DNA of 64,000 nt from Clostridia bacterium (GTDB lineage: Bacteria; Bacillota; Clostridia; Christensenellales; CAG-138), in assembly GCA_045603585.1 (NCBI GenBank), contig JAZUMK010000030.1, forward strand, positions 6,607-70,606, written 5' to 3'. Within the stretch, counting starts at the first letter, position 1. Every line of letters begins with the position of its first letter. The notes under the pieces are model-generated. The model was not told the origin of the DNA and ran no database searches. It was given only the letters and a program-made list of their open reading frames with translations. The translations under genes and the position numbers were made by a program. Of the stretch, positions 1 through 64,000 are shown piece after piece.

Positions 1-104
1 TGGATGCCTTTTACGAAATGGTCAAGGACAGTGCTGCGATCGATCGTCCTGCTAAGCAGGAAGGCCGCAATATGTTCATGATATTAACACCTAAAACCAA
101 TTAA
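1..104 (+). CDS. infC: Translation initiation factor IF-3, C-terminal end (partial, runs off the 5' edge)
   Basis: The frame starting at nt 3 reads ...DAFYEMVKDSAAIDRPAKQEGRNMFMILTPKTN*. This resembles an IF-3 C-terminus, and the position directly upstream of rpmI-rplT matches the conserved infC-rpmI-rplT operon. Confidence 0.7.
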   Translation, partial: DAFYEMVKDSAAIDRPAKQEGRNMFMILTPKTN

Positions 105-120
105 TACAGGAGGAAACCCC

Positions 121-318
121 ATGCCTAAAATCAAGACTCACAGGGGTGCGGCAAAGCGTTTCAGCCTCACCAAGTCTGGCAAGATTAAGAGAGCAAAGGC
201 TTACAAGAGCCACATCCTTACCAAGAAGACCACCAAGCGCGGCCGCAGACTGCGTCAGACCGGCTACATTGCCGAGTGCGAAGCCAAGAAGGTTCGCGAG
301 CTGATACCTTACAAGTAG
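121..318 (+). CDS. rpmI: 50S ribosomal protein L35
   Basis: The 65-aa basic protein begins [14 protein letters not shown], the typical L35 N-terminus. An AGGAGG RBS lies upstream. Confidence 0.97.
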
Positions 319-331
319 GAGGAAAATAATC

Positions 332-688
332 ATGGCAAGAATTAAGAGAGCAGTTAATGCCGTTAAAAAGCGCCGCAAGGTTTTCAAGCTTGCTAAGGGC
401 TACTATGGCGCAAAGAGCAAGCAGTATCGTTCCGCTTCCCAGCAGGTAATGCGCTCCATGGCTTACGCCTATGTTGGCCGTAAGCTGAAGAAGCGTGAAT
501 ACCGCAAGCTGTGGATCGCCCGTATCAACGCCGGCGCCCGCATCTGCGGCACCACCTACAGCCGCATGATCGACGGCCTCAAGAAGGCTGGCGTAGATGT
601 AAACCGCAAGGTTCTGGCCGACCTGGCAGTAAACGATATGGCCGCTTTCAAGAAGCTGGCTGATATCGCTGTTGAGGCCCGCGCATAA
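332..688 (+). CDS. rplT: 50S ribosomal protein L20
   Basis: The 118-aa protein begins [29 protein letters not shown], the typical L20 sequence. It follows rpmI by 13 nt. Confidence 0.97.
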
Positions 689-702
689 TCAAAAGCATTT
701 AA

Positions 703-745
703 GGCGCAGTCGCAATATCCGGCTGCGCTCTTTTCTTATTTTTTG
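703..745 (+). terminator. Putative intrinsic terminator or attenuating hairpin after rplT
   Basis: GCGCAG (704-709) pairs with CTGCGC (723-728) and is followed by TTTTCTTATTTTTTG. Confidence 0.5.
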
Positions 746-761
746 TTGGAGGGGTATACCT

Positions 762-1520
762 ATGCTTATCCAGAGCACCCAGAATGATACCGTAAAGCGC
801 ATGCGTTCCCTCGCTGCCAAAAAGGGCAGGCAGGAAACGGGACTGCATTTTATAGAGGGCGAAAGGCTGGTGCGGGAGGCCATAGCTTCCGGTGCGGATA
901 TTGCCGAGCTTTTTATTGAAGAAGGCAGGGAGGCGGAGGAGCTTTCATCCGCCGCCGCAAAGGTATATACCGTTACCCGCAGGGTGCTGGAAAGCATGAC
1001 GGATACCGGCACGCCCCAGTGGATATGTGCCGCAGTGCGTACGCCGGATATCCTTCCCCCGCAAAAGTATCCCGAAGGCCTTATCGTTGCGCTGGACAGG
1101 GTACAGGACCCCGGAAATCTTGGAACCATACTGCGTACCGCCGATGCCATGGGCGCTGTTGGCCTGCTGCTTGGCAGCGGCTGTGCCGATCCATTCGGTC
1201 CAAAGGTGCTTCGTTCCACTATGGGCAGCCTGTACCATATCCCTGTATGGCAGGGGGAACTTGCTGCGGAGCTTGCGCGGCTTAAGCAGTCCGGGTTTTC
1301 CCTTGTTTGCGGCCACCTGAATGGCGAAGAGGTTTTGCCGGCCGTTGGGGATAAATGCGTACTGATAATCGGCAACGAAGGAAACGGCGTATCTGACGAG
1401 GTTGCGGATATGTGTGAAAAATACCGCCTGCCGATGTACGGCCGCGCGGAGAGCCTCAATGCTTCTGTGGCGGCGGGAATACTTATGTATGAGATAGCCC
1501 ATGCCATGCGGGGTAAATAG
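762..1520 (+). CDS. TrmH/SpoU-family RNA 2'-O-methyltransferase
   Basis: The ORF-track protein contains the SpoU-type C-terminal motifs (LIIGNEGNGVS, ESLNASVAAGILMYE). I place the start at ATG 762 (MLIQSTQND...), because the upstream part of the ORF overlaps rplT and its terminator. Confidence 0.85.
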   Translation: MLIQSTQNDTVKRMRSLAAKKGRQETGLHFIEGERLVREAIASGADIAELFIEEGREAEELSSAAAKVYTVTRRVLESMTDTGTPQWICAAVRTPDILPPQKYPEGLIVALDRVQDPGNLGTILRTADAMGAVGLLLGSGCADPFGPKVLRSTMGSLYHIPVWQGELAAELARLKQSGFSLVCGHLNGEEVLPAVGDKCVLIIGNEGNGVSDEVADMCEKYRLPMYGRAESLNASVAAGILMYEIAHAMRGK

Positions 1521-1522
1521 CA

Positions 1523-2218
1523 ATGGAAAACAAAAATAACTGCCTTATCTGCGGCGAAGAATTGGAATATTATGATAAGCCCAGAGCCATGAAATGCATG
1601 CTGTGCGGCGGTGAGTTTTACTCCAATGTTGCCTGCAAGGCGGGACACTTTATATGCGACAGCTGCCATTCAAAGGATGCGGAAGGCATAGTACTTGAGG
1701 TGTGTGCCGGAACAGCTTCCCGAAATCCCATCGATATAATGCAGGGTCTTATGGAGCTGCCCGGGGTGCACATGCATGGTCCTGAGCATCACTTTATGGT
1801 GGGCGCTGCGCTGCTGGCGGCATATCATAACAGCGGCGGCGAGATAGAACTGCGTCCCGCACTTGACGAGATGCTGCGTCGGGGCAAACAGGTACCGGGC
1901 GGTGCCTGCGGGTTCTGGGGCTGCTGCGGTGCCGGAGTCAGCGCAGGCATATTTATAAGCATCATCACAGGAGCTACCCCCCTTAAAAAACAGGAATGGC
2001 GGTTAGCCAATCTTATGACATCCAGAGCCTTGGAGCGCATCGCAAACTGCGGCGGCCCCCGCTGCTGCAAGCGGGACAGCTTTCTGGCGATAATCGCCGC
2101 TGTGGAGTTTACGAGAGAAAACCTTGGCGTGGAGATGTGGCTGCCAGAGCATATCCAATGCGGATTTTCAGGATTGAATAATGAGTGCCTTGGAAAGGCT
2201 TGCCTGTTTAACCGCTAA
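1523..2218 (+). CDS. Uncharacterised Cys-rich protein with an N-terminal zinc-ribbon (CxxC-x15-CxxC)
   Basis: The 231-aa protein has CLICGEE...CMLCGG and CDSCH motifs plus further Cys clusters (GGACGFWGCCGAG, CGGPRCCKRD). I recognise no enzymatic motif. Confidence 0.6.
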   Translation: MENKNNCLICGEELEYYDKPRAMKCMLCGGEFYSNVACKAGHFICDSCHSKDAEGIVLEVCAGTASRNPIDIMQGLMELPGVHMHGPEHHFMVGAALLAAYHNSGGEIELRPALDEMLRRGKQVPGGACGFWGCCGAGVSAGIFISIITGATPLKKQEWRLANLMTSRALERIANCGGPRCCKRDSFLAIIAAVEFTRENLGVEMWLPEHIQCGFSGLNNECLGKACLFNR

Positions 2219-2245
2219 GAAAACTGACAAAAAGAGGAACAACGT

Positions 2246-3469
2246 ATGACTAAAGAAAAAAGCTTAGCCTCGAATTATAAAGTCCTTCGCTGGGGATACC
2301 TTGCGCTCTGTACCCTCCTGCTGCTGTTTCTGGGGCTTATTTACGCATGGTCTGTATTCCGTATACCCCTTGAAACAGAGTTCGGCTGGACGGCTTCTCA
2401 GGCCTCTCTGGTGTTCTCGGTAAGCATGATGCTGTTCTGCCTTGGCGGCCTTGCTTCCGGCATAATGCAGAGAAGGCTCAGCATCCGCATAACAGTGATC
2501 TGCAGCGCGGTGTGCATGCTGGCGGGCTTTTCCGCGGCCTCTATGGCAAAGGGACTGCTGGGCATCTGCTGTACATACAGCCTTCTCTGCGGCCTGGGCG
2601 TTGGTCTTGGCTACAATTCCTGCCTCAGCGTGGTAATGTCATGGTTCCCCGATAAAAAGGGACTGGTTTCCGGCATTGCCCTGATGGGATTTGGTTTTGG
2701 AGGCATGGTATTCGGCACATTGAGCGCAAACCTTATCGGCTCCATAGGCTGGCGCAAAACCTTCCTTATTTTTGGGTTTGTGTTCTTTGCTGTAATCCTC
2801 ATAGGCGCCTTTATCCTTAAGGTCGCTCCTGCCGAATTCGCCGCAAAAATGGCCGCAGGCAATAAGGCAAAGGCATCCCTCAGGGAGATGGATTGGAAGC
2901 AGATGATGAAATGCCGTCAGTTCTGGCTGTATTTTGCATGGGCCATAATTCTTTCCGCAGCAGGTCTTGCGGTAATGAACGAGGCCGCTTCCTTTGCCCA
3001 GTGCTTTGTTGGGGAGAATCTTGCAAGAGCTGCCGCTCTTGCAGGCATGGTATCCATTGCAAACGGCGTGGGCCGCATAATTTTCGGCCAGCTGTTTGAC
3101 AGGATAGGCTATCGCAAAACCATGCTGGGCGTTTGCACTATGTTCATCTGCGCATCCGGCGCGCTGCTTCTTGCAAACAGCACCATGAGCATACCTGTGC
3201 TGGCGGCAGGCTTCATTTTCCTTGGCCTTGCCTATGGCGGCGTTACCCCCACAAATTCCGCGTATGCTTCTTATTTCTTCGGCACTAAGAATTACGCATT
3301 CAACTTCAGCCTTGTAAATCTTAACCTTATCATAGCCTCTTATCTGGGGCCTGCCTGCGGCAGCCTTTCATATGCGGGCACGTTCCTTGTTATATTGGCC
3401 TTCGGCGCAATGGGCATTGCGATAACCTTTGGCATCAAGGAATACAAGGATTCTGAAATACAGGCATAA
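2246..3469 (+). CDS. MFS transporter (oxalate/formate antiporter-like subfamily)
   Basis: The 407-aa protein has about 12 predicted hydrophobic segments and a central loop, which is an MFS-like pattern. Confidence 0.85.
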   Translation: MTKEKSLASNYKVLRWGYLALCTLLLLFLGLIYAWSVFRIPLETEFGWTASQASLVFSVSMMLFCLGGLASGIMQRRLSIRITVICSAVCMLAGFSAASMAKGLLGICCTYSLLCGLGVGLGYNSCLSVVMSWFPDKKGLVSGIALMGFGFGGMVFGTLSANLIGSIGWRKTFLIFGFVFFAVILIGAFILKVAPAEFAAKMAAGNKAKASLREMDWKQMMKCRQFWLYFAWAIILSAAGLAVMNEAASFAQCFVGENLARAAALAGMVSIANGVGRIIFGQLFDRIGYRKTMLGVCTMFICASGALLLANSTMSIPVLAAGFIFLGLAYGGVTPTNSAYASYFFGTKNYAFNFSLVNLNLIIASYLGPACGSLSYAGTFLVILAFGAMGIAITFGIKEYKDSEIQA

Positions 3470-3475
3470 ATGCAA

Positions 3476-3510
3476 TTTAAAAGGCGCGACAGCATGTCGC
3501 GCCTTTTTGT
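3476..3510. terminator. Bidirectional intrinsic terminator between the convergent MFS and lyase genes
   Basis: GGCGCGAC-agcat-GTCGCGCC (3483-3503) is flanked by an A-run on the left and a T-run on the right. Confidence 0.8.
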
Positions 3511-3522
3511 GTATGCCTTGTA

Positions 3523-4968
3523 TTACAGGCTGTCGCCGAAGTCTCTGCGGAAGGCTTCTGCAAGCTGCTGCTGCCAGTCGCTGTCCGCTTCAAGCCTGCC
3601 GAAGAAGAAGCGGAGGGTATTGGGCTCTTCCACCCAGCGGAGGCCGCCGATAAGGTGGCGGTTGCGGAACAGCCAGTCAATGCGGTCTACGGCGTACATT
3701 ACCTGGGACAGGGTGAATACACGGCGGGGGAGGGCAAGGCGAACAAGCTCCATGGATGCGATGGGCTCTGTTCCGTCAGGCTCGCGCTGCTCGGAAAGGG
3801 TGCCGCGCTCCATTCCGCGAACGCCGCTTGCGATGTAAATAGCCGCCGCAAGGGCGCCTGCAGGGTACTGATGATCATCCAGATGGGGCAGGAACTCTCT
3901 GGCATTCAGATGGCAGCCAAGGCCGCCTGCGGGGGTCACAACGGGTATGCCCCGCTTGAGAAGCTCCTCCGTCATGAACTGAATGAACTGGGGGCCCTGG
4001 CTGATCACGTCTTCATCCATGGTCTCATCAAGGCCCACGGTGATGGCTTCCATTTCCCGCACGCTCATGCCGCCGTAGGTAAGGAAGCCTTCAAACATGG
4101 GGATAAGCTCCATCATGCGGTCGCGGAGGGCCTTATCCCTTACGCAGATACCGCCGCCCCGGGCAAAGCCCAGCTTGCGGGCGGAGAAGTATACGATGTC
4201 AAAGCAATCTGCAAGGGCGCGGGTGATTTCCCGGATGGACATATCCCTGCATTCTTCCTCGCGGGTTTTGATAAAGTGGAGATTATCCTGCAGCAGGCTT
4301 GCATCCAGCACCGTCATAATGCCGTTATCATGGGCAAGCCTGGTTGCGGCCTTGCAGTTTTCAAGGGAGAATGGCTGGCCGCCGATAAGGTTTGTGCCTG
4401 CTTCAAGGCGAAGGAAGGCCATATGCCCCCTGTTGCGGTCAATGCTGTCCTGAAGCTTATCAAGATCCATGTTGCCCTTGAAAAGGCAGCTGCTTGCGGT
4501 GTTGATACCTTCGTCGCTGACAAGCTCCTCCACGGTTCCGCCGCATTCGGTTATATGTGCCTTGGTGGTGGTAAAGTGGAAATTCATGGCAACCACGTCG
4601 CCGCTTTTTACGAAAGTTTTTGCGATGATATGTTCGGCAGCCCTGCCCTGATGGGTGGGCAGGAAGAATTCCATGCCGAATATCTCCCTGAGCTTTGCAT
4701 GGAGGCGGTTGAAGGTTTCGCTGCCTGCGTATGCGTCATCTGCCGCCATCATGGCAGCAAGCTGATTGTCGCTCATGGCATTTACGCCGCTGTCGGTCAG
4801 CATATCCATGAATACGTCGCGGGTCTGAAGCAGGAAGGTGTTGCAGCCGGCCTCCCGAATGGCCTCGAGGCGACGCTCTACCGGGGGCAGGTTCAGCTTC
4901 TGTACGATGCGCACCTTGTGCATTTCCAGAGGGATGTTTTCGCCGCTGAAGAATTTTACGTTGGACAT
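3523..4968 (-). CDS. tpl: Beta-eliminating PLP lyase of the tyrosine phenol-lyase type
   Basis: The 481-aa protein is collinear with the Tnase/TPL family (TDSGVNAMSD, PTHQGRAAE, SARK PLP-lysine region, LALPRRV). Both known specificity positions are TPL-like. NFHFTTTKAH carries Thr where tryptophanase has FFDTT Asp. LRFFFGRL carries Phe where tryptophanase has LRHF His. Confidence 0.85.
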   Translation of the reverse strand: MSNVKFFSGENIPLEMHKVRIVQKLNLPPVERRLEAIREAGCNTFLLQTRDVFMDMLTDSGVNAMSDNQLAAMMAADDAYAGSETFNRLHAKLREIFGMEFFLPTHQGRAAEHIIAKTFVKSGDVVAMNFHFTTTKAHITECGGTVEELVSDEGINTASSCLFKGNMDLDKLQDSIDRNRGHMAFLRLEAGTNLIGGQPFSLENCKAATRLAHDNGIMTVLDASLLQDNLHFIKTREEECRDMSIREITRALADCFDIVYFSARKLGFARGGGICVRDKALRDRMMELIPMFEGFLTYGGMSVREMEAITVGLDETMDEDVISQGPQFIQFMTEELLKRGIPVVTPAGGLGCHLNAREFLPHLDDHQYPAGALAAAIYIASGVRGMERGTLSEQREPDGTEPIASMELVRLALPRRVFTLSQVMYAVDRIDWLFRNRHLIGGLRWVEEPNTLRFFFGRLEADSDWQQQLAEAFRRDFGDSL

Positions 4969-5049
4969 TTTGAGTTTCCTCCTGAAAAAATAAAAGTTTG
5001 ATTTTTTCGGAGGTACCCTTTGGCGGCGATACCGGCCGATAAAATATCG

Positions 5050-5351
5050 GGAACAAAAAAGCCCGTCCCCTGACTTTGCAGAGGACGAGCGCCAAATCCC
5101 GTGTTACCACCTCAATTTATCCGGTTCTCACGATACCGGACCTTTTCGAGTACCCCAATGCGGCAGCTGCCGCCCCTATACTCTATCACTGTAACGGGTG
5201 AAGCCCGTCCCCGCCTACCGGTTGCCTTTCGGGGGGAGGCTGGTGGCGTGTATTCCCATGCGGCAGCCTGTTGACTTGCACCAACCGTCAACTCTCTGAA
5301 GGTCCCGTTCATGGTACTATTTCGCCGTCATGGCCTTTTCAATACCAATTG
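5050..5351 (-). promoter_or_regulatory. T-box leader (tRNA-sensing riboswitch) with probable Tyr (UAC) specifier and terminator/antiterminator
   Basis: On the minus strand I read, in order:
- A promoter: TTGACA (5386-5381), a 17-nt spacer, TATAAT (5363-5358).
- An AGAGAG bulge (5297-5292).
- A distal hairpin GTTGAC..GGTTGGTGCAA..GTCAAC.
- A specifier-loop context GGGAA-UAC-A (codon at 5252-5250).
- An F-box CCGTTA (5207-5202).
- A T-box core GAGGTGGTAACACGGG (5113-5098).
- A terminator GTCCTCTGCAAAGTCAGGGGAC followed by a U-run (5093-5053). Confidence 0.75.
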
Positions 5352-5425
5352 CGTTGAATTATATATTATCCATCCGGCTTTGTCAAGCGAATAAATATTT
5401 TATTTTTTATGGCATTGTAGATTAA

Positions 5426-6298
5426 TTATGCAGAGAGATTGTCCTTTGCGTTTTTGACTTTCAAATAGGGCAGGGCAATGCTGGACACTATCAGCACAAG
5501 GCCGATAATACTGAGAAGCCCCAGCTTTTCATGCAGTACCACAGCTCCAAGCAGTGTGGCGATAGCGGGATTTATGGCGCAGAAAAGGCCTGCTCTGTCT
5601 GCAGAAACCCGGCTCTGGGCCACCGGCTGCAGGGTAAAGCCAAATCCTGTGCACACTATGGCAAGTTCCAATATCATCAGTATGCTGCTGCCGTCCGAGG
5701 GAATGCGGGGCTGCTCAAAGATAAAGGATGCAATCAGAGCATAAACGGCAATGGAGCCAACTTGAGCTATGCCTATGCATAGAGAATCACAATCCCTGTG
5801 GGCTACCCGGTCGGTGATAAGTATTGCCGCGGCATAAAGCAGGGCGGACATGAGCCCCCAGAACATACCTATGGTAAAGCTGCCTATTTGAGCGCCAAGA
5901 CAGAATACGCCGGTAAGGGCCATAACGGCACTGCATATGGTCATGGGAGCGGGCAGCTTTTTAGCGAGTATTGCGCCGAAAAGGGGCACAAATATTATGG
6001 AGCAGTTTTCCAGCAGGGATACGGTGGTGGTATCTGCGGTATGGAGGGCGGTAAGCTCGCAGCTCATTACCAGAAAATACATCAGCCCAACGATGCATCC
6101 CGCAAGGAGATCCTGCTTTGTGATATGCGAAACCCGTTTTGGGAAAATTATAAGCAGCAAAATAAATGCTGAGAGGAATCTCAGAGCCAGCAGGTTGAAG
6201 GTGTCAAGGCTGGCCAAAGACATCTTGGTAAAAATAAATGATGTGGCGCGGGCTGCGATAACAGAGGCCAGCAGCAGCTCATACTTGCGGGAGGACAT
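5426..6298 (-). CDS. EamA/DMT-family transporter
   Basis: The 290-aa protein has about ten hydrophobic segments arranged as two EamA-like halves. Confidence 0.85.
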   Translation of the reverse strand: MSSRKYELLLASVIAARATSFIFTKMSLASLDTFNLLALRFLSAFILLLIIFPKRVSHITKQDLLAGCIVGLMYFLVMSCELTALHTADTTTVSLLENCSIIFVPLFGAILAKKLPAPMTICSAVMALTGVFCLGAQIGSFTIGMFWGLMSALLYAAAILITDRVAHRDCDSLCIGIAQVGSIAVYALIASFIFEQPRIPSDGSSILMILELAIVCTGFGFTLQPVAQSRVSADRAGLFCAINPAIATLLGAVVLHEKLGLLSIIGLVLIVSSIALPYLKVKNAKDNLSA

Positions 6299-6503
6299 AA
6301 CAGCTCACTCCTATAAAACGATGATGCATAAATAATACATCGGGGCAATCGGATTGTAAAGCCGCTGACAGGTGAAATGTTCTTGAGGGAACGCGTTGCC
6401 TGGGGTGCAAACAGGTGCTATAATATATAATATCTTCTGAGTACATCGAAAGAGCAAACTGTAATCTTCAGGAATTAATTATCTGCAAGAGGAGCTTATA
6501 TTT

Positions 6504-7679
6504 ATGAAAAACAATACCAATCTCGGCGCACCCTTCAGCTTTATCCTTCCCACCAGAATAGAATACGGCACAGGATGCCTTGCAAAGCTGCCGGGCATAC
6601 TCAAAGAAGCGGGAGTTGATCGTCCGCTGCTGGTAACGGACAAGGGCATAAAGGCCGCGGGCATTGTGGATAAGGTAACAGAGTGCCTTGATGCCGCAGG
6701 GGTTACATATCTCGTGTTTGATAATATCGAACCCAATCCCAAGGACTATAACGTGGAAGAGGGCGCAGCGGTGGCCCGCGAATTCGGCGCGGATTCCATA
6801 ATAGCCGTGGGAGGCGGCAGCCCAATAGACTGCAGTAAATCCATAGGTGTACTGCTGGCCCATGACGCCGATAAGATAAAGCCCTACGAAGGCAAAACAG
6901 GCGTAAAAAAGGCTATACCGCCCCTTTTCACCGTACCCACCACCTCCGGCACAGGCAGCGAGCTGACCTTCTCTTCCGTAATTACCGACACTGCCAATCA
7001 GTATAAAATGACGGTAAAGAGCCCCCTTATCGCTGCAAGCGTTGCCCTGTGCGATCCTGAGCTTACGGTATCCGTTCCCGCAAGCGTGACCGCCGCAACA
7101 GGCGTGGATGCCCTTACCCATGCGATCGAGGCATATACCGCAAACTGCTCCGAGCCTTTCAGCGATGCGGCGGCTCTGTATGCAATAGAGCTTATTTACA
7201 ACAACCTTGAAACCGCAGTAAAGGACGGCGCAAATATAAGCGCAAGGGAAGCCATGCTTATGGGCAGCATGCTGGCCGGCGTGGCCTTCAGCCATTCCGA
7301 TGTTGCTTCGGTTCACTGCATTGCGGAAACTCTGGGCGGCATGTATGACCTGCCCCACGGCCTGTGCAATGCTATTTTCCTTCCCCACATGATGGAATAC
7401 AATTCCTGCTGCTGCCAGGATAAGTATGCAAGGGTAGCAAGGGCGATGGGTCTGGAATTCAGCACCGAGGAAGAAGGCTGCGCGAAGGCAGTTGCCGCGG
7501 TGCAGAAGCTGTGCCTTGATGTTGGCCTGCCCCAATTCAGCTCGCTGAATGTTCCCGAGGAGAGCTTTGCGAAGATCGCCGAGATATCCGCAAGGAATAT
7601 CTCCACCGAAAGCAACCCCAGACCTATGGCTGTTGAGGACTATATCGCGGTATTGAACAACGCAAATAAAGCCAGGTAA
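6504..7679 (+). CDS. Iron-containing (group III) alcohol dehydrogenase
   Basis: The 391-aa protein has GGGSPIDCSK, and metal-binding His motifs in the DALTHAIEAY and HSDVASVHCIAETLGGMYDLPHG regions. Confidence 0.9.
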   Translation: MKNNTNLGAPFSFILPTRIEYGTGCLAKLPGILKEAGVDRPLLVTDKGIKAAGIVDKVTECLDAAGVTYLVFDNIEPNPKDYNVEEGAAVAREFGADSIIAVGGGSPIDCSKSIGVLLAHDADKIKPYEGKTGVKKAIPPLFTVPTTSGTGSELTFSSVITDTANQYKMTVKSPLIAASVALCDPELTVSVPASVTAATGVDALTHAIEAYTANCSEPFSDAAALYAIELIYNNLETAVKDGANISAREAMLMGSMLAGVAFSHSDVASVHCIAETLGGMYDLPHGLCNAIFLPHMMEYNSCCCQDKYARVARAMGLEFSTEEEGCAKAVAAVQKLCLDVGLPQFSSLNVPEESFAKIAEISARNISTESNPRPMAVEDYIAVLNNANKAR

Positions 7680-7700
7680 TAGTTTATAAGCATAACAAAG

Positions 7701-7736
7701 CAGGTGGTACACAAATCGTATACCACCTGTTTTTTA
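7701..7736. terminator. Intrinsic terminator after the alcohol dehydrogenase gene
   Basis: AGGTGGTA-cacaaatcg-TACCACCT (7702-7728) is followed by TGTTTTTTA. Confidence 0.7.
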
Positions 7737-7817
7737 TATCGTTTTTTCTTTCTCTTCTTGCTTCTTTTTCTGCTTTCTTTTTTCTTAAAAAGAAAGAGAA
7801 AAAGAAGAAATAAAGTA

Positions 7818-9026
7818 TTACTCAACCACCGGAGGAACGTCTATCACCACATCGCTGAGGGGGAAGGCGCAGCAGGGATGGATGTAGCCGTAGATAAGGT
7901 CTGCCTCACGGCGGCCGTCGACCGACTTGGGAGTATATACCTCACCGCTTACCAGCCGGGAATGGCACCAGCCGCATTCGCCGCTGCGGCAATGAGCGGG
8001 AGCGGCAATGCCTGCGTATTCCATGGTGCGGAGCAGTGACTGGTTTGCGGGGGCGGTAAGGGTATATTCCTTGCCTGCCATGCGAACCGTCAGCCTGAAC
8101 TCGGGGGCGATCTCAGCAGGATAATCTGCTTCCCTGGCAGGGTTGAAGTATTCGCCGAACATTTCGTGGCGTATGAACTTTCTGCGAAGGCCGAGGGTTG
8201 CGATCTCCTTATCCACAAAGTTGTACATGGCGGCGGGGCCGCAGATGAATATGGTGTAGTCTCCTTCGGGAGCGTACTTGCGGATAAGGTCTGCGGTGAT
8301 AAAGCCGTGCTCTTTGCCTTCAACAGGCTCGCCGCTGATAACATTCACATACTTGAAATTGGGGCAGGTGCGTGCAAGCTCTTCGAATTCATCGTTAAAC
8401 AGAGCTTCCTCGATGGAATCGCTGCCGTAGAGCAGTATCATGCTGGCGTCTTCATCGCCGTCTGCGATGGCCTTTGCCATGGAGCGGAAGGGAGTAACGC
8501 CGCCGCCGCCGGAAAGGCATACGATATTCTTTGCATCCCGCAGGGGCTCGTAGGTGAATACGCCCAAAGGCTCGGACGCGGTCACCTGAGTGCCTACTTC
8601 CCAGTTATCCAGTATGTATCCGGATGCAAGGCCGTCATCCACGCGGCGTATGGTCAGCATGTAGTAGCCCTTTTCCAGCGCCTCGCGGGGGGAGGAGGCG
8701 AGGGAGTAGGGGCGTGAGAGGCTCATGCTGCCTATCTTAAGCCTTATGGAAATATACTGGCCGGCATTGAACCATGCAAGGGCCTTTGTGCCCTTTTCCG
8801 CGTCCGCTTCAAGGTAGAAGGACTTGGTAAAGGCATCCTCCTCCACTATCTTTGCAACCTTGAGATACTGTACCTTGGGATGCAGGGCGTTGGCTATCTG
8901 ATTGGGATGGTAGGAATCCGCCTCGGGCAGCTTTTTTGCAGGGGCTGCTGCAATTTTTTCATTGCGGGCGGGGGTCATCTTGGTAAAGTCCATGGGGTTA
9001 AGCTTCCAAAGCTTGGGTTTTGCCAT
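7818..9026 (-). CDS. FNR-like flavin reductase with a C-terminal plant-type [2Fe-2S] ferredoxin domain (PDR/VanB-like)
   Basis: It has RPYSLASSP (the RxYS FAD motif), GGGGVTPFRSM (NAD(P)H motif) and CRSGECGWCHSRLVSGEV (Cx4Cx2C). I place the start at MAKPKLW (9026), which lies right at the stop of the upstream gene. Confidence 0.85.
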   Translation of the reverse strand: MAKPKLWKLNPMDFTKMTPARNEKIAAAPAKKLPEADSYHPNQIANALHPKVQYLKVAKIVEEDAFTKSFYLEADAEKGTKALAWFNAGQYISIRLKIGSMSLSRPYSLASSPREALEKGYYMLTIRRVDDGLASGYILDNWEVGTQVTASEPLGVFTYEPLRDAKNIVCLSGGGGVTPFRSMAKAIADGDEDASMILLYGSDSIEEALFNDEFEELARTCPNFKYVNVISGEPVEGKEHGFITADLIRKYAPEGDYTIFICGPAAMYNFVDKEIATLGLRRKFIRHEMFGEYFNPAREADYPAEIAPEFRLTVRMAGKEYTLTAPANQSLLRTMEYAGIAAPAHCRSGECGWCHSRLVSGEVYTPKSVDGRREADLIYGYIHPCCAFPLSDVVIDVPPVVE

Positions 9027-9027
9027 A

Positions 9028-10542
9028 TCAAGCACCTCCCTTGATTCTCTTTGCCACACGTTTGCCTATGGTATCGCCCATTATGTAGGCGCAGCTGTAA
9101 CCGTCGCCGCGGATGTAATGGCCGCCGCAGAAGCTGAGGCCGGGTATGGCGTAGTCTGTCTTTTCTCCTGCGGTACGGGCCATAAGGTTATCCCAGCCGG
9201 AGAGGCGATAGCCGTAAATGGTGCCTTCGGGTGTGCCGAGGTATCTGGCGAAGGTAACGGGGGTTGCCACGCTTATCTCTTCGATATGAGGCATTATGGA
9301 GATATTCAGCGCCTTTTCGGCATCCTCTATATACTTCCTGGCAAGGGCATTCTTCCATTTTTTGTAATCCTGGGGCTTAAGGTCCTTGGGAACGTCTCCG
9401 CCGTAAATGGGCATAGTGAAGAACAGGGTGCAGGTGCCCTCGGGGGAACTGTCGGGGATTACATTGTTCAAGCAGTTTACTATGTACAGGCCGTCCTCCA
9501 GACGGGTGTCGTTCTGTACGCGGGGATCCGGATGACCCTGAATGAATACCGTATAATCCTTAAGGCCAAGCTCCTCTGCGGTGCAGTCCAGACCAAGATA
9601 GATGGTGGCTACGGATATGCCGAAATCGCGGGCATTGGCAAGCTTGAGGTTCTGCTCCGGGATCACGCTCTGGTCGCTCATGTTGAATACGTTATTGGGA
9701 ATAACGTTGGAGATGACCTCTGTGGAGTAAAGCTCCTCGCCGTTTGCAACAACGCCTGCCACGCTGCCATCCTCATGATAAAGGAACTTGGTAACTTCGC
9801 TGTTGTAGCGTACTTCGCCGCCGTTTTTTACAATAACATCCACCAGCGCGAGGGACATTTCGTGGGAGCGATGGCGGGGCATTGCGGCGCCGTCCACAAC
9901 GTAGTCGTGTACCATATTGAGAAAGTGCATTGCGTTCAGTTCGTCTGTGGGTACGCCCAGATAACCCCAGTATGTGTTGATTATATCCTGAGCGGCCTTG
10001 GGTATGCCAAGGGCTGTCATGACCTGCTCTACGGAGTGGCCTGCCACACGCATAAAGTCGGTATGCTTAAGCAGCATGGTGAGGCCCTTGGGCTTGCCCT
10101 TCATTGCGTATATGTATGCGATCGCTGCGTCTATTTTAGGCTTGAGGGCAAGGAAGGCGCGTACGTTTTCCTTGCAGCCGGGAACGGCATCATCCACGCT
10201 CTGGCAGAAATCCTCTATGCCCGCTTTGAGCACCAGGTCGTAATTGCCGGCTTTGTTTATTACGCGGAAAATATCGTGCTCATATTCCCAGTTTATCTTG
10301 GTGCCCAGCTCATCCAGCACCTTGTAAACGGTATTGGGCTTTTCTTTGGTTCCTACGCTGCACAGCTCATGCAGAGACGGCTCAAACTCAAACCGCCCTC
10401 TGCGGAAGCTGGTGGCGCAGCCGCCGGGAAGGTTGTGCTTTTCAAGCAGCAGCGTTTTAAGGCCCGCTTTGGCAGTATTTGCCGCAGCAGCAAGGCCGCC
10501 GTTGCCTGCGCCAACCACTATGACATCGTATTTGTTGTCCAT
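9028..10542 (-). CDS. CrtI / phytoene-desaturase-family NAD(P)/FAD-dependent oxidoreductase
   Basis: The N-terminus is YDVIVVGAGNGGLAAAANTAKAGLKTLLLEKHNLPGGCATSF, a dinucleotide-binding fold. At 504 aa the length is typical of CrtI- or RetSat-like enzymes. Confidence 0.85.
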   Translation of the reverse strand: MDNKYDVIVVGAGNGGLAAAANTAKAGLKTLLLEKHNLPGGCATSFRRGRFEFEPSLHELCSVGTKEKPNTVYKVLDELGTKINWEYEHDIFRVINKAGNYDLVLKAGIEDFCQSVDDAVPGCKENVRAFLALKPKIDAAIAYIYAMKGKPKGLTMLLKHTDFMRVAGHSVEQVMTALGIPKAAQDIINTYWGYLGVPTDELNAMHFLNMVHDYVVDGAAMPRHRSHEMSLALVDVIVKNGGEVRYNSEVTKFLYHEDGSVAGVVANGEELYSTEVISNVIPNNVFNMSDQSVIPEQNLKLANARDFGISVATIYLGLDCTAEELGLKDYTVFIQGHPDPRVQNDTRLEDGLYIVNCLNNVIPDSSPEGTCTLFFTMPIYGGDVPKDLKPQDYKKWKNALARKYIEDAEKALNISIMPHIEEISVATPVTFARYLGTPEGTIYGYRLSGWDNLMARTAGEKTDYAIPGLSFCGGHYIRGDGYSCAYIMGDTIGKRVAKRIKGGA

Positions 10543-10755
10543 AATGCTCCTCCTTTGCCTGATATGATTAAATAAAGATATGTCTTGTTTTCAGCATAAC
10601 ACCATATATCTGCCGGTTCAAGGATAATATATAAAAAGAGCAAATAAACAATGTGCGATGAAAAAACATTGCGTGATGTTATCACGGAATGAATTATTTT
10701 ATGGAATTATAATGTCTGTATCACAAATGAAAATCCAACAATAAGGAGCGATAAT

Positions 10756-11076
10756 ATGGGTCTTTTTGATTTTTTAAAACAGCCGGATATCAATAACGGA
10801 ATAAAGGAATACAGCCAAACATCAGGCGCGGTGCTGCTGGATGTGAGAACCTATCAGGAATACAGGAGCGGCCACATACCCGGCAGCCAAAATGTTCCTT
10901 TGCAGGCCATTGACAGGGTAGAGGAGAGGTTGGAAAATAAAGATACCCCGCTGTATGTATACTGTCAATCCGGGGCACGAAGCCGGCAGGCAGCAAGGAT
11001 ACTGAAGCAGATGGGCTACAGTAATGTAAACAATATTGGCGGCATTGCCGCTTATTACGGAAAGGTGGAGCGATAA
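10756..11076 (+). CDS. Single-domain rhodanese (sulfurtransferase)
   Basis: The 106-aa protein has the active-site loop YCQSGARS. Confidence 0.85.
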   Translation: MGLFDFLKQPDINNGIKEYSQTSGAVLLDVRTYQEYRSGHIPGSQNVPLQAIDRVEERLENKDTPLYVYCQSGARSRQAARILKQMGYSNVNNIGGIAAYYGKVER

Positions 11077-11077
11077 T

Positions 11078-12769
11078 ATGAAGGTTGTTATTGTTGGCGG
11101 AGTGGCAGGCGGAGCAACCGCCGCAGCCCGTATCAGAAGGCTGGATGAGCAGGCGGAGATAGTGGTATTTGAGCGTTCGGGATATATTTCCTATGCAAAC
11201 TGCGGCCTGCCTTATTATATCGGCGATGTGATAACGGACCCGGAGGAGCTGACTCTTCAGACTCCTGAAAGCTTCTTTTCACGCTTTCGCGTAAATATGA
11301 AAGTACGGCATGAAGTGACTGCAATCCATCCCGACAGAAAAACGGTTTCCGTGAAGAACCTTATAACAGGTGAGGAGTTTGAGGAAAGCTACGATAAGCT
11401 GATACTTTCTCCCGGGGCAAGGCCTGCTCAGCCCAGGCTTCCCGGCGTAGGCATAGATAAGGTGTTTACCCTCCGCACCGTGGAAGATACCTTCCGCATA
11501 AAGAGGTATATCAATGAATATCAGCCAAAATCCGCGGTGCTGGCAGGCGGAGGCTTCATCAGCCTTGAGCTTGCGGAAAACCTCCGGGAGCTGGGAATGG
11601 ATGTTACCATTGTTCAGCGGCCCAGGCAGCTGATGAATCCCTTTGATCAGGATATGGCGGCCTTTATCCACGGCGAAATGCGCAAAAATGGCGTAAAGCT
11701 TGCTTTGGGCCATACCGTCGAGGGTTTTGAGGAAAAGGACGGCGGCGTGGATGTGCTTCTGAAGGATGAAGCTCCCCTTCACGGAGATATGGTGGTGCTT
11801 GCTATCGGCGTTGCACCTGATACTGCTCTTGCAAAAGAGGCGGGCATAGAGCTTGGTATAAAGGACAGCATACTTGTAAACGACAGGATGGAAACCTCTG
11901 TGCCTGACATATATGCCGCAGGCGACGCTGTGCAGGTGAAGCATTTTGTAACCGGTCAGGACGCGCTGATTTCCCTTGCGGGGCCTGCAAATAAGCAGGG
12001 GCGTATCATAGCGGATAACATCTGTGGCGGAGACAGCAGATATAAGGGCAGTCTGGGCAGCAGCGTTATCAAGGTGTTTGGGATTACCGCCGCCGCAACC
12101 GGCCTTAACGAAACCAATGCCCGAAAAGCCGGGCTGAATGTGGATACCGTGATACTTTCTCCCATGAGCCATGCGGGCTATTATCCAGGCGGAAGGGTGA
12201 TGACCATGAAGGTGGTATTTGAAAAGGAAACATACCGTCTGCTGGGCGCACAGATCGTGGGAGCGGAAGGCGTAGACAAGCGCATTGACGTGCTGGCCAC
12301 TGCCATCCATGCAGGGCTGAAGGCCACTCAGCTGAAGGATCTGGACCTTGCCTATGCGCCGCCGTATTCTTCCGCAAAGGACCCTGTAAATATGGCAGGC
12401 TTCATGATAGACAATATTGCCGGCGGTACACTTAAGCAGTGGCATTTTGCGGACGCAGAAAAACTGCCCCGGGATGGCAGTGTAACCTTGCTGGATACCC
12501 GTACCGTGGGAGAATACAGCCGGGGCCATATAGACGGCTTCAGCAATATCCCTGTGGATGAGCTTCGTGAGCGTCTTGATGAGATAGAAAAGGGAAAGCC
12601 CATATATGTTATCTGCCAGAGCGGTTTACGCAGCTATATCGCCTGCAGGATTCTTGAGGGCAATGGATATGAAGCATACAATTTCTCCGGCGGGTTCCGT
12701 TTCTACGATGCGGTTAAGAATGACCGGGCAATTATAGAAGCCGCATTTGACTGCGGAATGGATAAATAA
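11078..12769 (+). CDS. CoA-disulfide/persulfide reductase-like flavoprotein with a C-terminal rhodanese domain (CoADR-RHD)
   Basis: It has VVIVGGVAGGATAA, the redox Cys in SYANCGLPYY, and the C-terminal rhodanese loop ICQSGLRS. I place the start at ATG 11078 (MKVVIVGG), 2 nt after the rhodanese stop. Confidence 0.85.
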   Translation: MKVVIVGGVAGGATAAARIRRLDEQAEIVVFERSGYISYANCGLPYYIGDVITDPEELTLQTPESFFSRFRVNMKVRHEVTAIHPDRKTVSVKNLITGEEFEESYDKLILSPGARPAQPRLPGVGIDKVFTLRTVEDTFRIKRYINEYQPKSAVLAGGGFISLELAENLRELGMDVTIVQRPRQLMNPFDQDMAAFIHGEMRKNGVKLALGHTVEGFEEKDGGVDVLLKDEAPLHGDMVVLAIGVAPDTALAKEAGIELGIKDSILVNDRMETSVPDIYAAGDAVQVKHFVTGQDALISLAGPANKQGRIIADNICGGDSRYKGSLGSSVIKVFGITAAATGLNETNARKAGLNVDTVILSPMSHAGYYPGGRVMTMKVVFEKETYRLLGAQIVGAEGVDKRIDVLATAIHAGLKATQLKDLDLAYAPPYSSAKDPVNMAGFMIDNIAGGTLKQWHFADAEKLPRDGSVTLLDTRTVGEYSRGHIDGFSNIPVDELRERLDEIEKGKPIYVICQSGLRSYIACRILEGNGYEAYNFSGGFRFYDAVKNDRAIIEAAFDCGMDK

Positions 12770-12796
12770 AAAATTCAATTTGTACAATATGCCATA

Positions 12797-12824
12797 TAAA
12801 AAGCACCGCAAGGTGCTTTTTTTG
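12797..12824 (+). terminator. Intrinsic terminator
   Basis: AAAAAGCACCgcaaGGTGCTTTTTTT. Confidence 0.8.
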
Positions 12825-13016
12825 ATATAGGTGCTGTTTAATAAAAAATGGATTTTTGTATGGATTCCACAGATGCAGTATCAAAGGGAGGCTCGCAGGG
12901 GGTGGTTGCAAGGAGGAAAATCATATTCCTGCGGGCTGCTTCTGCAGCCTTTAAACTTTTGCCTTATTATGTTATTCTATATTGGAAAATAACATTTTCA
13001 CAGGAGATATTCCATT

Positions 13017-14309
13017 ATGGCAAAACAGACAAACACGGCTTTGCGTTCGGATGTTATCTATTCCATCTACATAAGAAACCATACTCCCGAAGGCACTTTC
13101 AGCGCCGTTATACCTGACCTTGACCGCATAAAGGCGTTGGGTACGGATATAATATGGTTTTTACCCATACATCCCATAGGCGTAAAAGGCAAAAAGGGAA
13201 GCCTGGGCTGCCCCTATGCAAATAAGGATTACCGTACTGTAAACCCCGAATACGGCACAATGGAAGATTTTCGCCGTCTGGTGGATGAAATTCATGCCCG
13301 TGGTATGAAGTGCATAATAGACGTGGTATATAATCACACTTCTCCCGATTCCACACTGACCGTGGAACATCCTGAGTTTTTCTATCGTAAGCAGGACGGT
13401 ACCATGGGTAATCACGTGGGTGATTGGACAGACGTTGTGGATCTGGACTATACCTGCAGGGAGCTTTGGGATTATCAGGTTGAATCCCTTGTTATGTGGG
13501 CAGGTATAGTCGATGGTTTCCGCTGCGATGTGGCAAGCTTTGTGCCGGTGGAGTTCTGGCTCAGAGCCAGAGAGGCGGTGGAAAAGGTGCGTCCCGGCTG
13601 CATATGGCTTGCAGAAACGGTACACGGCGGCTTTGGTCAGTTTGCCCGCAAGAGCGGCCTGTATTCCGCCAATGACTACGATATGTTTGCAGCCTTTGAT
13701 ATGGAATATGATTACGATATCCGTGAGGTATTTGACCGTTATCTTAAGGGCGAAGCAAATCTGTCAAATTACATAGATATGCTGAATTTTCAGGAGTGTG
13801 CCTATCCGGATAACCATATAAAAATGCGCTGTCTGGAAAATCATGACCAGCCCCGCATATGCTCCTTTATAAAGGATGACCGTTCCCTTGAAAACTTTAC
13901 CGCATTCCTTTACTTCCTCAAGGGGACGACCCTCATTTACGCAGGACAGGAATATAAGGAAGACCATGTACCCAGCCTTTTTGATAAGGATGTATTCCGC
14001 AGGGATGCAGGTAAGGATATAAGCCCGATGTTTGCAGAGCTGTACAGGCTCAAAAAGGACGTTCTTTCCCCTGAAGATTACTTCAAGGGCGGCGCAGATG
14101 ATGCAAATCATATCGCTATACTGGAGAGGGATGACAATATCAACAAAAAAGTTGGCATATTCAGCCTCAAGGGCATGAGCGCGGATGTGAAGGTAAATCT
14201 GCCTGATGGAAATTATATAAACCATCTTAACGGCAGTTCTGCTGCAGTAATTGATGGAACAATCAGATGCGGCGGAAGCCCGATAGTAATTTCAGCATCA
14301 TCAAATTAA
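13017..14309 (+). CDS. GH13 alpha-amylase-family glycoside hydrolase, cytoplasmic (no signal peptide)
   Basis: It has DVVYNHTS, GFRCDVA and AETV/ENHD regions corresponding to GH13 conserved regions I-IV. Confidence 0.85.
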   Translation: MAKQTNTALRSDVIYSIYIRNHTPEGTFSAVIPDLDRIKALGTDIIWFLPIHPIGVKGKKGSLGCPYANKDYRTVNPEYGTMEDFRRLVDEIHARGMKCIIDVVYNHTSPDSTLTVEHPEFFYRKQDGTMGNHVGDWTDVVDLDYTCRELWDYQVESLVMWAGIVDGFRCDVASFVPVEFWLRAREAVEKVRPGCIWLAETVHGGFGQFARKSGLYSANDYDMFAAFDMEYDYDIREVFDRYLKGEANLSNYIDMLNFQECAYPDNHIKMRCLENHDQPRICSFIKDDRSLENFTAFLYFLKGTTLIYAGQEYKEDHVPSLFDKDVFRRDAGKDISPMFAELYRLKKDVLSPEDYFKGGADDANHIAILERDDNINKKVGIFSLKGMSADVKVNLPDGNYINHLNGSSAAVIDGTIRCGGSPIVISASSN

Positions 14310-14316
14310 ACTTAAA

Positions 14317-14356
14317 CAGCATGCACCGCAAATACATAAATTTTGCGGTGCTGCTT
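14317..14356 (+). terminator. Intrinsic terminator
   Basis: CAGCATGCACCGCAAA...TTTTGCGGTGCTGC followed by TTTTAT. Confidence 0.7.
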
Positions 14357-14508
14357 TTATGTGATGATTTTTTTCAGCATATAATAAGAGGCGGAGCGAT
14401 TTTATTTGCTGTGCGGGTGGTTTTGGGATATACTATTAATGGATACAAATCTACTGTTATGTATAAAGCAGCATTGTCGGCCATATTTGGAAAGGCGGTA
14501 TAAGGCCT

Positions 14509-15006
14509 GTGTCAGAATCATCAAGAGAATATAAATCATATAAAAAAGGCGAGATAATATTTAAACAGGGAGACCCTGCGGATTGTATGTATGATATCCG
14601 CTGGGGCAGCGTTGGCATATACCTTAATTACGGTACATCCGGCGAAAAGATGCTGGCACAGCTCAGAGGAGATGATATCTTCGGTGAAATGGGCCTTGTG
14701 GATGAGGCGCCCCGCAGCGCCACGGCTGTTGCGCTGGAGAGGGAAACCAGGGTGGAGGTAATAAACCGCAATACCTTCAGCCGTTATCTCAAGGAGCGGC
14801 CGGAAAAGGTTATCGCAGTTATGCAGAGCATGGGCAAGCGCATACGCGACCTTACGGACGATTACATGGAGGCATGCCGCGCCATAAAGGAAGCCGTGGA
14901 GTCCCAGCAGGAGGGCAGGGAAAAGAGCGGCTGGTTTAAGGACAGGGCCGGACGGTTTGTGGAGGAGTATAAAGGAGCTTCACAAAACTATACAGATAAG
15001 GAGTGA
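14509..15006 (+). CDS. Stand-alone cyclic-nucleotide-binding (CNB) domain protein, no DNA-binding domain
   Basis: The 165-aa protein has the phosphate-binding cassette FGEMGLVDEAPRSATAVA and a roughly 50-aa helical C-terminal tail. It uses a GTG start. Confidence 0.85.
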   Translation: MSESSREYKSYKKGEIIFKQGDPADCMYDIRWGSVGIYLNYGTSGEKMLAQLRGDDIFGEMGLVDEAPRSATAVALERETRVEVINRNTFSRYLKERPEKVIAVMQSMGKRIRDLTDDYMEACRAIKEAVESQQEGREKSGWFKDRAGRFVEEYKGASQNYTDKE

Positions 15007-15014
15007 CATCAGGC

Positions 15015-15536
15015 ATGGAAGATATGCTCCGTTATTATAAAAAGGGCGATGTCATATTTGAAGAAGGCAGCTTTGAAATGTGGATGTATGTGCTCAATAA
15101 GGGCCGCGTAGGCATATTTGCAGGCTATGGCGGGCCGGATGAAAGGATGCTTACAGAGATAAGCGGAGGGCATGGCGCAACATTCGGCGAAATGGGCCTG
15201 ATCGATTCCAAGCGCCGCTCTGCAACAGCGGTGGCCCTTGAGGATATAGAGGTTTGCCTTATCAGCGGCGCAAACTTCGGCAGTTACTTTGGCGATGACC
15301 CGGACGTATTGCTGGATATGATGAAAAACATGAGCAGGCGTATACGGCTGCTGACCGCTGATTATATGGATGCCTGCAGGGTGGTAACCGAAATTATCGA
15401 AGGCGAAAAAGAAAAAAAGTCTGCCGGCAGCTGGTTTGTTGAAAAGGTAAGCAAATTTATCAGCGACTATGCCGAGGCCATAGCAAGCGTCAGCGACAGC
15501 GGAACAATATACAACATTCAGGACAGCAACAGGTAA
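15015..15536 (+). CDS. Second stand-alone CNB-domain protein (paralogue of the upstream gene)
   Basis: It has FGEMGLIDSKRRSATAVA. Its C-terminal tail shares the (D)DYM(E/D)ACR...SGWF motifs with the neighbour. ATG 15015 sits 9 nt after an AAGGAG. Confidence 0.85.
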   Translation: MEDMLRYYKKGDVIFEEGSFEMWMYVLNKGRVGIFAGYGGPDERMLTEISGGHGATFGEMGLIDSKRRSATAVALEDIEVCLISGANFGSYFGDDPDVLLDMMKNMSRRIRLLTADYMDACRVVTEIIEGEKEKKSAGSWFVEKVSKFISDYAEAIASVSDSGTIYNIQDSNR

Positions 15537-15542
15537 TTTATT

Positions 15543-16328
15543 ATGTCAGAATTCCTTTTTCAGATACAGCCAAGATATGCTGAGCGGGATAAGCTCTGCG
15601 AATTTGCATTGCAGGAAAATCTCTGTTACGAACCTATAGAAATGTACATGGCTCCTGCCATGATAAATGAATCTCTTTGCAGTGAGCTGAAGAATTGGCA
15701 CAAAAGCCTTGGCCGTACAAGGGCGATCCACGGTGCATTTATAGACGTAAATCCCGTCAGTGCATCTGCTGCTGTAAGGGAACATTCCAGAGCCTGCTGT
15801 GAGGACAGCTGCCTTTTTGCCAAAGAGCTGGGGGCAGAGCAGGTTGTGTTTCATTCAAGCTGCGCGCCTTTTTTGAGGGGAGCATATATTGATACATGGG
15901 CCAATGCGGCTGCAGGGTATTTTACAGAGCTTGCCGAAAAACACCATATTACCATCTGTTTGGAAAACAGCATGGATATCGACCCTGATCCGCTGGAAGC
16001 CGTAATGAAAAGGGTATCCGGCGACAGGGTAAAGGTGTGTCTGGATATAGGCCATGTGAATTATTCAAATGCCCCGATGGAAGCCTGGTTTGACAGGCTG
16101 GGAGATTATATCGGCTATCTGCATCTGTCGGACAATAATGGCAAATACGATGACCATCTGCCCCTTGGAGATGGCAGCGTGGATTGGGAAAAGGCGGATA
16201 AGCTGTGGCGGAGCCTTAACAGGGATGTTCCCATCACCCTTGAGGTAGGGGGCATGGATGGCGTGAAGAAATCATTGAACTATCTTAAGCGGCACGGTTG
16301 GTTTTGCGGCGGAAAGGATGCAGAATGA
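15543..16328 (+). CDS. Xylose-isomerase-like TIM-barrel protein (sugar phosphate isomerase/epimerase family)
   Basis: The 261-aa protein shows a pattern of metal-ligand-like residues (VVFHS, CLEN, LDIGH, LHLSDN, TLEV) typical of the AP-endonuclease-2/TIM-barrel family. Confidence 0.75.
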   Translation: MSEFLFQIQPRYAERDKLCEFALQENLCYEPIEMYMAPAMINESLCSELKNWHKSLGRTRAIHGAFIDVNPVSASAAVREHSRACCEDSCLFAKELGAEQVVFHSSCAPFLRGAYIDTWANAAAGYFTELAEKHHITICLENSMDIDPDPLEAVMKRVSGDRVKVCLDIGHVNYSNAPMEAWFDRLGDYIGYLHLSDNNGKYDDHLPLGDGSVDWEKADKLWRSLNRDVPITLEVGGMDGVKKSLNYLKRHGWFCGGKDAE

Positions 16329-17728
16329 GCACCACAAAGCTGACCTATGAAACCATAATGCGGGATATGGCGCAGGGTATAATCATCATCGATCTTGATG
16401 GTGCCATTACCTATGCCAATCCGGCTGCGGCCCGCATACTTGGACACAGTGAACAGGAATTGGTGGGGCAGAGCTTTGCCCGCTGTTCATTCTGCTTTGA
16501 GGGAAATGCATCCTTCAATCAGGCTATGCTGGATGCGGTATTCAGCGCTGCCCCTTCATACAGGGAAATAATCCCGTATTTTACCGGAGAAAGGTTCAAG
16601 CAGCTGTATGTTTCTACTTCCCACCTGAAAAACGATAACGGCGAAAAGGAAGGGATCATTGCGGCGCTGAGCGATGTGAGCGGCATTGTGGAGCTGGGAA
16701 ATACCGCAGAAGCGATAGAGTATATCCATGGCCTCAACAAAAAGCTGGAAATGCGCAACAACCTCCTCAGTGATACCTTTGGCCGCTTTCTTTCCGACGA
16801 GATAGTTCATCAGCTTCTGGAAACGCCGAACGGCCTTGAAATGGGCGGAAAGAAGCGCTTTCTTACCATTCTCATGAGCGATCTGCGGGGCTTTACCGCG
16901 TTGAGCGAAAGAATGGAGCCCCACGACCTGCTGGCAATGCTCAATCATTACTTTGGCGAGATGACCGAGATAATACAGCAAAGAAACGGCACCATTATAG
17001 AGTTCATGGGTGATGCCATAGTTGCCGTATTTGGCGCACCCCTTGCCTCTGACTGCCACGCCTCGGAGGCTGTGGCCGCAGCGGTGGAGATGCAGGCCAA
17101 GATGGAAGCGGTAAACCGGTGGAATCTTCAGCGGGGATATCCCAGGCTGGAAATGGGCATCGGCATCAATACCGGCGATGTTATCATCGGCAATATCGGC
17201 TCGGAAAAGCGTACAAAATACGGCGTAGTCGGCAAGAATGCCAATCTGTGCGGACGCATCGAAAGCTATACAGTGGGCGGGCAGATATTGATATCCCCCC
17301 AGACAAGGGAGCTTATCGGCGAGCCACTTGCGGTGGATAAGGAGCTGGTGGTATTTCCCAAAGGCATAGAGGCTCCTCTCGTGCTCACCAACGTTATGGG
17401 CATAGGCGGCAAATACGGCCTATCCTGTCAGCCTCAGGACGATGAAACCCTGATGCCTTTGGCCACCCCTTATAAGGTGGATTTTTACATCATCAAAGGC
17501 AAACACAGCGACCTTGAAGCGAACCGCGGCATAATCACCGCACTGTCTCCAAGGGAAGCAATACTGGAAACAAGCGCCGCCATAGAGGAATACGACAATC
17601 TGCATCTTGAGATAGGCGCAAAGCTGTTCTGCAAGGTAACGGCCGGGGAAGAGCGGGGCTGGAGGCTGCGCTTTACCGCAATACCTCCCGAGTTTGATGC
17701 ATGGTATAAAGATTGCATAAAATCCTGA
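16325..17728 (+). CDS. PAS-domain class III nucleotidyl cyclase
   Basis: The N-terminal PAS region reads GIIIIDLDGAITYANPAAARILG. The cyclase core has LTILMSDLRGFTAL, EFMGDAIVAVFGAP and GKNANLCGRIES. ATG 16325 overlaps the upstream stop by 4 nt. Confidence 0.85.
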   Translation: MSTTKLTYETIMRDMAQGIIIIDLDGAITYANPAAARILGHSEQELVGQSFARCSFCFEGNASFNQAMLDAVFSAAPSYREIIPYFTGERFKQLYVSTSHLKNDNGEKEGIIAALSDVSGIVELGNTAEAIEYIHGLNKKLEMRNNLLSDTFGRFLSDEIVHQLLETPNGLEMGGKKRFLTILMSDLRGFTALSERMEPHDLLAMLNHYFGEMTEIIQQRNGTIIEFMGDAIVAVFGAPLASDCHASEAVAAAVEMQAKMEAVNRWNLQRGYPRLEMGIGINTGDVIIGNIGSEKRTKYGVVGKNANLCGRIESYTVGGQILISPQTRELIGEPLAVDKELVVFPKGIEAPLVLTNVMGIGGKYGLSCQPQDDETLMPLATPYKVDFYIIKGKHSDLEANRGIITALSPREAILETSAAIEEYDNLHLEIGAKLFCKVTAGEERGWRLRFTAIPPEFDAWYKDCIKS

Positions 17729-17970
17729 AAAACGCCAAATGCTATGTATCGAGCGGTGGTTTAAGGCATTTATCCCGATATTGAACATAAAAATATGTCC
17801 GGTTTTTTAGGGATTTGTAAATAATGCCGAATTCCCTTGAAATTTCAGGGATAAACCACTAAAATGTACCATACACTCTTATGTGGGCTTTTATGGCTCG
17901 ATAGGTATGGCTGCGGATTATTTTAACTTATGTGATAATTTCAGTCAAAGGATGATTGGAGGGTATCGAG

Positions 17971-19860
17971 ATGAAACGTTTTATTGCTGTGCTGATTTGT
18001 GCGCTTATGCTTACAAGTCTGCTTCCGTCCGTTGCTTTTGCAGAGGAGGGCGGCGATCCCACTCAGCTGGAAGGGCAGCAGGAGGGCCAGAATCCTCCTG
18101 CAGTGGAGGACACGACTGAGGACAATTCCGATGAGGAGGAATCTGATGATTCTTCTGCGCCCGGGGAAAATAAGCGGCCTGATGAAAGCCTGAAGAAGGG
18201 ACTCGAGCTTACCAGCAGCGATCCTGCATCGACGACAGAGACCGTTACCATTAATGCAGGAGCTACTCCTTCTGCTGCAGGTTCTGTAACAGGCAGCGGC
18301 ACTTATGATAAGGGTACACAGGTGACTGTTACAGCTACTGCAAACGAAGGCTATGTTTTCGTTGCATGGAAGGAAAACGGCGGCGTTCTGACTACTGAGG
18401 CTACCTACACCTTCACTGCTGAAAAGGACAGGGAAATTTTTGCAAAGTTTGAACCTAAGCCCCAGGCAAACTGCGTTATTTCCGCATCTGCTACTCCCTC
18501 CGGAGCAGGCTCCGTAACCGGCGGCGGCACCTATGCCAACGGTGCAACGGTTACCCTTACTGCAACAGCAAATGCTGATTATGTGTTTGCAGCATGGACA
18601 GAGAACGGTGCAGAAGTAAGCTCTGATGCAACCTATTCATTTACTGCACAGACCAACCGTACCCTTTTTGCAAAGTTTGAGCCAAAGCCTCAGGATAACT
18701 GTGTCATCACTGCAACAGCAACACCCTCCGAAGCGGGTACTGTAACCGGTGGCGGAACCTACACCAACGGCAAAACCGTTACCCTTACTGCCACAGCAAA
18801 TGAATACTATGAGTTTGTTGCATGGACAGAGAACGGCGCAGAAGTAAGCACTGCGGACACCTATACTTTTACCGCAAAGACCAACCGCAGCCTTGTTGCA
18901 AGATTCAAGGCAAAGGAACAGGTTAACTGTGTTATTACTGCAACAGCAACACCCTCTGAAGCGGGTACTGTAAACGGTGCAGGTAACTATAATAATGGTG
19001 CAGAAGTTCAACTTACCGCTACTCCAAATACCGGCTATAAGTTTGTTGCGTGGACGGAAAATGGAGCAGTAGTAAGCAACAATGCTGCTTATACCTTTAC
19101 CGCATCGACCAACCGCAGCCTTGTGGCCAAGTTCGAGGAAGAAGCTGCCCCCACCAAGGCCAAAACCACCACCAACATCACTGCTTCCTGCAGCAAGGTG
19201 ACCCGCGGCTGCGCCGTTACGTTCAGTGTCACCGTAAAGGATGCAAGCGGCAAGAATGTTACCGACGGATATGTTCAGCTTTATGTAAACGGCGTGGCGG
19301 TCGGATCTGCCGTTAAGGCGGGCAAGGGCATCACATGGAAGCTCACCGCCGCCGAAAAGACCAAGTTCGTTCTGGGCGATAATGTTATCAAGGCCGTATA
19401 CGGCGGCACAGATACGCTGGCACCTTCCGAGGATGCCGCTGCTGTAAAGATGGTAAAGCCCTCCAAGCATTACAAGCCCTGCTGCAATATAGACCATCAT
19501 TCCGGCAAGTGCGTTAACGTATGCCCCGGCGAAGATGTAACCTTCAAGGTAAACCTGTCCTGCGGCGAAACCTGTCAGTGGTATGTTGACAAGGGAGACG
19601 GCTGCGGCTATGTAAGGATCAAGGGCGCAATCTGCCACAGCTATACCGTTAAGGATGTTACAAGCAGGATGGATGGATACAGGTATCGCTGCGTCATCAG
19701 GAATTCCTGCGGAATAGTGGAAACTCCCACATTCACCCTCAATATCGCCTGCGGTACACTGGCTACTCCCAAGACCGGCGATATGGGACTGCTGAGCCCC
19801 GCTGCCGCCATGGGTGCAGCAGCTGTATGCATGCTGAAGCGCCGCAGGGATGAGGAATAA
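17971..19860 (+). CDS. Cell-surface protein: signal peptide, acidic linker, four ~76-aa beta-rich repeats, Ig-like regions, C-terminal PKTGD sorting signal
   Basis: The signal peptide is MKRFIAVLICALMLTSLLPSVAFA. The repeats follow the pattern GxVTGxGxYxxGxxVxLTATANxGYxFxAWxENG. The C-terminus is TPKTGD followed by a hydrophobic segment and KRRRDEE. Confidence 0.8.
   Translation: MKRFIAVLICALMLTSLLPSVAFAEEGGDPTQLEGQQEGQNPPAVEDTTEDNSDEEESDDSSAPGENKRPDESLKKGLELTSSDPASTTETVTINAGATPSAAGSVTGSGTYDKGTQVTVTATANEGYVFVAWKENGGVLTTEATYTFTAEKDREIFAKFEPKPQANCVISASATPSGAGSVTGGGTYANGATVTLTATANADYVFAAWTENGAEVSSDATYSFTAQTNRTLFAKFEPKPQDNCVITATATPSEAGTVTGGGTYTNGKTVTLTATANEYYEFVAWTENGAEVSTADTYTFTAKTNRSLVARFKAKEQVNCVITATATPSEAGTVNGAGNYNNGAEVQLTATPNTGYKFVAWTENGAVVSNNAAYTFTASTNRSLVAKFEEEAAPTKAKTTTNITASCSKVTRGCAVTFSVTVKDASGKNVTDGYVQLYVNGVAVGSAVKAGKGITWKLTAAEKTKFVLGDNVIKAVYGGTDTLAPSEDAAAVKMVKPSKHYKPCCNIDHHSGKCVNVCPGEDVTFKVNLSCGETCQWYVDKGDGCGYVRIKGAICHSYTVKDVTSRMDGYRYRCVIRNSCGIVETPTFTLNIACGTLATPKTGDMGLLSPAAAMGAAAVCMLKRRRDEE
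18247..19144 (+). repeat. Four tandem 228-bp (76-aa) intragenic repeats
   Basis: Repeat units start at about 18247, 18475, 18703 and 18931. The period was verified at the codon level (VISASATPS / VITATATPS / VITATATPS). Confidence 0.9.
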
Positions 19861-19887
19861 ATGATTTTATAATCAGATAAGTTTCAT

Positions 19888-19922
19888 AAAAGTGCGAAGA
19901 AATAATTCTTCGCACTTTTTGT
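19888..19922 (+). terminator. Intrinsic terminator
   Basis: AGTGCGAAGAA-ataa-TTCTTCGCACT followed by TTTTTG. Confidence 0.85.
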
Positions 19923-20070
19923 ATGCTGCGAAAAATACATTCACATCAACTGAAATGTACTTATATATTTGTTTTCCCACAAAATCTGCTATAATTAATA
20001 ATATAAAGCATTAATTCGCCATGATGAGCGCATGTATCGGGCGATTTGATACAAAAGGGGTATTTGCGTA

Positions 20071-21843
20071 ATGGATATATCCAATACCATAGCATTGCTG
20101 GGCGGCCTGGCGTTCTTTCTCTTTGGCATGAGCCTGCTCGGAGAAGGATTAAAAAGGGTTGCGGGCAAAAAGCTGGAGATGATCTTAGGAAAACTCACAT
20201 CCACCACCCTGCGCGGGGTGATGCTGGGTACTCTGGTTACTGCGTTGATACAGTCATCTTCGGCAACTACCGTAATGGTGGTAGGCTTTGTCAATTCCGG
20301 CCTTATGAAGCTGACAAATGCCATAGGTATAATCATGGGCGCAAATATCGGTACAACTGCCACGGGCTGGATACTGGTACTGGCGGGCGTTGAGGGGAAT
20401 TCCGCATTTTCCTCTGCAACCGTGTTTGCCCTTATGGCTTTTATCGGCATAATACTTTATTTCTTCTGCAAAAAGACCACCCGCAAAAACGTGGGCATGA
20501 TACTGCTGGCCTTTTCCGTGCTTATGAACGGAATGCAGACCATGAGCGGCGCCATGGCTCCTCTTAAGGAGAGCGAGGCATTCCTTGGGTTTATCTCTGC
20601 GGTATCCAATCCGTTTGTGGCCATAGGCGTGGGCATCATAGTAACTGCCATAATACAGAGCTGCTCCGCATCCATAGGTATTCTGCAGGCAATGTCCGTT
20701 ACCGGCGTTATCGGCTATGAAATAGCCATACCAATGGTACTGGGCATGTGCATTGGCGCCTGTGCTCCGGTTCTGATCTCAGCAATAGGCGCAAATGTCA
20801 GCGGCAAGCGCGCGGCAGCAATATACCTGATATTTAATATTGCCGGCTCTGTTATGCTGATGGTTCCGTTCTATATTATCAATGCAGTTGCAGGCTTTGA
20901 TTTTATGGGTGCTCCTGCAACCAGCATGGGAATAGCCATTGTAAATACCATATACAAGGTAGTGGCCACCATGCTGCTCATACCCTTTGCAGGAGTGCTA
21001 GAAAAAACCGTATGCGCTATCGTAAAGGAAAAGAGCGGAGATGAAGATCTTATCCCCGAGGATGACCTTCTGGATGAGCGTTTTCTGGATTATCCCGCCC
21101 TTGCGCTGGAGCGCTGCGGACAGACCCTGCAAATGATGACGGAAACCGCCTTTAAGAACCTTCGCAAGGCCATAGAGCTGTTTGAAAACTACACGCCGGA
21201 GGGCTTCAATAAGGTTCAGCGACGTGAGGAAAAGGTGGACAGGTATGAGGACGCATTGGGCGCATATCTTGTTCAGCTGAATTCACGTGAGCTTTCCATG
21301 GAGGAAACGCGAACTGCGGCAATATATCTCAGCAGTTTGAGCAACCTTGAGCGCATATCGGATCACGCCGTCAATCTTTCCGAGTTGGCTCAGGAGCTGG
21401 CGGATAAGGGTATATCCTTCTCTGTACAGGCCATGAAGGAATTGCGAATCTGCGCCGATGCGGTGCTGGAAATACTGGATATTACCCAGCTGGCAATACA
21501 GAATAACGACCCTGAGCAGGCCGGCATGGTAGAGCCCCTTGAAGAGGTTATAGATGCCCTCAGGGACAGGGTAAAGGAGCGGCACATCAGCAGATTGCAG
21601 GCAGGCAAATGCACCCTTGAGCTGGGCTTCATATTCAACGACTGCATACATAACTTTGAGCGTACGGCGGATCACTGCTCCAATATTGCAGTATCGATAC
21701 TTGAGAACTTTGACGGCCAGATGCAGGCTCACAAATACCTGCGCACCTTCAAACAGGAAAACAGAGAGGAATACGGCATACGCCTTGCAGCCAACGTGAA
21801 AAAGTACTGCGATGTACTTGAGGCGTTGGATGTGATCGAATAA
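20071..21843 (+). CDS. Na/Pi cotransporter family protein with C-terminal PhoU-like domains
   Basis: The 590-aa protein has an N-terminal polytopic part with duplicated QSSSATT / QSCSASI motifs and a soluble helical C-terminal half. Confidence 0.88.
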   Translation: MDISNTIALLGGLAFFLFGMSLLGEGLKRVAGKKLEMILGKLTSTTLRGVMLGTLVTALIQSSSATTVMVVGFVNSGLMKLTNAIGIIMGANIGTTATGWILVLAGVEGNSAFSSATVFALMAFIGIILYFFCKKTTRKNVGMILLAFSVLMNGMQTMSGAMAPLKESEAFLGFISAVSNPFVAIGVGIIVTAIIQSCSASIGILQAMSVTGVIGYEIAIPMVLGMCIGACAPVLISAIGANVSGKRAAAIYLIFNIAGSVMLMVPFYIINAVAGFDFMGAPATSMGIAIVNTIYKVVATMLLIPFAGVLEKTVCAIVKEKSGDEDLIPEDDLLDERFLDYPALALERCGQTLQMMTETAFKNLRKAIELFENYTPEGFNKVQRREEKVDRYEDALGAYLVQLNSRELSMEETRTAAIYLSSLSNLERISDHAVNLSELAQELADKGISFSVQAMKELRICADAVLEILDITQLAIQNNDPEQAGMVEPLEEVIDALRDRVKERHISRLQAGKCTLELGFIFNDCIHNFERTADHCSNIAVSILENFDGQMQAHKYLRTFKQENREEYGIRLAANVKKYCDVLEALDVIE

Positions 21844-21946
21844 CCTATAAAACCAACAACAAGCAAAGCGGCTTTTCCGTTAACGGAAAAGCCTCTTTGA
21901 ATAGATATAATGCGAACCGCAGTTTTGGTATGGTTAAAAGTGAACT

Positions 21947-22867
21947 TTATACAGCCGCACAAACCAACTCTAAAATATGCATGCACAGGGGAATGGTTAT
22001 AAGGCAGCCAACGGTGGAGATCATGGCCATGGAAGCGCCGAGGCGGCAATCTTCTCCGATCATTTTGGGAAAAACGATGGTATTAAGTCCGCAGGGCATG
22101 GCATAGAGCAGTACGGCAACCATCAGGATTTCCTTGCTGATAAATGGGCTGAGTACGAGACACATGGCGATAGGGATAAGGAGCAGACGGAAAAGCACAA
22201 CGAAGTAGGCTGTTTTGTTTTTTATAAGCTCCCTGATGTTATAGTCTGAAATAGTGATGCCGGCCAGCAGCATACTGATTGGGCCCATGCAGCTGGAACC
22301 GCTGGAGGCTATTTTTGCAGCAACGGCAGGAAGCTCCAGTTCTGTAAGACCGAATACAGCGCCTATGGCCATACCCACAAGGGAGGGGCTGATGATTTTT
22401 CGCAAGGAAACAGAGTCTGCATTGGTGAGGGAGCGGTAACCTTCCGTGGATAAATAAATGGTCATTGGAATAGCAAATACCTGAGCATTGAGCAGCATGA
22501 TATCCCCATAGACACTTTGAACCAGCGGATAGCCCACATATCCAAAGTTAGGTACAGTCAGGGTATATTTGATGACATTCTGGCGGTATTTGCCGCTGAT
22601 AAACCTGGGAACCAGCAGATAGTTCAAAAGTATTAAAGCTAAAAGTATGCAGGCAGAGATAAGTATCAGCATATACCTTTCCCTGACATATTCTGCTGTA
22701 AAGTTCCTGGAAAAGCTGTTCAGCGAATTACATGGCAGAAAAACCCAAACCTCAAGAACAGAAAGAATTCTGAGATTCTGGGTGCTGAGGAGGTGACGGT
22801 TGCCCAAAAGCCATCCAATGAAGGAAAAAATCAAAAGAACCAGCACATTTTCAGCCAAAGCTTGCAT
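21947..22867 (-). CDS. AEC (auxin efflux carrier) family permease
   Basis: It is a polytopic membrane protein of about 306 aa. I prefer ATG 22867 (MQALAENV) because a GGAG lies 8 nt upstream. Confidence 0.8.
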   Translation of the reverse strand: MQALAENVLVLLIFSFIGWLLGNRHLLSTQNLRILSVLEVWVFLPCNSLNSFSRNFTAEYVRERYMLILISACILLALILLNYLLVPRFISGKYRQNVIKYTLTVPNFGYVGYPLVQSVYGDIMLLNAQVFAIPMTIYLSTEGYRSLTNADSVSLRKIISPSLVGMAIGAVFGLTELELPAVAAKIASSGSSCMGPISMLLAGITISDYNIRELIKNKTAYFVVLFRLLLIPIAMCLVLSPFISKEILMVAVLLYAMPCGLNTIVFPKMIGEDCRLGASMAMISTVGCLITIPLCMHILELVCAAV

Positions 22868-22939
22868 AAATATCACTCCTGAGATATTATACCGGATTTT
22901 TACGCTAAAGCACCGAAACCCAGCTCGGTGCTTTTAGTC

Positions 22940-23917
22940 TTAAGATAACGCTGTATAGGTGGGGCGCTGAGCGTCACCCACTCTTTGAATTTTGCCATTC
23001 ATGTAAAGATGCTGCAAATGTGACAGCGCTTCGCCGCAGGCAAACCATTTCTGCATCAGCGGGAAGTCAGCAAAGGTGTTGCGAATGGACCATGTCATTT
23101 GTGAAGCAACCTGGAAAGCGCTCAAGGGCTTGTCTGCTTTGCTCAGTATGTCAATAACCTCGTTCAAACGCACTTCATGGTGATCCATAAGCTGCTGAAT
23201 GCGCTGCTGCGGATCATCGGGCAGCTCGCGGTGTGCTGTAAAGAGGCGATTGATGGTATAGCTCTGCAGCTTTTTAAGGTTGGCAAGGTAAATGCCGAGA
23301 TAGTCATTTTCCATATCCCATGCCATGATATTCGGCGTGATGCGGCCAAGAACATGGTCGCCGCAGAACAGGTTGCCGTTTTCGGGATCATAAAGACCGA
23401 CCTGTCCCGGAGAGTGACCGCTCAAATCCAGCACTTCAAAATTAAAATCGCCTACGGATAATGTATCACCGGGGGCAACATATGTGAAATCTACAATAAA
23501 TTCGGGCTTATGCACATACGCAACATGGTTTTTACCCAGAAGGGATTCTTCCGGAGGGGTCCCTGCAATACGGTTGATTTCCGTAATGAAATCAAAGAAC
23601 TCCGCATTTTGGAAGCGATTGATCAAGGCTCCGTCGAGCCTGCTGGTATATATATGGTTATTGGAGGTTTTCAGCTTGGCGATCAAACCGCTGTGGTCAG
23701 CGTGCAGGTGTGTGACGAATACATCGGTTTTGTCGGGATCAAAATCCAATTCACGCATGCATTTCTGCATGATGTCCCAGCTTTCCTCGGTGTTAAAGGC
23801 AGTGTCGATGATGAGGTTTCTGGAATCGCCCTTGATAAAGTAGGAATTGATCCACTTCAACGGGCTGTTGACCAGCGGGATAGGGGCGGTAAAGACGTTT
23901 TTACATAATTCTTGCAT
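22940..23917 (-). CDS. MBL-fold metallo-hydrolase
   Basis: It has the metal-binding motif THLHADHSG, with further downstream His/Asp residues that may complete the site. Confidence 0.85.
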   Translation of the reverse strand: MQELCKNVFTAPIPLVNSPLKWINSYFIKGDSRNLIIDTAFNTEESWDIMQKCMRELDFDPDKTDVFVTHLHADHSGLIAKLKTSNNHIYTSRLDGALINRFQNAEFFDFITEINRIAGTPPEESLLGKNHVAYVHKPEFIVDFTYVAPGDTLSVGDFNFEVLDLSGHSPGQVGLYDPENGNLFCGDHVLGRITPNIMAWDMENDYLGIYLANLKKLQSYTINRLFTAHRELPDDPQQRIQQLMDHHEVRLNEVIDILSKADKPLSAFQVASQMTWSIRNTFADFPLMQKWFACGEALSHLQHLYMNGKIQRVGDAQRPTYTALS

Positions 23918-23939
23918 GTGCGTTATTCTCCGGAAATTT

Positions 23940-24515
23940 CTAGAGTTCGCTTAGTTTTGAGGCAAATTCTCTGGCGTGCGCTTCCTTTTCGGCGTCCATA
24001 AATACGCTTTTATAGCCAAGGTCGCGCTCTGCAAGCATGCCCACATATTCAAGAGCAGAATGCTTGCAATAGCGTATTACACCGGTCTCCCATGTATCAG
24101 CACCCTTTTCAGGGCGATAGCCGCATGTGGTTATAAGGGCCACCTTCTTGCCTGCCCATATAGAGGGCCCTTTTTCATCGCCGTAGTATTTGTTCATGCC
24201 ATATACCAATCTATCCAGTACAGCCTTCATGGGAGGCGTGCAGTACCAGGAGTATATGGGGGTTGCAAGTACCAGCATATCGCAGCTGAGCACGCTGTCA
24301 AATATTTCCTGCATATCATCCTTCTGGGGGCAGCCGAATATGCTCCAATCCCTTTGACAGGAGCGGCAGGCATGGCAAGGCTGCAGGTTTTTGTCGTATA
24401 GCCATATAAGCTCACAATCACAACCTTTTTTCTGCATTTCATCCATAAAGGGACGCAGAAGCTGAATGGTATTGCCTTCTTTACGAGGACTGCCCATCAA
24501 AATACATACGCGCAT
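23940..24515 (-). CDS. Flavodoxin-like NAD(P)H-dependent FMN reductase / iron-sulfur flavoprotein-like
   Basis: The N-terminus is MRVCILMGSPRKEGNT, a flavodoxin-like fold, and there is a Cys cluster CHACRSC. Confidence 0.75.
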   Translation of the reverse strand: MRVCILMGSPRKEGNTIQLLRPFMDEMQKKGCDCELIWLYDKNLQPCHACRSCQRDWSIFGCPQKDDMQEIFDSVLSCDMLVLATPIYSWYCTPPMKAVLDRLVYGMNKYYGDEKGPSIWAGKKVALITTCGYRPEKGADTWETGVIRYCKHSALEYVGMLAERDLGYKSVFMDAEKEAHAREFASKLSEL

Positions 24516-24588
24516 AATATTTTCCTTTCTGCAAAGCTGCTTGTCAAACATGCTCTTTTATTTGAAGTAATCCATATTCCCTAATAAG

Positions 24589-24625
24589 GAATGACCCGGA
24601 TAAGATGGGGATATCCGGGTCATTA
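24589..24625 (-). terminator. Strong hairpin ending the 12-gene acyl-CoA operon
   Basis: The 13-bp perfect stem AATGACCCGGATA...TATCCGGGTCATT lies about 45 nt downstream of the etfA stop. The U-run is weak. Confidence 0.55.
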
Positions 24626-24667
24626 TTTACCGACAGGAGATCGGTCTCAACGATAACTTGTGTCTGT

Positions 24668-25774
24668 CTATTTGCCGGCCTTTGCTGCCTTAACGGCTTC
24701 GGTCAGCATGGGGGCGACCTTGAACAGGTCACCTACGATGCCGTAGGATGCAACCTCAAAGATGGGTGCATCGGCATTCTTGTTCACGGCGATGATGCAC
24801 TCGGAATCCTGCATACCTGCGCGATGCTGAATGGCGCCGGAAATGCCCAGAGCAACATAGATGCGGGGATGTACGGTCTTGCCGGTCTGACCAACCTGGT
24901 GATCGGCGCTTATCCAGCCGGAGTCAACGCAGGCACGGGAAGAACCAACTACGCCGCCCAGAGCATCTGCCAGTTCCTGTGCAAGGGCGATGCCCTTTTC
25001 GGGATCCTTGCTGATGCCGCGGCCTACGGAAACGATAACATCGGCACCGATAAGGTCTACCAGTTTCTTGGCAACCTTCTGCACTTCGAGAACTTCAACA
25101 TGAATATCGGAAGCGCTGAGCTGTACGTCCACGTTTTCGATCACGGTCTTTGCTGCGCCTGCCTCATCGTAGGGCTGGGTCTGCATAACGCCGGGGCGAA
25201 CGGTGGACATCTGGGGACGGAAACGGGGGCAGATAATGGTAGCCATCAGGTGACCGCCGAATGCGGGACGGGTCATCTTCAGGTTGGTGTTCTGCTCAAA
25301 TTCGGTGTTGTCCACATCAATGGTGGAGGTGGTCTTAAGGAAGTCCTTGTACTTATCCACGTCTACATCCAGATGGGTGCAGTCTGCGGTAAGGCCGGTG
25401 TGCAGCCTTGCTGCGCAGCGGGGGCCAAGGTCACGGCCCAGATTAGTTGCGCCGATGAGGAATATCTCAGGCAGTTTATCCTGAATAAGGTCGCAAATTA
25501 CCTTGGTATAGCCGTCGGTGGTATAGTCCTTAAGCAGGGGGCTGTTGCAGTAGTAAACCTTATCTGCACCATAGCCGCCGAGGGACTTTATCTGAGCTTC
25601 TTCTATATCGGAGCCGAGAAGTACACCGCACAGTTCAACGCCCAGGTCATTGGCCAGCTTGCGTCCTTCGGAGAGCAGCTGGTGGCTAATGGACATTATA
25701 ACGCCGTCGCGCTGTTCGCAGAAAACCCATACGCCCTTGAAGGCAGCGGTATCATAGGATTTGAATTCAGCCAT
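24668..25774 (-). CDS. etfA: Electron transfer flavoprotein alpha subunit
   Basis: The 368-aa protein has a C-terminal FAD-binding region (IYVALGISGAIQHRAGM) and an EtfB partner immediately upstream. Confidence 0.9.
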   Translation of the reverse strand: MAEFKSYDTAAFKGVWVFCEQRDGVIMSISHQLLSEGRKLANDLGVELCGVLLGSDIEEAQIKSLGGYGADKVYYCNSPLLKDYTTDGYTKVICDLIQDKLPEIFLIGATNLGRDLGPRCAARLHTGLTADCTHLDVDVDKYKDFLKTTSTIDVDNTEFEQNTNLKMTRPAFGGHLMATIICPRFRPQMSTVRPGVMQTQPYDEAGAAKTVIENVDVQLSASDIHVEVLEVQKVAKKLVDLIGADVIVSVGRGISKDPEKGIALAQELADALGGVVGSSRACVDSGWISADHQVGQTGKTVHPRIYVALGISGAIQHRAGMQDSECIIAVNKNADAPIFEVASYGIVGDLFKVAPMLTEAVKAAKAGK

Positions 25775-25791
25775 TGTTCCAGTCTCCTCTC

Positions 25792-26592
25792 TTAGATAAG
25801 ATGTTTGCTGTCCAGGATGCCGATCAGCTGATCCACAGTGGACTTGTCAGCGCCTTCCAGCATCATGCCGGCTCCCTTGACCGGGGGAGAAAAGGACTTA
25901 TATACATTGGTGGGAGATCCCTTAAGACCGATGGTGGTGGCATCGATGAGGGGATCATCCTTCAGGGTGTTGTAATCGAATACATTCAGAGGCTTATTGT
26001 AGCATTCCATAATGCCGCGAACGGTCATATAGCGGGGCTTGTTCAGCTCCTTGACGCAGGTAATGAGGCAGGGAGTATTGGCCTTGAGCATCATGTAGCC
26101 ATCCTCGAGAAGGCGCTTTACAACAACGGACTTGCCTTCCAGCTTGATATCGGCGGCGTAGCTGATCTGGGGCAGATTCAGCTTTTCAGCGATCTGGGGA
26201 CCAACCTGAGCGGTATCGCCGTCGATTGCCTGACGGCCGCAGAATACGATATCGTCGGCTTCTACGCCGATCTTGTTGATAGCGGCAGCCAGGATCTGGG
26301 AAGTGGCATAGGTATCGGAACCGCCGAACTCACGGGCAGATACCAGAACAGCGCGGTCAGCACCCATTGCGAGCACTTCGCGGAGCATTCCTTCTGCGGG
26401 AGCGGGGCCCATGGAAACTGCTATAACTTCGCAGCCGGTTTCGTCCTTCAGCTGCAGGGCGGCTTCAACGGCAGCAAGGTCATCGTGGTTGGTTATCGCA
26501 GCCATCTTGCTGCGGTCCATAGTGCCGTCTTCCTTAACAGCAACTACGCCGGTGGTATCCGGAACCTGCTTTACGCATACAATACACTTCAT
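25792..26592 (-). CDS. etfB: Electron transfer flavoprotein beta subunit
   Basis: The 266-aa protein begins MKCIVCVKQVPDT, the typical EtfB N-terminus. Confidence 0.9.
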   Translation of the reverse strand: MKCIVCVKQVPDTTGVVAVKEDGTMDRSKMAAITNHDDLAAVEAALQLKDETGCEVIAVSMGPAPAEGMLREVLAMGADRAVLVSAREFGGSDTYATSQILAAAINKIGVEADDIVFCGRQAIDGDTAQVGPQIAEKLNLPQISYAADIKLEGKSVVVKRLLEDGYMMLKANTPCLITCVKELNKPRYMTVRGIMECYNKPLNVFDYNTLKDDPLIDATTIGLKGSPTNVYKSFSPPVKGAGMMLEGADKSTVDQLIGILDSKHLI

Positions 26593-26612
26593 ATTTATTT
26601 ATTCCTCCCCAA

Positions 26613-27755
26613 TCACTTCAAAAGCTCTTTGGCGATAACGATCTTCTGAACCTCGCTGGTGCCCTCGTAAATGGTGAGGATGCGAGCATCACGATAGATA
26701 CGCTCAATGGCGTAATCCTTCATATAACCATAACCGCCGTGGATCTGCAGCGCCTTTGCGGCAATCTCGTTTGCAACTTCAGCAGCATAGAACTTGGCCA
26801 TAGAAGAGTTCATGGCGGTAGGTTCGCCTCTGTCCTTCATGGCGGCGGCCTTAAGGTTCAGCAGCTTTGCAGCTTCCAGCTTGGTGGCCATTTCGGCCAG
26901 ATACCACTGGATACCCTGCTTGGTGGCGATGGGCTTGCCGAACTGGGAGCGCTGCTTTACATATTCAAGAGCAGTGTCAAAGGCAGCCTGTGCTTCGCCG
27001 CAGGCCTGTGCTGCAACGCCGATACGGCCGCTTTCAAGGCCGCTCATGGCTACGTTGAAGCCCTTGCCGACCTGACCCAGAACCTGAGACTTGTGAACTC
27101 GGCAATCCTCCAGAATCAGCTCGGAAACGGCTGCGGCGCGGATGCCCATCTTATCTTCGAGCTTACCTATAATGAAGCCGGGAGTGTCGCGATCCACGAT
27201 GAAAGCGGTCATGCCGCCGTGGCTTCTCTTTTTCTTATCGGTAACTGCGAAAACCAGAGCGTATGCGCCCTCATTGGGACCCAGGTTGCTTATGAAGCAC
27301 TTGGAACCGTTAAGTACCCAATAATCGCCATCCTGAACAGCAGTGGTCTGAAGGCTGCCTGCGTCAGAACCTGCACCGGGTTCGGTAAGACCGAATGCAC
27401 CCAGCTTGCCTTCGACGCAGGACATGCGCAGATACTTCTGCTTCTGCTCTTCGTTGGCATTCTTTACCAGTATGCCGTTTACCAGAAGCTGAACTACGAA
27501 CATCTCGGAAGTGCTGGAGCAGGCACGGGCAATTTCCATGGAAACCAGGGCCTTTTCAACTTCGCCCAGACCGGATCCGCCGTACTCTACGGGAACATTT
27601 ACACCCAGAAGGCCCAGCTTTGCCAGCTTGGTAACTGCTTCGGCGGGGAATCTACTGGTGCGATCCCATTCATCCGCATAAGGAGCGATCTCGTTATCGC
27701 AGAATTCACGGGTCATTTTTACGAGCATTTTTTGCTCTTTTGTCAGTTCGAACAA
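26613..27755 (-). CDS. Acyl-CoA dehydrogenase, short-chain (Bcd-like); substrate not assignable
   Basis: The 380-aa protein is collinear by eye with clostridial butyryl-CoA dehydrogenase. The catalytic Glu lies in IYEGTSEVQ. Confidence 0.9.
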   Translation of the reverse strand: MFELTKEQKMLVKMTREFCDNEIAPYADEWDRTSRFPAEAVTKLAKLGLLGVNVPVEYGGSGLGEVEKALVSMEIARACSSTSEMFVVQLLVNGILVKNANEEQKQKYLRMSCVEGKLGAFGLTEPGAGSDAGSLQTTAVQDGDYWVLNGSKCFISNLGPNEGAYALVFAVTDKKKRSHGGMTAFIVDRDTPGFIIGKLEDKMGIRAAAVSELILEDCRVHKSQVLGQVGKGFNVAMSGLESGRIGVAAQACGEAQAAFDTALEYVKQRSQFGKPIATKQGIQWYLAEMATKLEAAKLLNLKAAAMKDRGEPTAMNSSMAKFYAAEVANEIAAKALQIHGGYGYMKDYAIERIYRDARILTIYEGTSEVQKIVIAKELLK

Positions 27756-27775
27756 TGTAATCCCTCCTAAAATAA

Positions 27776-29080
27776 TTAGATTAATATACCGAGTTGTTTT
27801 GCAGCACTTGTAAGTTCATCGCGGAAATTGGGGTGTGCTATAGAGATAAGCGCCTTTGTCCTCTGGGACAGAGTCTTTCCTCTGAGCTTGGCCACGCCGT
27901 ATTCTGTTACGATGTAATCCACGTCATTTTTGCTGGTTGTAACAAGCGCGCCCTTGGAAAGTGTAGGGGCTATTCTGCTGACAGTTCCGCCTTTGGCAGT
28001 GGAGGGGAAGGCGATGAAGCTCTTACCGCCCTTGGACTGCACTGCTCCGCGCACATAATCAGCCTGTCCACCTGAACCGGACATGTGCTTTGTTCCCATG
28101 GATTCGGCACATACCTGACCGTAGAAGTCCACCTCAAGGGCAGCATTTACGGAGATAAAGTTGGGGTGCTGTGCAATAACGTTGGGGTCGTTTACGTAAT
28201 CCACCGGAAGCATTAAAAATGCGGGATTGTCATTTATAAAGTCATATGTGCGCTTGGTGCCAAGAACCAGTGTAGCAACGCTTTTGCCCTTGTGTATGGG
28301 CTTGAGTTGGTTGGTAACCACGCCGCTTTCGATCATGTCCACCATGCTTTCGGTAAAAAGCTCGGTGTGGATGCCCATGTCGTGCTTATTCTGTCTCAGG
28401 GCAAGGCCAACAGCCTCGGGGACTGCACCGATACCAAGCTGCAGGGTTGCTCCGTTGGGGATTTCCTCAGCTATCATTCCGCCTATAACGTGGCTTATCT
28501 CATCAATGGCAGTGGCGGGCAGCGCAGGCAGAGGGGTGTCGCTTTCGCAAAGAGCTGCAACCTGAGAAATATGAATCATGGGGGAACCGAATGTTCTTGG
28601 CATATTCGGATTTACTTCCAAATAAATGCGCTTTGCCTTGTTGTACAGTACCTCACTGTATGAGCCTACCGCTCCGCTGGAAAACCATCCGTGGCTGTCC
28701 ATCGGGGAAACAGTGGCAAAGAAGGCATCGGTGTCCACATAATCCCTGTGAAGGGAAGGAATATCACGATAATGGCATGACATAATGTCCGCGCGGCCTT
28801 CATTGACAGCCTTGCGCAAACCGCCGCCGGAAAACCAGGATACAGGGGTAATACCCTGGGAGGCCTCAGGACTTAAAGCGGAAAGGGGCATAACATCCAG
28901 TACGGAATGCAGCTTTACATCCTTGATGTCGCCGGCTTTGGCTCTTTCACCTATCTCGTTTATAATGTTTGTGGGTATAGCTGCGGCAATATCCATAGTA
29001 CAGTTCCAACCGGATTGTACCTGATCGGCTATCTGCTTTGCCGAGCACAGCTTTGATTTGTATTGTTCGCTAAATTCCAT
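27776..29080 (-). CDS. Acetyl-CoA hydrolase/transferase-family CoA-transferase (4-hydroxybutyrate/butyryl-CoA:acetate type)
   Basis: It is collinear with the Cat2/AbfT family (LQLGIGAVPEAV, GSGGQADYVRGA, VTEYGVAKLRGK). I place the start at MEFSEQYKSKL because AAGGAGAG lies upstream. Confidence 0.85.
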   Translation of the reverse strand: MEFSEQYKSKLCSAKQIADQVQSGWNCTMDIAAAIPTNIINEIGERAKAGDIKDVKLHSVLDVMPLSALSPEASQGITPVSWFSGGGLRKAVNEGRADIMSCHYRDIPSLHRDYVDTDAFFATVSPMDSHGWFSSGAVGSYSEVLYNKAKRIYLEVNPNMPRTFGSPMIHISQVAALCESDTPLPALPATAIDEISHVIGGMIAEEIPNGATLQLGIGAVPEAVGLALRQNKHDMGIHTELFTESMVDMIESGVVTNQLKPIHKGKSVATLVLGTKRTYDFINDNPAFLMLPVDYVNDPNVIAQHPNFISVNAALEVDFYGQVCAESMGTKHMSGSGGQADYVRGAVQSKGGKSFIAFPSTAKGGTVSRIAPTLSKGALVTTSKNDVDYIVTEYGVAKLRGKTLSQRTKALISIAHPNFRDELTSAAKQLGILI

Positions 29081-29160
29081 AAGCATCTCTCCTTTGGGGC
29101 AGAGCAAGTACGATAAGTAATGTACTTGCAAATACCCTGAAACAGATGAAAGATTAATTA

Positions 29161-29592
29161 TTAACCGATAACAACCAGAACATCGCCGGAGTTAACAGTA
29201 GCGCCCTTAGCGGTATTTACGGCAGTAACGGTGCCGTTTACTCCTGCGAAGATTTCATTTTCCATCTTCATGGCTTCAAGAATGACAACAACACTGTCTG
29301 TGGAGACGGTATCGCCAACCTTTACCTTAACATCAAGTACATTGCCGGGCATGGGAGCGGTTATGCTGGTTGCATCAGCAGCAGGAGCAACGGGGACAAC
29401 GGGAGCTGCAACGGGAGCAGGAGCTGCAACGGGAGCAGGAGCTGCTGCGGGGGCTGCGCCGGCGGGGACCCTGGTGAGGGGAGTTCTGGAAAGGGAAGTT
29501 CTGGAAAGAGAACGGGCGGGGGAAACTGCACCGACTTCTTCTACTTCAACTTCATAAGAGTTATTGCCTACATTTACGATAAATTTACGCAT
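29161..29592 (-). CDS. gcdC: Biotin carboxyl carrier protein with an Ala/Pro linker (GcdC / decarboxylase gamma-like)
   Basis: It has the biotinylation motif EAMKMENEI and the linker AAPAAAPAPVAAPAPVAAPVVPVAPAA. Confidence 0.85.
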   Translation of the reverse strand: MRKFIVNVGNNSYEVEVEEVGAVSPARSLSRTSLSRTPLTRVPAGAAPAAAPAPVAAPAPVAAPVVPVAPAADATSITAPMPGNVLDVKVKVGDTVSTDSVVVILEAMKMENEIFAGVNGTVTAVNTAKGATVNSGDVLVVIG

Positions 29593-29634
29593 ATATACTT
29601 ACTATCCTCCCAAGTTTAATTGTGAAAATTGCTT

Positions 29635-30006
29635 TTATGCTTCGGTCATAATTGCCATTACGGCACCTATGACAGCTATCAGTTCATTCTGATCGGCAGA
29701 GCCACTGCTGATTTTTCTTATGGAACGAATGCGCATTCCTTCCATATTACCATCACAGTAGGAGGCGATTGATGCGGCGATAACGGCATCAAAGAGCTTC
29801 CTGTCAGTATGCATCAGGTCGTTTTCGGCAGGCTGAGAAACAGCGGCTGTCTGGGGCTGACCGCTTGCGGAAGCAGCGGTCTGCTGGGGCTGGGATTTAT
29901 CCTTGAGAATGGCGCTCATCAGCTTTGTTAAACAGATGAGGCAAATTAACCCAAAGAATACGGTTCCCATGCCTAAAAACAAAACAAACAAAGCATTAAC
30001 TTCCAA
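29635..30006 (-). CDS. OadG-family small membrane protein (decarboxylase anchor subunit, GcdD-like)
   Basis: It has a single N-terminal TM segment (ALFVLFLGMGTVFFGLICLICL) followed by a Gln/Ala-rich soluble tail. I propose a TTG start at 30006, 7 nt after an AAGGAGA. The longer ORF-track N-terminus has no RBS. Confidence 0.55.
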   Translation of the reverse strand: MEVNALFVLFLGMGTVFFGLICLICLTKLMSAILKDKSQPQQTAASASGQPQTAAVSQPAENDLMHTDRKLFDAVIAASIASYCDGNMEGMRIRSIRKISSGSADQNELIAVIGAVMAIMTEA

Positions 30007-30147
30007 AATAGTATCTCCTTTGTGTTTGATATTCCATTGGCAACGGGTAAAGCTTAGATCGACCGGCTGCAGTGTGTTCGCAATACACAAGCGTGTGCAG
30101 CAAAGCAGTATTTGCGAATGGCGGAGCAGCACATGCAGCAAATATGG

Positions 30148-30918
30148 TTAATCAGTAAAAGCCGGAGGCCGCTTTTCAAGAAAAGCGCTGATACCCTCGG
30201 TGTGATCGGCAGTGGTAAAGGCTTCTTTGAAGCATTCTGCCTCAGCCATGAGGGAAGAATGAAGCTGGTTTTCTATACCGATGTACATTGCCCTTTTGGC
30301 TAACGCAACGGCGCTTTTACTATTCTTGGCGATAGAAGCAGCGAGAGCCAGACAGTCATCCATAAGGTTTTCAGGTTCGCTCAGCTCATCTGCCAGACCC
30401 AGTTCCTCTGCATCGGCAGCGGCAATGATTTTTGCGGTGCTGATGAGCTGAAAGGCCTTTGAAAAGCCAACGACCCGGGAAAGACGCTGGGTGCCGCCAA
30501 AGCCGGGAATAAGTCCCAGAGTTACTTCGGGGAGACCGAGCTTTGCCTTGGAAGAAACAATGCGCATATCGCAGGCCAGAGCAAGCTCCAATCCGCCGCC
30601 CAATGCATAACCGTTTACTGCGGCTATAACAGGCTGGGGCAGCTCGGCAATGCCATTAAGCACTCTGTGACCCAGATGGGCAAAGTCCTTGGCTTCTTCT
30701 GCGGAGAACTTTGACATGGAAGCTATATCGCCGCCTGATGCAAAGGATTTACCTGTGCCGGTAAGAATTATTACCTTAACATCCTTCTGCTGGGAAGCTT
30801 CATGAAGGGCGTTTTCCAGGTCGAGCAGCAGGGATTTATCTATTGCGTTTAAGGTTTCGGGCCTGTTTAGTGTTATGATCGCTGTATTATTCAGCTTTTC
30901 AACTGTTACGCTTGACAT
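30148..30918 (-). CDS. Enoyl-CoA hydratase (crotonase family)
   Basis: Both catalytic Glu contexts are present (GGGLELALACD and LGLPEVTLGLIPG). Confidence 0.9.
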   Translation of the reverse strand: MSSVTVEKLNNTAIITLNRPETLNAIDKSLLLDLENALHEASQQKDVKVIILTGTGKSFASGGDIASMSKFSAEEAKDFAHLGHRVLNGIAELPQPVIAAVNGYALGGGLELALACDMRIVSSKAKLGLPEVTLGLIPGFGGTQRLSRVVGFSKAFQLISTAKIIAAADAEELGLADELSEPENLMDDCLALAASIAKNSKSAVALAKRAMYIGIENQLHSSLMAEAECFKEAFTTADHTEGISAFLEKRPPAFTD

Positions 30919-30927
30919 GCCGGACCT

Positions 30928-31770
30928 CTATTGATAGGTATAGAAGCCGCGGCCGGACTTTTTACCGTATCTGCCCGCTTCAACATACTGACGAAGCAGG
31001 GGGCAGGGACGATACTTGGGATCGCCATAGCCTTTGTACATGATCTCCAGTACAGAGAGGATGGTATCAAGGCCGATGAAGTCAGCAAGCTGAAGGGGAC
31101 CCATGGGGTGAGCCATACCCAGCTTCATGATTTCGTCAATGCCTTCGGGAGTGGCAACGCCTTCGTATACGCAGTAGATCGCCTCGTTAATCATAACCTG
31201 TAGAACCCTATTGGAAACAAAACCGGGAACATCACGTACTTCAATGGCAACCTTACCCATTTCCTCGCTGGTTTTGCAAACAAAATCGGTGGTTTCCTGA
31301 TCGGTTTCAAGGCCGCGGATAACTTCTACCAGGGTCTTTACAGGAACGGGATTCATAAAGTGCATGCCAATAACCTTCTCGGGACGCTTGGTAACGGCTG
31401 CAATGCTGGTGATAGGGAGGGAGGAGGTATTGGTGGCAAAGATGGTCTCAGGCTTGCAGATCTCATCCAGCTGCTTGAAAACGCTGCTCTTGATCTCCAT
31501 GTTTTCGATGATGGCTTCAATTACCAGATCGCAGTCAGCAGCATCCTGCAGGGAGGAAGAGGTGGTCAGCTTGCTGAGAACTTCTTCTTTTCTTTCTGCG
31601 GGGATCTTGCCCTTGTCCACATTCCTCTGCAGATTGCCGGCAATATAGGCCATACCCTTTTCAAGGGCTGCGGCTGCAGTGTCGGAGAGGATGGTATCAT
31701 AGCCTGCCTGTGCACAGCACTGTGCAATACCGCTGCCCATCTGGCCAGCGCCTAATACAAAAACTTTCAT
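30928..31770 (-). CDS. hbd: 3-hydroxybutyryl-CoA dehydrogenase
   Basis: It has MKVFVLGAGQMGSGIAQ (Rossmann fold) and the typical 280-aa Hbd layout. Confidence 0.9.
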   Translation of the reverse strand: MKVFVLGAGQMGSGIAQCCAQAGYDTILSDTAAAALEKGMAYIAGNLQRNVDKGKIPAERKEEVLSKLTTSSSLQDAADCDLVIEAIIENMEIKSSVFKQLDEICKPETIFATNTSSLPITSIAAVTKRPEKVIGMHFMNPVPVKTLVEVIRGLETDQETTDFVCKTSEEMGKVAIEVRDVPGFVSNRVLQVMINEAIYCVYEGVATPEGIDEIMKLGMAHPMGPLQLADFIGLDTILSVLEIMYKGYGDPKYRPCPLLRQYVEAGRYGKKSGRGFYTYQ

Positions 31771-31802
31771 GTGTTACTCCTTAAAGGTATTGTTTATCTT
31801 GG

Positions 31803-32996
31803 TTAATCGTCTATAGTTACATAAACAGCGTCGCCCTGAGCCATTGCGGAGCATATTGCGCATATGCCGCTCTTCTTGCCGGAACGCCTGAGCTCGTAAA
31901 TAAGGGTCATAAGGATTCGTGCGCCGGTTGCGCCGATGGGATGTCCTACGGCTACTGCACCGCCGTTTACATTTACCCTTTCATTGCGGGTTTCGTCGTC
32001 CATGCCGATGACCTTGCAGCTTACCAAGGGAACGGCGGCAAAGGCTTCGTTTATCTCATACAGATCCACGTCCTTGTAGCTCAAATTGTTCTTCTTGAGC
32101 AGCTTGGAGGTTGCAAGCCCGGGGACTGTGGAAATCAGATGGGACTGCTGGGCAGCCTGTGAATAATCGCGTATGGTGGCCAGTATGGGAGCGCCAAGCT
32201 CTTCGGCCTTTTCTCTTGACATAATTACTATTGCAGAAGCGCCGTCATTGGTGCCGGGAGCATTGCCGGCGGTAACAGTGCCGTCAGGAATGAATACCGG
32301 CTTAAGGGCGGCCAGACCTTCAAGCGTGGAATCGGGTCTGGGAGATTCGTCCTTATCCATTACCATGGTGCCTTTGCGGGTTTTAATGGTAACAGGGAAG
32401 CGCTCATCATCGAATTTATGGGCGGCTTCACCTGCGGCCCACAGTTTCTGGGAACGGAGAGCCCATTCATCCTGCATTTCTCTGGTTACGCCGTATTCTA
32501 CGGCAACTTTGCCGCCTATAACGGCCATGTGAACTTTATTTTCGGGGCAGGTAAGGCCGTCGTAAAGCATGGAGTCTTCCAGAGCAACGGAACCCATACG
32601 GGTGCCCCAACGGGTTCCAAGGGAAAGATAGGGGAGATTGCTCATGCTTTCCATGCCGCCTGCAACGATGATATCGGCATCGCCTGCTTTTATCATCTGT
32701 GCGCCCAAAACAACGGCTTTGAGAGCAGAGCCGCAAGCCTTGTTGATTGTCAGCGCGGGTACGTCGTGAGGAATACCGCCCAAAATAGATGCCTGTCGTC
32801 CGGGGACCTGACCTGCGCCATCGGGCACTACGATACCCATGATGGTCTCATCCACCATGCTGCCTTCAATGCCTGCACGGGCAAGTGCCTCACGTATAGC
32901 CATGCCGCCAAGTTCTGCTACGCTGATGTCCTTGAGCATACCGCCGAACTTGCCGAATGGGGTTCGTGCTGCGCTTACAACTACAACTTCCTTCAT
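31803..32996 (-). CDS. Acetyl-CoA C-acetyltransferase (biosynthetic-type thiolase)
   Basis: It has the active-site Cys in NKACGSALKAV, the C-terminal NVNGGAVAVGHPIGATGARI, and CSAMAQG. Confidence 0.92.
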   Translation of the reverse strand: MKEVVVVSAARTPFGKFGGMLKDISVAELGGMAIREALARAGIEGSMVDETIMGIVVPDGAGQVPGRQASILGGIPHDVPALTINKACGSALKAVVLGAQMIKAGDADIIVAGGMESMSNLPYLSLGTRWGTRMGSVALEDSMLYDGLTCPENKVHMAVIGGKVAVEYGVTREMQDEWALRSQKLWAAGEAAHKFDDERFPVTIKTRKGTMVMDKDESPRPDSTLEGLAALKPVFIPDGTVTAGNAPGTNDGASAIVIMSREKAEELGAPILATIRDYSQAAQQSHLISTVPGLATSKLLKKNNLSYKDVDLYEINEAFAAVPLVSCKVIGMDDETRNERVNVNGGAVAVGHPIGATGARILMTLIYELRRSGKKSGICAICSAMAQGDAVYVTIDD

Positions 32997-33020
32997 ATGA
33001 ATGTAAATACTCCTTTAATG

Positions 33021-33233
33021 TTACCCCCAGATATTGAAGCCATCGTCATCCATGTTGATTTCCTTCAGCAGGCAACGACTTCCGCCGGGGCAATCCGTTT
33101 TCTTATTGCAGTCTACGGGCTGTTCAAATGCATCTATCTGACAGCCCCCGCCATTATTGGCCGAAACCAGGATGGTGAGGGTGACCTCACCACCGATTTC
33201 GCACCTTTTTGTCATTTTGTATTCAAATTCCAT
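33021..33233 (-). CDS. Hypothetical 70-aa Cys-rich protein
   Basis: The ORF fills the gap between the two thiolase genes (7 nt and 24 nt spacers) and uses codons like its neighbours. It has five Cys, no recognisable family and a weak RBS. Confidence 0.45.
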   Translation of the reverse strand: MEFEYKMTKRCEIGGEVTLTILVSANNGGGCQIDAFEQPVDCNKKTDCPGGSRCLLKEINMDDDGFNIWG

Positions 33234-33240
33234 TGGCTGC

Positions 33241-34419
33241 TTAGCCTAAGTCCATACCGCAGATGGTTATACCGGCTACGCAGCAGTAGGGACGGCCGCC
33301 CATGTTATGGGTCATGCCCAGACGTACGTTTTCTCTCTGACGCTTGCCGGCCTTGCCGTGGAACTGGAGCCACATTTCGTAGATCATCCTCAGGCCGCTG
33401 GCGCCGATGGGGTGACCGAAAGACTTGAGGCCACCGTCAATATTGATGGGCAGCTTGCCGTCTCTGTCATACTTGCCGTCCATGAAGTCCTTCCAGCCCT
33501 GACCGCGTTCACTGAAACCGAGGTCTTCGCTGATGAGCAGCTCGGTGATGGTGAAGCAGTCGTGCACTTCGGCAAGGCTGATCTGCTCCTTGGGGTTGGT
33601 TACACCGGCTTCCTTATAGGCGGCCTGTGCGGCATTGATGGTTTCGGAAACGTAGGTAAAGTCGTACTTGGAGCTCTTCTTGTTAAAGCCGTTGCCGGAG
33701 GCGATCTGCAGAGCCTTTACATACATGGGATCCTTGCGGTAGTTCTTTGCAAGGCTGGCTCTGGTAACGATGGCGCAGGAGCAGCCGTCGGATACGCCGG
33801 AGCAGTCCATTACGGTGAGGGGATATGCTATGTAAGGCATATTCAGTATCTTTTCCATGGGAACTTCCTTACGGTACATTGCCTTGGGGGTAAGTGCGCC
33901 GTTGGAATGGTTCTTGAAGGAAATATGAGCAAGTGCCTCGTGAAGCTGCTCGCCGCTGATGCCGTACTTATGGGCATAGGCAGAAGCGCACAGGGAGAAG
34001 GCAGCGGGAGTGGACATGAAGGGTTCGGTCATGTCGGACTCAACGTGGGGTACAACCAATCCGCTGTAACCGCCGTCCTTAAGCTTTTCAGCGCCGATGG
34101 CCATGGCAACATCGCAGGCGCCGGAAGCTACTGCGTAGCATGCGTTGCGGAAGGCATCGGTGCCGGAGCAGCACTTGTTTTCCAGGCGGGTTACGGGCTT
34201 GTATTCGCTCATCAGTCTGGTGGATAGAGCATCGCCTGCAAGGCCGGATTCAAAAGTGCCGAACCAGAATGCGTCAATATCCTTAAGCTCGATACCGGCA
34301 TCCTTCAGGGCCTCCTGAGATGCTTCTACGATAAGATCTTCAAGGCTGGCATCAAAGCGCTCTCCAAAATAGCTGCAGCCCATGCCGATAACGGCACATT
34401 GATCGCGTATACTTGCCAT
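33241..34419 (-). CDS. SCPx/archaeal-type thiolase-like protein
   Basis: It has the active-site region LENKCCSGTDAF and the C-terminal DGGLKSFGHPIGASG. ATG 34419 (MASIRDQ) lies 8 nt after an AAGGAGG and just downstream of the upstream gene's stop codon. Confidence 0.85.
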   Translation of the reverse strand: MASIRDQCAVIGMGCSYFGERFDASLEDLIVEASQEALKDAGIELKDIDAFWFGTFESGLAGDALSTRLMSEYKPVTRLENKCCSGTDAFRNACYAVASGACDVAMAIGAEKLKDGGYSGLVVPHVESDMTEPFMSTPAAFSLCASAYAHKYGISGEQLHEALAHISFKNHSNGALTPKAMYRKEVPMEKILNMPYIAYPLTVMDCSGVSDGCSCAIVTRASLAKNYRKDPMYVKALQIASGNGFNKKSSKYDFTYVSETINAAQAAYKEAGVTNPKEQISLAEVHDCFTITELLISEDLGFSERGQGWKDFMDGKYDRDGKLPINIDGGLKSFGHPIGASGLRMIYEMWLQFHGKAGKRQRENVRLGMTHNMGGRPYCCVAGITICGMDLG

Positions 34420-34420
34420 A

Positions 34421-35839
34421 TTAGTTGCCTCCTTTTTCACGCTTCAAAACGGATTTCCAGTAATATGTGCGAATTCCGTCTACATTCTGCAGACAGCGGA
34501 AGGACATATCGACTTCCTTGCCGATGGCGATTTCCTCGGGCTCACAGTCCACGATGTTGGTGAAGATGCGGCCGCCGCCTTCGTAGTCAATAACGGCGAT
34601 CATGCTTGGGGGATCTTCGGAAACGGTGATCTTATCTACGGTATAGGTGGCGATGGTACCCTTCCTGCCAAGGAAGCGGTAGGGCTCATTCTGGTCTACG
34701 CTGTAGCACTCAAGGCAGGTACGTGCACCGGGATATTGAACGGCTCCGCAAACCTTGCAGCGAGTGCCGTAAAGGGCAAAATTCTTGCCGGGAACACGGT
34801 AGTATTCAGGCAGAGACATACGCCTGAGGGGAGGGCGGCGCTGGGGCTCAGTGGTGAGAAGTCTGCGCCAGCGGAGGTACTTTTCATAGGGCATGGAGGT
34901 ACGCTTATGCTCGATGCTGTACTTTACTCTCTTGGGAATAGAGGCAACTGCATCGGTGGTTTCAAATACCATAGCATCCACGCCTTCGCCGTAGCCCAGG
35001 AAAAGGATCTTGTCGCCGGGGTTGCTGTTTTCCAGTGCGGAGCACAGCATCAGAGGAGCTGCGGCACAGCCGGTGTTGCCAACCATATCGTACATATTTT
35101 CCTGAACCTGTTCAGGAGTGAAGCCCAGAGCCTTGGCCATGTCGCCCTGATAACGGGCGGTATGGGCATATATAACGGCTTTGGTGATATCCTTGGTTTC
35201 AAGGCCGCACTTTTCAAGAACCTTCTGAGCGGCTTCCTTCATCAGGGGCATGTACTGCTGAGTGATGGCAAAGCGCTCTTCCCAGCTCTTTACGAAGGGC
35301 TCGCCTTCGGATCTCCACAGATCAAAGAAGTCTCTGGAAATGGAAACGCTGCCCTTCAGCTCTGCAATAAGATCGCTGCTGCCGATTACGAATGCAGCTG
35401 CGCCATCGCCGAAAAGAAGTTCATTTGCGCCGTCGGCAAATGCGGTTCTGCAGTCAGCAGCGGCAACCAGAACGTCGTCGCCCTTTTCTGCATCGGCAAA
35501 GGCAGACAGCATAGCAGTGGAACCGCAGCGAAGAGAGCTGGCAAAGTCAGCGGTCTTAACATCGGTACCCATGTCCAGTGCAGCAGCCACAACTGTGGAG
35601 CACTGTTTTTCTTTGTAGGGAAGGGTGGTGGAGGCCAAGTAGATGCCGTTTACAGAGGGGGATTCCTCCAGTCCGCAGCAGTCAACCGCAGCGGCAACAG
35701 CCATAGTGATGCTGTCTTCGTCATAGCTGGCAACTGCCTTTTCACCGCGCTCTCCCTTTTTGGAATAAGCGTCGCAGATGCGTTTGCGTTCCAATCTGTT
35801 GAAAGGAATGTAAACACCGCAGGATTTAATACCTGTCAC
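34421..35839 (-). CDS. HMG-CoA-synthase-like condensing enzyme fused to a C-terminal DUF35 (zinc-ribbon + OB-fold) domain
   Basis: The N-terminal ~340 aa carry HMGCS-like Glu (SYDEDSITMA), Cys (SLRCGSTAM) and His (YAHTARY) contexts. The C-terminal ~130 aa carry CKVCGAVQYPGARTCLEC followed by an OB-like segment. It uses a GTG start 9 nt after an AAGGAGG. Confidence 0.8.
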   Translation of the reverse strand: MTGIKSCGVYIPFNRLERKRICDAYSKKGERGEKAVASYDEDSITMAVAAAVDCCGLEESPSVNGIYLASTTLPYKEKQCSTVVAAALDMGTDVKTADFASSLRCGSTAMLSAFADAEKGDDVLVAAADCRTAFADGANELLFGDGAAAFVIGSSDLIAELKGSVSISRDFFDLWRSEGEPFVKSWEERFAITQQYMPLMKEAAQKVLEKCGLETKDITKAVIYAHTARYQGDMAKALGFTPEQVQENMYDMVGNTGCAAAPLMLCSALENSNPGDKILFLGYGEGVDAMVFETTDAVASIPKRVKYSIEHKRTSMPYEKYLRWRRLLTTEPQRRPPLRRMSLPEYYRVPGKNFALYGTRCKVCGAVQYPGARTCLECYSVDQNEPYRFLGRKGTIATYTVDKITVSEDPPSMIAVIDYEGGGRIFTNIVDCEPEEIAIGKEVDMSFRCLQNVDGIRTYYWKSVLKREKGGN

Positions 35840-35918
35840 TCTAATTTTCCTCCTTTATATTTTTAAAATAATTTCTTCTGACCAGAAGAAGATGACGGCA
35901 AATTTATTTTACATAAAA

Positions 35919-36020
35919 AGTGTAGCATTGGCGGATTTTAAAGTCAAGAAAAATCATTGACAAATATAAAAATACGAGATATAATTATAATTTTAGTATT
36001 CACTTAAGGTTTCATTGAAA
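35919..36020. promoter_or_regulatory. Bidirectional promoter/operator module, copy 1 (operon side and tetR side)
   Basis: Core sequence: AAAGTCAAGAAAAATCATTGACAA (35940-35963).
- Minus strand: TTGACT, 17-nt spacer, TACACT (35924-35919), pointing to the 12-gene operon.
- Plus strand: TTGACA, 17-nt spacer, TATAAT (35980-35985), pointing to tetR.
- Palindrome TTTCATTGAAA at 36010-36020. Confidence 0.55.
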
Positions 36021-36172
36021 AAGCCAACGAGTTCAACACTTGCACATATTCTCAAAATGATGTATTATCTTGTTACATTCGGCGGAGAAATGGCGCAATA
36101 ATGTGAGATTGTCTCATTTTTTAGAGTTGCCGCCCGGGTAAATACCATAAGTTAGGAGGAGTTGCATTCAGC

Positions 36173-36775
36173 ATGGAACACACCCCAATTAAAAAACGTA
36201 AACAGCAAGCAATTGAAACAAAGGAGCGTATCTATAATGCCACCATCAGCCTGATCAGGGAGCGTGGATTCAGCAATGTCCTGATGGAGGATATTACAAA
36301 GGCGGCGGGCGTATCTGCAGGATTGTTTTATAACTATTTTGCCAATAAGGCAGATGTTATTACCGAGGCATTCTGCTATCGCAGCTGTAAGTATTACGAT
36401 GCTATGGAGCAGGAGCTGCAGGATATAGAGGGCATAGCAAAGCTTCGAATGATAATAAAGCATATGGCCACTCTGCGTCAGGAAATATACGATAAAGAAG
36501 AGCTGAGATATCACCATGTAAACATTCTTGAGACACATAAGCGCCTTGAGGATGTTAGGGAAAACAGCAGCAAACTTCATAAAATGATAATGGAATCTCT
36601 TACGGAGGCGAAGGCCGCCGGTGAGATCCCTGCAGCAATGGACATAGATAATATGTGCAATGTTGTAATGCTGGTGCTCAGAGGGGCCACATGGGAGTAT
36701 CTGGCTGCTACAGGAGAATATCCATTTGAAGAGCGGACCTGGGACATAATTTCAGGCTATATTAAGGGAATATAA
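36173..36775 (+). CDS. TetR/AcrR-family transcriptional regulator
   Basis: The 200-aa protein has an N-terminal HTH (RIYNATISLIRERGFSNVLMEDITKAAGVSAGLFYNYF). Confidence 0.9.
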   Translation: MEHTPIKKRKQQAIETKERIYNATISLIRERGFSNVLMEDITKAAGVSAGLFYNYFANKADVITEAFCYRSCKYYDAMEQELQDIEGIAKLRMIIKHMATLRQEIYDKEELRYHHVNILETHKRLEDVRENSSKLHKMIMESLTEAKAAGEIPAAMDIDNMCNVVMLVLRGATWEYLAATGEYPFEERTWDIISGYIKGI

Positions 36776-36789
36776 TTGAAATATAACAT

Positions 36790-36816
36790 AAAAGCGGCAT
36801 AAAGCCGCTTTTTGCA
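36790..36816. terminator. Bidirectional hairpin terminator after tetR
   Basis: AAAAGCGGCataaAGCCGCTTTTTG. Confidence 0.7.
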
Positions 36817-36829
36817 TGTTCGCTGATTA

Positions 36830-36930
36830 TTTCAATGAAACCTTAATTGAAATAAAACCTTTAATTATACTCTATAATTTTATGCTTGTCAATAATGATT
36901 CTTGACTTTGCCTATACCCAATGTTATACT
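36830..36930. promoter_or_regulatory. Bidirectional promoter/operator module, copy 2 (inverted relative to copy 1)
   Basis: Core sequence: TTGTCAATAATGATTCTTGACTTT (36886-36909).
- Plus strand: TTGACT (36902-36907), 17-nt spacer, TATACT (36925-36930), pointing to the gcdA-like gene.
- Minus strand: TTGACA, 17-nt spacer, TATAAT, pointing back toward tetR.
- Palindrome TTTCAATGAAA at 36830-36840. Confidence 0.55.
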
Positions 36931-36995
36931 TCTACTGTGTAAAGCTGTTTCTATATAACACATATAAAATATTACTGTGAAACAGGGAGGTTTCC

Positions 36996-38762
36996 ATGGA
37001 TACAGAATATGTAATGCACCGTTATTTTCAGGGGATGCCCCAGATAGGTACTCCGCTTGCCTCTCGGGATACTGCAAATGAGCAGCAGCTCAGGCAGATA
37101 GAAGAGGAACTGGATGAAGCTTTGAGAGTTTTGCTGGAGGCAGGCGTAAGTGACGATTCTCTCAATAAGAGAGGTCAGCTCACTGCTCTTCAGAGGCTTG
37201 GTGTCCTTATTGACGAGGGTACCTGGCGTCCCATTAACAGCCTGTTCAATCCCGAATTCAATGAAGATGACGGATGCAGCGTTCTTACCGGTATGGCAAA
37301 GGTGGAAGGTAAGTGGACTGTTATCATCGCCTTCGATAATAAGAAAACCGCAGGCGCATGGGTTCCCGGTCAGGGCCGTAAGATCGTCCGTGCTACCGAG
37401 ATCGCCGAATCCCTGCGTGTTCCCCTTATATATGTACTTAACTGCAGCGGTATGAACCTGCTTCTGCAGGAAAAGCTGTTCAGCGGCCGTCTGTGCAGCG
37501 GCACTCCCTTTTATCGTCATTCCAGACTGCAGCAGGAAGGCATGCCTGTTCTTATCGGCATCTATCAGACCAATCCTGCCGGCGGCGGATACCATGCAAT
37601 CAGTCCTTCTCTGCTTATCGCCAAGGATGATGCCAACTTTGCAGTAGGCGGCTCCGGTATACTGGGCGGTATGAGCTCCAAGGGCTTCTATACTGCTGAA
37701 AGCGCACGTACCCTTATAAATTCTGTGACCAGCTCAGAAACTCCTCCCGCACCCGGCCAGATGAATGTTCATTACTCTCAGACCGGATTTGTAAGAGAAG
37801 TTTACGGCGAAGAAGAAGAGGTGCTGCTGGCGCTGCGTAAGTATGTTGCCGCAATGCCGGCTTATGATCCTGAGTTCTTCAGAGTAGCTCCTCCCATGGA
37901 GCCCCTGTATCCCGGTGAGGATCTGTACACATTGGTTCCTTTCAACCAGCGCAGGCCCATCAATATGCCTGAAGTGGTTGCCCGTCTTGTGGATAACAGC
38001 GAATTTGACGAGTATAAACCGGATTACGGTCCCGAAATTTTCTGCGGTCTCTGCCGCTTGAGCGGTTATCTTGTAGGTATCGTTGGCAACCGTCAGGGTC
38101 TGCTGATGAATTACCCCGAATATCGCCAGAACAGCGTAGGCCTGGGCGGCAAGCTGTATCGTCAGGGTCTCATCAAGATGAATGAGTTCACCACAATGTG
38201 CGCTCGTGACCGCATACCTCTCATCTGGATACAGGATACCACCGGTATCGATGTTGGCGATGATGCTGAGGTTGCAGAAGTTCTGGCTCTGGGTCAGGCT
38301 CTGGTATACTCTGTGCAGTCTGCTGGTGTTCCTCAGATGGAGCTGACCATACGTAAGGCCAATGGCGCCGCGCACTTCCTTATGGGCGGTCCTCAGGGCA
38401 ACGACAGCTGCGTATTCAGCTTCTGCACTGCAGCCAGCGAATACAATCCCATCGTAGCGGAAACCGCTGCAGCTGCTGTATACTCCAGGCGTCTGGTAAG
38501 AGATGATGCTGCCGGCAAGGATATTCAGCCCACCATCGATCTTATGAATGCGCTTATCCAGCGTTATAAGGATACTTCCGAGAATCCCCGCTTTATCGTA
38601 AAGACCGGTCTTGCTGAGGAATGCCTGCCTATGCCTTGCATCAGAGATTACTTTGTTACATTTGCTGAGGCTGCATATCAGAATCCTGCAAGCACATGCC
38701 CCCCTCATCTGATGCTGACTCCCCGCGTGATTAAGGATTATAACGACCTTAAGAACAAGTAA
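36996..38762 (+). CDS. gcdA: Carboxyltransferase of the glutaconyl-CoA decarboxylase alpha-subunit type
   Basis: The 588-aa protein is collinear by eye with my recollection of Acidaminococcus GcdA. Shared segments include YFQGMPQIGTPL, NKRGQLTALQR, DNKKTAGAWVPGQ, GIYQTNPAGGGYH, LLMNYPEY, GGKLYRQGLIKMNEF, WIQDTTGIDVG and GGPQGND. Confidence 0.85.
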   Translation: MDTEYVMHRYFQGMPQIGTPLASRDTANEQQLRQIEEELDEALRVLLEAGVSDDSLNKRGQLTALQRLGVLIDEGTWRPINSLFNPEFNEDDGCSVLTGMAKVEGKWTVIIAFDNKKTAGAWVPGQGRKIVRATEIAESLRVPLIYVLNCSGMNLLLQEKLFSGRLCSGTPFYRHSRLQQEGMPVLIGIYQTNPAGGGYHAISPSLLIAKDDANFAVGGSGILGGMSSKGFYTAESARTLINSVTSSETPPAPGQMNVHYSQTGFVREVYGEEEEVLLALRKYVAAMPAYDPEFFRVAPPMEPLYPGEDLYTLVPFNQRRPINMPEVVARLVDNSEFDEYKPDYGPEIFCGLCRLSGYLVGIVGNRQGLLMNYPEYRQNSVGLGGKLYRQGLIKMNEFTTMCARDRIPLIWIQDTTGIDVGDDAEVAEVLALGQALVYSVQSAGVPQMELTIRKANGAAHFLMGGPQGNDSCVFSFCTAASEYNPIVAETAAAAVYSRRLVRDDAAGKDIQPTIDLMNALIQRYKDTSENPRFIVKTGLAEECLPMPCIRDYFVTFAEAAYQNPASTCPPHLMLTPRVIKDYNDLKNK

Positions 38763-38788
38763 TATAAAGTAATACGAGGGATAAGAAA

Positions 38789-39955
38789 ATGGCAGAACTT
38801 CCACTTAAAGGCATAAAAGTAGTTGAACTTACAACTTATGTAGCTGCTCCCATTTGCGGAAGAATGCTCTGCGATATGGGCGCCGAGGTAATAAAGATTG
38901 AGCCGCCCACAGGTGATGTGTGGAGACATCTGAGACGCAATGTGGCCACTGCTCCTTCCGGAGAGGTTGTAAACTCTATGTTCCAGATAACCAACGCCGG
39001 CAAAAAGAGCGTTGTTTTGAACCTCAGAGACCCTGCGGATATGGAAAACCTCCATAAACTCCTCGAAGATGCTGATGTATTCCTTACCAACAACCGTCTG
39101 TCCTCCCTGAAAAAGATGGGGCTGGATCACGATACTATCTGCAAGAAGTATCCTCACCTGATTTATGCTCTGCTTACCGGTTATGGTGAGGAAGGTCCCG
39201 ATGCAATGAAGCCCGGCTTTGACCTGGTGGCATTCTTCAGCATGTCCGGATATTTGCTGGATATGTCCTGTAAGGAAAATAAGTATCCTGCTTCCGCACC
39301 TACCGGCGCAGGCGATGTTACTTCCGGTATGGCACTGCTCAGCGGTATACTTGCCGCACTGTATAAGAAAAAGGAAACCGGCATGGGCGACTACGTTTCG
39401 GTATCCCTTTACAATACCGGCCTCTGGGTATACAGCACCCCCATTATGCGTGCCGGCGATCCTTACAATACCGAACGCCGTCTGAGCCGCAACGACATGT
39501 GTCCTCTGGCAACCATGTATCGCTGCGGAGATGATGAGTGGATACAGGTATCCATACTTAATGAGGTTGAGCAGGCTCCCGTGTTCTTCAGACTGCTGGG
39601 CGTACCCGAGCTTGCTGAGGACCCCAGATTTGCTACCGATAAGGCTCGCCTTAAGTACACTAAGGAACTGTTTGAGATCGTTGAACCCATATTCCTGACC
39701 AAGCCCAGCTATGAATGGCTGGAAATGCTTCAGAAGGAAGCTATCGTAAGCAGCCGCCTGGCACACTTCTCGGATGTTGCGTCCAGCGAGCAGGCGTGGG
39801 CAAACGGATATCTGGAAAACTTTACCTTCCCCAATGGGGAAACGGCGGTAATACCCTGTTCTCCCGTACGCCTTGAATCCATAGGCGTAGCTCCCTCCAA
39901 GAATGCGCCCGCACTGGGTGAAAACACTGAAGAGGTCCTCTCCAATCTGAAATAG
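38789..39955 (+). CDS. Family III (CaiB/BaiF) CoA-transferase
   Basis: The N-terminus is LKGIKVVELTTYVAAPICGRMLCDMGAEVIKIEPP, with a downstream Asp-containing PGFDLV region typical of the family. Confidence 0.88.
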   Translation: MAELPLKGIKVVELTTYVAAPICGRMLCDMGAEVIKIEPPTGDVWRHLRRNVATAPSGEVVNSMFQITNAGKKSVVLNLRDPADMENLHKLLEDADVFLTNNRLSSLKKMGLDHDTICKKYPHLIYALLTGYGEEGPDAMKPGFDLVAFFSMSGYLLDMSCKENKYPASAPTGAGDVTSGMALLSGILAALYKKKETGMGDYVSVSLYNTGLWVYSTPIMRAGDPYNTERRLSRNDMCPLATMYRCGDDEWIQVSILNEVEQAPVFFRLLGVPELAEDPRFATDKARLKYTKELFEIVEPIFLTKPSYEWLEMLQKEAIVSSRLAHFSDVASSEQAWANGYLENFTFPNGETAVIPCSPVRLESIGVAPSKNAPALGENTEEVLSNLK

Positions 39956-39979
39956 TCACGGCTGAAATCCTCATAGTGA

Positions 39980-40016
39980 AAAATGCTCCGGCGCTAAAAT
40001 GGCCGGAGCATTTTTC
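39980..40016 (+). terminator. Intrinsic terminator
   Basis: ATGCTCCGGC...GCCGGAGCAT followed by TTTTTCC. Confidence 0.8.
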
Positions 40017-40039
40017 CGTATATAAATAATCTGAACAAT

Positions 40040-40078
40040 ATAAAACAGGCTGTTGCGAATGAACAGCCTGTTTTGTTT
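40040..40078. terminator. Bidirectional terminator (serves the minus-strand ABC operon)
   Basis: ACAGGCTGTT-gcgaatg-AACAGCCTGT is flanked by A- and T-runs. Confidence 0.75.
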
Positions 40079-40095
40079 AGCCGAGTTCTTCCGGT

Positions 40096-41049
40096 TTAGG
40101 GAAGGGGATGGTGGCATGCTACGAAGTGGTTGGGCTCCAGCTCGGTGAGAGCAGGGTCGGAAGCGAAGCACTCTTCGGTAGCATAGGGGCAACGCTTTGC
40201 AAAACGGCAGGCGTTGGGCAGATTGATGGGGGAAGTGATCTCGCCCTTGAGCAGGATACGGTCCATCTTCTTGTCGATATCCGGTTCGGGGATAGCGGAC
40301 AACAGCGCCTGAGTATAGGGATGACGGGGATGCTCAAAGAGAGCGTCGGCAGCAGCTTTTTCTACCATCTGGCCCAGATACATGACCGCGATATCATCAG
40401 CAAAGTAATATACAACGGAAAGGTCATGGGTGATGAAAATGTAAGTAAGGCCAAGCTGCTCCTGCAGGTTCTTCAGCAGGTTAAGAATCTGCGCCTGAAT
40501 GGAAACGTCCAGGGCGGATACGGGCTCGTCGCAGATGATGAACTTGGGGTTCATGGCCAGTGCGCGGGCGATGCCGATACGCTGTCTTCTGCCGCCGTCC
40601 AGCTCGTGAGGATAGGAATTGAACAGACGTTCTGCAAGACCTACAGTGGACATAAGCTCAAGAACACGGTTGTCGATCTCTTCCTTGTCAGTCAGGATCT
40701 TATTGAGCACAATGGGCTCTCTGATCAGCTGGTTTACGGTGTAGCGAGGATCCAGGGAGGAGAAGGGATCCTGGAAGATGATCTGCATGTCCTTGCGCAG
40801 GGCGCGCATTTCATTTGCGGAACACTTGGTGATATCCTTGCCTTCAAACAGAACCTCGCCGGAGGTGGGCTCGATAAGGCGGAGAATGGCACGGCCGGTG
40901 GTAGACTTACCGCAGCCGGATTCGCCTACGATGCCAAGGGTTCTGCCGCGTTCGATAGAGAAGCTTACGCCGTCAACTGCATGGAGCATACCACGCTTGG
41001 TTTTAAAGTATTTCTTTAGGTTTTTGACTTCGAGAAGGGTATCGCTCAT
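40096..41049 (-). CDS. ABC transporter ATP-binding protein (OppF/DppF-type)
   Basis: It has Walker A GESGCGKST, signature ELDGGRRQR, Walker B FIICDEPVSALD and the C-terminal Opp-type extension. Confidence 0.9.
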   Translation of the reverse strand: MSDTLLEVKNLKKYFKTKRGMLHAVDGVSFSIERGRTLGIVGESGCGKSTTGRAILRLIEPTSGEVLFEGKDITKCSANEMRALRKDMQIIFQDPFSSLDPRYTVNQLIREPIVLNKILTDKEEIDNRVLELMSTVGLAERLFNSYPHELDGGRRQRIGIARALAMNPKFIICDEPVSALDVSIQAQILNLLKNLQEQLGLTYIFITHDLSVVYYFADDIAVMYLGQMVEKAAADALFEHPRHPYTQALLSAIPEPDIDKKMDRILLKGEITSPINLPNACRFAKRCPYATEECFASDPALTELEPNHFVACHHPLP

Positions 41050-41050
41050 G

Positions 41051-42094
41051 CTACTGCTTGCTCCTTTCTATGCGGAATTCGGGATCGTCATAAGCGCTGC
41101 AGGCTACCATGTGAGTGTCGGATACCCATCTTTCGGCGGGAATGCTTTCCTTGCACTTATCGGTAGCATAGGGACAGCGGTCATAGAATGCGCAACCCGT
41201 ATGCTTGATGGTGGGATCGGGAATAAGGCCGGCGATGGGGGTCAGCTTGGAGGTGCGGTCGCCGATCTTGGGCAGGGAGTTGAACAGACCCTCGGTGTAG
41301 GGATGCATGGTGGACTTAAAGAGGTCTTCAAGGGAACCACGCTCTACGATACGGCCGGCATACATAACGGCAACGTCATCGCAAATCTGAGCAACTATAC
41401 CAAGGTCATGAGTAATCATGATCATGGAGGTCTGATAATGATCCTTCAGGTTCTTCATCAGGTCAAGTACCTGAGCCTGAATGGTAACATCCAGAGCGGT
41501 GGTAGGTTCATCAGCAATAAGGATGTTGGGGTGGCAGGCAAGGGCGATAGCAATAACTACGCGCTGCTTCATACCGCCGGAGAACTGGTGAGGATATTCG
41601 GAAGCGCGCTCGCCGGGGATACCTACGGTTTCCAGCATCTGAACTGCACGGGCATAGCTTTCTTCCTTGGTTACGTTCTCATGAAGAAGTATGCTCTCTG
41701 CAATCTGATCGCCTACGGTGAAAACAGGGTTGAGGGAGGTCATGGGGTCCTGGAAAATCATGGAGATCTCCTTACCGCGCATAACTTCCAGTTCGGATTC
41801 GGACATTTCCATTACGTTGCGTCCGTTTACCTTGATGGTGCCGTTGGTAATAACTCCCGGAGGATCGGGAACCAGCTTGAGCAGGCTGAGCATGGTGGTG
41901 GTCTTGCCTGCGCCGGTCTCGCCTACGATGCCGAGAGTGCGGCTTTTCTTGAGGGCGAGGCTTACATCGTTAACGGCATATACGGTATCGTCTTCGGTAC
42001 GGAACTCGATGGAAAGGTTTTCTACTTCCAGAACGTTCTCGCCATCATAGGGCTGAACGTCATGGTTTTTTACAACGTTTGCGTTCTTTGTCAT
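41051..42094 (-). CDS. ABC transporter ATP-binding protein (OppD/DppD-type)
   Basis: It has Walker [10 protein letters not shown], signature FSGGMKQR and Walker [13 protein letters not shown]. Confidence 0.9.
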
Positions 42095-42108
42095 CTTGTG
42101 TTCCTCCG

Positions 42109-43020
42109 TTACCTCTTGAGCTTGGGATCCAGTGCGTCTCTCAGACCGTCACCGGCAAGGTTGATGGCCAGAACGGTGATGAAGATGAAAACGCCGGGCC
42201 ATATGGTCAAATAAGGATATTCTCTCATATACTGTCTGGAGTCGGAAAGCATGGTGCCCCACTCAGGCATGGGAGAAGGTACGCCCAGACCAAGGAAGCT
42301 GAAGCTGGAAGCCAGAATGATGTTACCGCCCATACGCATGGAAGCCTGAACAAGAATAGAGGAGAATGCGTTGGGGAATACATGCTTGAATATGATGGTA
42401 ATATCCCTTGCGCCGATAGCGCGGGCTGCCTCAACATACTCGTTATCGCGAACCGTCATAACAGCAGCGCGAGCGGTTCTGGAGAAGTGAGGTATGGTGG
42501 ATGCGCCGATGGCTACGATCAGGTTTATAAAGCTGGTGCCGGTAATGGCAACGAACATTATAACTACCAGAATATTGGGGATCATCAGGAAGATCTCCAT
42601 TATGCGCATGATGATAGCCTCGGTCTTGCCGCCAAAGTAACCGGCGATGCAGCCCAGAGTGGTACCAAAGAGCATGGAAACGATAACGGAGCACAGACCG
42701 ATGATGAGGGAATACTTAGCGCCGTAGCATATACGCATAAGTACGTCACGACCCATCTGGTCAGTACCGAAGGGATGAGCCAGATTGGGCTTTATAAGAC
42801 GATCCTGAGGGATCATCTGAATAACCTGAGTTTCGTAATTCAGCACAAAGGAGGAAGCTATGGCGACGAGAATGATAAGGCCAAATACTATAAGGCCTGC
42901 CACAGCGCCCTTGTTCTTTTTGAACTGACGCCATATCTGTTCACTGCGCTTCTGCTTTACATACTTGCTGTGGATGCTGGCAGTGTCGTTGTTTTTCTTT
43001 GCTTTTGCCATATCTCTCAC
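42109..43020 (-). CDS. ABC transporter permease (OppC/DppC-type)
   Basis: It is a polytopic protein with an EAA-like loop (EYVEAARAIGA). Confidence 0.9.
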   Translation of the reverse strand: MRDMAKAKKNNDTASIHSKYVKQKRSEQIWRQFKKNKGAVAGLIVFGLIILVAIASSFVLNYETQVIQMIPQDRLIKPNLAHPFGTDQMGRDVLMRICYGAKYSLIIGLCSVIVSMLFGTTLGCIAGYFGGKTEAIIMRIMEIFLMIPNILVVIMFVAITGTSFINLIVAIGASTIPHFSRTARAAVMTVRDNEYVEAARAIGARDITIIFKHVFPNAFSSILVQASMRMGGNIILASSFSFLGLGVPSPMPEWGTMLSDSRQYMREYPYLTIWPGVFIFITVLAINLAGDGLRDALDPKLKR

Positions 43021-43022
43021 CT

Positions 43023-43952
43023 CTACTTTGTGTACTTTGCTTTGATTCGAGGATCAACAAGCGCGTAGGAAACGTCTACCATAAGCAGAATGGCTGAAGT
43101 AAGAACCGTGGTCATTATTATGCAGCCGGTGGTCATGGTATAGTCATTGGTACGGATAGCCTGAACAACAAGCTGACCAATGCCGGGCCAAGCGAATACG
43201 GATTCTACAACAGCAGCACCGCCGATGAGGATGCTGAACTGACTGCCTGCGATGGTAATAATGGGGATAAGTGCATTCCTCAGAGCGTGAGACCATACCA
43301 GCTTGCGCTGGGATACGCCCTTTGCCTTAGCGGTACGCAGGTAGTCTGCGCGAATGCAGTCCAGCATGGAGGAACGGGTGGTTCTCATAACCAGAGCCAT
43401 GTTCTGGAGAGCAAGGGTAACGGTGGGGAGAACCAGGCTCTTCCAGCCCTGTTCGGCGCCTGTACTGGGCAGCCATCCCAGCTTTACGGAGAACAGCAGA
43501 ACCAGCAGAAGACCGAGCCAGAAGTTAGGTACAGACTGGCCGACGATGGAGAATACGGAAGCTCCGGTGTCCAGCCAGGAATTATGATGGGTAGCCGCCC
43601 ATATACCCATTGGTATGGCGACTATAAGTGTCAAAATCATGGAGCTTACAGCAAGCATAATGGTATAGGGAAGGCGAGCGGTAAACTCATCCCATACGTT
43701 AAGGGAGCTGTACATACTTATACCCAGATCCCCCTTGAGTACGTTTTTCATATACCTGACGTAGCGAACAGGCATGGGATCGTTATATCCCAGCTCTTCG
43801 CGCATCTGTTCACGCTGCTCTTCTGTAGCATCAGGGTACATGGTGAATATGGGATCGCCGGGGGCGAGCTCCATAGCGCCATATACTATGAAGGAAACTA
43901 TCAGAATCATAGGGATGAGCACGAAGAGGCGTTTTACGACATATTTCCACAT
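43023..43952 (-). CDS. ABC transporter permease (OppB/DppB-type)
   Basis: The N-terminus is MWKYVVKRLFVLIPMILIVSFIVY and the EAA-like loop is DYLRTAKAKG. Confidence 0.9.
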   Translation of the reverse strand: MWKYVVKRLFVLIPMILIVSFIVYGAMELAPGDPIFTMYPDATEEQREQMREELGYNDPMPVRYVRYMKNVLKGDLGISMYSSLNVWDEFTARLPYTIMLAVSSMILTLIVAIPMGIWAATHHNSWLDTGASVFSIVGQSVPNFWLGLLLVLLFSVKLGWLPSTGAEQGWKSLVLPTVTLALQNMALVMRTTRSSMLDCIRADYLRTAKAKGVSQRKLVWSHALRNALIPIITIAGSQFSILIGGAAVVESVFAWPGIGQLVVQAIRTNDYTMTTGCIIMTTVLTSAILLMVDVSYALVDPRIKAKYTK

Positions 43953-44079
43953 ATCGTTTATTTTCTCCTCCTGGGTGTGATTTAAAAATGATCTTACAAA
44001 AAAAGTTCCAAATTAAAAATATGGATTCCGCTCCGCCAGGGAGCGGAATCCATTGCGTTAGTTAAAGAAGGTTATTTCT

Positions 44080-45675
44080 TTAGCGCTTGGGGATGCGGAT
44101 GGTGCTGATATCGAACATGGAAGCGGTAACAGCGTTTACGAAGCCCTCTACATCGGAGCGGTAAGCAGCGATCTGGTTACCAACAACGGTGGGGAAGAGG
44201 ATGCACTCGTCAGCCAGCCACTGCTGCATCTCAGCGAAGCGAGCGTGCATGTCAGCGGTATCAACGCCTTCACGTACGTAGTTGGCCTTCTCGGTGTAAG
44301 CTACGCCGTCATAACCGTACTGGTTCTGAGCGCCGCCATCAGTGTGGTAACGGTCGATCTGGTACAGCAGAGCGCCGGTGTAAGGTACGTAGTTGATGAA
44401 GAGGTCGAAGTTGCCTTCGTTCAGCAGAGCGTTGAAGTTAGCGGACTCAACGATCTCGATTTCAACCTGAATACCGAGGTTCTGCATCAGGGAAGCCTGA
44501 ACGGCCTCAGCCTGGGCCTTACGTGCGGTGTAGGTCAAGATCTTGATGGTGCCGGGGAGACCGAGAGCTTCGTACTCAGCCTTTGCAGCAGCGGGATCAT
44601 AAGCGATGGGGGTAACGGCATCGGAGTAACCGATAGCAGCGGGAACAACCCAGTTGTCGCTCTTTACGCCGCCCAGACCGCCTTCAAAGGCGATGGCCAG
44701 CAGGGCATCCTTATCGATGGCCTTTGCTACAGCCTTACGGGCATCAGCATTGGTCCAAGTGTCACGACGCCAGTTGTAGCCTACGAAGAAGCCGGAGGCA
44801 CCAGCCTGGATGTCAACTACTACATCGGAGTTGGCCTGCAGAGTAGAAGCGGAAGCAGCTGCTACTTCGAGGTTTACGTCGATTTCGCCGGATTCAAGAG
44901 CGGTAGCACGGGTAGCTTCCTCGGTGATTACCTTGAATACGAAGGTCTTGGTGGGGAAGTTTTCTACGCCGCCATAGTAATCGTCAAAGCGCTCGATGGT
45001 CCAGGATACACCAGCCTCACGGCCTGCCCACTTGTAGGGGCCGCAGCCGATGGTACCGGCTTCCTCACGGGGAAGGGTATCAAAAGCTTCCTTGGAGTAG
45101 ATCTGAATCTGCAGATAGTCAGCAAAGTCAGCCATGGGAGCTACGAGGTGGAAGATAACGGTGTAGTCATCAACGATCTCAATGCTCTCTACCATCTTGT
45201 CAGCGTTGGGGATAGGAGCCTTTACGTACTCGCTTACGGTCTTAGCCTCGTTCCAGGTAAATACTACGTCTTCAGCAGTGAAGTCGGAGCCATCGTGGAA
45301 CTTAACGCCCTGGCGGAGGTGACCGGTCAGAGCGGTGTTGTCCTCATTGTACTCCCAGCTTTCCATCAGCACGCCGTCCAGCTGCTTGGTGGCATAGTTC
45401 CACCAGGTGAGGGTGCGGAAGGTGCAGTTGGTGGTCATCAGCTTTGCAGAAGAAGCAGAATAGTAGGGGTCTGCAGAGTTGATGTCGCCCATGTAGGAAA
45501 GATAAACGGTGTCTTCGTACTCAACAGCCTCGTCAACGGGGGCGGGAGTAGCAACAACGTCGCTTACCTCGGGGGCGGCCTCGGGAGCAGCTTCTTCAGC
45601 AGGTGCGCTGCTGCAGCCGACGAACATGGTCAGCACGAACAGAACGCTGAGAGCCAGAGCCAAAATTTTCTTCAT
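44080..45675 (-). CDS. Family-5 (peptide/nickel/opine-type) ABC substrate-binding lipoprotein
   Basis: The lipoprotein signal is MKKILALALSVLFVLTMFVGC. The size is about 530 aa. I place the start at ATG 45675 because an AGGAGG lies upstream. Confidence 0.88.
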   Translation of the reverse strand: MKKILALALSVLFVLTMFVGCSSAPAEEAAPEAAPEVSDVVATPAPVDEAVEYEDTVYLSYMGDINSADPYYSASSAKLMTTNCTFRTLTWWNYATKQLDGVLMESWEYNEDNTALTGHLRQGVKFHDGSDFTAEDVVFTWNEAKTVSEYVKAPIPNADKMVESIEIVDDYTVIFHLVAPMADFADYLQIQIYSKEAFDTLPREEAGTIGCGPYKWAGREAGVSWTIERFDDYYGGVENFPTKTFVFKVITEEATRATALESGEIDVNLEVAAASASTLQANSDVVVDIQAGASGFFVGYNWRRDTWTNADARKAVAKAIDKDALLAIAFEGGLGGVKSDNWVVPAAIGYSDAVTPIAYDPAAAKAEYEALGLPGTIKILTYTARKAQAEAVQASLMQNLGIQVEIEIVESANFNALLNEGNFDLFINYVPYTGALLYQIDRYHTDGGAQNQYGYDGVAYTEKANYVREGVDTADMHARFAEMQQWLADECILFPTVVGNQIAAYRSDVEGFVNAVTASMFDISTIRIPKR

Positions 45676-45790
45676 TTTGCGTTTCCTCCTGATTTTTTTG
45701 TTTTTTTGTAAGGTCATTGATAAGCAACTGGGGTTCAACAATTTCTTTTCATTGAATAACTTACTCGATTTGTACAACTCACTCGATGTT

Positions 45791-45892
45791 AGTATATAAG
45801 TCAGTCAAAAAAAAGTCAAGATAAATATTGACAAATACCATATAATAGAAATATAATATAAGTTTAAACATTCATTAACAAATTCAATGAAA
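45791..45892. promoter_or_regulatory. Bidirectional promoter/operator module, copy 3
   Basis: Core sequence: AAAGTCAAGATAAATATTGACAA (45812-45834).
- Minus strand: TTGACT, 17-nt spacer, TATACT (45796-45791), pointing to the ABC operon.
- Plus strand: TTGACA, 18-nt spacer, TATAAT (45852-45857).
- Palindrome-like ATTCAATGAAA at 45882-45892. Confidence 0.5.
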
Positions 45893-45966
45893 AAGTCAGC
45901 AAGCGATTTGCGGCGATTTTACATTGAGAAATTCACCGAAAGATTTAACAAAAAGCAAAACTTATT

Positions 45967-46035
45967 ATTATAAATAGATTTTTTTTGATTGTCAATCATG
46001 ATTTTCTTGACTTTGCGTGATTGCAGTGATATGGT
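45967..46035. promoter_or_regulatory. Bidirectional promoter/operator module, copy 4 (inverted relative to copy 3)
   Basis: Core sequence: TTGTCAATCATGATTTTCTTGACTTT (45989-46014).
- Plus strand: TTGACT (46007-46012), 17-nt spacer, TATGGT (46030-46035), pointing to the 3-hydroxyacyl-CoA dehydrogenase gene.
- Minus strand: TTGACA, 17-nt spacer, TATAAT (45972-45967). Confidence 0.5.
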
Positions 46036-46128
46036 AACAATTAGTCTTGATGATCAGCTATACAGTTTGTCTTGCTTGCTAACTCAACTTTACAACTCAC
46101 TCACAATTAACAGGAAAGGGATTCTTGT

Positions 46129-47001
46129 ATGGAACTGAATTCTATTAAGCATGTATGCGTGGCGGGCTGCGGCACTATGGGCAGACAGATCGCCATGAAC
46201 GCTGCCATTTACGGATACGATGTAAAGATTTACGATCTCAGCGAGGCTTCCAGAGAAAATTGCAGGAAGTGGAGCGAGGAGTATCTTCAGGGCCGTATCG
46301 ACAAGGGCCGCATGACCGTAGAACAGGTCGAGGATATCAAGAGCCGTTTCAATATACTTGATTCTTTGGAAGCTGCTGCTTCTGATGCGGATCTTGTAAT
46401 TGAGACCATTGTTGAGATTGAAGATGTTAAGAGGAGTTTCCTTAAGCAGGTAAGCGCAATTGTACGCGAGGATACTATCCTTGCCAGCAATTCCAGCTAT
46501 ATGCCTACTTCTCTTTTTGCCAATGATGTTGTAAACCCCGGCAGAATGGCAAACCTGCATTATTCCAATCCTGCCATCGTTATGAAAATGGCTGAAATCG
46601 CCTCCGGTGAACACACTGCGAAAGAAACCGTGGATACTCTTATGGAGTTTGCACGTTCAGTGGGCAAGGTGCCTGTTTGGATCCGTAAGGAGATAGATGG
46701 CTTTATCGGCAATAGAATTAAGCGCTGCGTAGACAGAGAAGCAAGATGGCTGGTTGAAAATGGCTATTGCACTCCTCAGGATGTTGATACTGTGCTTGAA
46801 ACCGGCTATGGCTATCCCAAGGGCCCCTTCAGGCTGTTGGATATGACCGGCGTTGATCTGGCTTTTGTTGTGCTTCGTGAGAAGTATCAGAAGACCGGTA
46901 TCAAGGATCCCGGCTACGATATGCTTGAAGAGATGTATAATGATGGCCGCTGGGGCGTAAAGACCGGCAAGGGCTTCTATGATTATACGGACAAGAAGTA
47001 A
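46129..47001 (+). CDS. 3-hydroxyacyl-CoA dehydrogenase family protein (second copy in the locus)
   Basis: It has the Rossmann motif VCVAGCGTMGRQIA. At 290 aa it has an Hbd-like architecture, but it is clearly divergent from the hbd at 30928-31770. Confidence 0.88.
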   Translation: MELNSIKHVCVAGCGTMGRQIAMNAAIYGYDVKIYDLSEASRENCRKWSEEYLQGRIDKGRMTVEQVEDIKSRFNILDSLEAAASDADLVIETIVEIEDVKRSFLKQVSAIVREDTILASNSSYMPTSLFANDVVNPGRMANLHYSNPAIVMKMAEIASGEHTAKETVDTLMEFARSVGKVPVWIRKEIDGFIGNRIKRCVDREARWLVENGYCTPQDVDTVLETGYGYPKGPFRLLDMTGVDLAFVVLREKYQKTGIKDPGYDMLEEMYNDGRWGVKTGKGFYDYTDKK

Positions 47002-47124
47002 TACGTAATTAATAAAATAGAAAGCAAAAACAAATGGGTTTGCCGTAAAACAAAAGTTTTACAGCAAACCCTATTAATTTTGAACCAATCATCTTAAACT
47101 GATCAGGCCGGGGCTGTGTTATAA

Positions 47125-47613
47125 TTACAGCCATGTTATGCTGTGCTGATCATTGCCGGTGCGAGGCGGCCGGTCATCCTTTACAAAAAAAGCGGCGGAC
47201 GCAGTACAGAATACCTGTTGGGTTTCCATATGATGAATATCCATGCTGGCATGTATAAGCTTGCGGCCCTCATTTGTCAAAGTGGCGCGTATTACTATCG
47301 GGTCATTACCGCAGATGCTTCGTACATAGTTGATATTTATATTGGTAGTAACGCATGCCTTGATATTCATGTATGACCTGCACAGTATACCGGCACAGGA
47401 ATCCAGCAGCCAGGCTATTGCACCACCGTGAAGATAATTGTAAATGTTCATTTCGCCCGGAGACATAATATGGGTAAGCTCTAATTGCCTCTGTTCTGCA
47501 TTACAGGCATAAAACTCAAGATTATGAGCGGGGATACCTGCATAGTGGGAGTTGTAATGGGATACATTTTGTTTCGCTCTTTCGGTAAGCTCCTGCTGAG
47601 TAGGTTTAATCAT
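47125..47613 (-). CDS. PaaI-family hotdog-fold thioesterase
   Basis: The 162-aa protein has NIYNYLHGGAIAWLLDS (the HGG motif). Confidence 0.78.
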   Translation of the reverse strand: MIKPTQQELTERAKQNVSHYNSHYAGIPAHNLEFYACNAEQRQLELTHIMSPGEMNIYNYLHGGAIAWLLDSCAGILCRSYMNIKACVTTNININYVRSICGNDPIVIRATLTNEGRKLIHASMDIHHMETQQVFCTASAAFFVKDDRPPRTGNDQHSITWL

Positions 47614-47780
47614 TGTATAAAAACTCCTGAAAATAAATGAGGATGGAACAAATCAAACCGGGGGATACCCGGTTTGATGGGATATGCATAAATTCCTGTT
47701 ATAAAATCGTGCGCAGCATGCGATAAAAACGACAAGCTTTCATGGAAAGCAGCCGATTTTATATAACTGATTATACGGGC

Positions 47781-48551
47781 CTAAACGGCAACTTCCGCAT
47801 TGGATGCCGCGGCCTTTTTATCCTTCAGATACCACGGCAGATATGCAAGGCCGAACATGAGGGTGATTACCGCCACTATGATGGCAACCCGCAGAGCGTA
47901 GTTGGGGGGCAGAATATCCAGCACGGAGGGGGCGCTTTCGGGGCGGGCCATGTAGAGGTAGTTTGCTCCGGGAATCATGATGTTTACCCATGTTGCAATG
48001 CCTGCCATTATCCACAGCGCACAGTAGGAGCGTATCATCGAGCGTATATTGGGCCTGAATCCATGGACGAAAATCATATAGAAAATCGCCACATAGCCCA
48101 GGGTATGCTCCAGCCAGAACTGATAATAGCGGAAGCGGGTGGGGCCGCAATAGGTGAGGGGAGTGGGGGTGAGCAGGGCAAACAGGGAGCCGGACAGCAG
48201 CCAGAAATAGGCGATGTCAAACAGCTTCTGGCTTTTGCCGATTATCATGAAGGAGCAGAAGATCACCGCCCAGCCGCATACGCCTATGGGAAGATTGGAT
48301 ATGGGGCCTTCGGAAAGCCAGGGGCAGGCCGCCAGACGCCAATAGAAGGACATATCGCATATGATAAGCATAAAGCCCAGTATATAGCGTATGTTGGTTT
48401 CATAGCGGGAGTTTCTCAGGGGCTCGCGATACCTGTGCAGCAAGAACAGCGCAATGAGCAGCAGCAGTATGGGGGCAAAATGGGCGGGGGTGAATATCGC
48501 AAACTCCGGCTCGGTTCCCACGCCGAAAAAATAGGTCAAAAATTCTTTCAT
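47781..48551 (-). CDS. Conserved integral membrane protein (YwaF/TIGR02206-like, from memory)
   Basis: It has about seven hydrophobic segments. I place the start at MKEFLTYFF. Confidence 0.65.
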   Translation of the reverse strand: MKEFLTYFFGVGTEPEFAIFTPAHFAPILLLLIALFLLHRYREPLRNSRYETNIRYILGFMLIICDMSFYWRLAACPWLSEGPISNLPIGVCGWAVIFCSFMIIGKSQKLFDIAYFWLLSGSLFALLTPTPLTYCGPTRFRYYQFWLEHTLGYVAIFYMIFVHGFRPNIRSMIRSYCALWIMAGIATWVNIMIPGANYLYMARPESAPSVLDILPPNYALRVAIIVAVITLMFGLAYLPWYLKDKKAAASNAEVAV

Positions 48552-48663
48552 AAGAGTTCTCCGCAAGTTTATTTATTTAATTGTACCATATCATATACCT
48601 CTGAGGTTATATATAAATACGGAGGTACAGTGAGGGCGTGCCCCGGAGAAGGGCGTTTTGCAT

Positions 48664-48692
48664 TAAAAAAGCACCGCAAGGTGCTTTTGTGC
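48664..48692. terminator. Bidirectional intrinsic terminator
   Basis: AAAAAAGCACCgcaaGGTGCTTTTG. Confidence 0.75.
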
Positions 48693-48707
48693 GTGATGCA
48701 ATATTCG

Positions 48708-49175
48708 CTATGTGCGCAAGGTGGCCCTGAGGCGGTCGGTTTTGATGAGCAGGTCAAGGGCATCCTCTATCGATGTAACCACCACGTCCGCATGGGACAG
48801 CAGAGCGCCGCAGCAGCCTTCCCTGCCTATAACGCATATGGAAAGGTCGCACACATCCGACATCTGAATGTCATTGAAGCCGTTGCCGATGCAGGCCACG
48901 CCTCCGGTAAGCTGGCGGGCTTCCTCTGCCTTGATTTCGCCGACACGGGTGGTGGGAAATGCCCTTACCTCAAGGGGAAGACTTCCGCAGTTTTTTGCTG
49001 CGGTGCCGTGGGTGTCGGCGGTGATAACGTAAATATCCAGATGTTTGCTGAGAATTTCCAGCTGAGGAATGATTTCGGGTATCACTTTGCCGTCAAGGGC
49101 GATGGTGCCGTTATAGTCCAGTATAAGATGGCTGATGGTGAATTCATCGCGGCCGGGAATACGTATGGTAAACAT
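48708..49175 (-). CDS. HAD-superfamily phosphatase-like protein (soluble P-type-ATPase-like)
   Basis: It has LILDYNGTIA (the DxxGT motif) and the C-terminal GNGFNDIQM (the GDGxND-like motif). Confidence 0.7.
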   Translation of the reverse strand: MFTIRIPGRDEFTISHLILDYNGTIALDGKVIPEIIPQLEILSKHLDIYVITADTHGTAAKNCGSLPLEVRAFPTTRVGEIKAEEARQLTGGVACIGNGFNDIQMSDVCDLSICVIGREGCCGALLSHADVVVTSIEDALDLLIKTDRLRATLRT

Positions 49176-49432
49176 GATTTTACCTCGTAACTTTAAATTG
49201 CGGGAGCTGCGTCATAAATTGACGTAACTCAATAAGCAGAGTAGCATTTTTAATGGAAGCATGTCAACCGGCTTCCTTTTATTTGAGCGGATATCCAGAT
49301 AAATATGTAAAACCATGGTATAATATTAACACCGAATAATCGGGGGGGGGCGCGCTGAACATGGCAGCAATTCGATATAAAGATTTGCGCTTCAGCTGCT
49401 GAACTGCACTGCAAAACCCTGAGGAGACCGAC

Positions 49433-50701
49433 GTGGGAAGACTTATCTTTCATGTTGATGTAAACAGCGCCTTTCTTTCATGGGAGGCGGCAAAGCGGGT
49501 AAAAGAGGGCGGCGAGGATATCCGCCTTATTCCCTCTGCAATAGGAGGGGACAGGGAAAAGCGCACAGGCGTAATACTTGCAAAGTCCATCCCCGCGAAA
49601 AAATTCGGAGTAAAGACCGGCGAGCCTGTGGGGAGCGCATTGCGCAAATGCCCCGACCTTTTCCTTGCAAAGCCGGATTTTCGCCTGTATGAGCAGAACT
49701 CCCGGGCGTTTATCGCCATATGCAAAGAGTATGCCCCTGTTGTGGAGCAGGTGTCCATAGACGAATGCTTTCTGGATATGAGCGGAACGGAGCGCATCTA
49801 TCCCGACCCATACCAAATAGCCCTTACCATAAAAAATACCATACGGGAAAGGCTGGGATTTACCGTAAACGTGGGCATCAGCGTCAATAAGCTGCTTGCA
49901 AAAATGGCCAGCGATTTTGAAAAGCCGGATAAAATACATACCCTGTTCCCCGAGGAAATATCCCAAAAGCTGTGGCCTCTCCCGGTGGGCGAGCTGTATA
50001 CCGTTGGAGCGGCTACCGCTGAAAAGCTGAACAGGGAGCGCATAATGACCATTGGCGACCTTGCCAATGCGGACGTAAACAGGATAAAGGCCATACTTGG
50101 CATCAAGCCCGGGCAGCACATACATGATTACGCCAACGGCACAGATGATTCTCCGGTGCTTTCAGAGCCTGAGGATGCCAAAGGATACAGCAATTCCACC
50201 ACCCTTTCCAAAGACGTGGTCACGGCCGAGGGGGCGTATAAGATACTGCTGGCATTGGCGGACAGCGTGGCGGCCCGCATGCGCATGGATGGCGCCAGGG
50301 CGCGCTGCGTATCCGTATCCATACGGGACAACACCTTCAAGACCCGCTCCCATCAGCGCAGCCTGAAGGATGCCACCGACGTTACAAATGAGATATACCA
50401 CCTGTGCAGGCAGCTTTTTGACGAGCTGTGGGATAAAAGAACACCCCTGCGCCTGCTTGGCGTGGCCCTTACGGATATAGACCGCACAGGCGGCAGTCAG
50501 CTGTCGTTTTTTACAGATGAACGCAGGGAAAAACAGCAAAAGCTGGACCGCGCGGCAGATGCCATCCGGGGCAGATTCGGCTCGGGGGCCATTGTCAGGG
50601 CATCCACGTTTGATCCGGATATAAATGTGGGCAGGAAGCATAAGGCTCAGGCGGATCTGAAAAATACCCAATCCGCACACACGGAGCCGCATAAAAAGTA
50701 A
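49433..50701 (+). CDS. dinB: DNA polymerase IV (Y-family)
   Basis: It has IFHVDVNSAFLSWE, SIDECFLDMSG and ISVNKLLAKMASD motifs. It uses a GTG start. Confidence 0.9.
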   Translation: MGRLIFHVDVNSAFLSWEAAKRVKEGGEDIRLIPSAIGGDREKRTGVILAKSIPAKKFGVKTGEPVGSALRKCPDLFLAKPDFRLYEQNSRAFIAICKEYAPVVEQVSIDECFLDMSGTERIYPDPYQIALTIKNTIRERLGFTVNVGISVNKLLAKMASDFEKPDKIHTLFPEEISQKLWPLPVGELYTVGAATAEKLNRERIMTIGDLANADVNRIKAILGIKPGQHIHDYANGTDDSPVLSEPEDAKGYSNSTTLSKDVVTAEGAYKILLALADSVAARMRMDGARARCVSVSIRDNTFKTRSHQRSLKDATDVTNEIYHLCRQLFDELWDKRTPLRLLGVALTDIDRTGGSQLSFFTDERREKQQKLDRAADAIRGRFGSGAIVRASTFDPDINVGRKHKAQADLKNTQSAHTEPHKK

Positions 50702-51020
50702 TACGTATAAAAAACTGATATAAAACTACAAAAATCTGCCAAAAAATTTCCGAAAAAAGTTGACAAATGTAATACGAAAATATACAATCAATATAACGTA
50801 TTATATGCGTATTATATTTGTGAAAGGAATTGACGGCGCTGTGTATGCCAATCATATGATTGTGGCAGATAAACAATGGGGCAGGCAGGAGAGCTTCTGC
50901 TCTGTTTGTGCTGTAATGGATTCCTGCACCCACATGATAACTATGCACTACGTTATATAATACATAATGTAGTGCATTTGTTATACAAAAATATTATTTA
51001 GGAAAGGATTCTCACTTGCA

Positions 51021-53477
51021 ATGAAAAAGTTCTTAACATTTGTTCTGGTGCTGGCGATGGTATTGTCAGTATCAAGTTTTGCAATGGCAGATGGCGAGGT
51101 TGCGCAGATTGGCGAAACTAAGTATGCAACGCTGCAGGAAGCCATTGATAATGCAGTAGATGGTGATACCATAACCCTGTTGGCCAATTGCACCGATAAT
51201 GTAACCGTAGTGCAGAAGGCAAACGTAAAGTTTACCATTGACGGCGCAGGCAAGACCATGACCGGTATGATTACCGTAGATGGTAAGAGCGCTACCATAC
51301 TTACCGCTGGTGTTACCATTAAGAATTTTAACTTTGATGGAACAAGTATTGGTGCTGATGCTTGCATTCGTATGGGAGACGGAACCAATGCGACTCGCTA
51401 CGTCTGCAATCTGACTGTGGAAAATTGTACCTTTACTGGTGGCGGTAAAGTTGCTATAAAATCTTATACTGGTGGAGATTATAATCTGAAAGTTATCGGC
51501 TGCACTGTTGATAATACAATGCACAGCCTCCTGCAGGTTGATAACGTAATAGGTGTGGTTGTTGATAATTGTACTGTCAATTCCAAGAACGGTATCAACC
51601 TGAACAGTTCTTCTGATGTTGAGATTAAGAATTCCAATATCGCTGTAAAGGGTTATGCGGTTCGTATCGGAGCCGGCAGCGGCGGCGCCAGTGGTGACGT
51701 GGAACTGACAAACAATACCCTTGCCACCGATAATTCCGAAGGTGATGCAGCTATCGTTCTGCGCGGCGCTGCTGTTACTCAGGTTGATCTGGATATGACC
51801 AATAACAGGGTTTCCGGCAATACCCACATCAGCGGCAATACTGATGAAACTACGATTTCCGCCGATGCCAACTACTGGGATGGCAAGGATGCCCCTGTAG
51901 CAAGCGGTACAGCGGTTCCTGTCAAGTCTTACTATTCTGATGCCGGGCTTACTAATCTGGTTGCCCCCGGTGCTGTAGCCAAGATTGGTACAGATACGTT
52001 TAAAACTCTGGAAGATGCTGTTGCAGCAGCTCAGAACGGCGACACCATCACTCTGATTGACAACATTGAACTTTCCGCAATCGTAAACATTCCCGCCGGA
52101 AAAACCATTACCCTTGATTTGGCCGGAAAGACCATTGCCGGAACTGACACTACAGATAAGAACTTCGGTTTGATTAATCTTGTATCTTCCGGTGCTAATC
52201 TTACCGTCAAGGATTCTGTTGGCGGCGGTAAGATTACTCTGAAGGCAACAATTAATAGCGGTTGGAACAGGTATTCTGCTGTTATCGCAAATAATCAGGG
52301 CACCCTTACTATTGAAGGCGGTACTATACAGCACCTTGGCGGTACCGATATGGCATATGGTATTGATAACTTGACCAATGGCGGTACTACCCCCGCTACT
52401 CTTAACGTCAAGGGCGGAACAATCAGCTCTACCTATCGTGCTATTCGTCAGTTTGCTAATGGTGATAGTGCACTCAATACACTTAATATTACCGGCGGTA
52501 CAATAAACGGAACGGTTTGGCTGCAGTCTCCCAACGCTAAGGAAAATATGGCTGAGTTAAGCATTACCGGCGGCACTATTAATGCAAATGAAGGCGCAAA
52601 TGCAGTTTATGTTTATTCTATGAACGGCGCAAGCTCCAAGCTTGATGTTGATATTTCTGGCGATGCAATGATTAATGGCCCCATTAAGAGTGCGGATTCA
52701 GAGAATACCAATCCGGTAAAGAACTTCATCTCCGGCGGCAGCTTCAGCGAGAAGCCCGCGGCTGAATTGGTAGCTGCCAATAAGGTTGCGCTGTTCGATG
52801 ATAACGTCGATAGGTTTGTTATCGGCGATAAGAAGTCCGGCGCTTCCATCCACATCGCCCCCAAGTCTCTGGACTTTGGCAGTGAAAAGTATGGTTATGA
52901 CGCAGTTGCAGCACAGAGTTTTGTTATAACCAATAACGGTAGCATATCCCTGACCGTGCCTGATCTTTATCATGCCAGCTATGAGTTGATTTTTATAGCA
53001 GCAGATGAAGAGCTTGATGTTGGCGAGTCTGAAACCTTCAGCGTTTTTCCCAAGGCCAATCTCAAGGTTGGTACATATAACGCAGATGTAGCTATAAAAG
53101 CTACTTACACTGAGAATGGAGCAACCGATAAAACTGAAATCTCTGAGACTGTTTCCCTGAAGTTTGAAGTAACCGCCAAGCCCCGCGACAGCATTAAAGT
53201 CAAGTACGAGGGCGGCAACAGCTTCTCCACCTCCAAGTCCGCTGTTCCCACCTCCGTTGAGATTGACGGCGTGCCCGTTCCCTTCACCGGCAACGGCAAG
53301 CTCTTCACCGTAGGCTGCATTGATCCCGATGCAGAGTGGGTAACCGTACGCTGGAACAGCACCTCTGTTACCGTAAACTTCAAGCCTGATGTGACTGTTT
53401 CCTGCCCTGTTATGTCCATCCCCAAGACCGGTGACATGCCTCTTTGGATGGCCGTAGCTGAATTTTTCGGCTTCTAA
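51021..53477 (+). CDS. Secreted right-handed beta-helix-like surface protein with a C-terminal PKTGD motif
   Basis: The signal peptide is MKKFLTFVLVLAMVLSVSSFAMA. It has duplicated (V)A(Q/K)IG..(Y/F).TL(Q/E).A(I/V)..A..GDTITL modules and many short G/N/T-rich beta-strand repeats. The C-terminus is IPKTGDMPLWMAVAEFFGF. Confidence 0.78.
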   Translation: MKKFLTFVLVLAMVLSVSSFAMADGEVAQIGETKYATLQEAIDNAVDGDTITLLANCTDNVTVVQKANVKFTIDGAGKTMTGMITVDGKSATILTAGVTIKNFNFDGTSIGADACIRMGDGTNATRYVCNLTVENCTFTGGGKVAIKSYTGGDYNLKVIGCTVDNTMHSLLQVDNVIGVVVDNCTVNSKNGINLNSSSDVEIKNSNIAVKGYAVRIGAGSGGASGDVELTNNTLATDNSEGDAAIVLRGAAVTQVDLDMTNNRVSGNTHISGNTDETTISADANYWDGKDAPVASGTAVPVKSYYSDAGLTNLVAPGAVAKIGTDTFKTLEDAVAAAQNGDTITLIDNIELSAIVNIPAGKTITLDLAGKTIAGTDTTDKNFGLINLVSSGANLTVKDSVGGGKITLKATINSGWNRYSAVIANNQGTLTIEGGTIQHLGGTDMAYGIDNLTNGGTTPATLNVKGGTISSTYRAIRQFANGDSALNTLNITGGTINGTVWLQSPNAKENMAELSITGGTINANEGANAVYVYSMNGASSKLDVDISGDAMINGPIKSADSENTNPVKNFISGGSFSEKPAAELVAANKVALFDDNVDRFVIGDKKSGASIHIAPKSLDFGSEKYGYDAVAAQSFVITNNGSISLTVPDLYHASYELIFIAADEELDVGESETFSVFPKANLKVGTYNADVAIKATYTENGATDKTEISETVSLKFEVTAKPRDSIKVKYEGGNSFSTSKSAVPTSVEIDGVPVPFTGNGKLFTVGCIDPDAEWVTVRWNSTSVTVNFKPDVTVSCPVMSIPKTGDMPLWMAVAEFFGF

Positions 53478-53505
53478 AAAATCTTTAGCAAAGGCGGCTT
53501 TAACC

Positions 53506-53682
53506 ATGTTTAAGATTAAATCCGGACAGGAGCTTGTTACCAAGTCTATCCGCATGCCGGAAAATCTGGCAACGGAATTGGACAATCTGGCAAGGGAATA
53601 CAATGTATCCTTCAGCTCATTGGTGCTGCAGTGCCTCGAGTATGCTCTGGACCATATGGACGAGGACGGAGAAAAAGCTTAG
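53506..53682 (+). CDS. Small ribbon-helix-helix (Arc/CopG-like) protein, 58 aa
   Basis: I translated it by hand because it falls below the ORF-track cutoff. The sequence is MFKIKSGQELVTKSIRMPENLATELDNLAREYNVSFSSLVLQCLEYALDHMDEDGEKA. The beta-strand (KSIRMP) followed by two helices is a typical RHH pattern. A terminator follows at about 53693-53733. Confidence 0.5.
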   Translation: MFKIKSGQELVTKSIRMPENLATELDNLAREYNVSFSSLVLQCLEYALDHMDEDGEKA

Positions 53683-53892
53683 CCCTGTAACCAAAATAAA
53701 AAGGCGGGAAATTGTTCCCGCCTTTTTTGCGTATACAGCTTTTTTGCGATGAAAAATGCGCCGGGTTATGCGGATTTTACATGCATATCAAAAAATATTT
53801 AGAATATCTCAAAATTTTTTTATTTTTTGCTTTGTACTGGGGCGAAAATGGTGTAGAATAGATTATATCATATATATTCGGGAGGAAGTAAC

Positions 53893-55788
53893 ATGTTCTC
53901 TGACAGTTATTTTGACAGGTTCATATTGCCTGATGATCTTAAAAGTGCCCTCCTTAAGTGCCGCTCAATAGCATATATTGAAAATCAGGATGAGCTGGAC
54001 GAATTGATATTCGGCCCTACCCATACCTCCAGGTATGATGTGGTATACAACATTCCGGGACGAGGAACCGTCAAAGAGGCGGAGGTCATTCGCTGCAAAA
54101 ATGGCGCCGTGGTCAATTTCATGGAAGATTATATGCGCCGCAGAGACCCCAATTCCATGGTGATAGGCGATGAGCTGCCCAGCGACAAGCCCCGCTTTAA
54201 GGATCGTTTCGGCTATGATTTTGCTTCGCTTCGCCGGGAAACCATGGACTGGTTCAGCGGACAGACGGTTATTCTGCTGCCCTTCAGGGCCGGCGATAAG
54301 ACCTACGGCTATGACAGCCTTATGATATGCCCTGCAAATGCTGCGTTCTTTGCGCTGGCCTTGGCCAATATGCAGGGATTTGTGGGCATCAATGACATTT
54401 CAAGAAACTATAAGCCACGGGCTATTATCTATGTTGCGCCGCCTTTCCGCCATACTCATTTCGAAGGCAGGCAGGTAGTCGTTCACAATCGCAGTAATGA
54501 GTGCCATGAAGTATTTGCCTATAATCTCTATCCCGGTCCTTCCGCAAAGAAGGGCGTGTATTCCGTATTGCTGGATATAGGCGAGCAGGAGGGGTGGATA
54601 TGCTGTCATGCCAGCGCAGCCTTGGTGGAGACCCCCTATGAAAATGAGACGGTATTCATGCACGAGGGCGCCAGCGGCGGCGGCAAAAGCGAAATGCTGG
54701 AGGACTTTACCCGCGAGGATGACGACAGGCTGCTTCTGGGCACCCACGTTGTCACCGGCGAGAAGTACTATCTGAACCTTAATGAAAGCTGCAACATATA
54801 TCCCATAGCCGACGATATGGCGTTATGTCATGCAGGCTATCAGGACCCGGACAGCGGCAGGCTGGTTATTACGGATGCGGAGGCAGGCTGGTTCCTCAGA
54901 ATGGACAGCATGCACGCATACGGCAACAACCCCATATACGAAAAGGTATCCATACATCCCCCCAGGCCGCTGCTTTTCTTCAACATGGACGGCGTGCCGG
55001 GCGCAACCTGCCTTATTTGGGAGCATATCCGCGATTCCAACGGTCAGCCCTGCCCCAATCCCAGGGTCATCATCCCCCGGGATATGATAGAAAACATCGC
55101 CCCAAGAGAGCCCCAGGAAGTAGGTGTTCGCAGCTTTGGCGTACGCATGCCTCCCTCTACGGCGGAGGATCCCAATTACGGCATCATGGGTATGCTGCAT
55201 ATCATACCGCCAGCATTGGCCTGGCTGTGGAGATTGGTTGCCCCCAGAGGCTTTAAGAATCCCAGCATCGTGGATGGCGGCGGTACCATGAAGAGCGAGG
55301 GCGTAGGCTCATATTGGCCCTTTGCCACCGGCAAAAAGGTCACTCAGGCAAACCTGCTGCTCAAGCAGATAATTTCCTGCCCCAATACCCTTAATGTGCT
55401 CATACCCAATCAGCATATAGGTGCATACAATATCGGCTTTATGTCCGAATGGGTATCCCGCGAATACCTTGCCAGACACAACGGCAACATCAAGGCAAAG
55501 CATCTTACGCCTGCACGCTGCCCGCTCTTCGGCTATGCGCTGCTGGATATGAAGCTGGATAATCAGTATGTCCGCCAGACCTTCCTCCGCCCCGAGACCC
55601 AGTCCAAGCTGGGTGAAGCGGGCTACGATGCCGGTGCCAAGATACTTACAGACTTCTTTAAGCAGGAGATTAAGCAGTTCCTTACAGAGGAGCTTGACCC
55701 CCTGGGCCGTCAGATAATCGAATGCTGCCTTAATGACGGCACGCTGGACGATTATCTCGCTCTCACCCCCATGAAGCTGGTGAAGTAA
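53893..55788 (+). CDS. Uncharacterised 631-aa protein with an HprK/PEPCK-like P-loop
   Basis: The Walker-A-like motif HEGASGGGKSEMLE lies at about nt 54661-54700. I recognise no other motif. The size is reminiscent of a ~630-aa DUF family, but that is from memory and unverified. Confidence 0.7.
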   Translation: MFSDSYFDRFILPDDLKSALLKCRSIAYIENQDELDELIFGPTHTSRYDVVYNIPGRGTVKEAEVIRCKNGAVVNFMEDYMRRRDPNSMVIGDELPSDKPRFKDRFGYDFASLRRETMDWFSGQTVILLPFRAGDKTYGYDSLMICPANAAFFALALANMQGFVGINDISRNYKPRAIIYVAPPFRHTHFEGRQVVVHNRSNECHEVFAYNLYPGPSAKKGVYSVLLDIGEQEGWICCHASAALVETPYENETVFMHEGASGGGKSEMLEDFTREDDDRLLLGTHVVTGEKYYLNLNESCNIYPIADDMALCHAGYQDPDSGRLVITDAEAGWFLRMDSMHAYGNNPIYEKVSIHPPRPLLFFNMDGVPGATCLIWEHIRDSNGQPCPNPRVIIPRDMIENIAPREPQEVGVRSFGVRMPPSTAEDPNYGIMGMLHIIPPALAWLWRLVAPRGFKNPSIVDGGGTMKSEGVGSYWPFATGKKVTQANLLLKQIISCPNTLNVLIPNQHIGAYNIGFMSEWVSREYLARHNGNIKAKHLTPARCPLFGYALLDMKLDNQYVRQTFLRPETQSKLGEAGYDAGAKILTDFFKQEIKQFLTEELDPLGRQIIECCLNDGTLDDYLALTPMKLVK

Positions 55789-56073
55789 AATCTGATATTC
55801 CCCCAAAACGCCAAAGGACGGAATTTTTCCGTCCTTTTTTGTATACAGAAAACCACGCGATAGTCGCGTGGTTCAGAAAAGCTTAAGCGGGGAAATTTAT
55901 ACAGGCGACAAAGCATTTGGAAAGAGTATATACGTCCTGTGCATGCTTGTCGTAAGCTGCCTAAAAAGCCGCATGGTTGAAAGCGATCAACAATGCGGCT
56001 TTTTATTGATGAATTTTTCAGGCGGATATGACGATAAAGTATTACTGTTTATAAATCGAAAATTTACGGCTCT

Positions 56074-56694
56074 TTATCTAACCCTGATCAAAAGCAGCCT
56101 GCCCTCCTTGACGGACACTGCGGCTTTTTGGCCGGGCAGTACTTCGTTGCTTATGCCGTACTGATATTCGCAGGATATTTCAGCATCTGTCAGGGGATAC
56201 TTTGCCCCGGTGATGGTGATGCCTTTGGCGAGGCCTGTGATATTCAGAAGAGAAAAGAAGGGGTATTCATCATGGATGTAAACCGGCTGATGGGATACTA
56301 TTTCCATTTCGGAATAATCGTCTATGATACGGCCCTTCTTACCCAGCGAATCCAGATACAGCAGAATGGACACATTGCCCAATGTGTGGTCAAGCCTTGC
56401 ACCAATAACGCCTATTAAAAGAAAATCATCAAAGCCCCTTTTAACGGCCTCTTTTACCGCATACACGGTATCAGTGTCATCCTTTTCCCGGGGAAGGACG
56501 ATGGTTTCCACATCCATATTTGGGTTTTCGTGGGAATCAAAATCGCCTACGATCAAGCCGGGTGCTGCCTGAAGGTGCTCCAGGTGTTTCAGGCCGCTGT
56601 CGCAGAAGATCACATAGTCATCCTCGCGAAGCAGAGTACGGATATATTCATAGTTGTTTATGTCGGCACCGCCAACTATTACACAGCGTCTCAT
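56074..56694 (-). CDS. thiN: Thiamine pyrophosphokinase
   Basis: It has VIVGGADIN...IFCDSGLKH...GDFDS motifs. The start ATG forms an ATGA overlap with the thiD stop. Confidence 0.85.
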   Translation of the reverse strand: MRRCVIVGGADINNYEYIRTLLREDDYVIFCDSGLKHLEHLQAAPGLIVGDFDSHENPNMDVETIVLPREKDDTDTVYAVKEAVKRGFDDFLLIGVIGARLDHTLGNVSILLYLDSLGKKGRIIDDYSEMEIVSHQPVYIHDEYPFFSLLNITGLAKGITITGAKYPLTDAEISCEYQYGISNEVLPGQKAAVSVKEGRLLLIRVR

Positions 56695-57497
56695 CGTTTG
56701 TTTACCGTCCATTCTTCTTTAATGTCAAATGCGTGATCCATAGGCCCTGACCCACTGCCCAGATCGAGCATTGCAGACAGGGCGCCGCAGATATAGTCTT
56801 TTGCCCTTTGCACGGACTCTGCAAGGGTAAATCCCTTGGCAAGGTTGGCGGCAATGGCGCTGGACAGGGTGCAGCCCGTACCGTGGGTGTTGGGATTGTC
56901 TATGCGCCTGCCCTTAAACCAAATCATGCTGCCATTTTCATAAAGCAGATCATTTGCATCGTTGATGCTGTGGCCGCCTTTGAGCAGGACAGCACAATGA
57001 TAGCTGTCGCCTATCTGCTTTGCTGCTGCCATCATATCATCCTTGGAGCTTATTGTCAGGCCGGAGAGGACCTGCGCTTCAGGGATGTTGGGCGTCACAA
57101 GGGCAGAGAGGGGGAACAGCTCTTCTATAAGGGTTTGCACCGCATCGGTTTTCATCAATGCGGAGCCGGAGGTTGCCACCATTACAGGGTCAACCACTAT
57201 ATTCCTTGCATTATAATATCTCAGCCTGTCTGCAATTACACGGATAAGCTCGCAGGATGCCACCATGCCTATCTTTACGGCATCCGGATAAATGTCTTCA
57301 AATACGGCATCCAGCTGCTGCTGTAAAAATTCCGGTGTGGATTCCTGAATTGCCCTCACGCCGGTTGTGTTTTGCGCCGTCAGCGCCGTAATTGCGCTCA
57401 TGGCGTAAACGCCGTTCATGGTCATGGTTTTGATATCGGCCTGAATACCGGCGCCTCCGCTGCAGTCGCTGCCTGCAATGGTCAATGCTGTTTTCAT
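56691..57497 (-). CDS. thiD: Hydroxymethylpyrimidine/phosphomethylpyrimidine kinase
   Basis: It has ALTIAGSDCSGGAGIQADIKT and GTGCTLSSAIAA. Confidence 0.9.
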   Translation of the reverse strand: MKTALTIAGSDCSGGAGIQADIKTMTMNGVYAMSAITALTAQNTTGVRAIQESTPEFLQQQLDAVFEDIYPDAVKIGMVASCELIRVIADRLRYYNARNIVVDPVMVATSGSALMKTDAVQTLIEELFPLSALVTPNIPEAQVLSGLTISSKDDMMAAAKQIGDSYHCAVLLKGGHSINDANDLLYENGSMIWFKGRRIDNPNTHGTGCTLSSAIAANLAKGFTLAESVQRAKDYICGALSAMLDLGSGSGPMDHAFDIKEEWTVNKR

Positions 57498-57507
57498 GGC
57501 GAACTCC

Positions 57508-57804
57508 TTACCTGTACTTGCCGGTTTTCTGCTCAATGGTGAGGATATCGCCCTCGGGACGGTAAACGGCCTTTATATAGGCGGATACCTTGGGTGCGCC
57601 GGAGCGGACGGCTACCTTAAGGCATTCTTTGGCAATATCCATAAGCTCATCATAGCTTTCTCCCTCAATGGTGGTTTCAAAGGCCGCCACCTGATAGGTG
57701 AGACCGGTGCTTTGGATGTAGGCGATCACCTCATCCACAATGCGGCATACTTCCGCATCCGTGTCAACATTAGGCAAAACCTGAATGGCAATGCTTGCGC
57801 TCAT
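57508..57804 (-). CDS. MTH1187/YkoF-like small thiamine-binding protein
   Basis: The 98-aa protein has an ACT-like ferredoxin fold pattern (IAIQVLP...). Its position inside a thi operon supports the call. Confidence 0.7.
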   Translation of the reverse strand: MSASIAIQVLPNVDTDAEVCRIVDEVIAYIQSTGLTYQVAAFETTIEGESYDELMDIAKECLKVAVRSGAPKVSAYIKAVYRPEGDILTIEQKTGKYR

Positions 57805-57852
57805 ATGATCTCCTCCTGATTCATATTGATTTTATCTGCGGTTATTTCAGCC

Positions 57853-58512
57853 CTATTTATGAGCCACCATCTCTTTTGCAAGCTCTAAAAGCTGCGCTGT
57901 TGCCTTGCCGGGATCATCCGTCGCAAATATGGCGGATACCACCGCAACGCCATCCACACCGCTGTCTGACAGCTCCATAAGGTTATTTGCATTGATGCCG
58001 CCTATGGCAACCACTGGTATGGACACGGCACGGCAGATTTCTTTCAGCCGTTCCATCGTCATATTGCGGGCGTTTTTCTTGGTATCGGTTCCAAACACGG
58101 CGCCTGCGCCGATGTAATCCGCACCTGCGGCCTCAGCGTTAATGGCTTCCTCCACAGTACCTGCGGATATGCCGAGTATCTTGTCCGCTCCTATGATGCT
58201 TCTGATATCTCTGCCCTTTATATCCGACTGACCAACGTGAACTCCGTCCGCCTGAATTGCAAGGGCGATCTCCACGCTGTCGTTGACCACATAGGGCACA
58301 TTGCAGCGGGCACAAAGTTCTTTAAGCTTTGCTGCTTCCACTTCAAATGAAGCTGCATCCAAATCCTTTTCCCGTATCTGAAGAAAGGTCGCACCGTTTG
58401 AAAGTACTTCCTCGCATACGCTGAGGAGAGTATGGCCTTGCTTCAGCCGGCTTTGATCCGTCACCGCATAGAGAAGCATGGCGTTGCGTATATCATCTTT
58501 TGAAAACTTCAT
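57853..58512 (-). CDS. thiE: Thiamine-phosphate synthase
   Basis: It has LYAVTD, FLQIREKDL, ADGVHVGQSD and VAIGGI motifs. Confidence 0.9.
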   Translation of the reverse strand: MKFSKDDIRNAMLLYAVTDQSRLKQGHTLLSVCEEVLSNGATFLQIREKDLDAASFEVEAAKLKELCARCNVPYVVNDSVEIALAIQADGVHVGQSDIKGRDIRSIIGADKILGISAGTVEEAINAEAAGADYIGAGAVFGTDTKKNARNMTMERLKEICRAVSIPVVAIGGINANNLMELSDSGVDGVAVVSAIFATDDPGKATAQLLELAKEMVAHK

Positions 58513-59317
58513 ATTTTGCTCCTTTTATAAGCTGCTGTTCTGTAAGGTTGAATACCGCGTCTATCAAATCATTTCGGAAGGTGGCGTTGCCTGTGCCGTT
58601 ATGCAGACGTTTTTCTTCGGCTGTTTCGCCGCATATGCCCATGGCCGCCATGGCGGAGCAGGCTGCAAGATAGTGATCCTTATAAGCTCCGCAAAATGCA
58701 CCGATAAGAGAGGTAAGCATGCAGCCGCTTCCGGTGATGCGTGCCATGGTGGGGCAGCCGTTATACAGCACACAGGTCTTATTTCCGTTGGAGATCACAT
58801 CGATTTTCCCTGAGATGGCGATAACTGTTCCAAGCTTCTTGGAAAGCTCTGCCGCCATTGTAATTGCAGATTGGAGGTTATCCTCGGTGATCTCATCCGC
58901 ACAGCTTACATCCACGCCGCTGCCGGCGGCCTGCTGTCCCGCAAGATAACGGATTTCGGATGCGTTTCCCCGGATCACGGCAAAATGTATCAGGTCAAGC
59001 AGCCGCTTTACCGCATCCCGCCTGAGCTGAGTTCCTCCGCAGCCCACAGGGTCAAGTATTACGGGCCTGCCCAGCCTGTTGGCTTGCTTTCCGGCCAGTA
59101 TCATGGCGTCTACGTTGTCTATTGCACCCATGTTGCACACCAGCGCCTGAGCGTCACTTACCGCTTCTTCCACTTCCATAGGGTGGGAGGCCATGGTGGG
59201 GCTGCCGCCGGATGCAAGTATGATATTGGCGCAGTCATTGACCGTTACAAAGTTTGTGATGCACTGCACCAGCGGCCTGCTGCTTCGAACAGCAGATAAT
59301 ACTTTTTCAATATCCAT
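58493..59317 (-). CDS. thiM: Hydroxyethylthiazole kinase
   Basis: It has VQCITNFVTVNDCANIILASGGSPTMA. I place the start at MDIEKVL, by frame arithmetic from the ORF track, immediately after the thiW stop. Confidence 0.88.
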   Translation of the reverse strand: MDIEKVLSAVRSSRPLVQCITNFVTVNDCANIILASGGSPTMASHPMEVEEAVSDAQALVCNMGAIDNVDAMILAGKQANRLGRPVILDPVGCGGTQLRRDAVKRLLDLIHFAVIRGNASEIRYLAGQQAAGSGVDVSCADEITEDNLQSAITMAAELSKKLGTVIAISGKIDVISNGNKTCVLYNGCPTMARITGSGCMLTSLIGAFCGAYKDHYLAACSAMAAMGICGETAEEKRLHNGTGNATFRNDLIDAVFNLTEQQLIKGAKYEVFKR

Positions 59318-59319
59318 AC

Positions 59320-59820
59320 CTACTGCTCCATTTCTGACATAAAGCGGCTCATGGCCTTTGAACGCTTCAGTATTATCAGCACCATTACGCCCATGATGCC
59401 GCCCACAACGGCAGAGGGGGTATAGAAGGGGACATAGTACAGGAAGTTTTGAGCATCCAGTCCGTAGAACCACTTCATAAGGGGATAGGAGGCCAATGCT
59501 CCCAGCAATCCGGTTCCGATGATCTCACCTGCGCAGACAAGATAGATGTTTTTTGTTTTTCTCCACAGAAGACCGCCCAATATGGGGCCAAACACAGCCC
59601 CGGTGACGGCCTGGATGGTCCTGCCCGACATCATCCTCATGATGCCGCACAGCAATGCGCTGAGGCAGGCCCACCATGGCCCCAGAAATACGGCGGCAAC
59701 CACGTCCACAAAATGCTGAAAGGGGGCCATGGCGGGGAAGTATACGAAGGAATTTAAAACAAAAGCAAGGCTTGCGAAAAGGGCGCACAGCATCATTTTT
59801 CGGATATTCGAATTTCTCAT
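59320..59820 (-). CDS. thiW: ThiW-like ECF-type S component (thiazole precursor transporter)
   Basis: It is a 166-aa polytopic membrane protein and is the first gene after the TPP riboswitches. Confidence 0.75.
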   Translation of the reverse strand: MRNSNIRKMMLCALFASLAFVLNSFVYFPAMAPFQHFVDVVAAVFLGPWWACLSALLCGIMRMMSGRTIQAVTGAVFGPILGGLLWRKTKNIYLVCAGEIIGTGLLGALASYPLMKWFYGLDAQNFLYYVPFYTPSAVVGGIMGVMVLIILKRSKAMSRFMSEMEQ

Positions 59821-59877
59821 ATGTACTCCTTTGTAAAATCGGGAAACGGGCTGTATTCAGCGACGCTTCCAAAATTG

Positions 59878-59995
59878 GGCGCGGTTATTCACGAAATAAC
59901 CGCCTGGAAGTTCGGTCGATGCTTGCTGGCATCCTCTCACGCCGGAACACGGCTTCCCATCGCTGAAATACAAGACTCAGGGCGCTCCCCCTCAG
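59878..59995 (-). promoter_or_regulatory. Degenerate TPP-like half-aptamer plus hairpin (uncertain)
   Basis: On the minus strand I read GGGGGAGC...GTGAGAG-hairpin(GATGC..GCATC)-GACC. This parallels the GGGGAGC...CTGAGAG-hairpin-GACCC half of the two upstream aptamers. The ACCTGAT..GGATAATGCC..CGTAGG half is absent. It ends in the hairpin GCGGTTATT..AATAACCGC followed by a U-run. Confidence 0.3.
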
Positions 59996-60021
59996 TCCGT
60001 TTCCTCCTTTCCTCAAAGGAT

Positions 60022-60160
60022 AAAAAAGCAAGAGGATACCTTTTGCGGTATCCTCCCGGAACAGAGCTGAAGCATTTCCTACGGCGGCATTATCCACATC
60101 AGGTATAAGGGTCGAAGGTAAAGCCTTCCTCTCAGCCTGTCAATACAAGCTCCCCCTTGC
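60022..60160 (-). promoter_or_regulatory. TPP riboswitch (proximal copy) with terminator
   Basis: On the minus strand I read GGGGAGCttgtattgacaggCTGAGAGgaaggctttaccttcGACCCttatACCTGATgtGGATAATGCCgcCGTAGG. The terminator GAGGATACCgcaaaaGGTATCCTC plus a U-run follows at 60055-60022. Confidence 0.85.
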
Positions 60161-60176
60161 ATTTTCGGTTGTAAAG

Positions 60177-60322
60177 CAAAATAAAACAGGAGACCATCCG
60201 CCTTGGATGCCTCCTGTAAAAATCATCGTGTATGACTTCCTACGGCGGCATTATCCGCATCAGGTTATAGGGTCGAAGGTGATCCCTTCCTCTCAGCCTG
60301 TCAGCACAAGCTCCCCTGTATT
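60177..60322 (-). promoter_or_regulatory. TPP riboswitch (distal copy) with its own terminator
   Basis: This is a second near-identical aptamer (GGGGAGCttgtgctgacaggCTGAGAGgaagggatcaccttcGACCCtataACCTGATgcGGATAATGCCgcCGTAGG). The hairpin ACAGGAGGCATCC..GGATGGTCTCCTGT plus UUUUAUUUU follows. Confidence 0.85.
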
Positions 60323-60574
60323 TATTTGTATACATTATACATCTTCCGTATGGATTACTCAAGATGCAATTATGCTGAAAGTGATTATTTATGGTCGGTA
60401 CTGTGATTTTATGATATGTGTGGGCGCAGCATGTAAATATAAATATTACAAGCACTGACGGCTTGCGCCGCTGCCCTTTTTTCTGTATTTGCGGAGTTTG
60501 CTGGCAATACACACCATCACGCCGCTTTATACATGCCGTTTACGTCGATTGCGACTTGCATTGCATGTCGTCAG

Positions 60575-61000
60575 TTATGAATTAAGCATAGGCAAATTCC
60601 GCTCAAACAGCAGTTCGTTTACCTGCTGGAGGTTCATGCCCTTGCGGCAGGCGTAAAGTATAACGCAATCCCGCCTGTCCCGGGGATAAAGGGCGGCCTT
60701 TCTTGCGTGGGCCAGAAGCTGCTGCATTTCTTCGTCGTTCAGCTTCAGGCCAAAGCCCAGCTGCAGCACGGATTCACGGGAAGGACTGCGTTCGCCTGAG
60801 AAAACCTGATAGCCGTATGCGCTGGATAGCTCTGTTGCTGCAATTACTTCCGCACGGGTCATACCCTTTTCAGCAAGGAGCCGTGAAAGATAATCGGGGA
60901 GAGACAGCATGTCCACCACATCGTTGTTAGATTCCAGAAATGCATCCAGATTCTTTGCTTTTTTCAGTTCCTTGAGAAGCTTGTCGGTAGTGGTGTCCAT
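60575..61000 (-). CDS. XRE-like helix-turn-helix protein
   Basis: The 141-aa protein has LAEKGMTRAEVIAATELSSAYGYQVFSGERSPSRESVLQLGFGL, an HTH_XRE-like segment. Confidence 0.7.
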   Translation of the reverse strand: MDTTTDKLLKELKKAKNLDAFLESNNDVVDMLSLPDYLSRLLAEKGMTRAEVIAATELSSAYGYQVFSGERSPSRESVLQLGFGLKLNDEEMQQLLAHARKAALYPRDRRDCVILYACRKGMNLQQVNELLFERNLPMLNS

Positions 61001-61093
61001 TGCTTTTTCTCCCGGTCCAATCTATAATTATGTACTATAACTCGCAGGCGTGTCGAAGGTATATCTATTGTATCCTTTTTTGCATAAATTTTC

Positions 61094-61110
61094 TTCTGCT
61101 GTCAGCAGAA
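61094..61110. promoter_or_regulatory. Palindrome TTCTGCTGtCAGCAGAA upstream of the kinase gene (candidate operator)
   Basis: It is a perfect 8+8 palindrome about 40 nt upstream of ATG 61150. A related copy lies at 62976-62990. Confidence 0.4.
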
Positions 61111-61149
61111 TTTATGGTATCAGTATAGCATAGCGACAGGAGTTTTAGT

Positions 61150-62973
61150 ATGTTTGAACAGTATGATGCTGTAAAAGCGCTTAAGGAGCCCGACCTTTAT
61201 CTGATAAAAGATTGTTCATCAGGCATGCTTGCGGTGCGTAAACGTACCCGGGCAGAGCTTTTTAGCGTTTATAGTCAGCTTTCGGATATTGATATCAATG
61301 GCGTACCGCAAATTTTCTCCATTGAACAGGACGGCCCATATCTCAGCGTTATAAGGGAATACATACCGGGCATGACCCTTGCCGAGGTGCTGAGGGAAGG
61401 GGGGCGCTTCAGTGAAAAACAGGCGGAGGAATTGATAGGAAAGCTATGCGATATACTGTCCGCAATTCACAGCCTTACTCCGCCCATAGTTCACAGGGAC
61501 ATCAAACCATCCAATATTATCCTGAAAGAGGACGGCGGTATATGCCTTATAGACTTTGATGCTGCGCGGCAATACAAAGGCGATGGCGGGGGAGATACAC
61601 AGCACATAGGCACCCACGGCTATGCCGCCCCGGAGCAATACGGCTTTGGAGAGACGGATGCAAGGGCAGATATATATGCCGTTGGCATATTGCTGAAAGA
61701 ACTGCTGGGCGATAGCATTTCTCCCCATTTCAATGAAATAATCTCCGCCTGTACCCGTATGGACCCGGCCCACCGCTATCAAAGTGCGGCTGCGCTGAAA
61801 AAGGCTCTTTCCGCCAAGAAACTTCCTATTAAAAAAACAATCTTCGGAGCAGCGGCTGCTTTAACTTTGGCAGCAGCGATTTTCGCTTTTTCCCACGACA
61901 CCTCAGATATGCCTGCTGATGCCGATATCCCTGCTGCAGCCACCGTTACTCCTGTGCCCACGCCCGAACAGACGCCGGAGCCCACTCCGGTTCCCACGCC
62001 CAACCCCTGGCTGGACATCATATGGCCGGCAGAAAATCCTTACAGGACCGAATACCCGGTTTCTGATTATGCCGCCCTTAAGGAAATGCTGAATCATATC
62101 CTGGAAAACCCAAATCAGCTTTATATGGTTATCATCTCCGGCGACATTACAGCAACGGAAGATATAACCATTCCAACAAATACCCAGCTGTATATAAATC
62201 CCACATCTGCGCTGCGCATGGCTCCGGGCACCATGCTTGTAAACAACGGTGCAATTCAGGTTGCCAGAGGCGGAGACAACTACGGCATGCTGCAGCTTAT
62301 GGATAACAGTACGCTGTACTGCATGAGCAGAAAAACCCAAGGCTACAGAGAAATGACAGTGGACGGCATACTTGACTGCGGCAGTAATGTCACTATTTCA
62401 AGAGAAACGCATATTGGTCAGGACGGCCAATATCCCCTCATTCACCTGCAGCCCAGGAGCATACTGCGCTGTGCAGATGAAAGCACGCTCCGCATATCCG
62501 GCTACAGATATGTATTTATTGATTCCAGAGCAGAGTTCCCTACTGCACCATTTATTGACGAAGAAGGCAAAGTTGGCTCTGCGGACATTCGCATAACGGA
62601 CATCAATACGATTGATGAGCTGAAGTCTGCTGTTGATGCAGCGAAAAATCAATATCCGCAGTTTACATGTGCCATTGATATTGCAAAAAGCATGACCATC
62701 AGCGAGAATATCGCCATTCCCGACAATGCTTCCCTCAAGCTGTTTTCCGAAGGACTTACCCTGACCGTTGCAGACGGCGGCAAGCTCACTATCGGCGAAA
62801 CAAACGCCCAGCTGGAAGATGATACTTCCATACGCGTGCTCAAAGGCGGAACCCTGCATTACAAGTGCGACAATATTTCTTTGGCAGGCGGTTCGCGCGT
62901 ATATGCTGACAATGGCGGTTCAATAATTTGTGACCACAAAGGGGTTGCAGAAAAAATACATTTAAACGGCTAA
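61150..62973 (+). CDS. Membrane Ser/Thr protein kinase with a Pro/Thr linker and a ~320-aa extracellular domain of unknown type
   Basis: It has the catalytic loop HRDIKPSNIIL, DFDAAR (in the DFG position) and GTHGYAAPEQ. A TM segment (IFGAAAALTLAAAIFAF) is followed by TPVPTPEQTPEPTPVPTPNP. Confidence 0.85.
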   Translation: MFEQYDAVKALKEPDLYLIKDCSSGMLAVRKRTRAELFSVYSQLSDIDINGVPQIFSIEQDGPYLSVIREYIPGMTLAEVLREGGRFSEKQAEELIGKLCDILSAIHSLTPPIVHRDIKPSNIILKEDGGICLIDFDAARQYKGDGGGDTQHIGTHGYAAPEQYGFGETDARADIYAVGILLKELLGDSISPHFNEIISACTRMDPAHRYQSAAALKKALSAKKLPIKKTIFGAAAALTLAAAIFAFSHDTSDMPADADIPAAATVTPVPTPEQTPEPTPVPTPNPWLDIIWPAENPYRTEYPVSDYAALKEMLNHILENPNQLYMVIISGDITATEDITIPTNTQLYINPTSALRMAPGTMLVNNGAIQVARGGDNYGMLQLMDNSTLYCMSRKTQGYREMTVDGILDCGSNVTISRETHIGQDGQYPLIHLQPRSILRCADESTLRISGYRYVFIDSRAEFPTAPFIDEEGKVGSADIRITDINTIDELKSAVDAAKNQYPQFTCAIDIAKSMTISENIAIPDNASLKLFSEGLTLTVADGGKLTIGETNAQLEDDTSIRVLKGGTLHYKCDNISLAGGSRVYADNGGSIICDHKGVAEKIHLNG

Positions 62974-62975
62974 AC

Positions 62976-62990
62976 TCTGCTGACAGCAGA
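62976..62990. promoter_or_regulatory. Second copy of the palindrome TCTGCTGaCAGCAGA
   Basis: It begins 3 nt after the kinase stop codon and about 60 nt upstream of the next gene. No U-run follows, so it is not a convincing terminator. Confidence 0.4.
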
Positions 62991-63048
62991 CGAAAAACAT
63001 AAGCGGCGGTGATATAATTACCTTTGAATAAATATGATGGAGGCAATT

Positions 63049-64000
63049 ATGACCCGTCGTTCCTTTTTATTTCTTGCGCTGATATTCGCGCTGATACTGT
63101 CCGTAAGTTCGGTAGCGTTTGCGGATGCAAGCATTACAGTTGATAACAGCATTGGCGAAACACCTGCTACGGTTACCGCAACGCTTACCGGTGGAGATAC
63201 CCTTTCTGCCCCAAAGGTAGATAGCTTCTATCATACAGGCGATAATGCATTGGCCTTTGAAATAGTTAAGCCAATGGAATACTCGGACTGGAAGTATGAT
63301 TCAGAGCATAATGTAAATTATTTGGAGTATGAAGTTTTTACTAAAATTTTAGATGGCTCCTATTGGTACAAACTTAATATCGGAAACTGGACTTCTGATT
63401 TTAAAACAACAAGAGATTCCGCTGGTAATTTGTATGGACAAGCTGGCGATGGCTACCGTATAGATGAGCCACACTTTTCAAATGGCTCCATTCGGAGGGA
63501 ATACACTTATACATGGTACGATAACGACAAGTCTACGGTTCTTGGAACCACTTCTTTCAAAGTGGTTGTAAACTATCGCGCTCTTCCTTATGCAGCTGAT
63601 AGAGACCGTATTACTGCAGCTGAAGGGGGCAGCGTTTCTCACGGTGCAGTAAGCTACACCGCATCTGACACACCTGTTAATACCATTGTTGCAGTTCCTC
63701 ATGCTGATGTAGTAAAATGCTCCATCAACGGGGGCAGCATTACTGACGTTGTAGGGGGTGCAATAACTCTTTCAACTGCTGAAAATGAGCGCTATGAAAT
63801 CATGTGGTATGATCAGGACAATAACCTTTGGTCAGCAGAGTATGTGGACATTTCGTTTATATCCCCTGCAAATGATTTTACCTGGATAGACTGGAGTTGT
63901 TTTGCGCCTTCCACCGTAAACGGTATTTTGGGCAATAAACCGGTGATCAGCAACGGTACAAACCGGCAGGGCATATCCGTAACCTACCTGACTTATAATC
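63049..64000 (+). CDS. Secreted protein of unknown function (partial, runs off the 3' edge)
   Basis: I translated it by hand. ATG 63049 follows GATGGAGG. The signal peptide is MTRRSFLFLALIFALILSVSSVAFA. The frame stays open for all 317 codons to the window end. Confidence 0.6.
   Translation, partial: MTRRSFLFLALIFALILSVSSVAFADASITVDNSIGETPATVTATLTGGDTLSAPKVDSFYHTGDNALAFEIVKPMEYSDWKYDSEHNVNYLEYEVFTKILDGSYWYKLNIGNWTSDFKTTRDSAGNLYGQAGDGYRIDEPHFSNGSIRREYTYTWYDNDKSTVLGTTSFKVVVNYRALPYAADRDRITAAEGGSVSHGAVSYTASDTPVNTIVAVPHADVVKCSINGGSITDVVGGAITLSTAENERYEIMWYDQDNNLWSAEYVDISFISPANDFTWIDWSCFAPSTVNGILGNKPVISNGTNRQGISVTYLTYN

Follow-up and report, generated by a model that had tools for sequence, protein, structure and literature searches.

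The gene pair at positions 33241 to 35839 of the window (the whole 64,000-nucleotide stretch of DNA that we analyzed) very probably encodes a heteromeric β-ketoacyl-CoA thiolase, made up of an SCP2-type catalytic subunit and a non-catalytic HMGS-like::DUF35 partner. The role that we consider most likely is that of a β-oxidation or butyrate-pathway ketothiolase. The arrangement itself has already been described, and the pair belongs to the bacterial ACAT/HMGS-DUF35 class (PMC12960953). A small cysteine-rich partner of the pair is a new observation made here and was previously undescribed.

Gene arrangement and domain composition

The features of the pair were as follows.
34421..35839, minus strand: gene for a 472-aa HMGS-like::DUF35 fusion protein (GTG start at 35839, TAA stop at 34423-34421)
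34850..35839, minus strand: HMG-CoA-synthase/PhlA-like module of the fusion protein (residues 1 to ~330; alignment to 6esq_I and 5m3k_A)
34445..34789, minus strand: DUF35 module of the fusion protein (residues ~351-465; zinc ribbon, then OB fold)
33241..34419, minus strand: gene for a 392-aa SCP2/archaeal-type thiolase (ATG at 34419)
35919..35963, minus strand: promoter-like hexamers upstream of the fusion gene (consensus match only)

A sequence-only reading of this DNA had claimed a two-gene system, and both minus-strand ORFs were found with exactly the boundaries that it gave. It had also placed the thiolase gene directly after the fusion gene, and the thiolase ATG indeed lies one base past the fusion stop codon. 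The AGGAGG sequence preceding this ATG is located inside the 3' end of the fusion gene, and the sequence AAAGGAGG is located 8 nt upstream of the fusion-gene GTG. The two genes appear to be translationally coupled. The promoter-like hexamers of the fusion gene overlap a perfect, divergent TTGACA-17-TATAAT sequence on the plus strand (35957-35985), which precedes tetR. When the region from 35839 to 24668 was scanned for hairpins, the minus strand yielded only three weak ones, all of them inside genes (at 35442, 26752, and 25745).

The N-terminal part of the fusion protein was KASIII/HMGCS-like (ACP_syn_III_C match, 5.5e-12). The HMGS-like module matched archaeal HMGCS at 8.5e-31 as a single sequence and at 7e-52 with a profile, and its family-profile scores were 1.2e-55 for 9skh_A, 5.9e-55 for 5m3k_A, and 7.2e-52 for 6esq_I. 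An AF2 model of the fusion protein (pLDDT 86, pTM 0.89) had its best Foldseek matches in PhlA-like proteins and archaeal HMGCS (9skh, 6esq_I/J, 5mg5, and 9vbo), which confirmed the HMGCS fold match.

The proposed attachment of DUF35 to the C terminus of the HMGCS-like protein was borne out by a C-terminal OB_ChsH2_C match (7e-12; 45.5 bits, with a cutoff of 27.1 bits) and by the four-Cys motif CKVCGAVQYPGARTCLEC at residues 361 to 378. This region consists of a rubredoxin-like zinc ribbon with four Cys and, after it, an OB fold, as in DUF35 (PF12172 + PF01796), and the zf-ChsH2 match was subthreshold (16.7 bits versus a cutoff of 23.2 bits). The zinc-ribbon residues C361, C364, C375, and C378 (CxxC-x10-CxxC) were invariant in 85/85 relatives. 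The DUF35 module matched 6esq_E at 2.4e-13 as a single sequence and at 4.6e-22 with a profile, and the AF2 model had β strands at residues 357 to 465. A conserved linker that contains invariant residues (residues ~318 to 350) joins the HMGS-like part to DUF35.

The thiolase was recognized by Thiolase_C_1 (2.8e-39), PRK06157 (591 bits; cutoff, 403 bits), and PDB chain 6esq_A (9e-56). Homologs of the thiolase, HMGCS, and DUF35 modules of the archaeal complex are all present in the two genes, as had been claimed.

Catalytic residues of the fusion protein and the thiolase

The HMGCS tetrad of M. thermolithotrophicus, E82/C114/H238/N270, corresponds to T71/L103/Y224/N255 in the fusion protein, in which only N255 (the equivalent of N270) is kept. 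The placement of T71, L103, and Y224 was obtained with three sequence-based methods (pairwise phmmer, MAFFT alignment, and a family profile search). The replacements were conserved among the top homologs (T in 111/116, L in 115/116, and Y in 112/116), and the E-C-H combination was found in 0 of about 200 family members examined and in 0/85 diverse genome-derived relatives. This conservation of T, L, and Y, together with the lack of E-C-H in all 85 relatives, fits a selected non-catalytic role. The sequence-only reading had noted that the catalytic Glu, Cys, and His contexts appeared to be kept, had treated the fusion protein as a condensing enzyme, and had set the loss of these residues beforehand as refuting its claim. 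The alignment revealed this very loss, with Thr, Leu, and Tyr at the three positions here and across the family, and the condensing-enzyme claim does not stand.

With Glu, Cys, and His replaced, HMG-CoA synthesis cannot pull the thiolase reaction forward. Two-step channeling, in which the thiolase would form acetoacetyl-CoA and the fused HMGCS module would join it with acetyl-CoA to give HMG-CoA or an analog and so draw the condensation forward, is thus extremely unlikely, even though the three modules have homologs in 6esq chains A, I, and E and even though N255 and several HMGCS framework motifs, including the DEDS and WR motifs, were retained. Because of these retained elements, the HMGS-like module may have a residual ligand-binding role or another catalytic role. 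Neither the archaeal tetrad mutants nor a tetrad-less fusion protein from P. fluorescens formed HMG-CoA (PMC12960953), and the fusion protein of the window scored below the cutoff of every NCBIfam HMGCS model (for PRK04262, 202 bits versus a cutoff of 244 bits). Cys105 and His226, which are located two residues downstream, were considered as shifted catalytic residues and rejected because they were conserved in only 19/116 and 64/116 homologs, respectively.

The thiolase keeps Cys83 (C83-C-S), H286-D-C288-F, and G-H336-P, all of which were invariant in 69/69 partner thiolases. This conservation bears on whether the pair might be a PhlABC/MucABC-type Friedel-Crafts C-acyltransferase, which would acetylate a small-molecule acceptor with acetyl-CoA or a phenolic compound as the donor. 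The HMGS-like module scored marginally better against the PhlA-type chains 9skh_A and 5m3k_A than against 6esq_I, and the tetrad is absent in PhlA as well. However, the HDxF histidine is absent from PhlC and MucB but invariant here, and the thiolase is far nearer to archaeal ACAT (9e-56) than to PhlC (5e-26). In addition, the window annotation contained no PKS or NRPS machinery near the pair; the neighbors were acyl-CoA catabolic and butyrate genes instead. We therefore regard a C-acyltransferase as very unlikely.

We give hardly any credence to an Ltp2/ChsH2- or Sal-type retro-aldolase, which would cleave the side chain of a 3-hydroxyacyl-CoA rather than a 3-oxoacyl-CoA. DUF35 partners of thiolase-fold aldolases exist (PMC12329534), and 6ok1 was matched at 2.3e-22 and 4.8e-4, but the similarity to Ltp2 was much weaker than that to true thiolases. 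The 3-hydroxyacyl-CoA dehydrogenase neighbors lead one to expect a 3-oxo substrate, and the Cys83 nucleophile is kept by the thiolase. Ltp2/Sal-type aldolases are not known to need a Cys nucleophile.

Operon context, gene family, and the cysteine-rich ORF

As the sequence-only reading had suggested, the pair heads a fermentation-type operon, in which thl, hbd, crt, gcdD/C, CoA-transferase, and bcd-etfBA genes follow on the same strand. The neighboring features were as follows.
33021..33233, minus strand: conserved 70-aa cysteine-rich ORF after the thiolase gene (gene call by NCBI, JGI, and ENA)
31803..32996, minus strand: classical thiolase II, acetyl-CoA C-acetyltransferase (Thiolase_N, 2.4e-91; PRK08235, 519 bits)
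30928..31770, minus strand: 3-hydroxybutyryl-CoA dehydrogenase (3HCDH_N and 3HCDH; PRK05808, 433 bits, above the cutoff)
30148..30918, minus strand: short-chain enoyl-CoA hydratase, crotonase (PRK05809, 287 bits)
29635-30141, minus strand: OadG/GcdD-like membrane anchor (OAD_gamma, 3.5e-15)
29161-29592, minus strand: GcdC-like biotin carrier protein (Biotin_lipoyl, 6.6e-19)
27776-29131, minus strand: family-I CoA-transferase, butyryl-CoA:acetate type
26613-27755, minus strand: acyl-CoA dehydrogenase
25792-26592, minus strand: EtfB (match above NCBIfam AcrA/AcrB cutoffs)
24668-25774, minus strand: EtfA (match above NCBIfam AcrA/AcrB cutoffs)
36173-36775, plus strand: TetR regulator of a divergent unit (36173..39955)
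36996-38762, plus strand: GcdA-like carboxyltransferase of the divergent unit (relatives named glutaconyl-CoA decarboxylase alpha)
38789-39955, plus strand: family-III CoA-transferase of the divergent unit (closest to Rv3272, SUGCT, and Frc)
46129..47001, plus strand: second 3-hydroxyacyl-CoA dehydrogenase (74% identity to the dehydrogenase of a relative, L085)

In a scan of the 64-kb window that covered ~48 larger ORFs, chiefly those of ~140 aa or more, neither HMG-CoA reductase nor a GHMP kinase turned up. Among these ORFs, the claim that mevalonate genes were lacking nearby held, and isoprenoids are probably not the fate of the product, as the reading had suggested.

The recurrent PF02515 neighbor was also considered as an α-methylacyl-CoA racemase, an identity that would have pointed to 2-methyl-branched substrates. 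This candidate was rejected for the window, given that the window protein scored ~135 to 142 bits with Rv3272, SUGCT, and Frc versus 73 bits with AMACR. The second 3-hydroxyacyl-CoA dehydrogenase is the ortholog of the dehydrogenase in the compact operon of L085, which consists of the pair, the small ORF, thlII, a family-III CoA-transferase gene, and hbd. Among close relatives, 3-hydroxyacyl-CoA dehydrogenases were the commonest immediate neighbors, and the association with a family-III CoA-transferase and such a dehydrogenase was conserved. A GTDB species scan returned no relative beyond 53% identity. The assignment to a Clostridia-type organism is based on metagenome relatives that carry the label Clostridia bacterium and on a T-box leader.

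The fusion family comprised 542 clusters at 50% identity (E ≤ 1e-30) from many phyla. The thiolase gene directly followed the fusion gene in 61/66 loci with room for it, and the paired loci spanned Firmicutes, Chloroflexi, Deltaproteobacteria, Acidobacteria, and others. In three Syntrophomonadaceae-type operons, one labeled by source name (that of the small ORF of L089) and two by synteny, the pair was the sole thiolase of a complete β-oxidation set, with the gene order acd, CoA-transferase AB, hbd, fusion, thiolase, small ORF, crt, and dienoyl-CoA-reductase-like. Two family members (P0242 and P0244) carried extra fused SDR and SCP2 domains and so resembled the MFE-2/SCPx β-oxidation architecture.

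These data were difficult to reconcile with the proposal, put forward in the only biochemical study of the class to date, that its representative, and with it the class, is an intermediate in evolution and belongs to no defined pathway (PMC12960953). The classical thiolase in the window could cover acetoacetyl-CoA turnover, as this proposal would allow. Against it stand the size and phylum range of the family, the pairing of the two genes, and the operons in which the pair is the only thiolase. Dozens of residues were invariant in the family, among them every catalytic residue of the thiolase and the residues that ligate zinc, and the thiolases of relatives were 66 to 86% identical where their partner proteins were 58 to 75% identical. 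An evolutionary intermediate is accordingly very improbable in our judgment.

The 70-aa ORF contained five invariant cysteines (C11, C31, C42, C48, and C54) in 20 sequences that were 22 to 43% identical, and it matched no Pfam or PHROG family. A structure prediction was unusable (pLDDT 50, pTM 0.33). In every locus inspected where the small ORF occurs, it followed the fusion-thiolase pair. It was missing downstream of the thiolase gene in 18 other loci checked, including those of Dethiobacter, Bacillaceae, and Dehalococcoidia, which indicates an accessory of a subset of the family (Firmicutes) and not of the whole family. The product of the ORF may be an accessory subunit.

Proposed function and relation to known systems

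In the heteromeric ketothiolase that we favor, the SCP2/archaeal-type thiolase would perform the chemistry, with Cys83 as the acyl-accepting nucleophile; as in other thiolases of the SCP2 type, acid/base and oxyanion functions would fall to the HDCF loop (H286 and C288) and H336. Analogy with PhlA/MucA and the archaeal complex suggests that the HMGS-like fold is kept as a structural module that forms part of a shared CoA-binding chamber, and the fused DUF35 zinc-ribbon/OB module would clamp the two thiolase-fold subunits together. We infer this physical complex from homology and gene coupling. The complex would cleave 3-oxoacyl-CoA with CoA or, reversibly, condense acyl-CoA with acetyl-CoA; it would form no HMG-CoA and would channel no acetoacetyl-CoA into a second condensation. 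The pair is presumably co-transcribed with thl, hbd, crt, gcdC/D, the CoA-transferase gene, and bcd-etfBA under the divergent TetR regulator, and such co-transcription would point to a role in short-chain acyl-CoA or butyrate metabolism.

The classical thiolase encoded directly downstream should make the pair dispensable for acetoacetyl-CoA turnover here. The adjoining acetoacetyl-CoA thiolase, together with the clade-conserved partners of the pair (a CoA-transferase resembling SUGCT and a separate 3-hydroxyacyl-CoA dehydrogenase), suggests that the preferred substrate is probably not plain acetoacetyl-CoA but another 3-oxoacyl-CoA, i.e., a longer, dicarboxylic, or branched one.

Fusions that join DUF35 to domains of the thiolase superfamily were reported in 2010 (PMC2954200), and 1,030 bacterial loci in which all three domains occur together have been mined (PMC12960953). 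The fused HMGS-DUF35 protein and ACAT of P. fluorescens, which were purified in 2026, carried out acetoacetyl-CoA thiolysis but made no HMG-CoA and no acetoacetyl-CoA from acetyl-CoA (Liao et al., Nat Commun, PMC12960953). The features of this class were found in the window, namely, a tetrad-less HMGS::DUF35 fusion, an adjacent ACAT with Cys/HDxF/GHx, and no PKS/NRPS genes. The P. fluorescens pair is alike in these respects and in its two-gene form, a likeness of described features and not of directly compared sequences. Unlike that pair, the window pair comes from an anaerobic Clostridia-type Firmicute and is located in a butyrate/glutaconyl-CoA/β-oxidation operon with a second thiolase and a Cys-rich mini-ORF. 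The authors assigned no pathway to the P. fluorescens pair, whereas the context in the window points to β-oxidation. Such genomic contexts suggest a likely physiological setting for the ACAT/HMGS-DUF35 class of bacteria.

Each of the three modules of the window pair has its homolog in the archaeal complex, and the two thiolases have identical catalytic residues. In contrast to the archaeal complex, the window pair has lost the HMGCS Glu, Cys, and His, its DUF35 is fused and not separate, and it has no mevalonate context; without the three residues, neither a second condensation nor the thermodynamic pull from it is possible. The multicomponent C-acyltransferases PhlABC, MucABC, and CsATase (5m3k, 9vbo, and 9skh) have the same tripartite set, with an inactive HMGS-like protein and a catalytic thiolase-fold subunit. 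The PhlC/MucB systems act on small-molecule acceptors and belong to polyketide/NRPS clusters, and the window pair differs from them in its invariant HDCF and its fused DUF35. Among other DUF35/SCP2-thiolase pairs, the benzoylsuccinyl-CoA thiolase BbsAB (7pxp), which acts on a dicarboxylic acyl-CoA in a modified β-oxidation, resembles the window pair in combining DUF35 with an SCP2-type HDxF thiolase (BbsB match, 1.5e-38; BbsA family match, 1.7e-7). However, BbsA is a stand-alone DUF35 protein without an HMGS-like module. No DUF35, Zn-ribbon, or HMGCS-like thiolase partner was found in searches of Syntrophomonas proteomics papers.

NCBI and JGI name many proteins of the family HMG-CoA synthase, and judging from their residues, none of those examined should be able to make HMG-CoA. 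The distinction affects how fatty-acid, dicarboxylate, and butyrate metabolism is reconstructed for anaerobes of the gut and of digesters.

More tentatively, a subset of anaerobic Firmicutes, including the organism studied here and Syntrophomonadaceae, might possess a four-module ketothiolase composed of the thiolase, the HMGS-like scaffold, the DUF35 clamp, and the ~70-aa Cys protein as a metal-binding or redox component, used for anaerobic β-oxidation or chain elongation of specific substrates. We consider this possible but doubtful. If it were true, "orphan evolutionary intermediate" would be a wrong description of the class. The substrates of such an enzyme may be a 3-oxo-dicarboxyl-CoA (3-oxopimelyl- or 3-oxoadipyl-CoA) or 3,5-dioxohexanoyl-CoA. 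The 3-oxo-dicarboxyl-CoA candidates would feed glutaryl/glutaconyl-CoA decarboxylation.

The clade-conserved set of a CoA-transferase, a dehydrogenase, and two thiolases also led us to consider a CoA-dependent phloroglucinol route. No phloroglucinol reductase or cyclohydrolase was encoded nearby, and this route was retained only as a low-probability candidate. The characterized clostridial phloroglucinol route runs on free acids (PMC10470551). In the older version of the route, 3-hydroxy-5-oxohexanoyl-CoA is converted to triacetyl-CoA, which then undergoes two thiolase cleavages.

The gene pair and its operon

The sequence-only reading described an HMG-CoA synthase (HMGS)-like protein fused to DUF35 and followed by an SCPx-type thiolase. 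We found two minus-strand ORFs exactly where they had been placed, and their modules were matched by Pfam and PDB entries. The features of the locus were as follows.

35839 to 34421, minus strand: fusion gene, 472 aa (GTG at 35839, TAA at 34423-34421; AAAGGAGG 8 nt 5' of the GTG)
34419 to 33241, minus strand: thiolase gene, 392 aa (ATG at 34419, 1 base past the fusion stop codon)
33233 to 33021, minus strand: 70-aa cysteine-rich ORF, directly 3' of the thiolase gene
31803 to 32996, minus strand: classical thiolase II gene (thlII)
Then, minus strand, in order: 3-hydroxybutyryl-CoA dehydrogenase (hbd); crotonase (crt); OadG/GcdD-like protein; biotin carrier; butyryl-CoA:acetate-type CoA-transferase; acyl-CoA dehydrogenase (acd); EtfB; EtfA
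Divergent unit: TetR regulator; GcdA-like carboxyltransferase; family-III CoA-transferase

The AGGAGG sequence of the thiolase gene was located within the final codons of the fusion gene, which, together with the 1-base spacing, suggested translational coupling. In the fusion protein, Pfam identified ACP_syn_III_C (residues 208-288, 5.5e-12) and OB_ChsH2_C (residues 388-448, 7e-12), and a weak zf-ChsH2 match at residues 355-380 was below threshold (16.7 bits versus a cut-off of 23.2). The CKVCGAVQYPGARTCLEC motif spanned residues 361-378, and all four zinc-ribbon Cys of the DUF35 module were invariant in 85/85 relatives. The thiolase matched Thiolase_C_1 (2.8e-39) and Thiolase_N and passed the NCBIfam PRK06157 cut-off (591 versus 403 bits).

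Among solved structures, the fusion protein matched the HMG-CoA synthase and DUF35 chains of the Methanothermococcus thermolithotrophicus complex (6esq_I, 8.5e-31; 6esq_E, 2.4e-13), as well as the PhlA-type chains 9skh_A (2e-31) and 5m3k_A (5e-28). The thiolase matched 4yzo (1e-56), the archaeal thiolase 6esq_A (9e-56), BbsB of 7pxp (1.5e-38), and PhlC (5e-26). The AlphaFold2 model of the fusion protein was confident (pLDDT 86, pTM 0.89), and its top Foldseek matches were the chains already found by sequence, with a TM score of about 0.8 on the target. The Pfam, NCBIfam, and structure matches thus indicated that all three of the archaeal complex's modules were present, encoded by two genes.

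The divergent intergenic region was 333 bp long and contained predicted promoter-like hexamers. From the start of the fusion gene through etfA, a scan of the minus strand gave only three weak hairpins (35442, 26752, and 25745); all were within genes, and none was convincing. The family-III CoA-transferase was closest to Rv3272, SUGCT, and formyl-CoA transferase, and its identification as AMACR was rejected because AMACR was more distant than these three. Relatives of the GcdA-like carboxyltransferase carried the name glutaconyl-CoA decarboxylase alpha. The glutaconyl-CoA decarboxylase homologues were divided between the divergent units, with alpha at 36996-38762 (plus strand) and the carrier and gamma/delta-like anchor at 29161-30141 (minus strand); no gene for the OAD_beta/GcdB membrane subunit turned up in those window ORFs that were scanned. 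Mevalonate-pathway families were not found among the approximately 48 larger ORFs scanned across the 64-kb window, in the main those of about 140 aa or more.

Catalytic residues of the synthase module and the thiolase

In 6esq_I numbering, the HMGCS catalytic tetrad consists of E82, C114, H238, and N270, the positions that were changed in the 'mut4' variant (PMC12960953). The corresponding fusion residues were T71, L103, Y224, and N255. Pairwise phmmer, a MAFFT alignment with 116 homologues, a second alignment of 85 proteins from 80 genome loci, and a family-profile search all agreed on this placement. The closest 116 homologues had Thr (111/116), Leu (115/116), and Tyr (112/116) at the first three positions, and Glu-Cys-His was found in none of 85 more distant relatives, which were 38-53% identical and came from many phyla. 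The NCBIfam HMGCS models all scored under their cut-offs on the fusion protein (202 versus 244, 146 versus 353, and 49 versus 360 bits). The sequence-only reading had proposed an active condensing HMGCS module with its catalytic Glu, Cys, and His retained, and had stated that the claim would fail if an alignment showed their loss. Such a loss is what the alignments showed, so the proposal of an active module was abandoned. The impression of retained residues probably came from C105 and H226, which lie two residues C-terminal to the canonical Cys and His positions and were kept in 19/116 and 64/116 homologues, respectively.

The thiolase kept Cys83 (equivalent to Cys85 of 6esq_A, in C-C-S), the HDxF loop as H286-D-C-F, and G-H336-P. 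SCP2-type thiolases use the Cys and His of HDCF in place of the acid/base that classical thiolases have in CxG. The Cys83, HDCF, and GHP motifs were invariant in 69/69 thiolases sitting directly behind a fusion gene. Judged by these motifs, the thiolase is intact.

Fusions of DUF35 to thiolase-superfamily domains were reported in 2010, when PhlA was proposed to be an inactive thiolase-fold partner (PMC2954200). More recently, Liao et al. (2026) assembled, by mining, 1,030 bacterial loci in which HMGS, ACAT, and DUF35 domains occur together and then purified a Pseudomonas fluorescens ACAT with its fused HMGS-DUF35, in which the tetrad was lost and the Cys, HDxF, and GHx motifs were kept (PMC12960953). 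That complex cleaved acetoacetyl-CoA but did not form HMG-CoA or acetoacetyl-CoA, and its activity was lost when the HDxF His was mutated (PMC12960953). The window pair had every sequence-level feature that marks this class. It differed from the PhlABC/MucABC acyltransferases, whose defining loss of the HDxF His was not present in the window thiolase. Given the 2010 and 2026 reports, the fusion could not be regarded as a novelty, and the locus is a further case of a known, recently characterized bacterial class.

Family spread and gene context in relatives

A word-indexed search returned more than 3,700 relatives of the fusion protein. The best 120 were all about 470 aa with identical architecture, and their source names were 'OB-fold domain-containing protein' or 'HMG-CoA synthase (family protein)'. 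An exhaustive search of 50%-identity representatives yielded 542 clusters at E<=1e-30; of the best 150, almost every one aligned over its full length. Relatives were encoded at no fewer than 413 loci among GTDB species representatives; the hosts included Syntrophomonas, Syntrophothermus, Dethiobacter, Peptococcaceae, Desulfotruncus, Oscillospiraceae, aerobic Bacillaceae, many Dehalococcoidia, Deltaproteobacteria, Acidobacteria, and Armatimonadota. An SCP2-type thiolase gene was directly 3' of the fusion gene in 61/66 loci with enough downstream DNA.

A T-box leader in the window and relatives that carry the label Clostridia bacterium placed the organism in the Firmicutes. The locus of a 94%-identical relative was the same as that of the window. 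In a 75%-identical relative (L085, 10001-16183), TetR was divergent from a compact operon of the pair, the small ORF, thlII, a family-III CoA-transferase, and hbd. The thiolase, thlII, and CoA-transferase were 86%, 85%, and 61% identical to those of the window, and the dehydrogenase was 74% identical to a second window hbd (46129-47001, plus strand). Since these orthologues were found in the window, the core set is complete there but dispersed, interrupted by gcdA and an Opp-type ABC operon. The window CoA-transferase (38789-39955, plus strand) and second hbd were 3-10 kb from the pair, with gcdA and the Opp-type ABC operon between. The transporter operon itself occupied 40096-45777 on the minus strand.

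Two relatives with 58-59% identity (L081 and L087) had the pair with a family-III CoA-transferase, 3HCDH and/or SDR dehydrogenases, thiolase II, and a glyoxalase-fold protein. In three Syntrophomonadaceae-type loci (L088 to L090; named as such in the source only for the L089 small ORF and assigned by synteny for L088 and L090), the order was acd, CoA-transferase A/B, hbd, fusion, thiolase, small ORF, crt, and a dienoyl-CoA-reductase-like gene, and the pair was the sole thiolase of a complete beta-oxidation set. In a set of 26 diverse loci, each with 5 kb or more of flanking DNA on either side, neighbors included acd (12/26), hbd (7/26), crt (7/26), and a family-III CoA-transferase (5/26). Two family members had extra C-terminal domains, namely SDR (adh_short) plus SCP2 in P0242 (911 aa) and two SCP2 domains in P0244 (722 aa). 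These extensions resembled MFE-2/SCPx beta-oxidation architecture and link the proposed scaffold protein to such modules.

The idea that the ACAT/HMGS-DUF35 class is a functionless intermediate was disfavored because the family is broad, its catalytic and zinc residues are invariant, and some operons have no thiolase other than the pair.

The 70-aa ORF is a new detail of the locus. Its homologues formed 21 clusters in a 5.8-billion-protein set, and their five Cys were invariant at 22-43% identity. In every inspected locus with a homologue, it was placed behind the fusion-thiolase pair and nowhere else. The hosts were the window clade, Syntrophomonadaceae, Syntrophothermus, and Desulfotruncus; the small ORF was not found in many other fusion-family loci. 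It had no Pfam family, and its AlphaFold2 model was unreliable (pLDDT 50). Within this subset of the Firmicutes, its product may act as an accessory subunit.

Proposed function and other features of the window

We propose that the thiolase would be the sole catalyst of the locus. By analogy with 6esq and the acyltransferases 5m3k and 9vbo, the HMGS-like::DUF35 protein would be a structural partner that builds the heteromeric assembly and an interfacial CoA chamber. The complex could then carry out reversible thiolysis of 3-oxoacyl-CoA in beta-oxidation or butyrate-type metabolism. A substrate other than acetoacetyl-CoA (dicarboxylic, longer, or branched) is plausible given the adjoining acetoacetyl-CoA thiolase, the dicarboxylate-type CoA-transferase and separate dehydrogenase as conserved partners, and the interleaved glutaconyl-CoA decarboxylase subunits. 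The locus is of value for its gene context, which points to a beta-oxidation role, and for the small Cys-rich partner.

Elsewhere in the window, several large ORFs (689-1669, 6468-7712, 8962-10575, 47742-49190, and 51021-53477) had no Pfam match, and a full-length DUF4914 protein was encoded at 53893-55788 (plus strand, 1018 bits). Two tandem TPP riboswitch aptamers (60059-60166 and 60220-60327, minus strand) were 5' of a small ORF (59525-59872), beyond which was a thiamine salvage/biosynthesis cluster (56074-59473) with hydroxyethylthiazole kinase, TMP synthase, HMP-P kinase, and thiamine pyrophosphokinase. A T-box leader (5078-5340, minus strand, 104 bits) was 5' of a 481-aa Beta_elim_lyase-family gene (3523-4968, minus strand), which may be an uncommon kind of T-box-controlled gene.

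Follow-up and report, generated by a model that had tools for sequence, protein, structure and literature searches.

A four-copy promoter-operator module as the candidate cis-regulatory unit of a local TetR regulon in an acyl-CoA fermentation cluster

In a 64,000-nt stretch of a Clostridia genome (the window; positions 6607 to 70606 of contig C30, from an assembly of 2.04 Mb in 63 contigs with 51% GC), the gene for a TetR-family regulator was found to be enclosed by inverted copies of a module in which two back-to-back promoters are followed by a palindrome, and a second, self-facing pair of copies was found in the same window. The four modules stand one each at four transcription units, which belong to a cluster for acyl-CoA fermentation and uptake. 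On balance, we think it probable that the module would serve as the shared cis-regulatory unit of a small regulon under the local TetR repressor. The layout is one of ordinary repressor logic in an unusual, mirrored arrangement.

Results

Four copies of the module in the genome

An earlier note on this DNA had described tetR as flanked by inverted copies of a bidirectional promoter/operator module, and every element that it listed was found in place. The copies extend beyond the limits it had given, with copy 1 at 35919-36031 (+ orientation) and copy 2, inverted, at 36818-36930, so that ~110 bp could be aligned pairwise. The repeat finder resolved this pair into arms at 35940-35994 and 36855-36909, which were 75% complementary, and arms at 35999-36030 and 36820-36851, which were 84% complementary. 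The second, self-facing pair (copies 3 and 4) was located at 45791-46035 and encloses no gene; it lies inside the 454-bp gap between an ABC transporter operon (40096-45674) and a 3-hydroxyacyl-CoA dehydrogenase gene (46129-47001). The four copies in the window were ~60-70% alike.

The core AAAGTCAAGA-N5-7-ATTGACAA was found at four sites genome-wide, all of them inside the window (35940 and 36886 at tetR; 45812, + strand, and 45990, - strand, at the second pair), the search having been loosened to AGTCAA-N7-11-TTGACA so as to take in the fourth copy. With copy 1 as the query, blastn against the whole 2.04-Mb genome returned copy 2 (E value of 2.6e-12) and copy 4 (E value of 3e-5), and no copy beyond the four was found in the 2.04-Mb genome by regular expression, by an nhmmer profile of the four copies or by blastn. 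Perfect TTGACA-17-TATAAT promoters number 23 in the genome, 3 of which are within the modules. The motif is not abundant in unrelated contexts, and since there are only four copies, all at operon heads, it is not the generic AT-rich promoter feature that the earlier note had considered it might be.

The outward promoters of the two copies at tetR had also been proposed to fit the flanking operons, and in all four modules the outward arm was found to face one operon. To the left of tetR is a 14-gene minus-strand operon (21947-35839) encoding an HMG-CoA-synthase-like/OB-fold protein, an SCP-x-type thiolase, a 70-aa protein, a thiolase, a hydroxyacyl-CoA dehydrogenase, a crotonase, an OadG-like protein, a butyryl-CoA:acetate-type CoA-transferase, an acyl-CoA dehydrogenase, EtfB, EtfA, a flavin reductase, a metallo-beta-lactamase-fold protein and a membrane transporter. 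To its right are the genes for a GcdA-like carboxyltransferase (36996-38762) and a family III CoA-transferase (38789-39955). The ABC transporter operon, of the Opp/Dpp type, is on the minus strand, and the 3-hydroxyacyl-CoA dehydrogenase gene, the second for such an enzyme, is downstream of the outward promoter of module 4.

TetR orthologs and the age of the layout

The regulator, of 200 aa, is encoded at 36173..36775 on the + strand. It matched Pfam TetR_N (PF00440) at 6e-13, above the cut-off, and has both the N-terminal TetR-type helix-turn-helix and the ~200-aa length expected of the TetR family, within which it is a distant relative of Bacillus FadR and of AcrR/MtrR. Orthologs in the protein collection aligned to it at 87, 71, 70, 69, 68, 67, 67, 57 and 46% identity (the search table gives 66% and 47% for three of these). 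The helix-turn-helix segment AGVSxGLFYNYF, which comprises the recognition helix, was invariant in 10 orthologs. Searches of 60 genomes of related species, among them 8 from the same genus, and of 400 genomes from the order found no TetR ortholog, and a wider scan of genome contigs gave only matches to the N-terminal domain, in Nocardia and others.

The contigs carrying the orthologs are metagenomic, come from at least seven lineages and share the synteny of the window, including the ABC operon and the second dehydrogenase. In these contigs the module was present in both intergenic regions around tetR, in the same orientations as here, and the facing pair was present in the gap between the ABC operon and the dehydrogenase gene; ortholog contig L037, which is without the downstream operon, is also without the downstream module. 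The comparison set used below consisted of 19 extracted modules from seven or more metagenomic lineages, with TetR proteins of 47-87% identity. A metagenome-wide pattern scan for the module gave three matches, which were chance matches or unrelated promoters. The modules were 68-71% identical to their positional orthologs and 60% identical to their paralogs in the same genome. As the positional orthologs are the closer, the four-module layout must be old and each copy maintained separately, which argues against both a transposable element and gene conversion. A compositional island was also considered for this region and was rejected, the GC content being unremarkable.

Promoter arms of the modules

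The outward promoter of module 1 (35919..35947, - strand; TTGACT-17-TACACT, TG-extended) faces the 14-gene acyl-CoA operon, and its inward promoter (35957..35985, + strand; TTGACA-17-TATAAT, a 12/12 match to consensus) is directed towards tetR, with a predicted start at ~35990-35993. Module 2 has an inward promoter (36864..36892, - strand; TTGACA-17-TATAAT, 12/12) that is antisense to the 3' end of tetR and has a predicted start at ~36857, and an outward promoter (36902..36930, + strand; TTGACT-17-TATACT, TG-extended) that heads the genes for the GcdA-like carboxyltransferase and the family III CoA-transferase. At the second locus, the outward promoter of module 3 (45791..45819, - strand; TTGACT-17-TATACT) heads the Opp/Dpp-type ABC operon and that of module 4 (46007..46035, + strand; TTGACT-17-TATGGT, TG-extended) heads the 3-hydroxyacyl-CoA dehydrogenase gene. 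The inward promoter of module 3 (45828..45857, + strand; TTGACA-18-TATAAT; predicted start ~45864) is faced by that of module 4 (45967..45995, - strand; TTGACA-17-TATAAT, 12/12; predicted start ~45960). By arithmetic on the predicted starts, these two inward starts are ~96 nt apart in the window and 91-96 nt apart across the orthologs, and no terminator was found between the facing promoters and the genes on their far sides. The outward promoters look strong in themselves, with TG-extended -10 boxes and AT-rich discriminators. The inward promoters are near-consensus and without an obvious gene to serve.

Across the 19 modules, the outward arm always had TTGAC(T/A) and a 17-nt spacer, with TG before the -10 box in 18, and the inward arm always had TTGACA, a spacer of 17 or 18 nt and 11 to 12 of the 12 consensus matches, the gap between the back-to-back -35 boxes ranging from 8 to 11 nt. 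All 38 arms fall within the hexamer spacing of 16-18 nt that is characteristic of sigma-A promoters, with a variable spacer sequence. In the multiple alignment, the conserved columns were those of the four hexamers and of a few bases beside them, together with a block downstream of the inward -10 box; the spacers differed freely, a pattern that genuine promoters would be expected to leave. Because the spacer sequence drifts while the hexamers and the spacer lengths hold, both arms appear to be sigma-A promoters under selection, and the hexamers that had been proposed on both strands behave as selected promoters across the orthologs.

The tetR-proximal promoter and the terminator

The inward promoter of module 1 had been suggested to be the tetR promoter. 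It does point at tetR, but it is not the sole promoter there, since a tetR-proximal promoter, TTGCAC-17-TATTAT, is present at 36040..36068 (+ strand). All the orthologs have a conserved counterpart, CTTGCA-17-TATGAT, even the one with a contig that starts at this point.

Downstream of tetR, a terminator hairpin at 36790..36812 has U-tracts on both strands in this genome. The antisense-side U-tract was present only in this genome and in L042, its 87% relative, and was missing in L044, L046, L031 and L047. An RNA of 60-70 nt ending at a bidirectional hairpin, as had been put forward for the inward promoter of module 2, is thus consistent with the sequence of this genome and of the 87% relative but not with that of the four more distant orthologs, where the hairpin would not stop the inward transcript and the conserved outcome would be antisense transcription into tetR rather than a discrete small RNA. 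An RNA element in the inward transcripts was also considered and was rejected: RNAalifold gave no consensus structure for the transcribed operator block, its folding energies equaled those of shuffled sequence, and an Rfam scan of 35500-37300 yielded nothing above threshold and three sub-threshold chance matches.

A candidate TetR operator

Two sequences had been named as plausible TetR operators, the palindrome TTTCAWTGAAA and the inverted repeat AGTCAA..TTGACA, of which the former has become the best candidate and the latter now appears unlikely. The palindromes near tetR are TTTCATTGAAA at 36010-36020 and TTTCAATGAAA at 36830-36840. Half-sites TTCAWT were found at +8 and +20/+23 of the predicted inward start in 17 of the 19 modules, and in the multiple alignment the conserved block runs on as TGAA-N3-GTCAAcga. 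The resulting consensus element, TTGAY-N3-TTCAWTGAA-N3-RTCAA, which every module carries, is a 25-bp pseudo-palindrome extending from ~+10 to +38 of the inward promoter and centred at ~+24.

In the window, the candidate operator of module 1 is TTCACTTAA-GGT-TTCATTGAA-AAA-GCCAACGAG (35999..36031, + strand; +8 to +40 of the inward promoter), that of module 2 is TTCAATTAA-GGT-TTCATTGAA-ATA-ATCAGCGAAC (36818..36851, - strand), that of module 3 is TTCATTAAC-AAA-TTCAATGAA-AAA-GTCAGCAAGCGA (45871..45906, + strand) and that of module 4, which is degenerate, is TTTTGTTAA-ATCT-TTCGGTGAA-TTT-CTCAATG (45922..45953, - strand). These four copies agreed with the consensus at 9, 9, 9 and 7 of the 9 positions of the centre and at 4 of the 5 positions of the right arm. 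An extra TTCATTGAA site was present at 45748..45756 in the leader of the ABC operon, at ~+29 to +37 of the outward promoter of module 3, and at the equivalent place ortholog L047 has the full TCAATTAAACATTCAGTGAA composite. In two orthologs, the TTTCAWTGAAA palindrome forms the centre of a longer one of 25-29 bp: the downstream module of L045 has a perfect 29-bp palindrome, AATTGACTTGTTCAATGAACAAGTCAATT, at the operator position, where L044 has CGTTGAT-ATT-TTCAATGAA-AAA-ATCAACG. Elsewhere in the genome TTCAWTGAA occurred at 13 more sites, none with arms or a promoter context except the leader site at 45748, and TTCAWTGAA with a GTCAA-like flank was confined to the modules genome-wide.

The operator is conserved together with orthologs whose recognition helix is invariant, and from this co-conservation and its adjacency to tetR we suggest that TTGAY-N3-TTCAWTGAA-N3-RTCAA is likely the TetR operator. 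Its length suits two TetR dimers, in agreement with the operator of B. halodurans FadR described below. The candidate operator does not overlap the target promoter, its centre lying at ~-104 from the outward operon start; overall, it is ~90-120 bp from the outward starts, and among the operons only the ABC leader has a site of its own.

A pair of -35 boxes is the better reading of the AGTCAA/TTGACA repeat, given that the spacing of its arms varies by 3 nt (a gap of 8-11 nt), that a -10 box is found at exactly 17 nt from either arm and that the outward arm is TTGACA in the left-hand second-locus modules of L046 and L047.

Discussion

In the explanation that we favor, TetR, as a distant FadR/AcrR relative, would presumably be released by an acyl-CoA, and two TetR dimers on the palindrome would directly repress the inward promoter. 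Upstream of tetR, this would constitute negative autoregulation, added to a weak constitutive proximal promoter. At the second locus, each derepressed inward promoter would read into the operon on its far side, adding inducible transcription to that of the outward promoter. The inward promoter downstream of tetR would yield a short or antisense RNA, itself under TetR control, that counteracts tetR expression upon induction. With no terminator to separate the facing promoters from the far genes, transcription from the derepressed inward promoters must enter the opposite operon unless collisions stop it. Such far-side read-through is no explanation for module 2 of this genome, whose inward promoter is followed by a good terminator within ~80 nt, and it would also bring two strong promoters into head-on collision. 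Since the operator is ~90-120 bp from the outward starts, this model does not account for how TetR would directly repress three of the four operon promoters.

Two alternatives address the control of the outward promoters. In one, the inward promoters are non-coding drivers: TetR never touches three of the four operon promoters and controls only the near-consensus partner of each, whose firing sets the output of the adjacent outward promoter whatever becomes of the transcript, either through the negative supercoiling that transcription generates (topological coupling) or by competition for, and polymerase occupancy of, the upstream DNA that the two promoters share. The inward pairing of the modules would then serve to make the driver transcripts cancel out or to end them at the tetR terminator. 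We consider this combination possible though unlikely. It would fit the observations that outward promoter, inward promoter and operator always occur together in a fixed geometry, even with nothing for the inward promoter to transcribe (that of module 2 meets a terminator and those of modules 3 and 4 face each other), and that L037 lacks both the downstream operon and the downstream module; the inward promoters are uniformly near-consensus, as expected of a driver, and the dmp Po/Pr pair is a known instance of back-to-back promoters coupled by supercoiling (PMC5175336). However, the outward promoters appear strong, whereas those of the known case are weak and sensitive to supercoiling, and in the competition version operon expression would fall on induction, which would be odd for catabolic genes. 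A simple account of outward-promoter control would be for TetR to use the AAAGTCAA-N-TTGACAA inverted repeat as its operator, with one dimer covering both -35 boxes and shutting both promoters. This repeat is the most conserved part of the module, and the outer arms of the long palindromes of L045 and L044 are TTGAC/GTCAA-like. Nevertheless, a gap between the arms that varies from 8 to 11 nt is rarely tolerated by a dimeric helix-turn-helix protein, the order of the arms is everted (GTCAA..TTGAC) relative to the long palindromes (TTGAC..GTCAA), and both the exact 17-nt distances to the -10 boxes and the change of the outward arm to TTGACA in left-hand second-locus modules point to promoter elements, making this account improbable.

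Two further alternatives were considered. The purpose of module 2 could be a discrete trans-acting small RNA of ~75-80 nt from the promoter downstream of tetR, as might be suggested by the 12/12 promoter that in this genome and L042 is followed at ~45-80 nt by a hairpin with a same-strand U-tract. This is highly improbable, given that the antisense-side U-tract is missing in L044, L046, L031 and L047, that there was no conserved secondary structure, a folding energy no better than shuffled and no above-threshold Rfam match, and that the transcribed part is the operator sequence common to all four modules. Finally, the inverted repeats might be the ends of a mobile element, in the form of a tetR cassette and, at 45791-46035, a MITE-like copy that is empty. 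In keeping with this, there are two inverted pairs of which one encloses nothing, and TetR orthologs were absent from 8 same-genus genomes and 400 of the order, but we rejected it on positional orthology and the lack of a transposase gene and regard the chance of its being correct as close to negligible: the modules are closer to their positional orthologs than to their paralogs, and lineages with a TetR identity as low as 68% have identical synteny. In addition, no target-site duplication or flanking direct repeat was seen, there are four copies only, the GC content is unremarkable, and the repeat consists of promoter and operator blocks between which the sequence varies freely. The many near-identical copies, duplications and variable sites that are typical of MITEs and IS terminal repeats were not found.

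The finding of note is a conserved promoter arrangement that is both back-to-back and face-to-face and whose inward arms have no obvious product. It poses the questions of how a repressor would control operons ~100 bp from its candidate site and what purpose is served by conserved promoters that point at nothing, and it offers a compact test case, with eight promoter arms and four candidate operators in 10 kb and natural variants from at least seven lineages. If the inward promoters are extra inducible promoters combined with a tetR antisense, this would be an ordinary local regulon for the acyl-CoA fermentation cluster of an uncultured anaerobe. If they act by coupling or interference, the modules would represent a natural design principle of interest to research on transcription mechanism and to synthetic biology; control through driver promoters, in particular, would be a natural and conserved example, present four times in a Gram-positive-type genome, of promoters controlled indirectly through coupling.

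Comparison with known systems

Typical local TetR repressors such as that of Tn10 tetR/tetA have divergent targets and intergenic palindromic operators that overlap the target promoters, and they are autoregulated. The arrangement described here is similar in having the repressor gene beside divergent targets with palindromes in the intergenic regions, and autoregulation is proposed here as well. It differs in that the operator is on a separate back-to-back partner promoter of each target and in that there are four copies of the module, arranged in two pairs that face inward, one of them around tetR.

The facing promoters are comparable to the convergent promoters of prgQ/prgX on the Enterococcus faecalis plasmid pCF10 and to PR/PRE of lambda, which in both cases are the antagonistic arms of a switch. 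Interference has been described for lambda PR/PRE (PMC5001618). The likeness is that two promoters fire at each other across an overlap that carries repressor sites, and transcriptional interference and antisense pairing would therefore be expected here. Unlike in those systems, both promoters here carry the same operator, so that they should derepress together, and each is backed by an outward promoter.

A close parallel in the family is FadR (YsiA) of B. subtilis and B. halodurans, an acyl-CoA-responsive beta-oxidation repressor that is likewise found among genes for thiolase, hydroxyacyl-CoA dehydrogenase, acyl-CoA dehydrogenase and ETF. The B. halodurans protein occupies a pseudo-palindromic site of 21 bp as a dimer of dimers, and acyl-CoA releases it from the DNA (PMC5397183). 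Both systems have an AT-rich pseudo-palindromic operator of at least 21 bp that is fit for two dimers and a box that is common to several operons, and the TetR studied here can be aligned distantly with FadR (PDB 3WHB at 7e-9; NCBIfam FadR at 40.9 bits). This score of 40.9 bits is far below the equivalog cut-off of 200 bits for NCBIfam NF053878, placing the protein outside that family. Its candidate operator, TTGAY-N3-TTCAWTGAA-N3-RTCAA, also differs from the GATGAATGAATACTCATTCAT of FadR: no FadR box of the ATGAATGA-N-TCATTCAT type was found in the target promoters, and the modules share only the TGAA/TTCA core. Moreover, the operator here is behind the inward promoter and not on the operon promoter.

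For the back-to-back arms, a close comparison is the Pseudomonas dmp Po/Pr pair, in which a sigma-54 promoter and a weak sigma-70 promoter are arranged back-to-back and topological coupling was shown experimentally (PMC5175336). As in that non-overlapping pair, a strong regulated promoter could pass its regulation on to a neighbor that has no site of its own. The difference is that both promoters of the modules are of the sigma-A type and strong-looking, and coupling between them is a hypothesis.

Distribution of the tetR gene and its cluster

The whole 25-kb cluster that contains tetR (window positions about 21900 to 47000) was found to be syntenic in metagenome contigs, with approximately 70% protein identity, and its GC content is unremarkable. 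An ortholog of the TetR gene was absent from the 8 other species of the genus and from 400 genomes of the order. This patchy distribution suggests horizontal spread long ago, or else frequent loss. In L043 (901-1362), a contig whose TetR ortholog shares 66% identity, an IS200-type Y1 transposase gene and sulfatase/alkyl-sulfatase genes were observed after tetR. These genes occupy the place of the carboxyltransferase gene, and here a rearrangement has taken the place of the downstream copy of the two-way promoter module.

Sequences around the facing module pair

The facing module pair, which lies between the ABC operon and the 3-hydroxyacyl-CoA dehydrogenase gene, is bracketed by an exact 12-nt direct repeat, TACAACTCACTC. 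The left copy (45773-45784) is located at the start of the outward transcript of the ABC operon, on the opposite strand, and the right copy (46091-46102) precedes the ATG of the dehydrogenase gene by approximately 27 nt. Orthologous contigs L046 and L047 have TATGCAACTTATAC at both of the same relative positions, and the two copies therefore co-vary between lineages. The repeat could be the site of a second regulator, or could allow pairing between the leaders of the ABC operon and the dehydrogenase gene.

The mechanically called ORF of the ABC substrate-binding protein spans 44080-45777 and opens at TTG 45777. This start would take the leader and an extra operator-like site into the ORF; the true start is likely the ATG at 45674, behind GGAGGAAACGCAAA.

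Leader hairpins

The large acyl-CoA operon has in its leader (35866-35895, minus strand) a hairpin with a U-rich run behind it, TTCTTCT-GGTC-AGAAGAA-ATTATTTT. Its counterpart in L046 (about 8080-8130) has an 11-bp stem and TTTTT. This hairpin may be a leader attenuator.

Past the proximal promoter, the leader of tetR can form a CGGCGG...CCGCCG stem (36081-36139), with no obvious conservation among the 70% orthologs. Inside this stem lies a small hairpin, TGAGA-TTG-TCTCA, with TTTTTT after it, an arrangement that looks like an attenuator. Over the stem, the Rfam S4-Clostridia leader gave a sub-threshold match (24.5 bits versus a threshold of 37.5).
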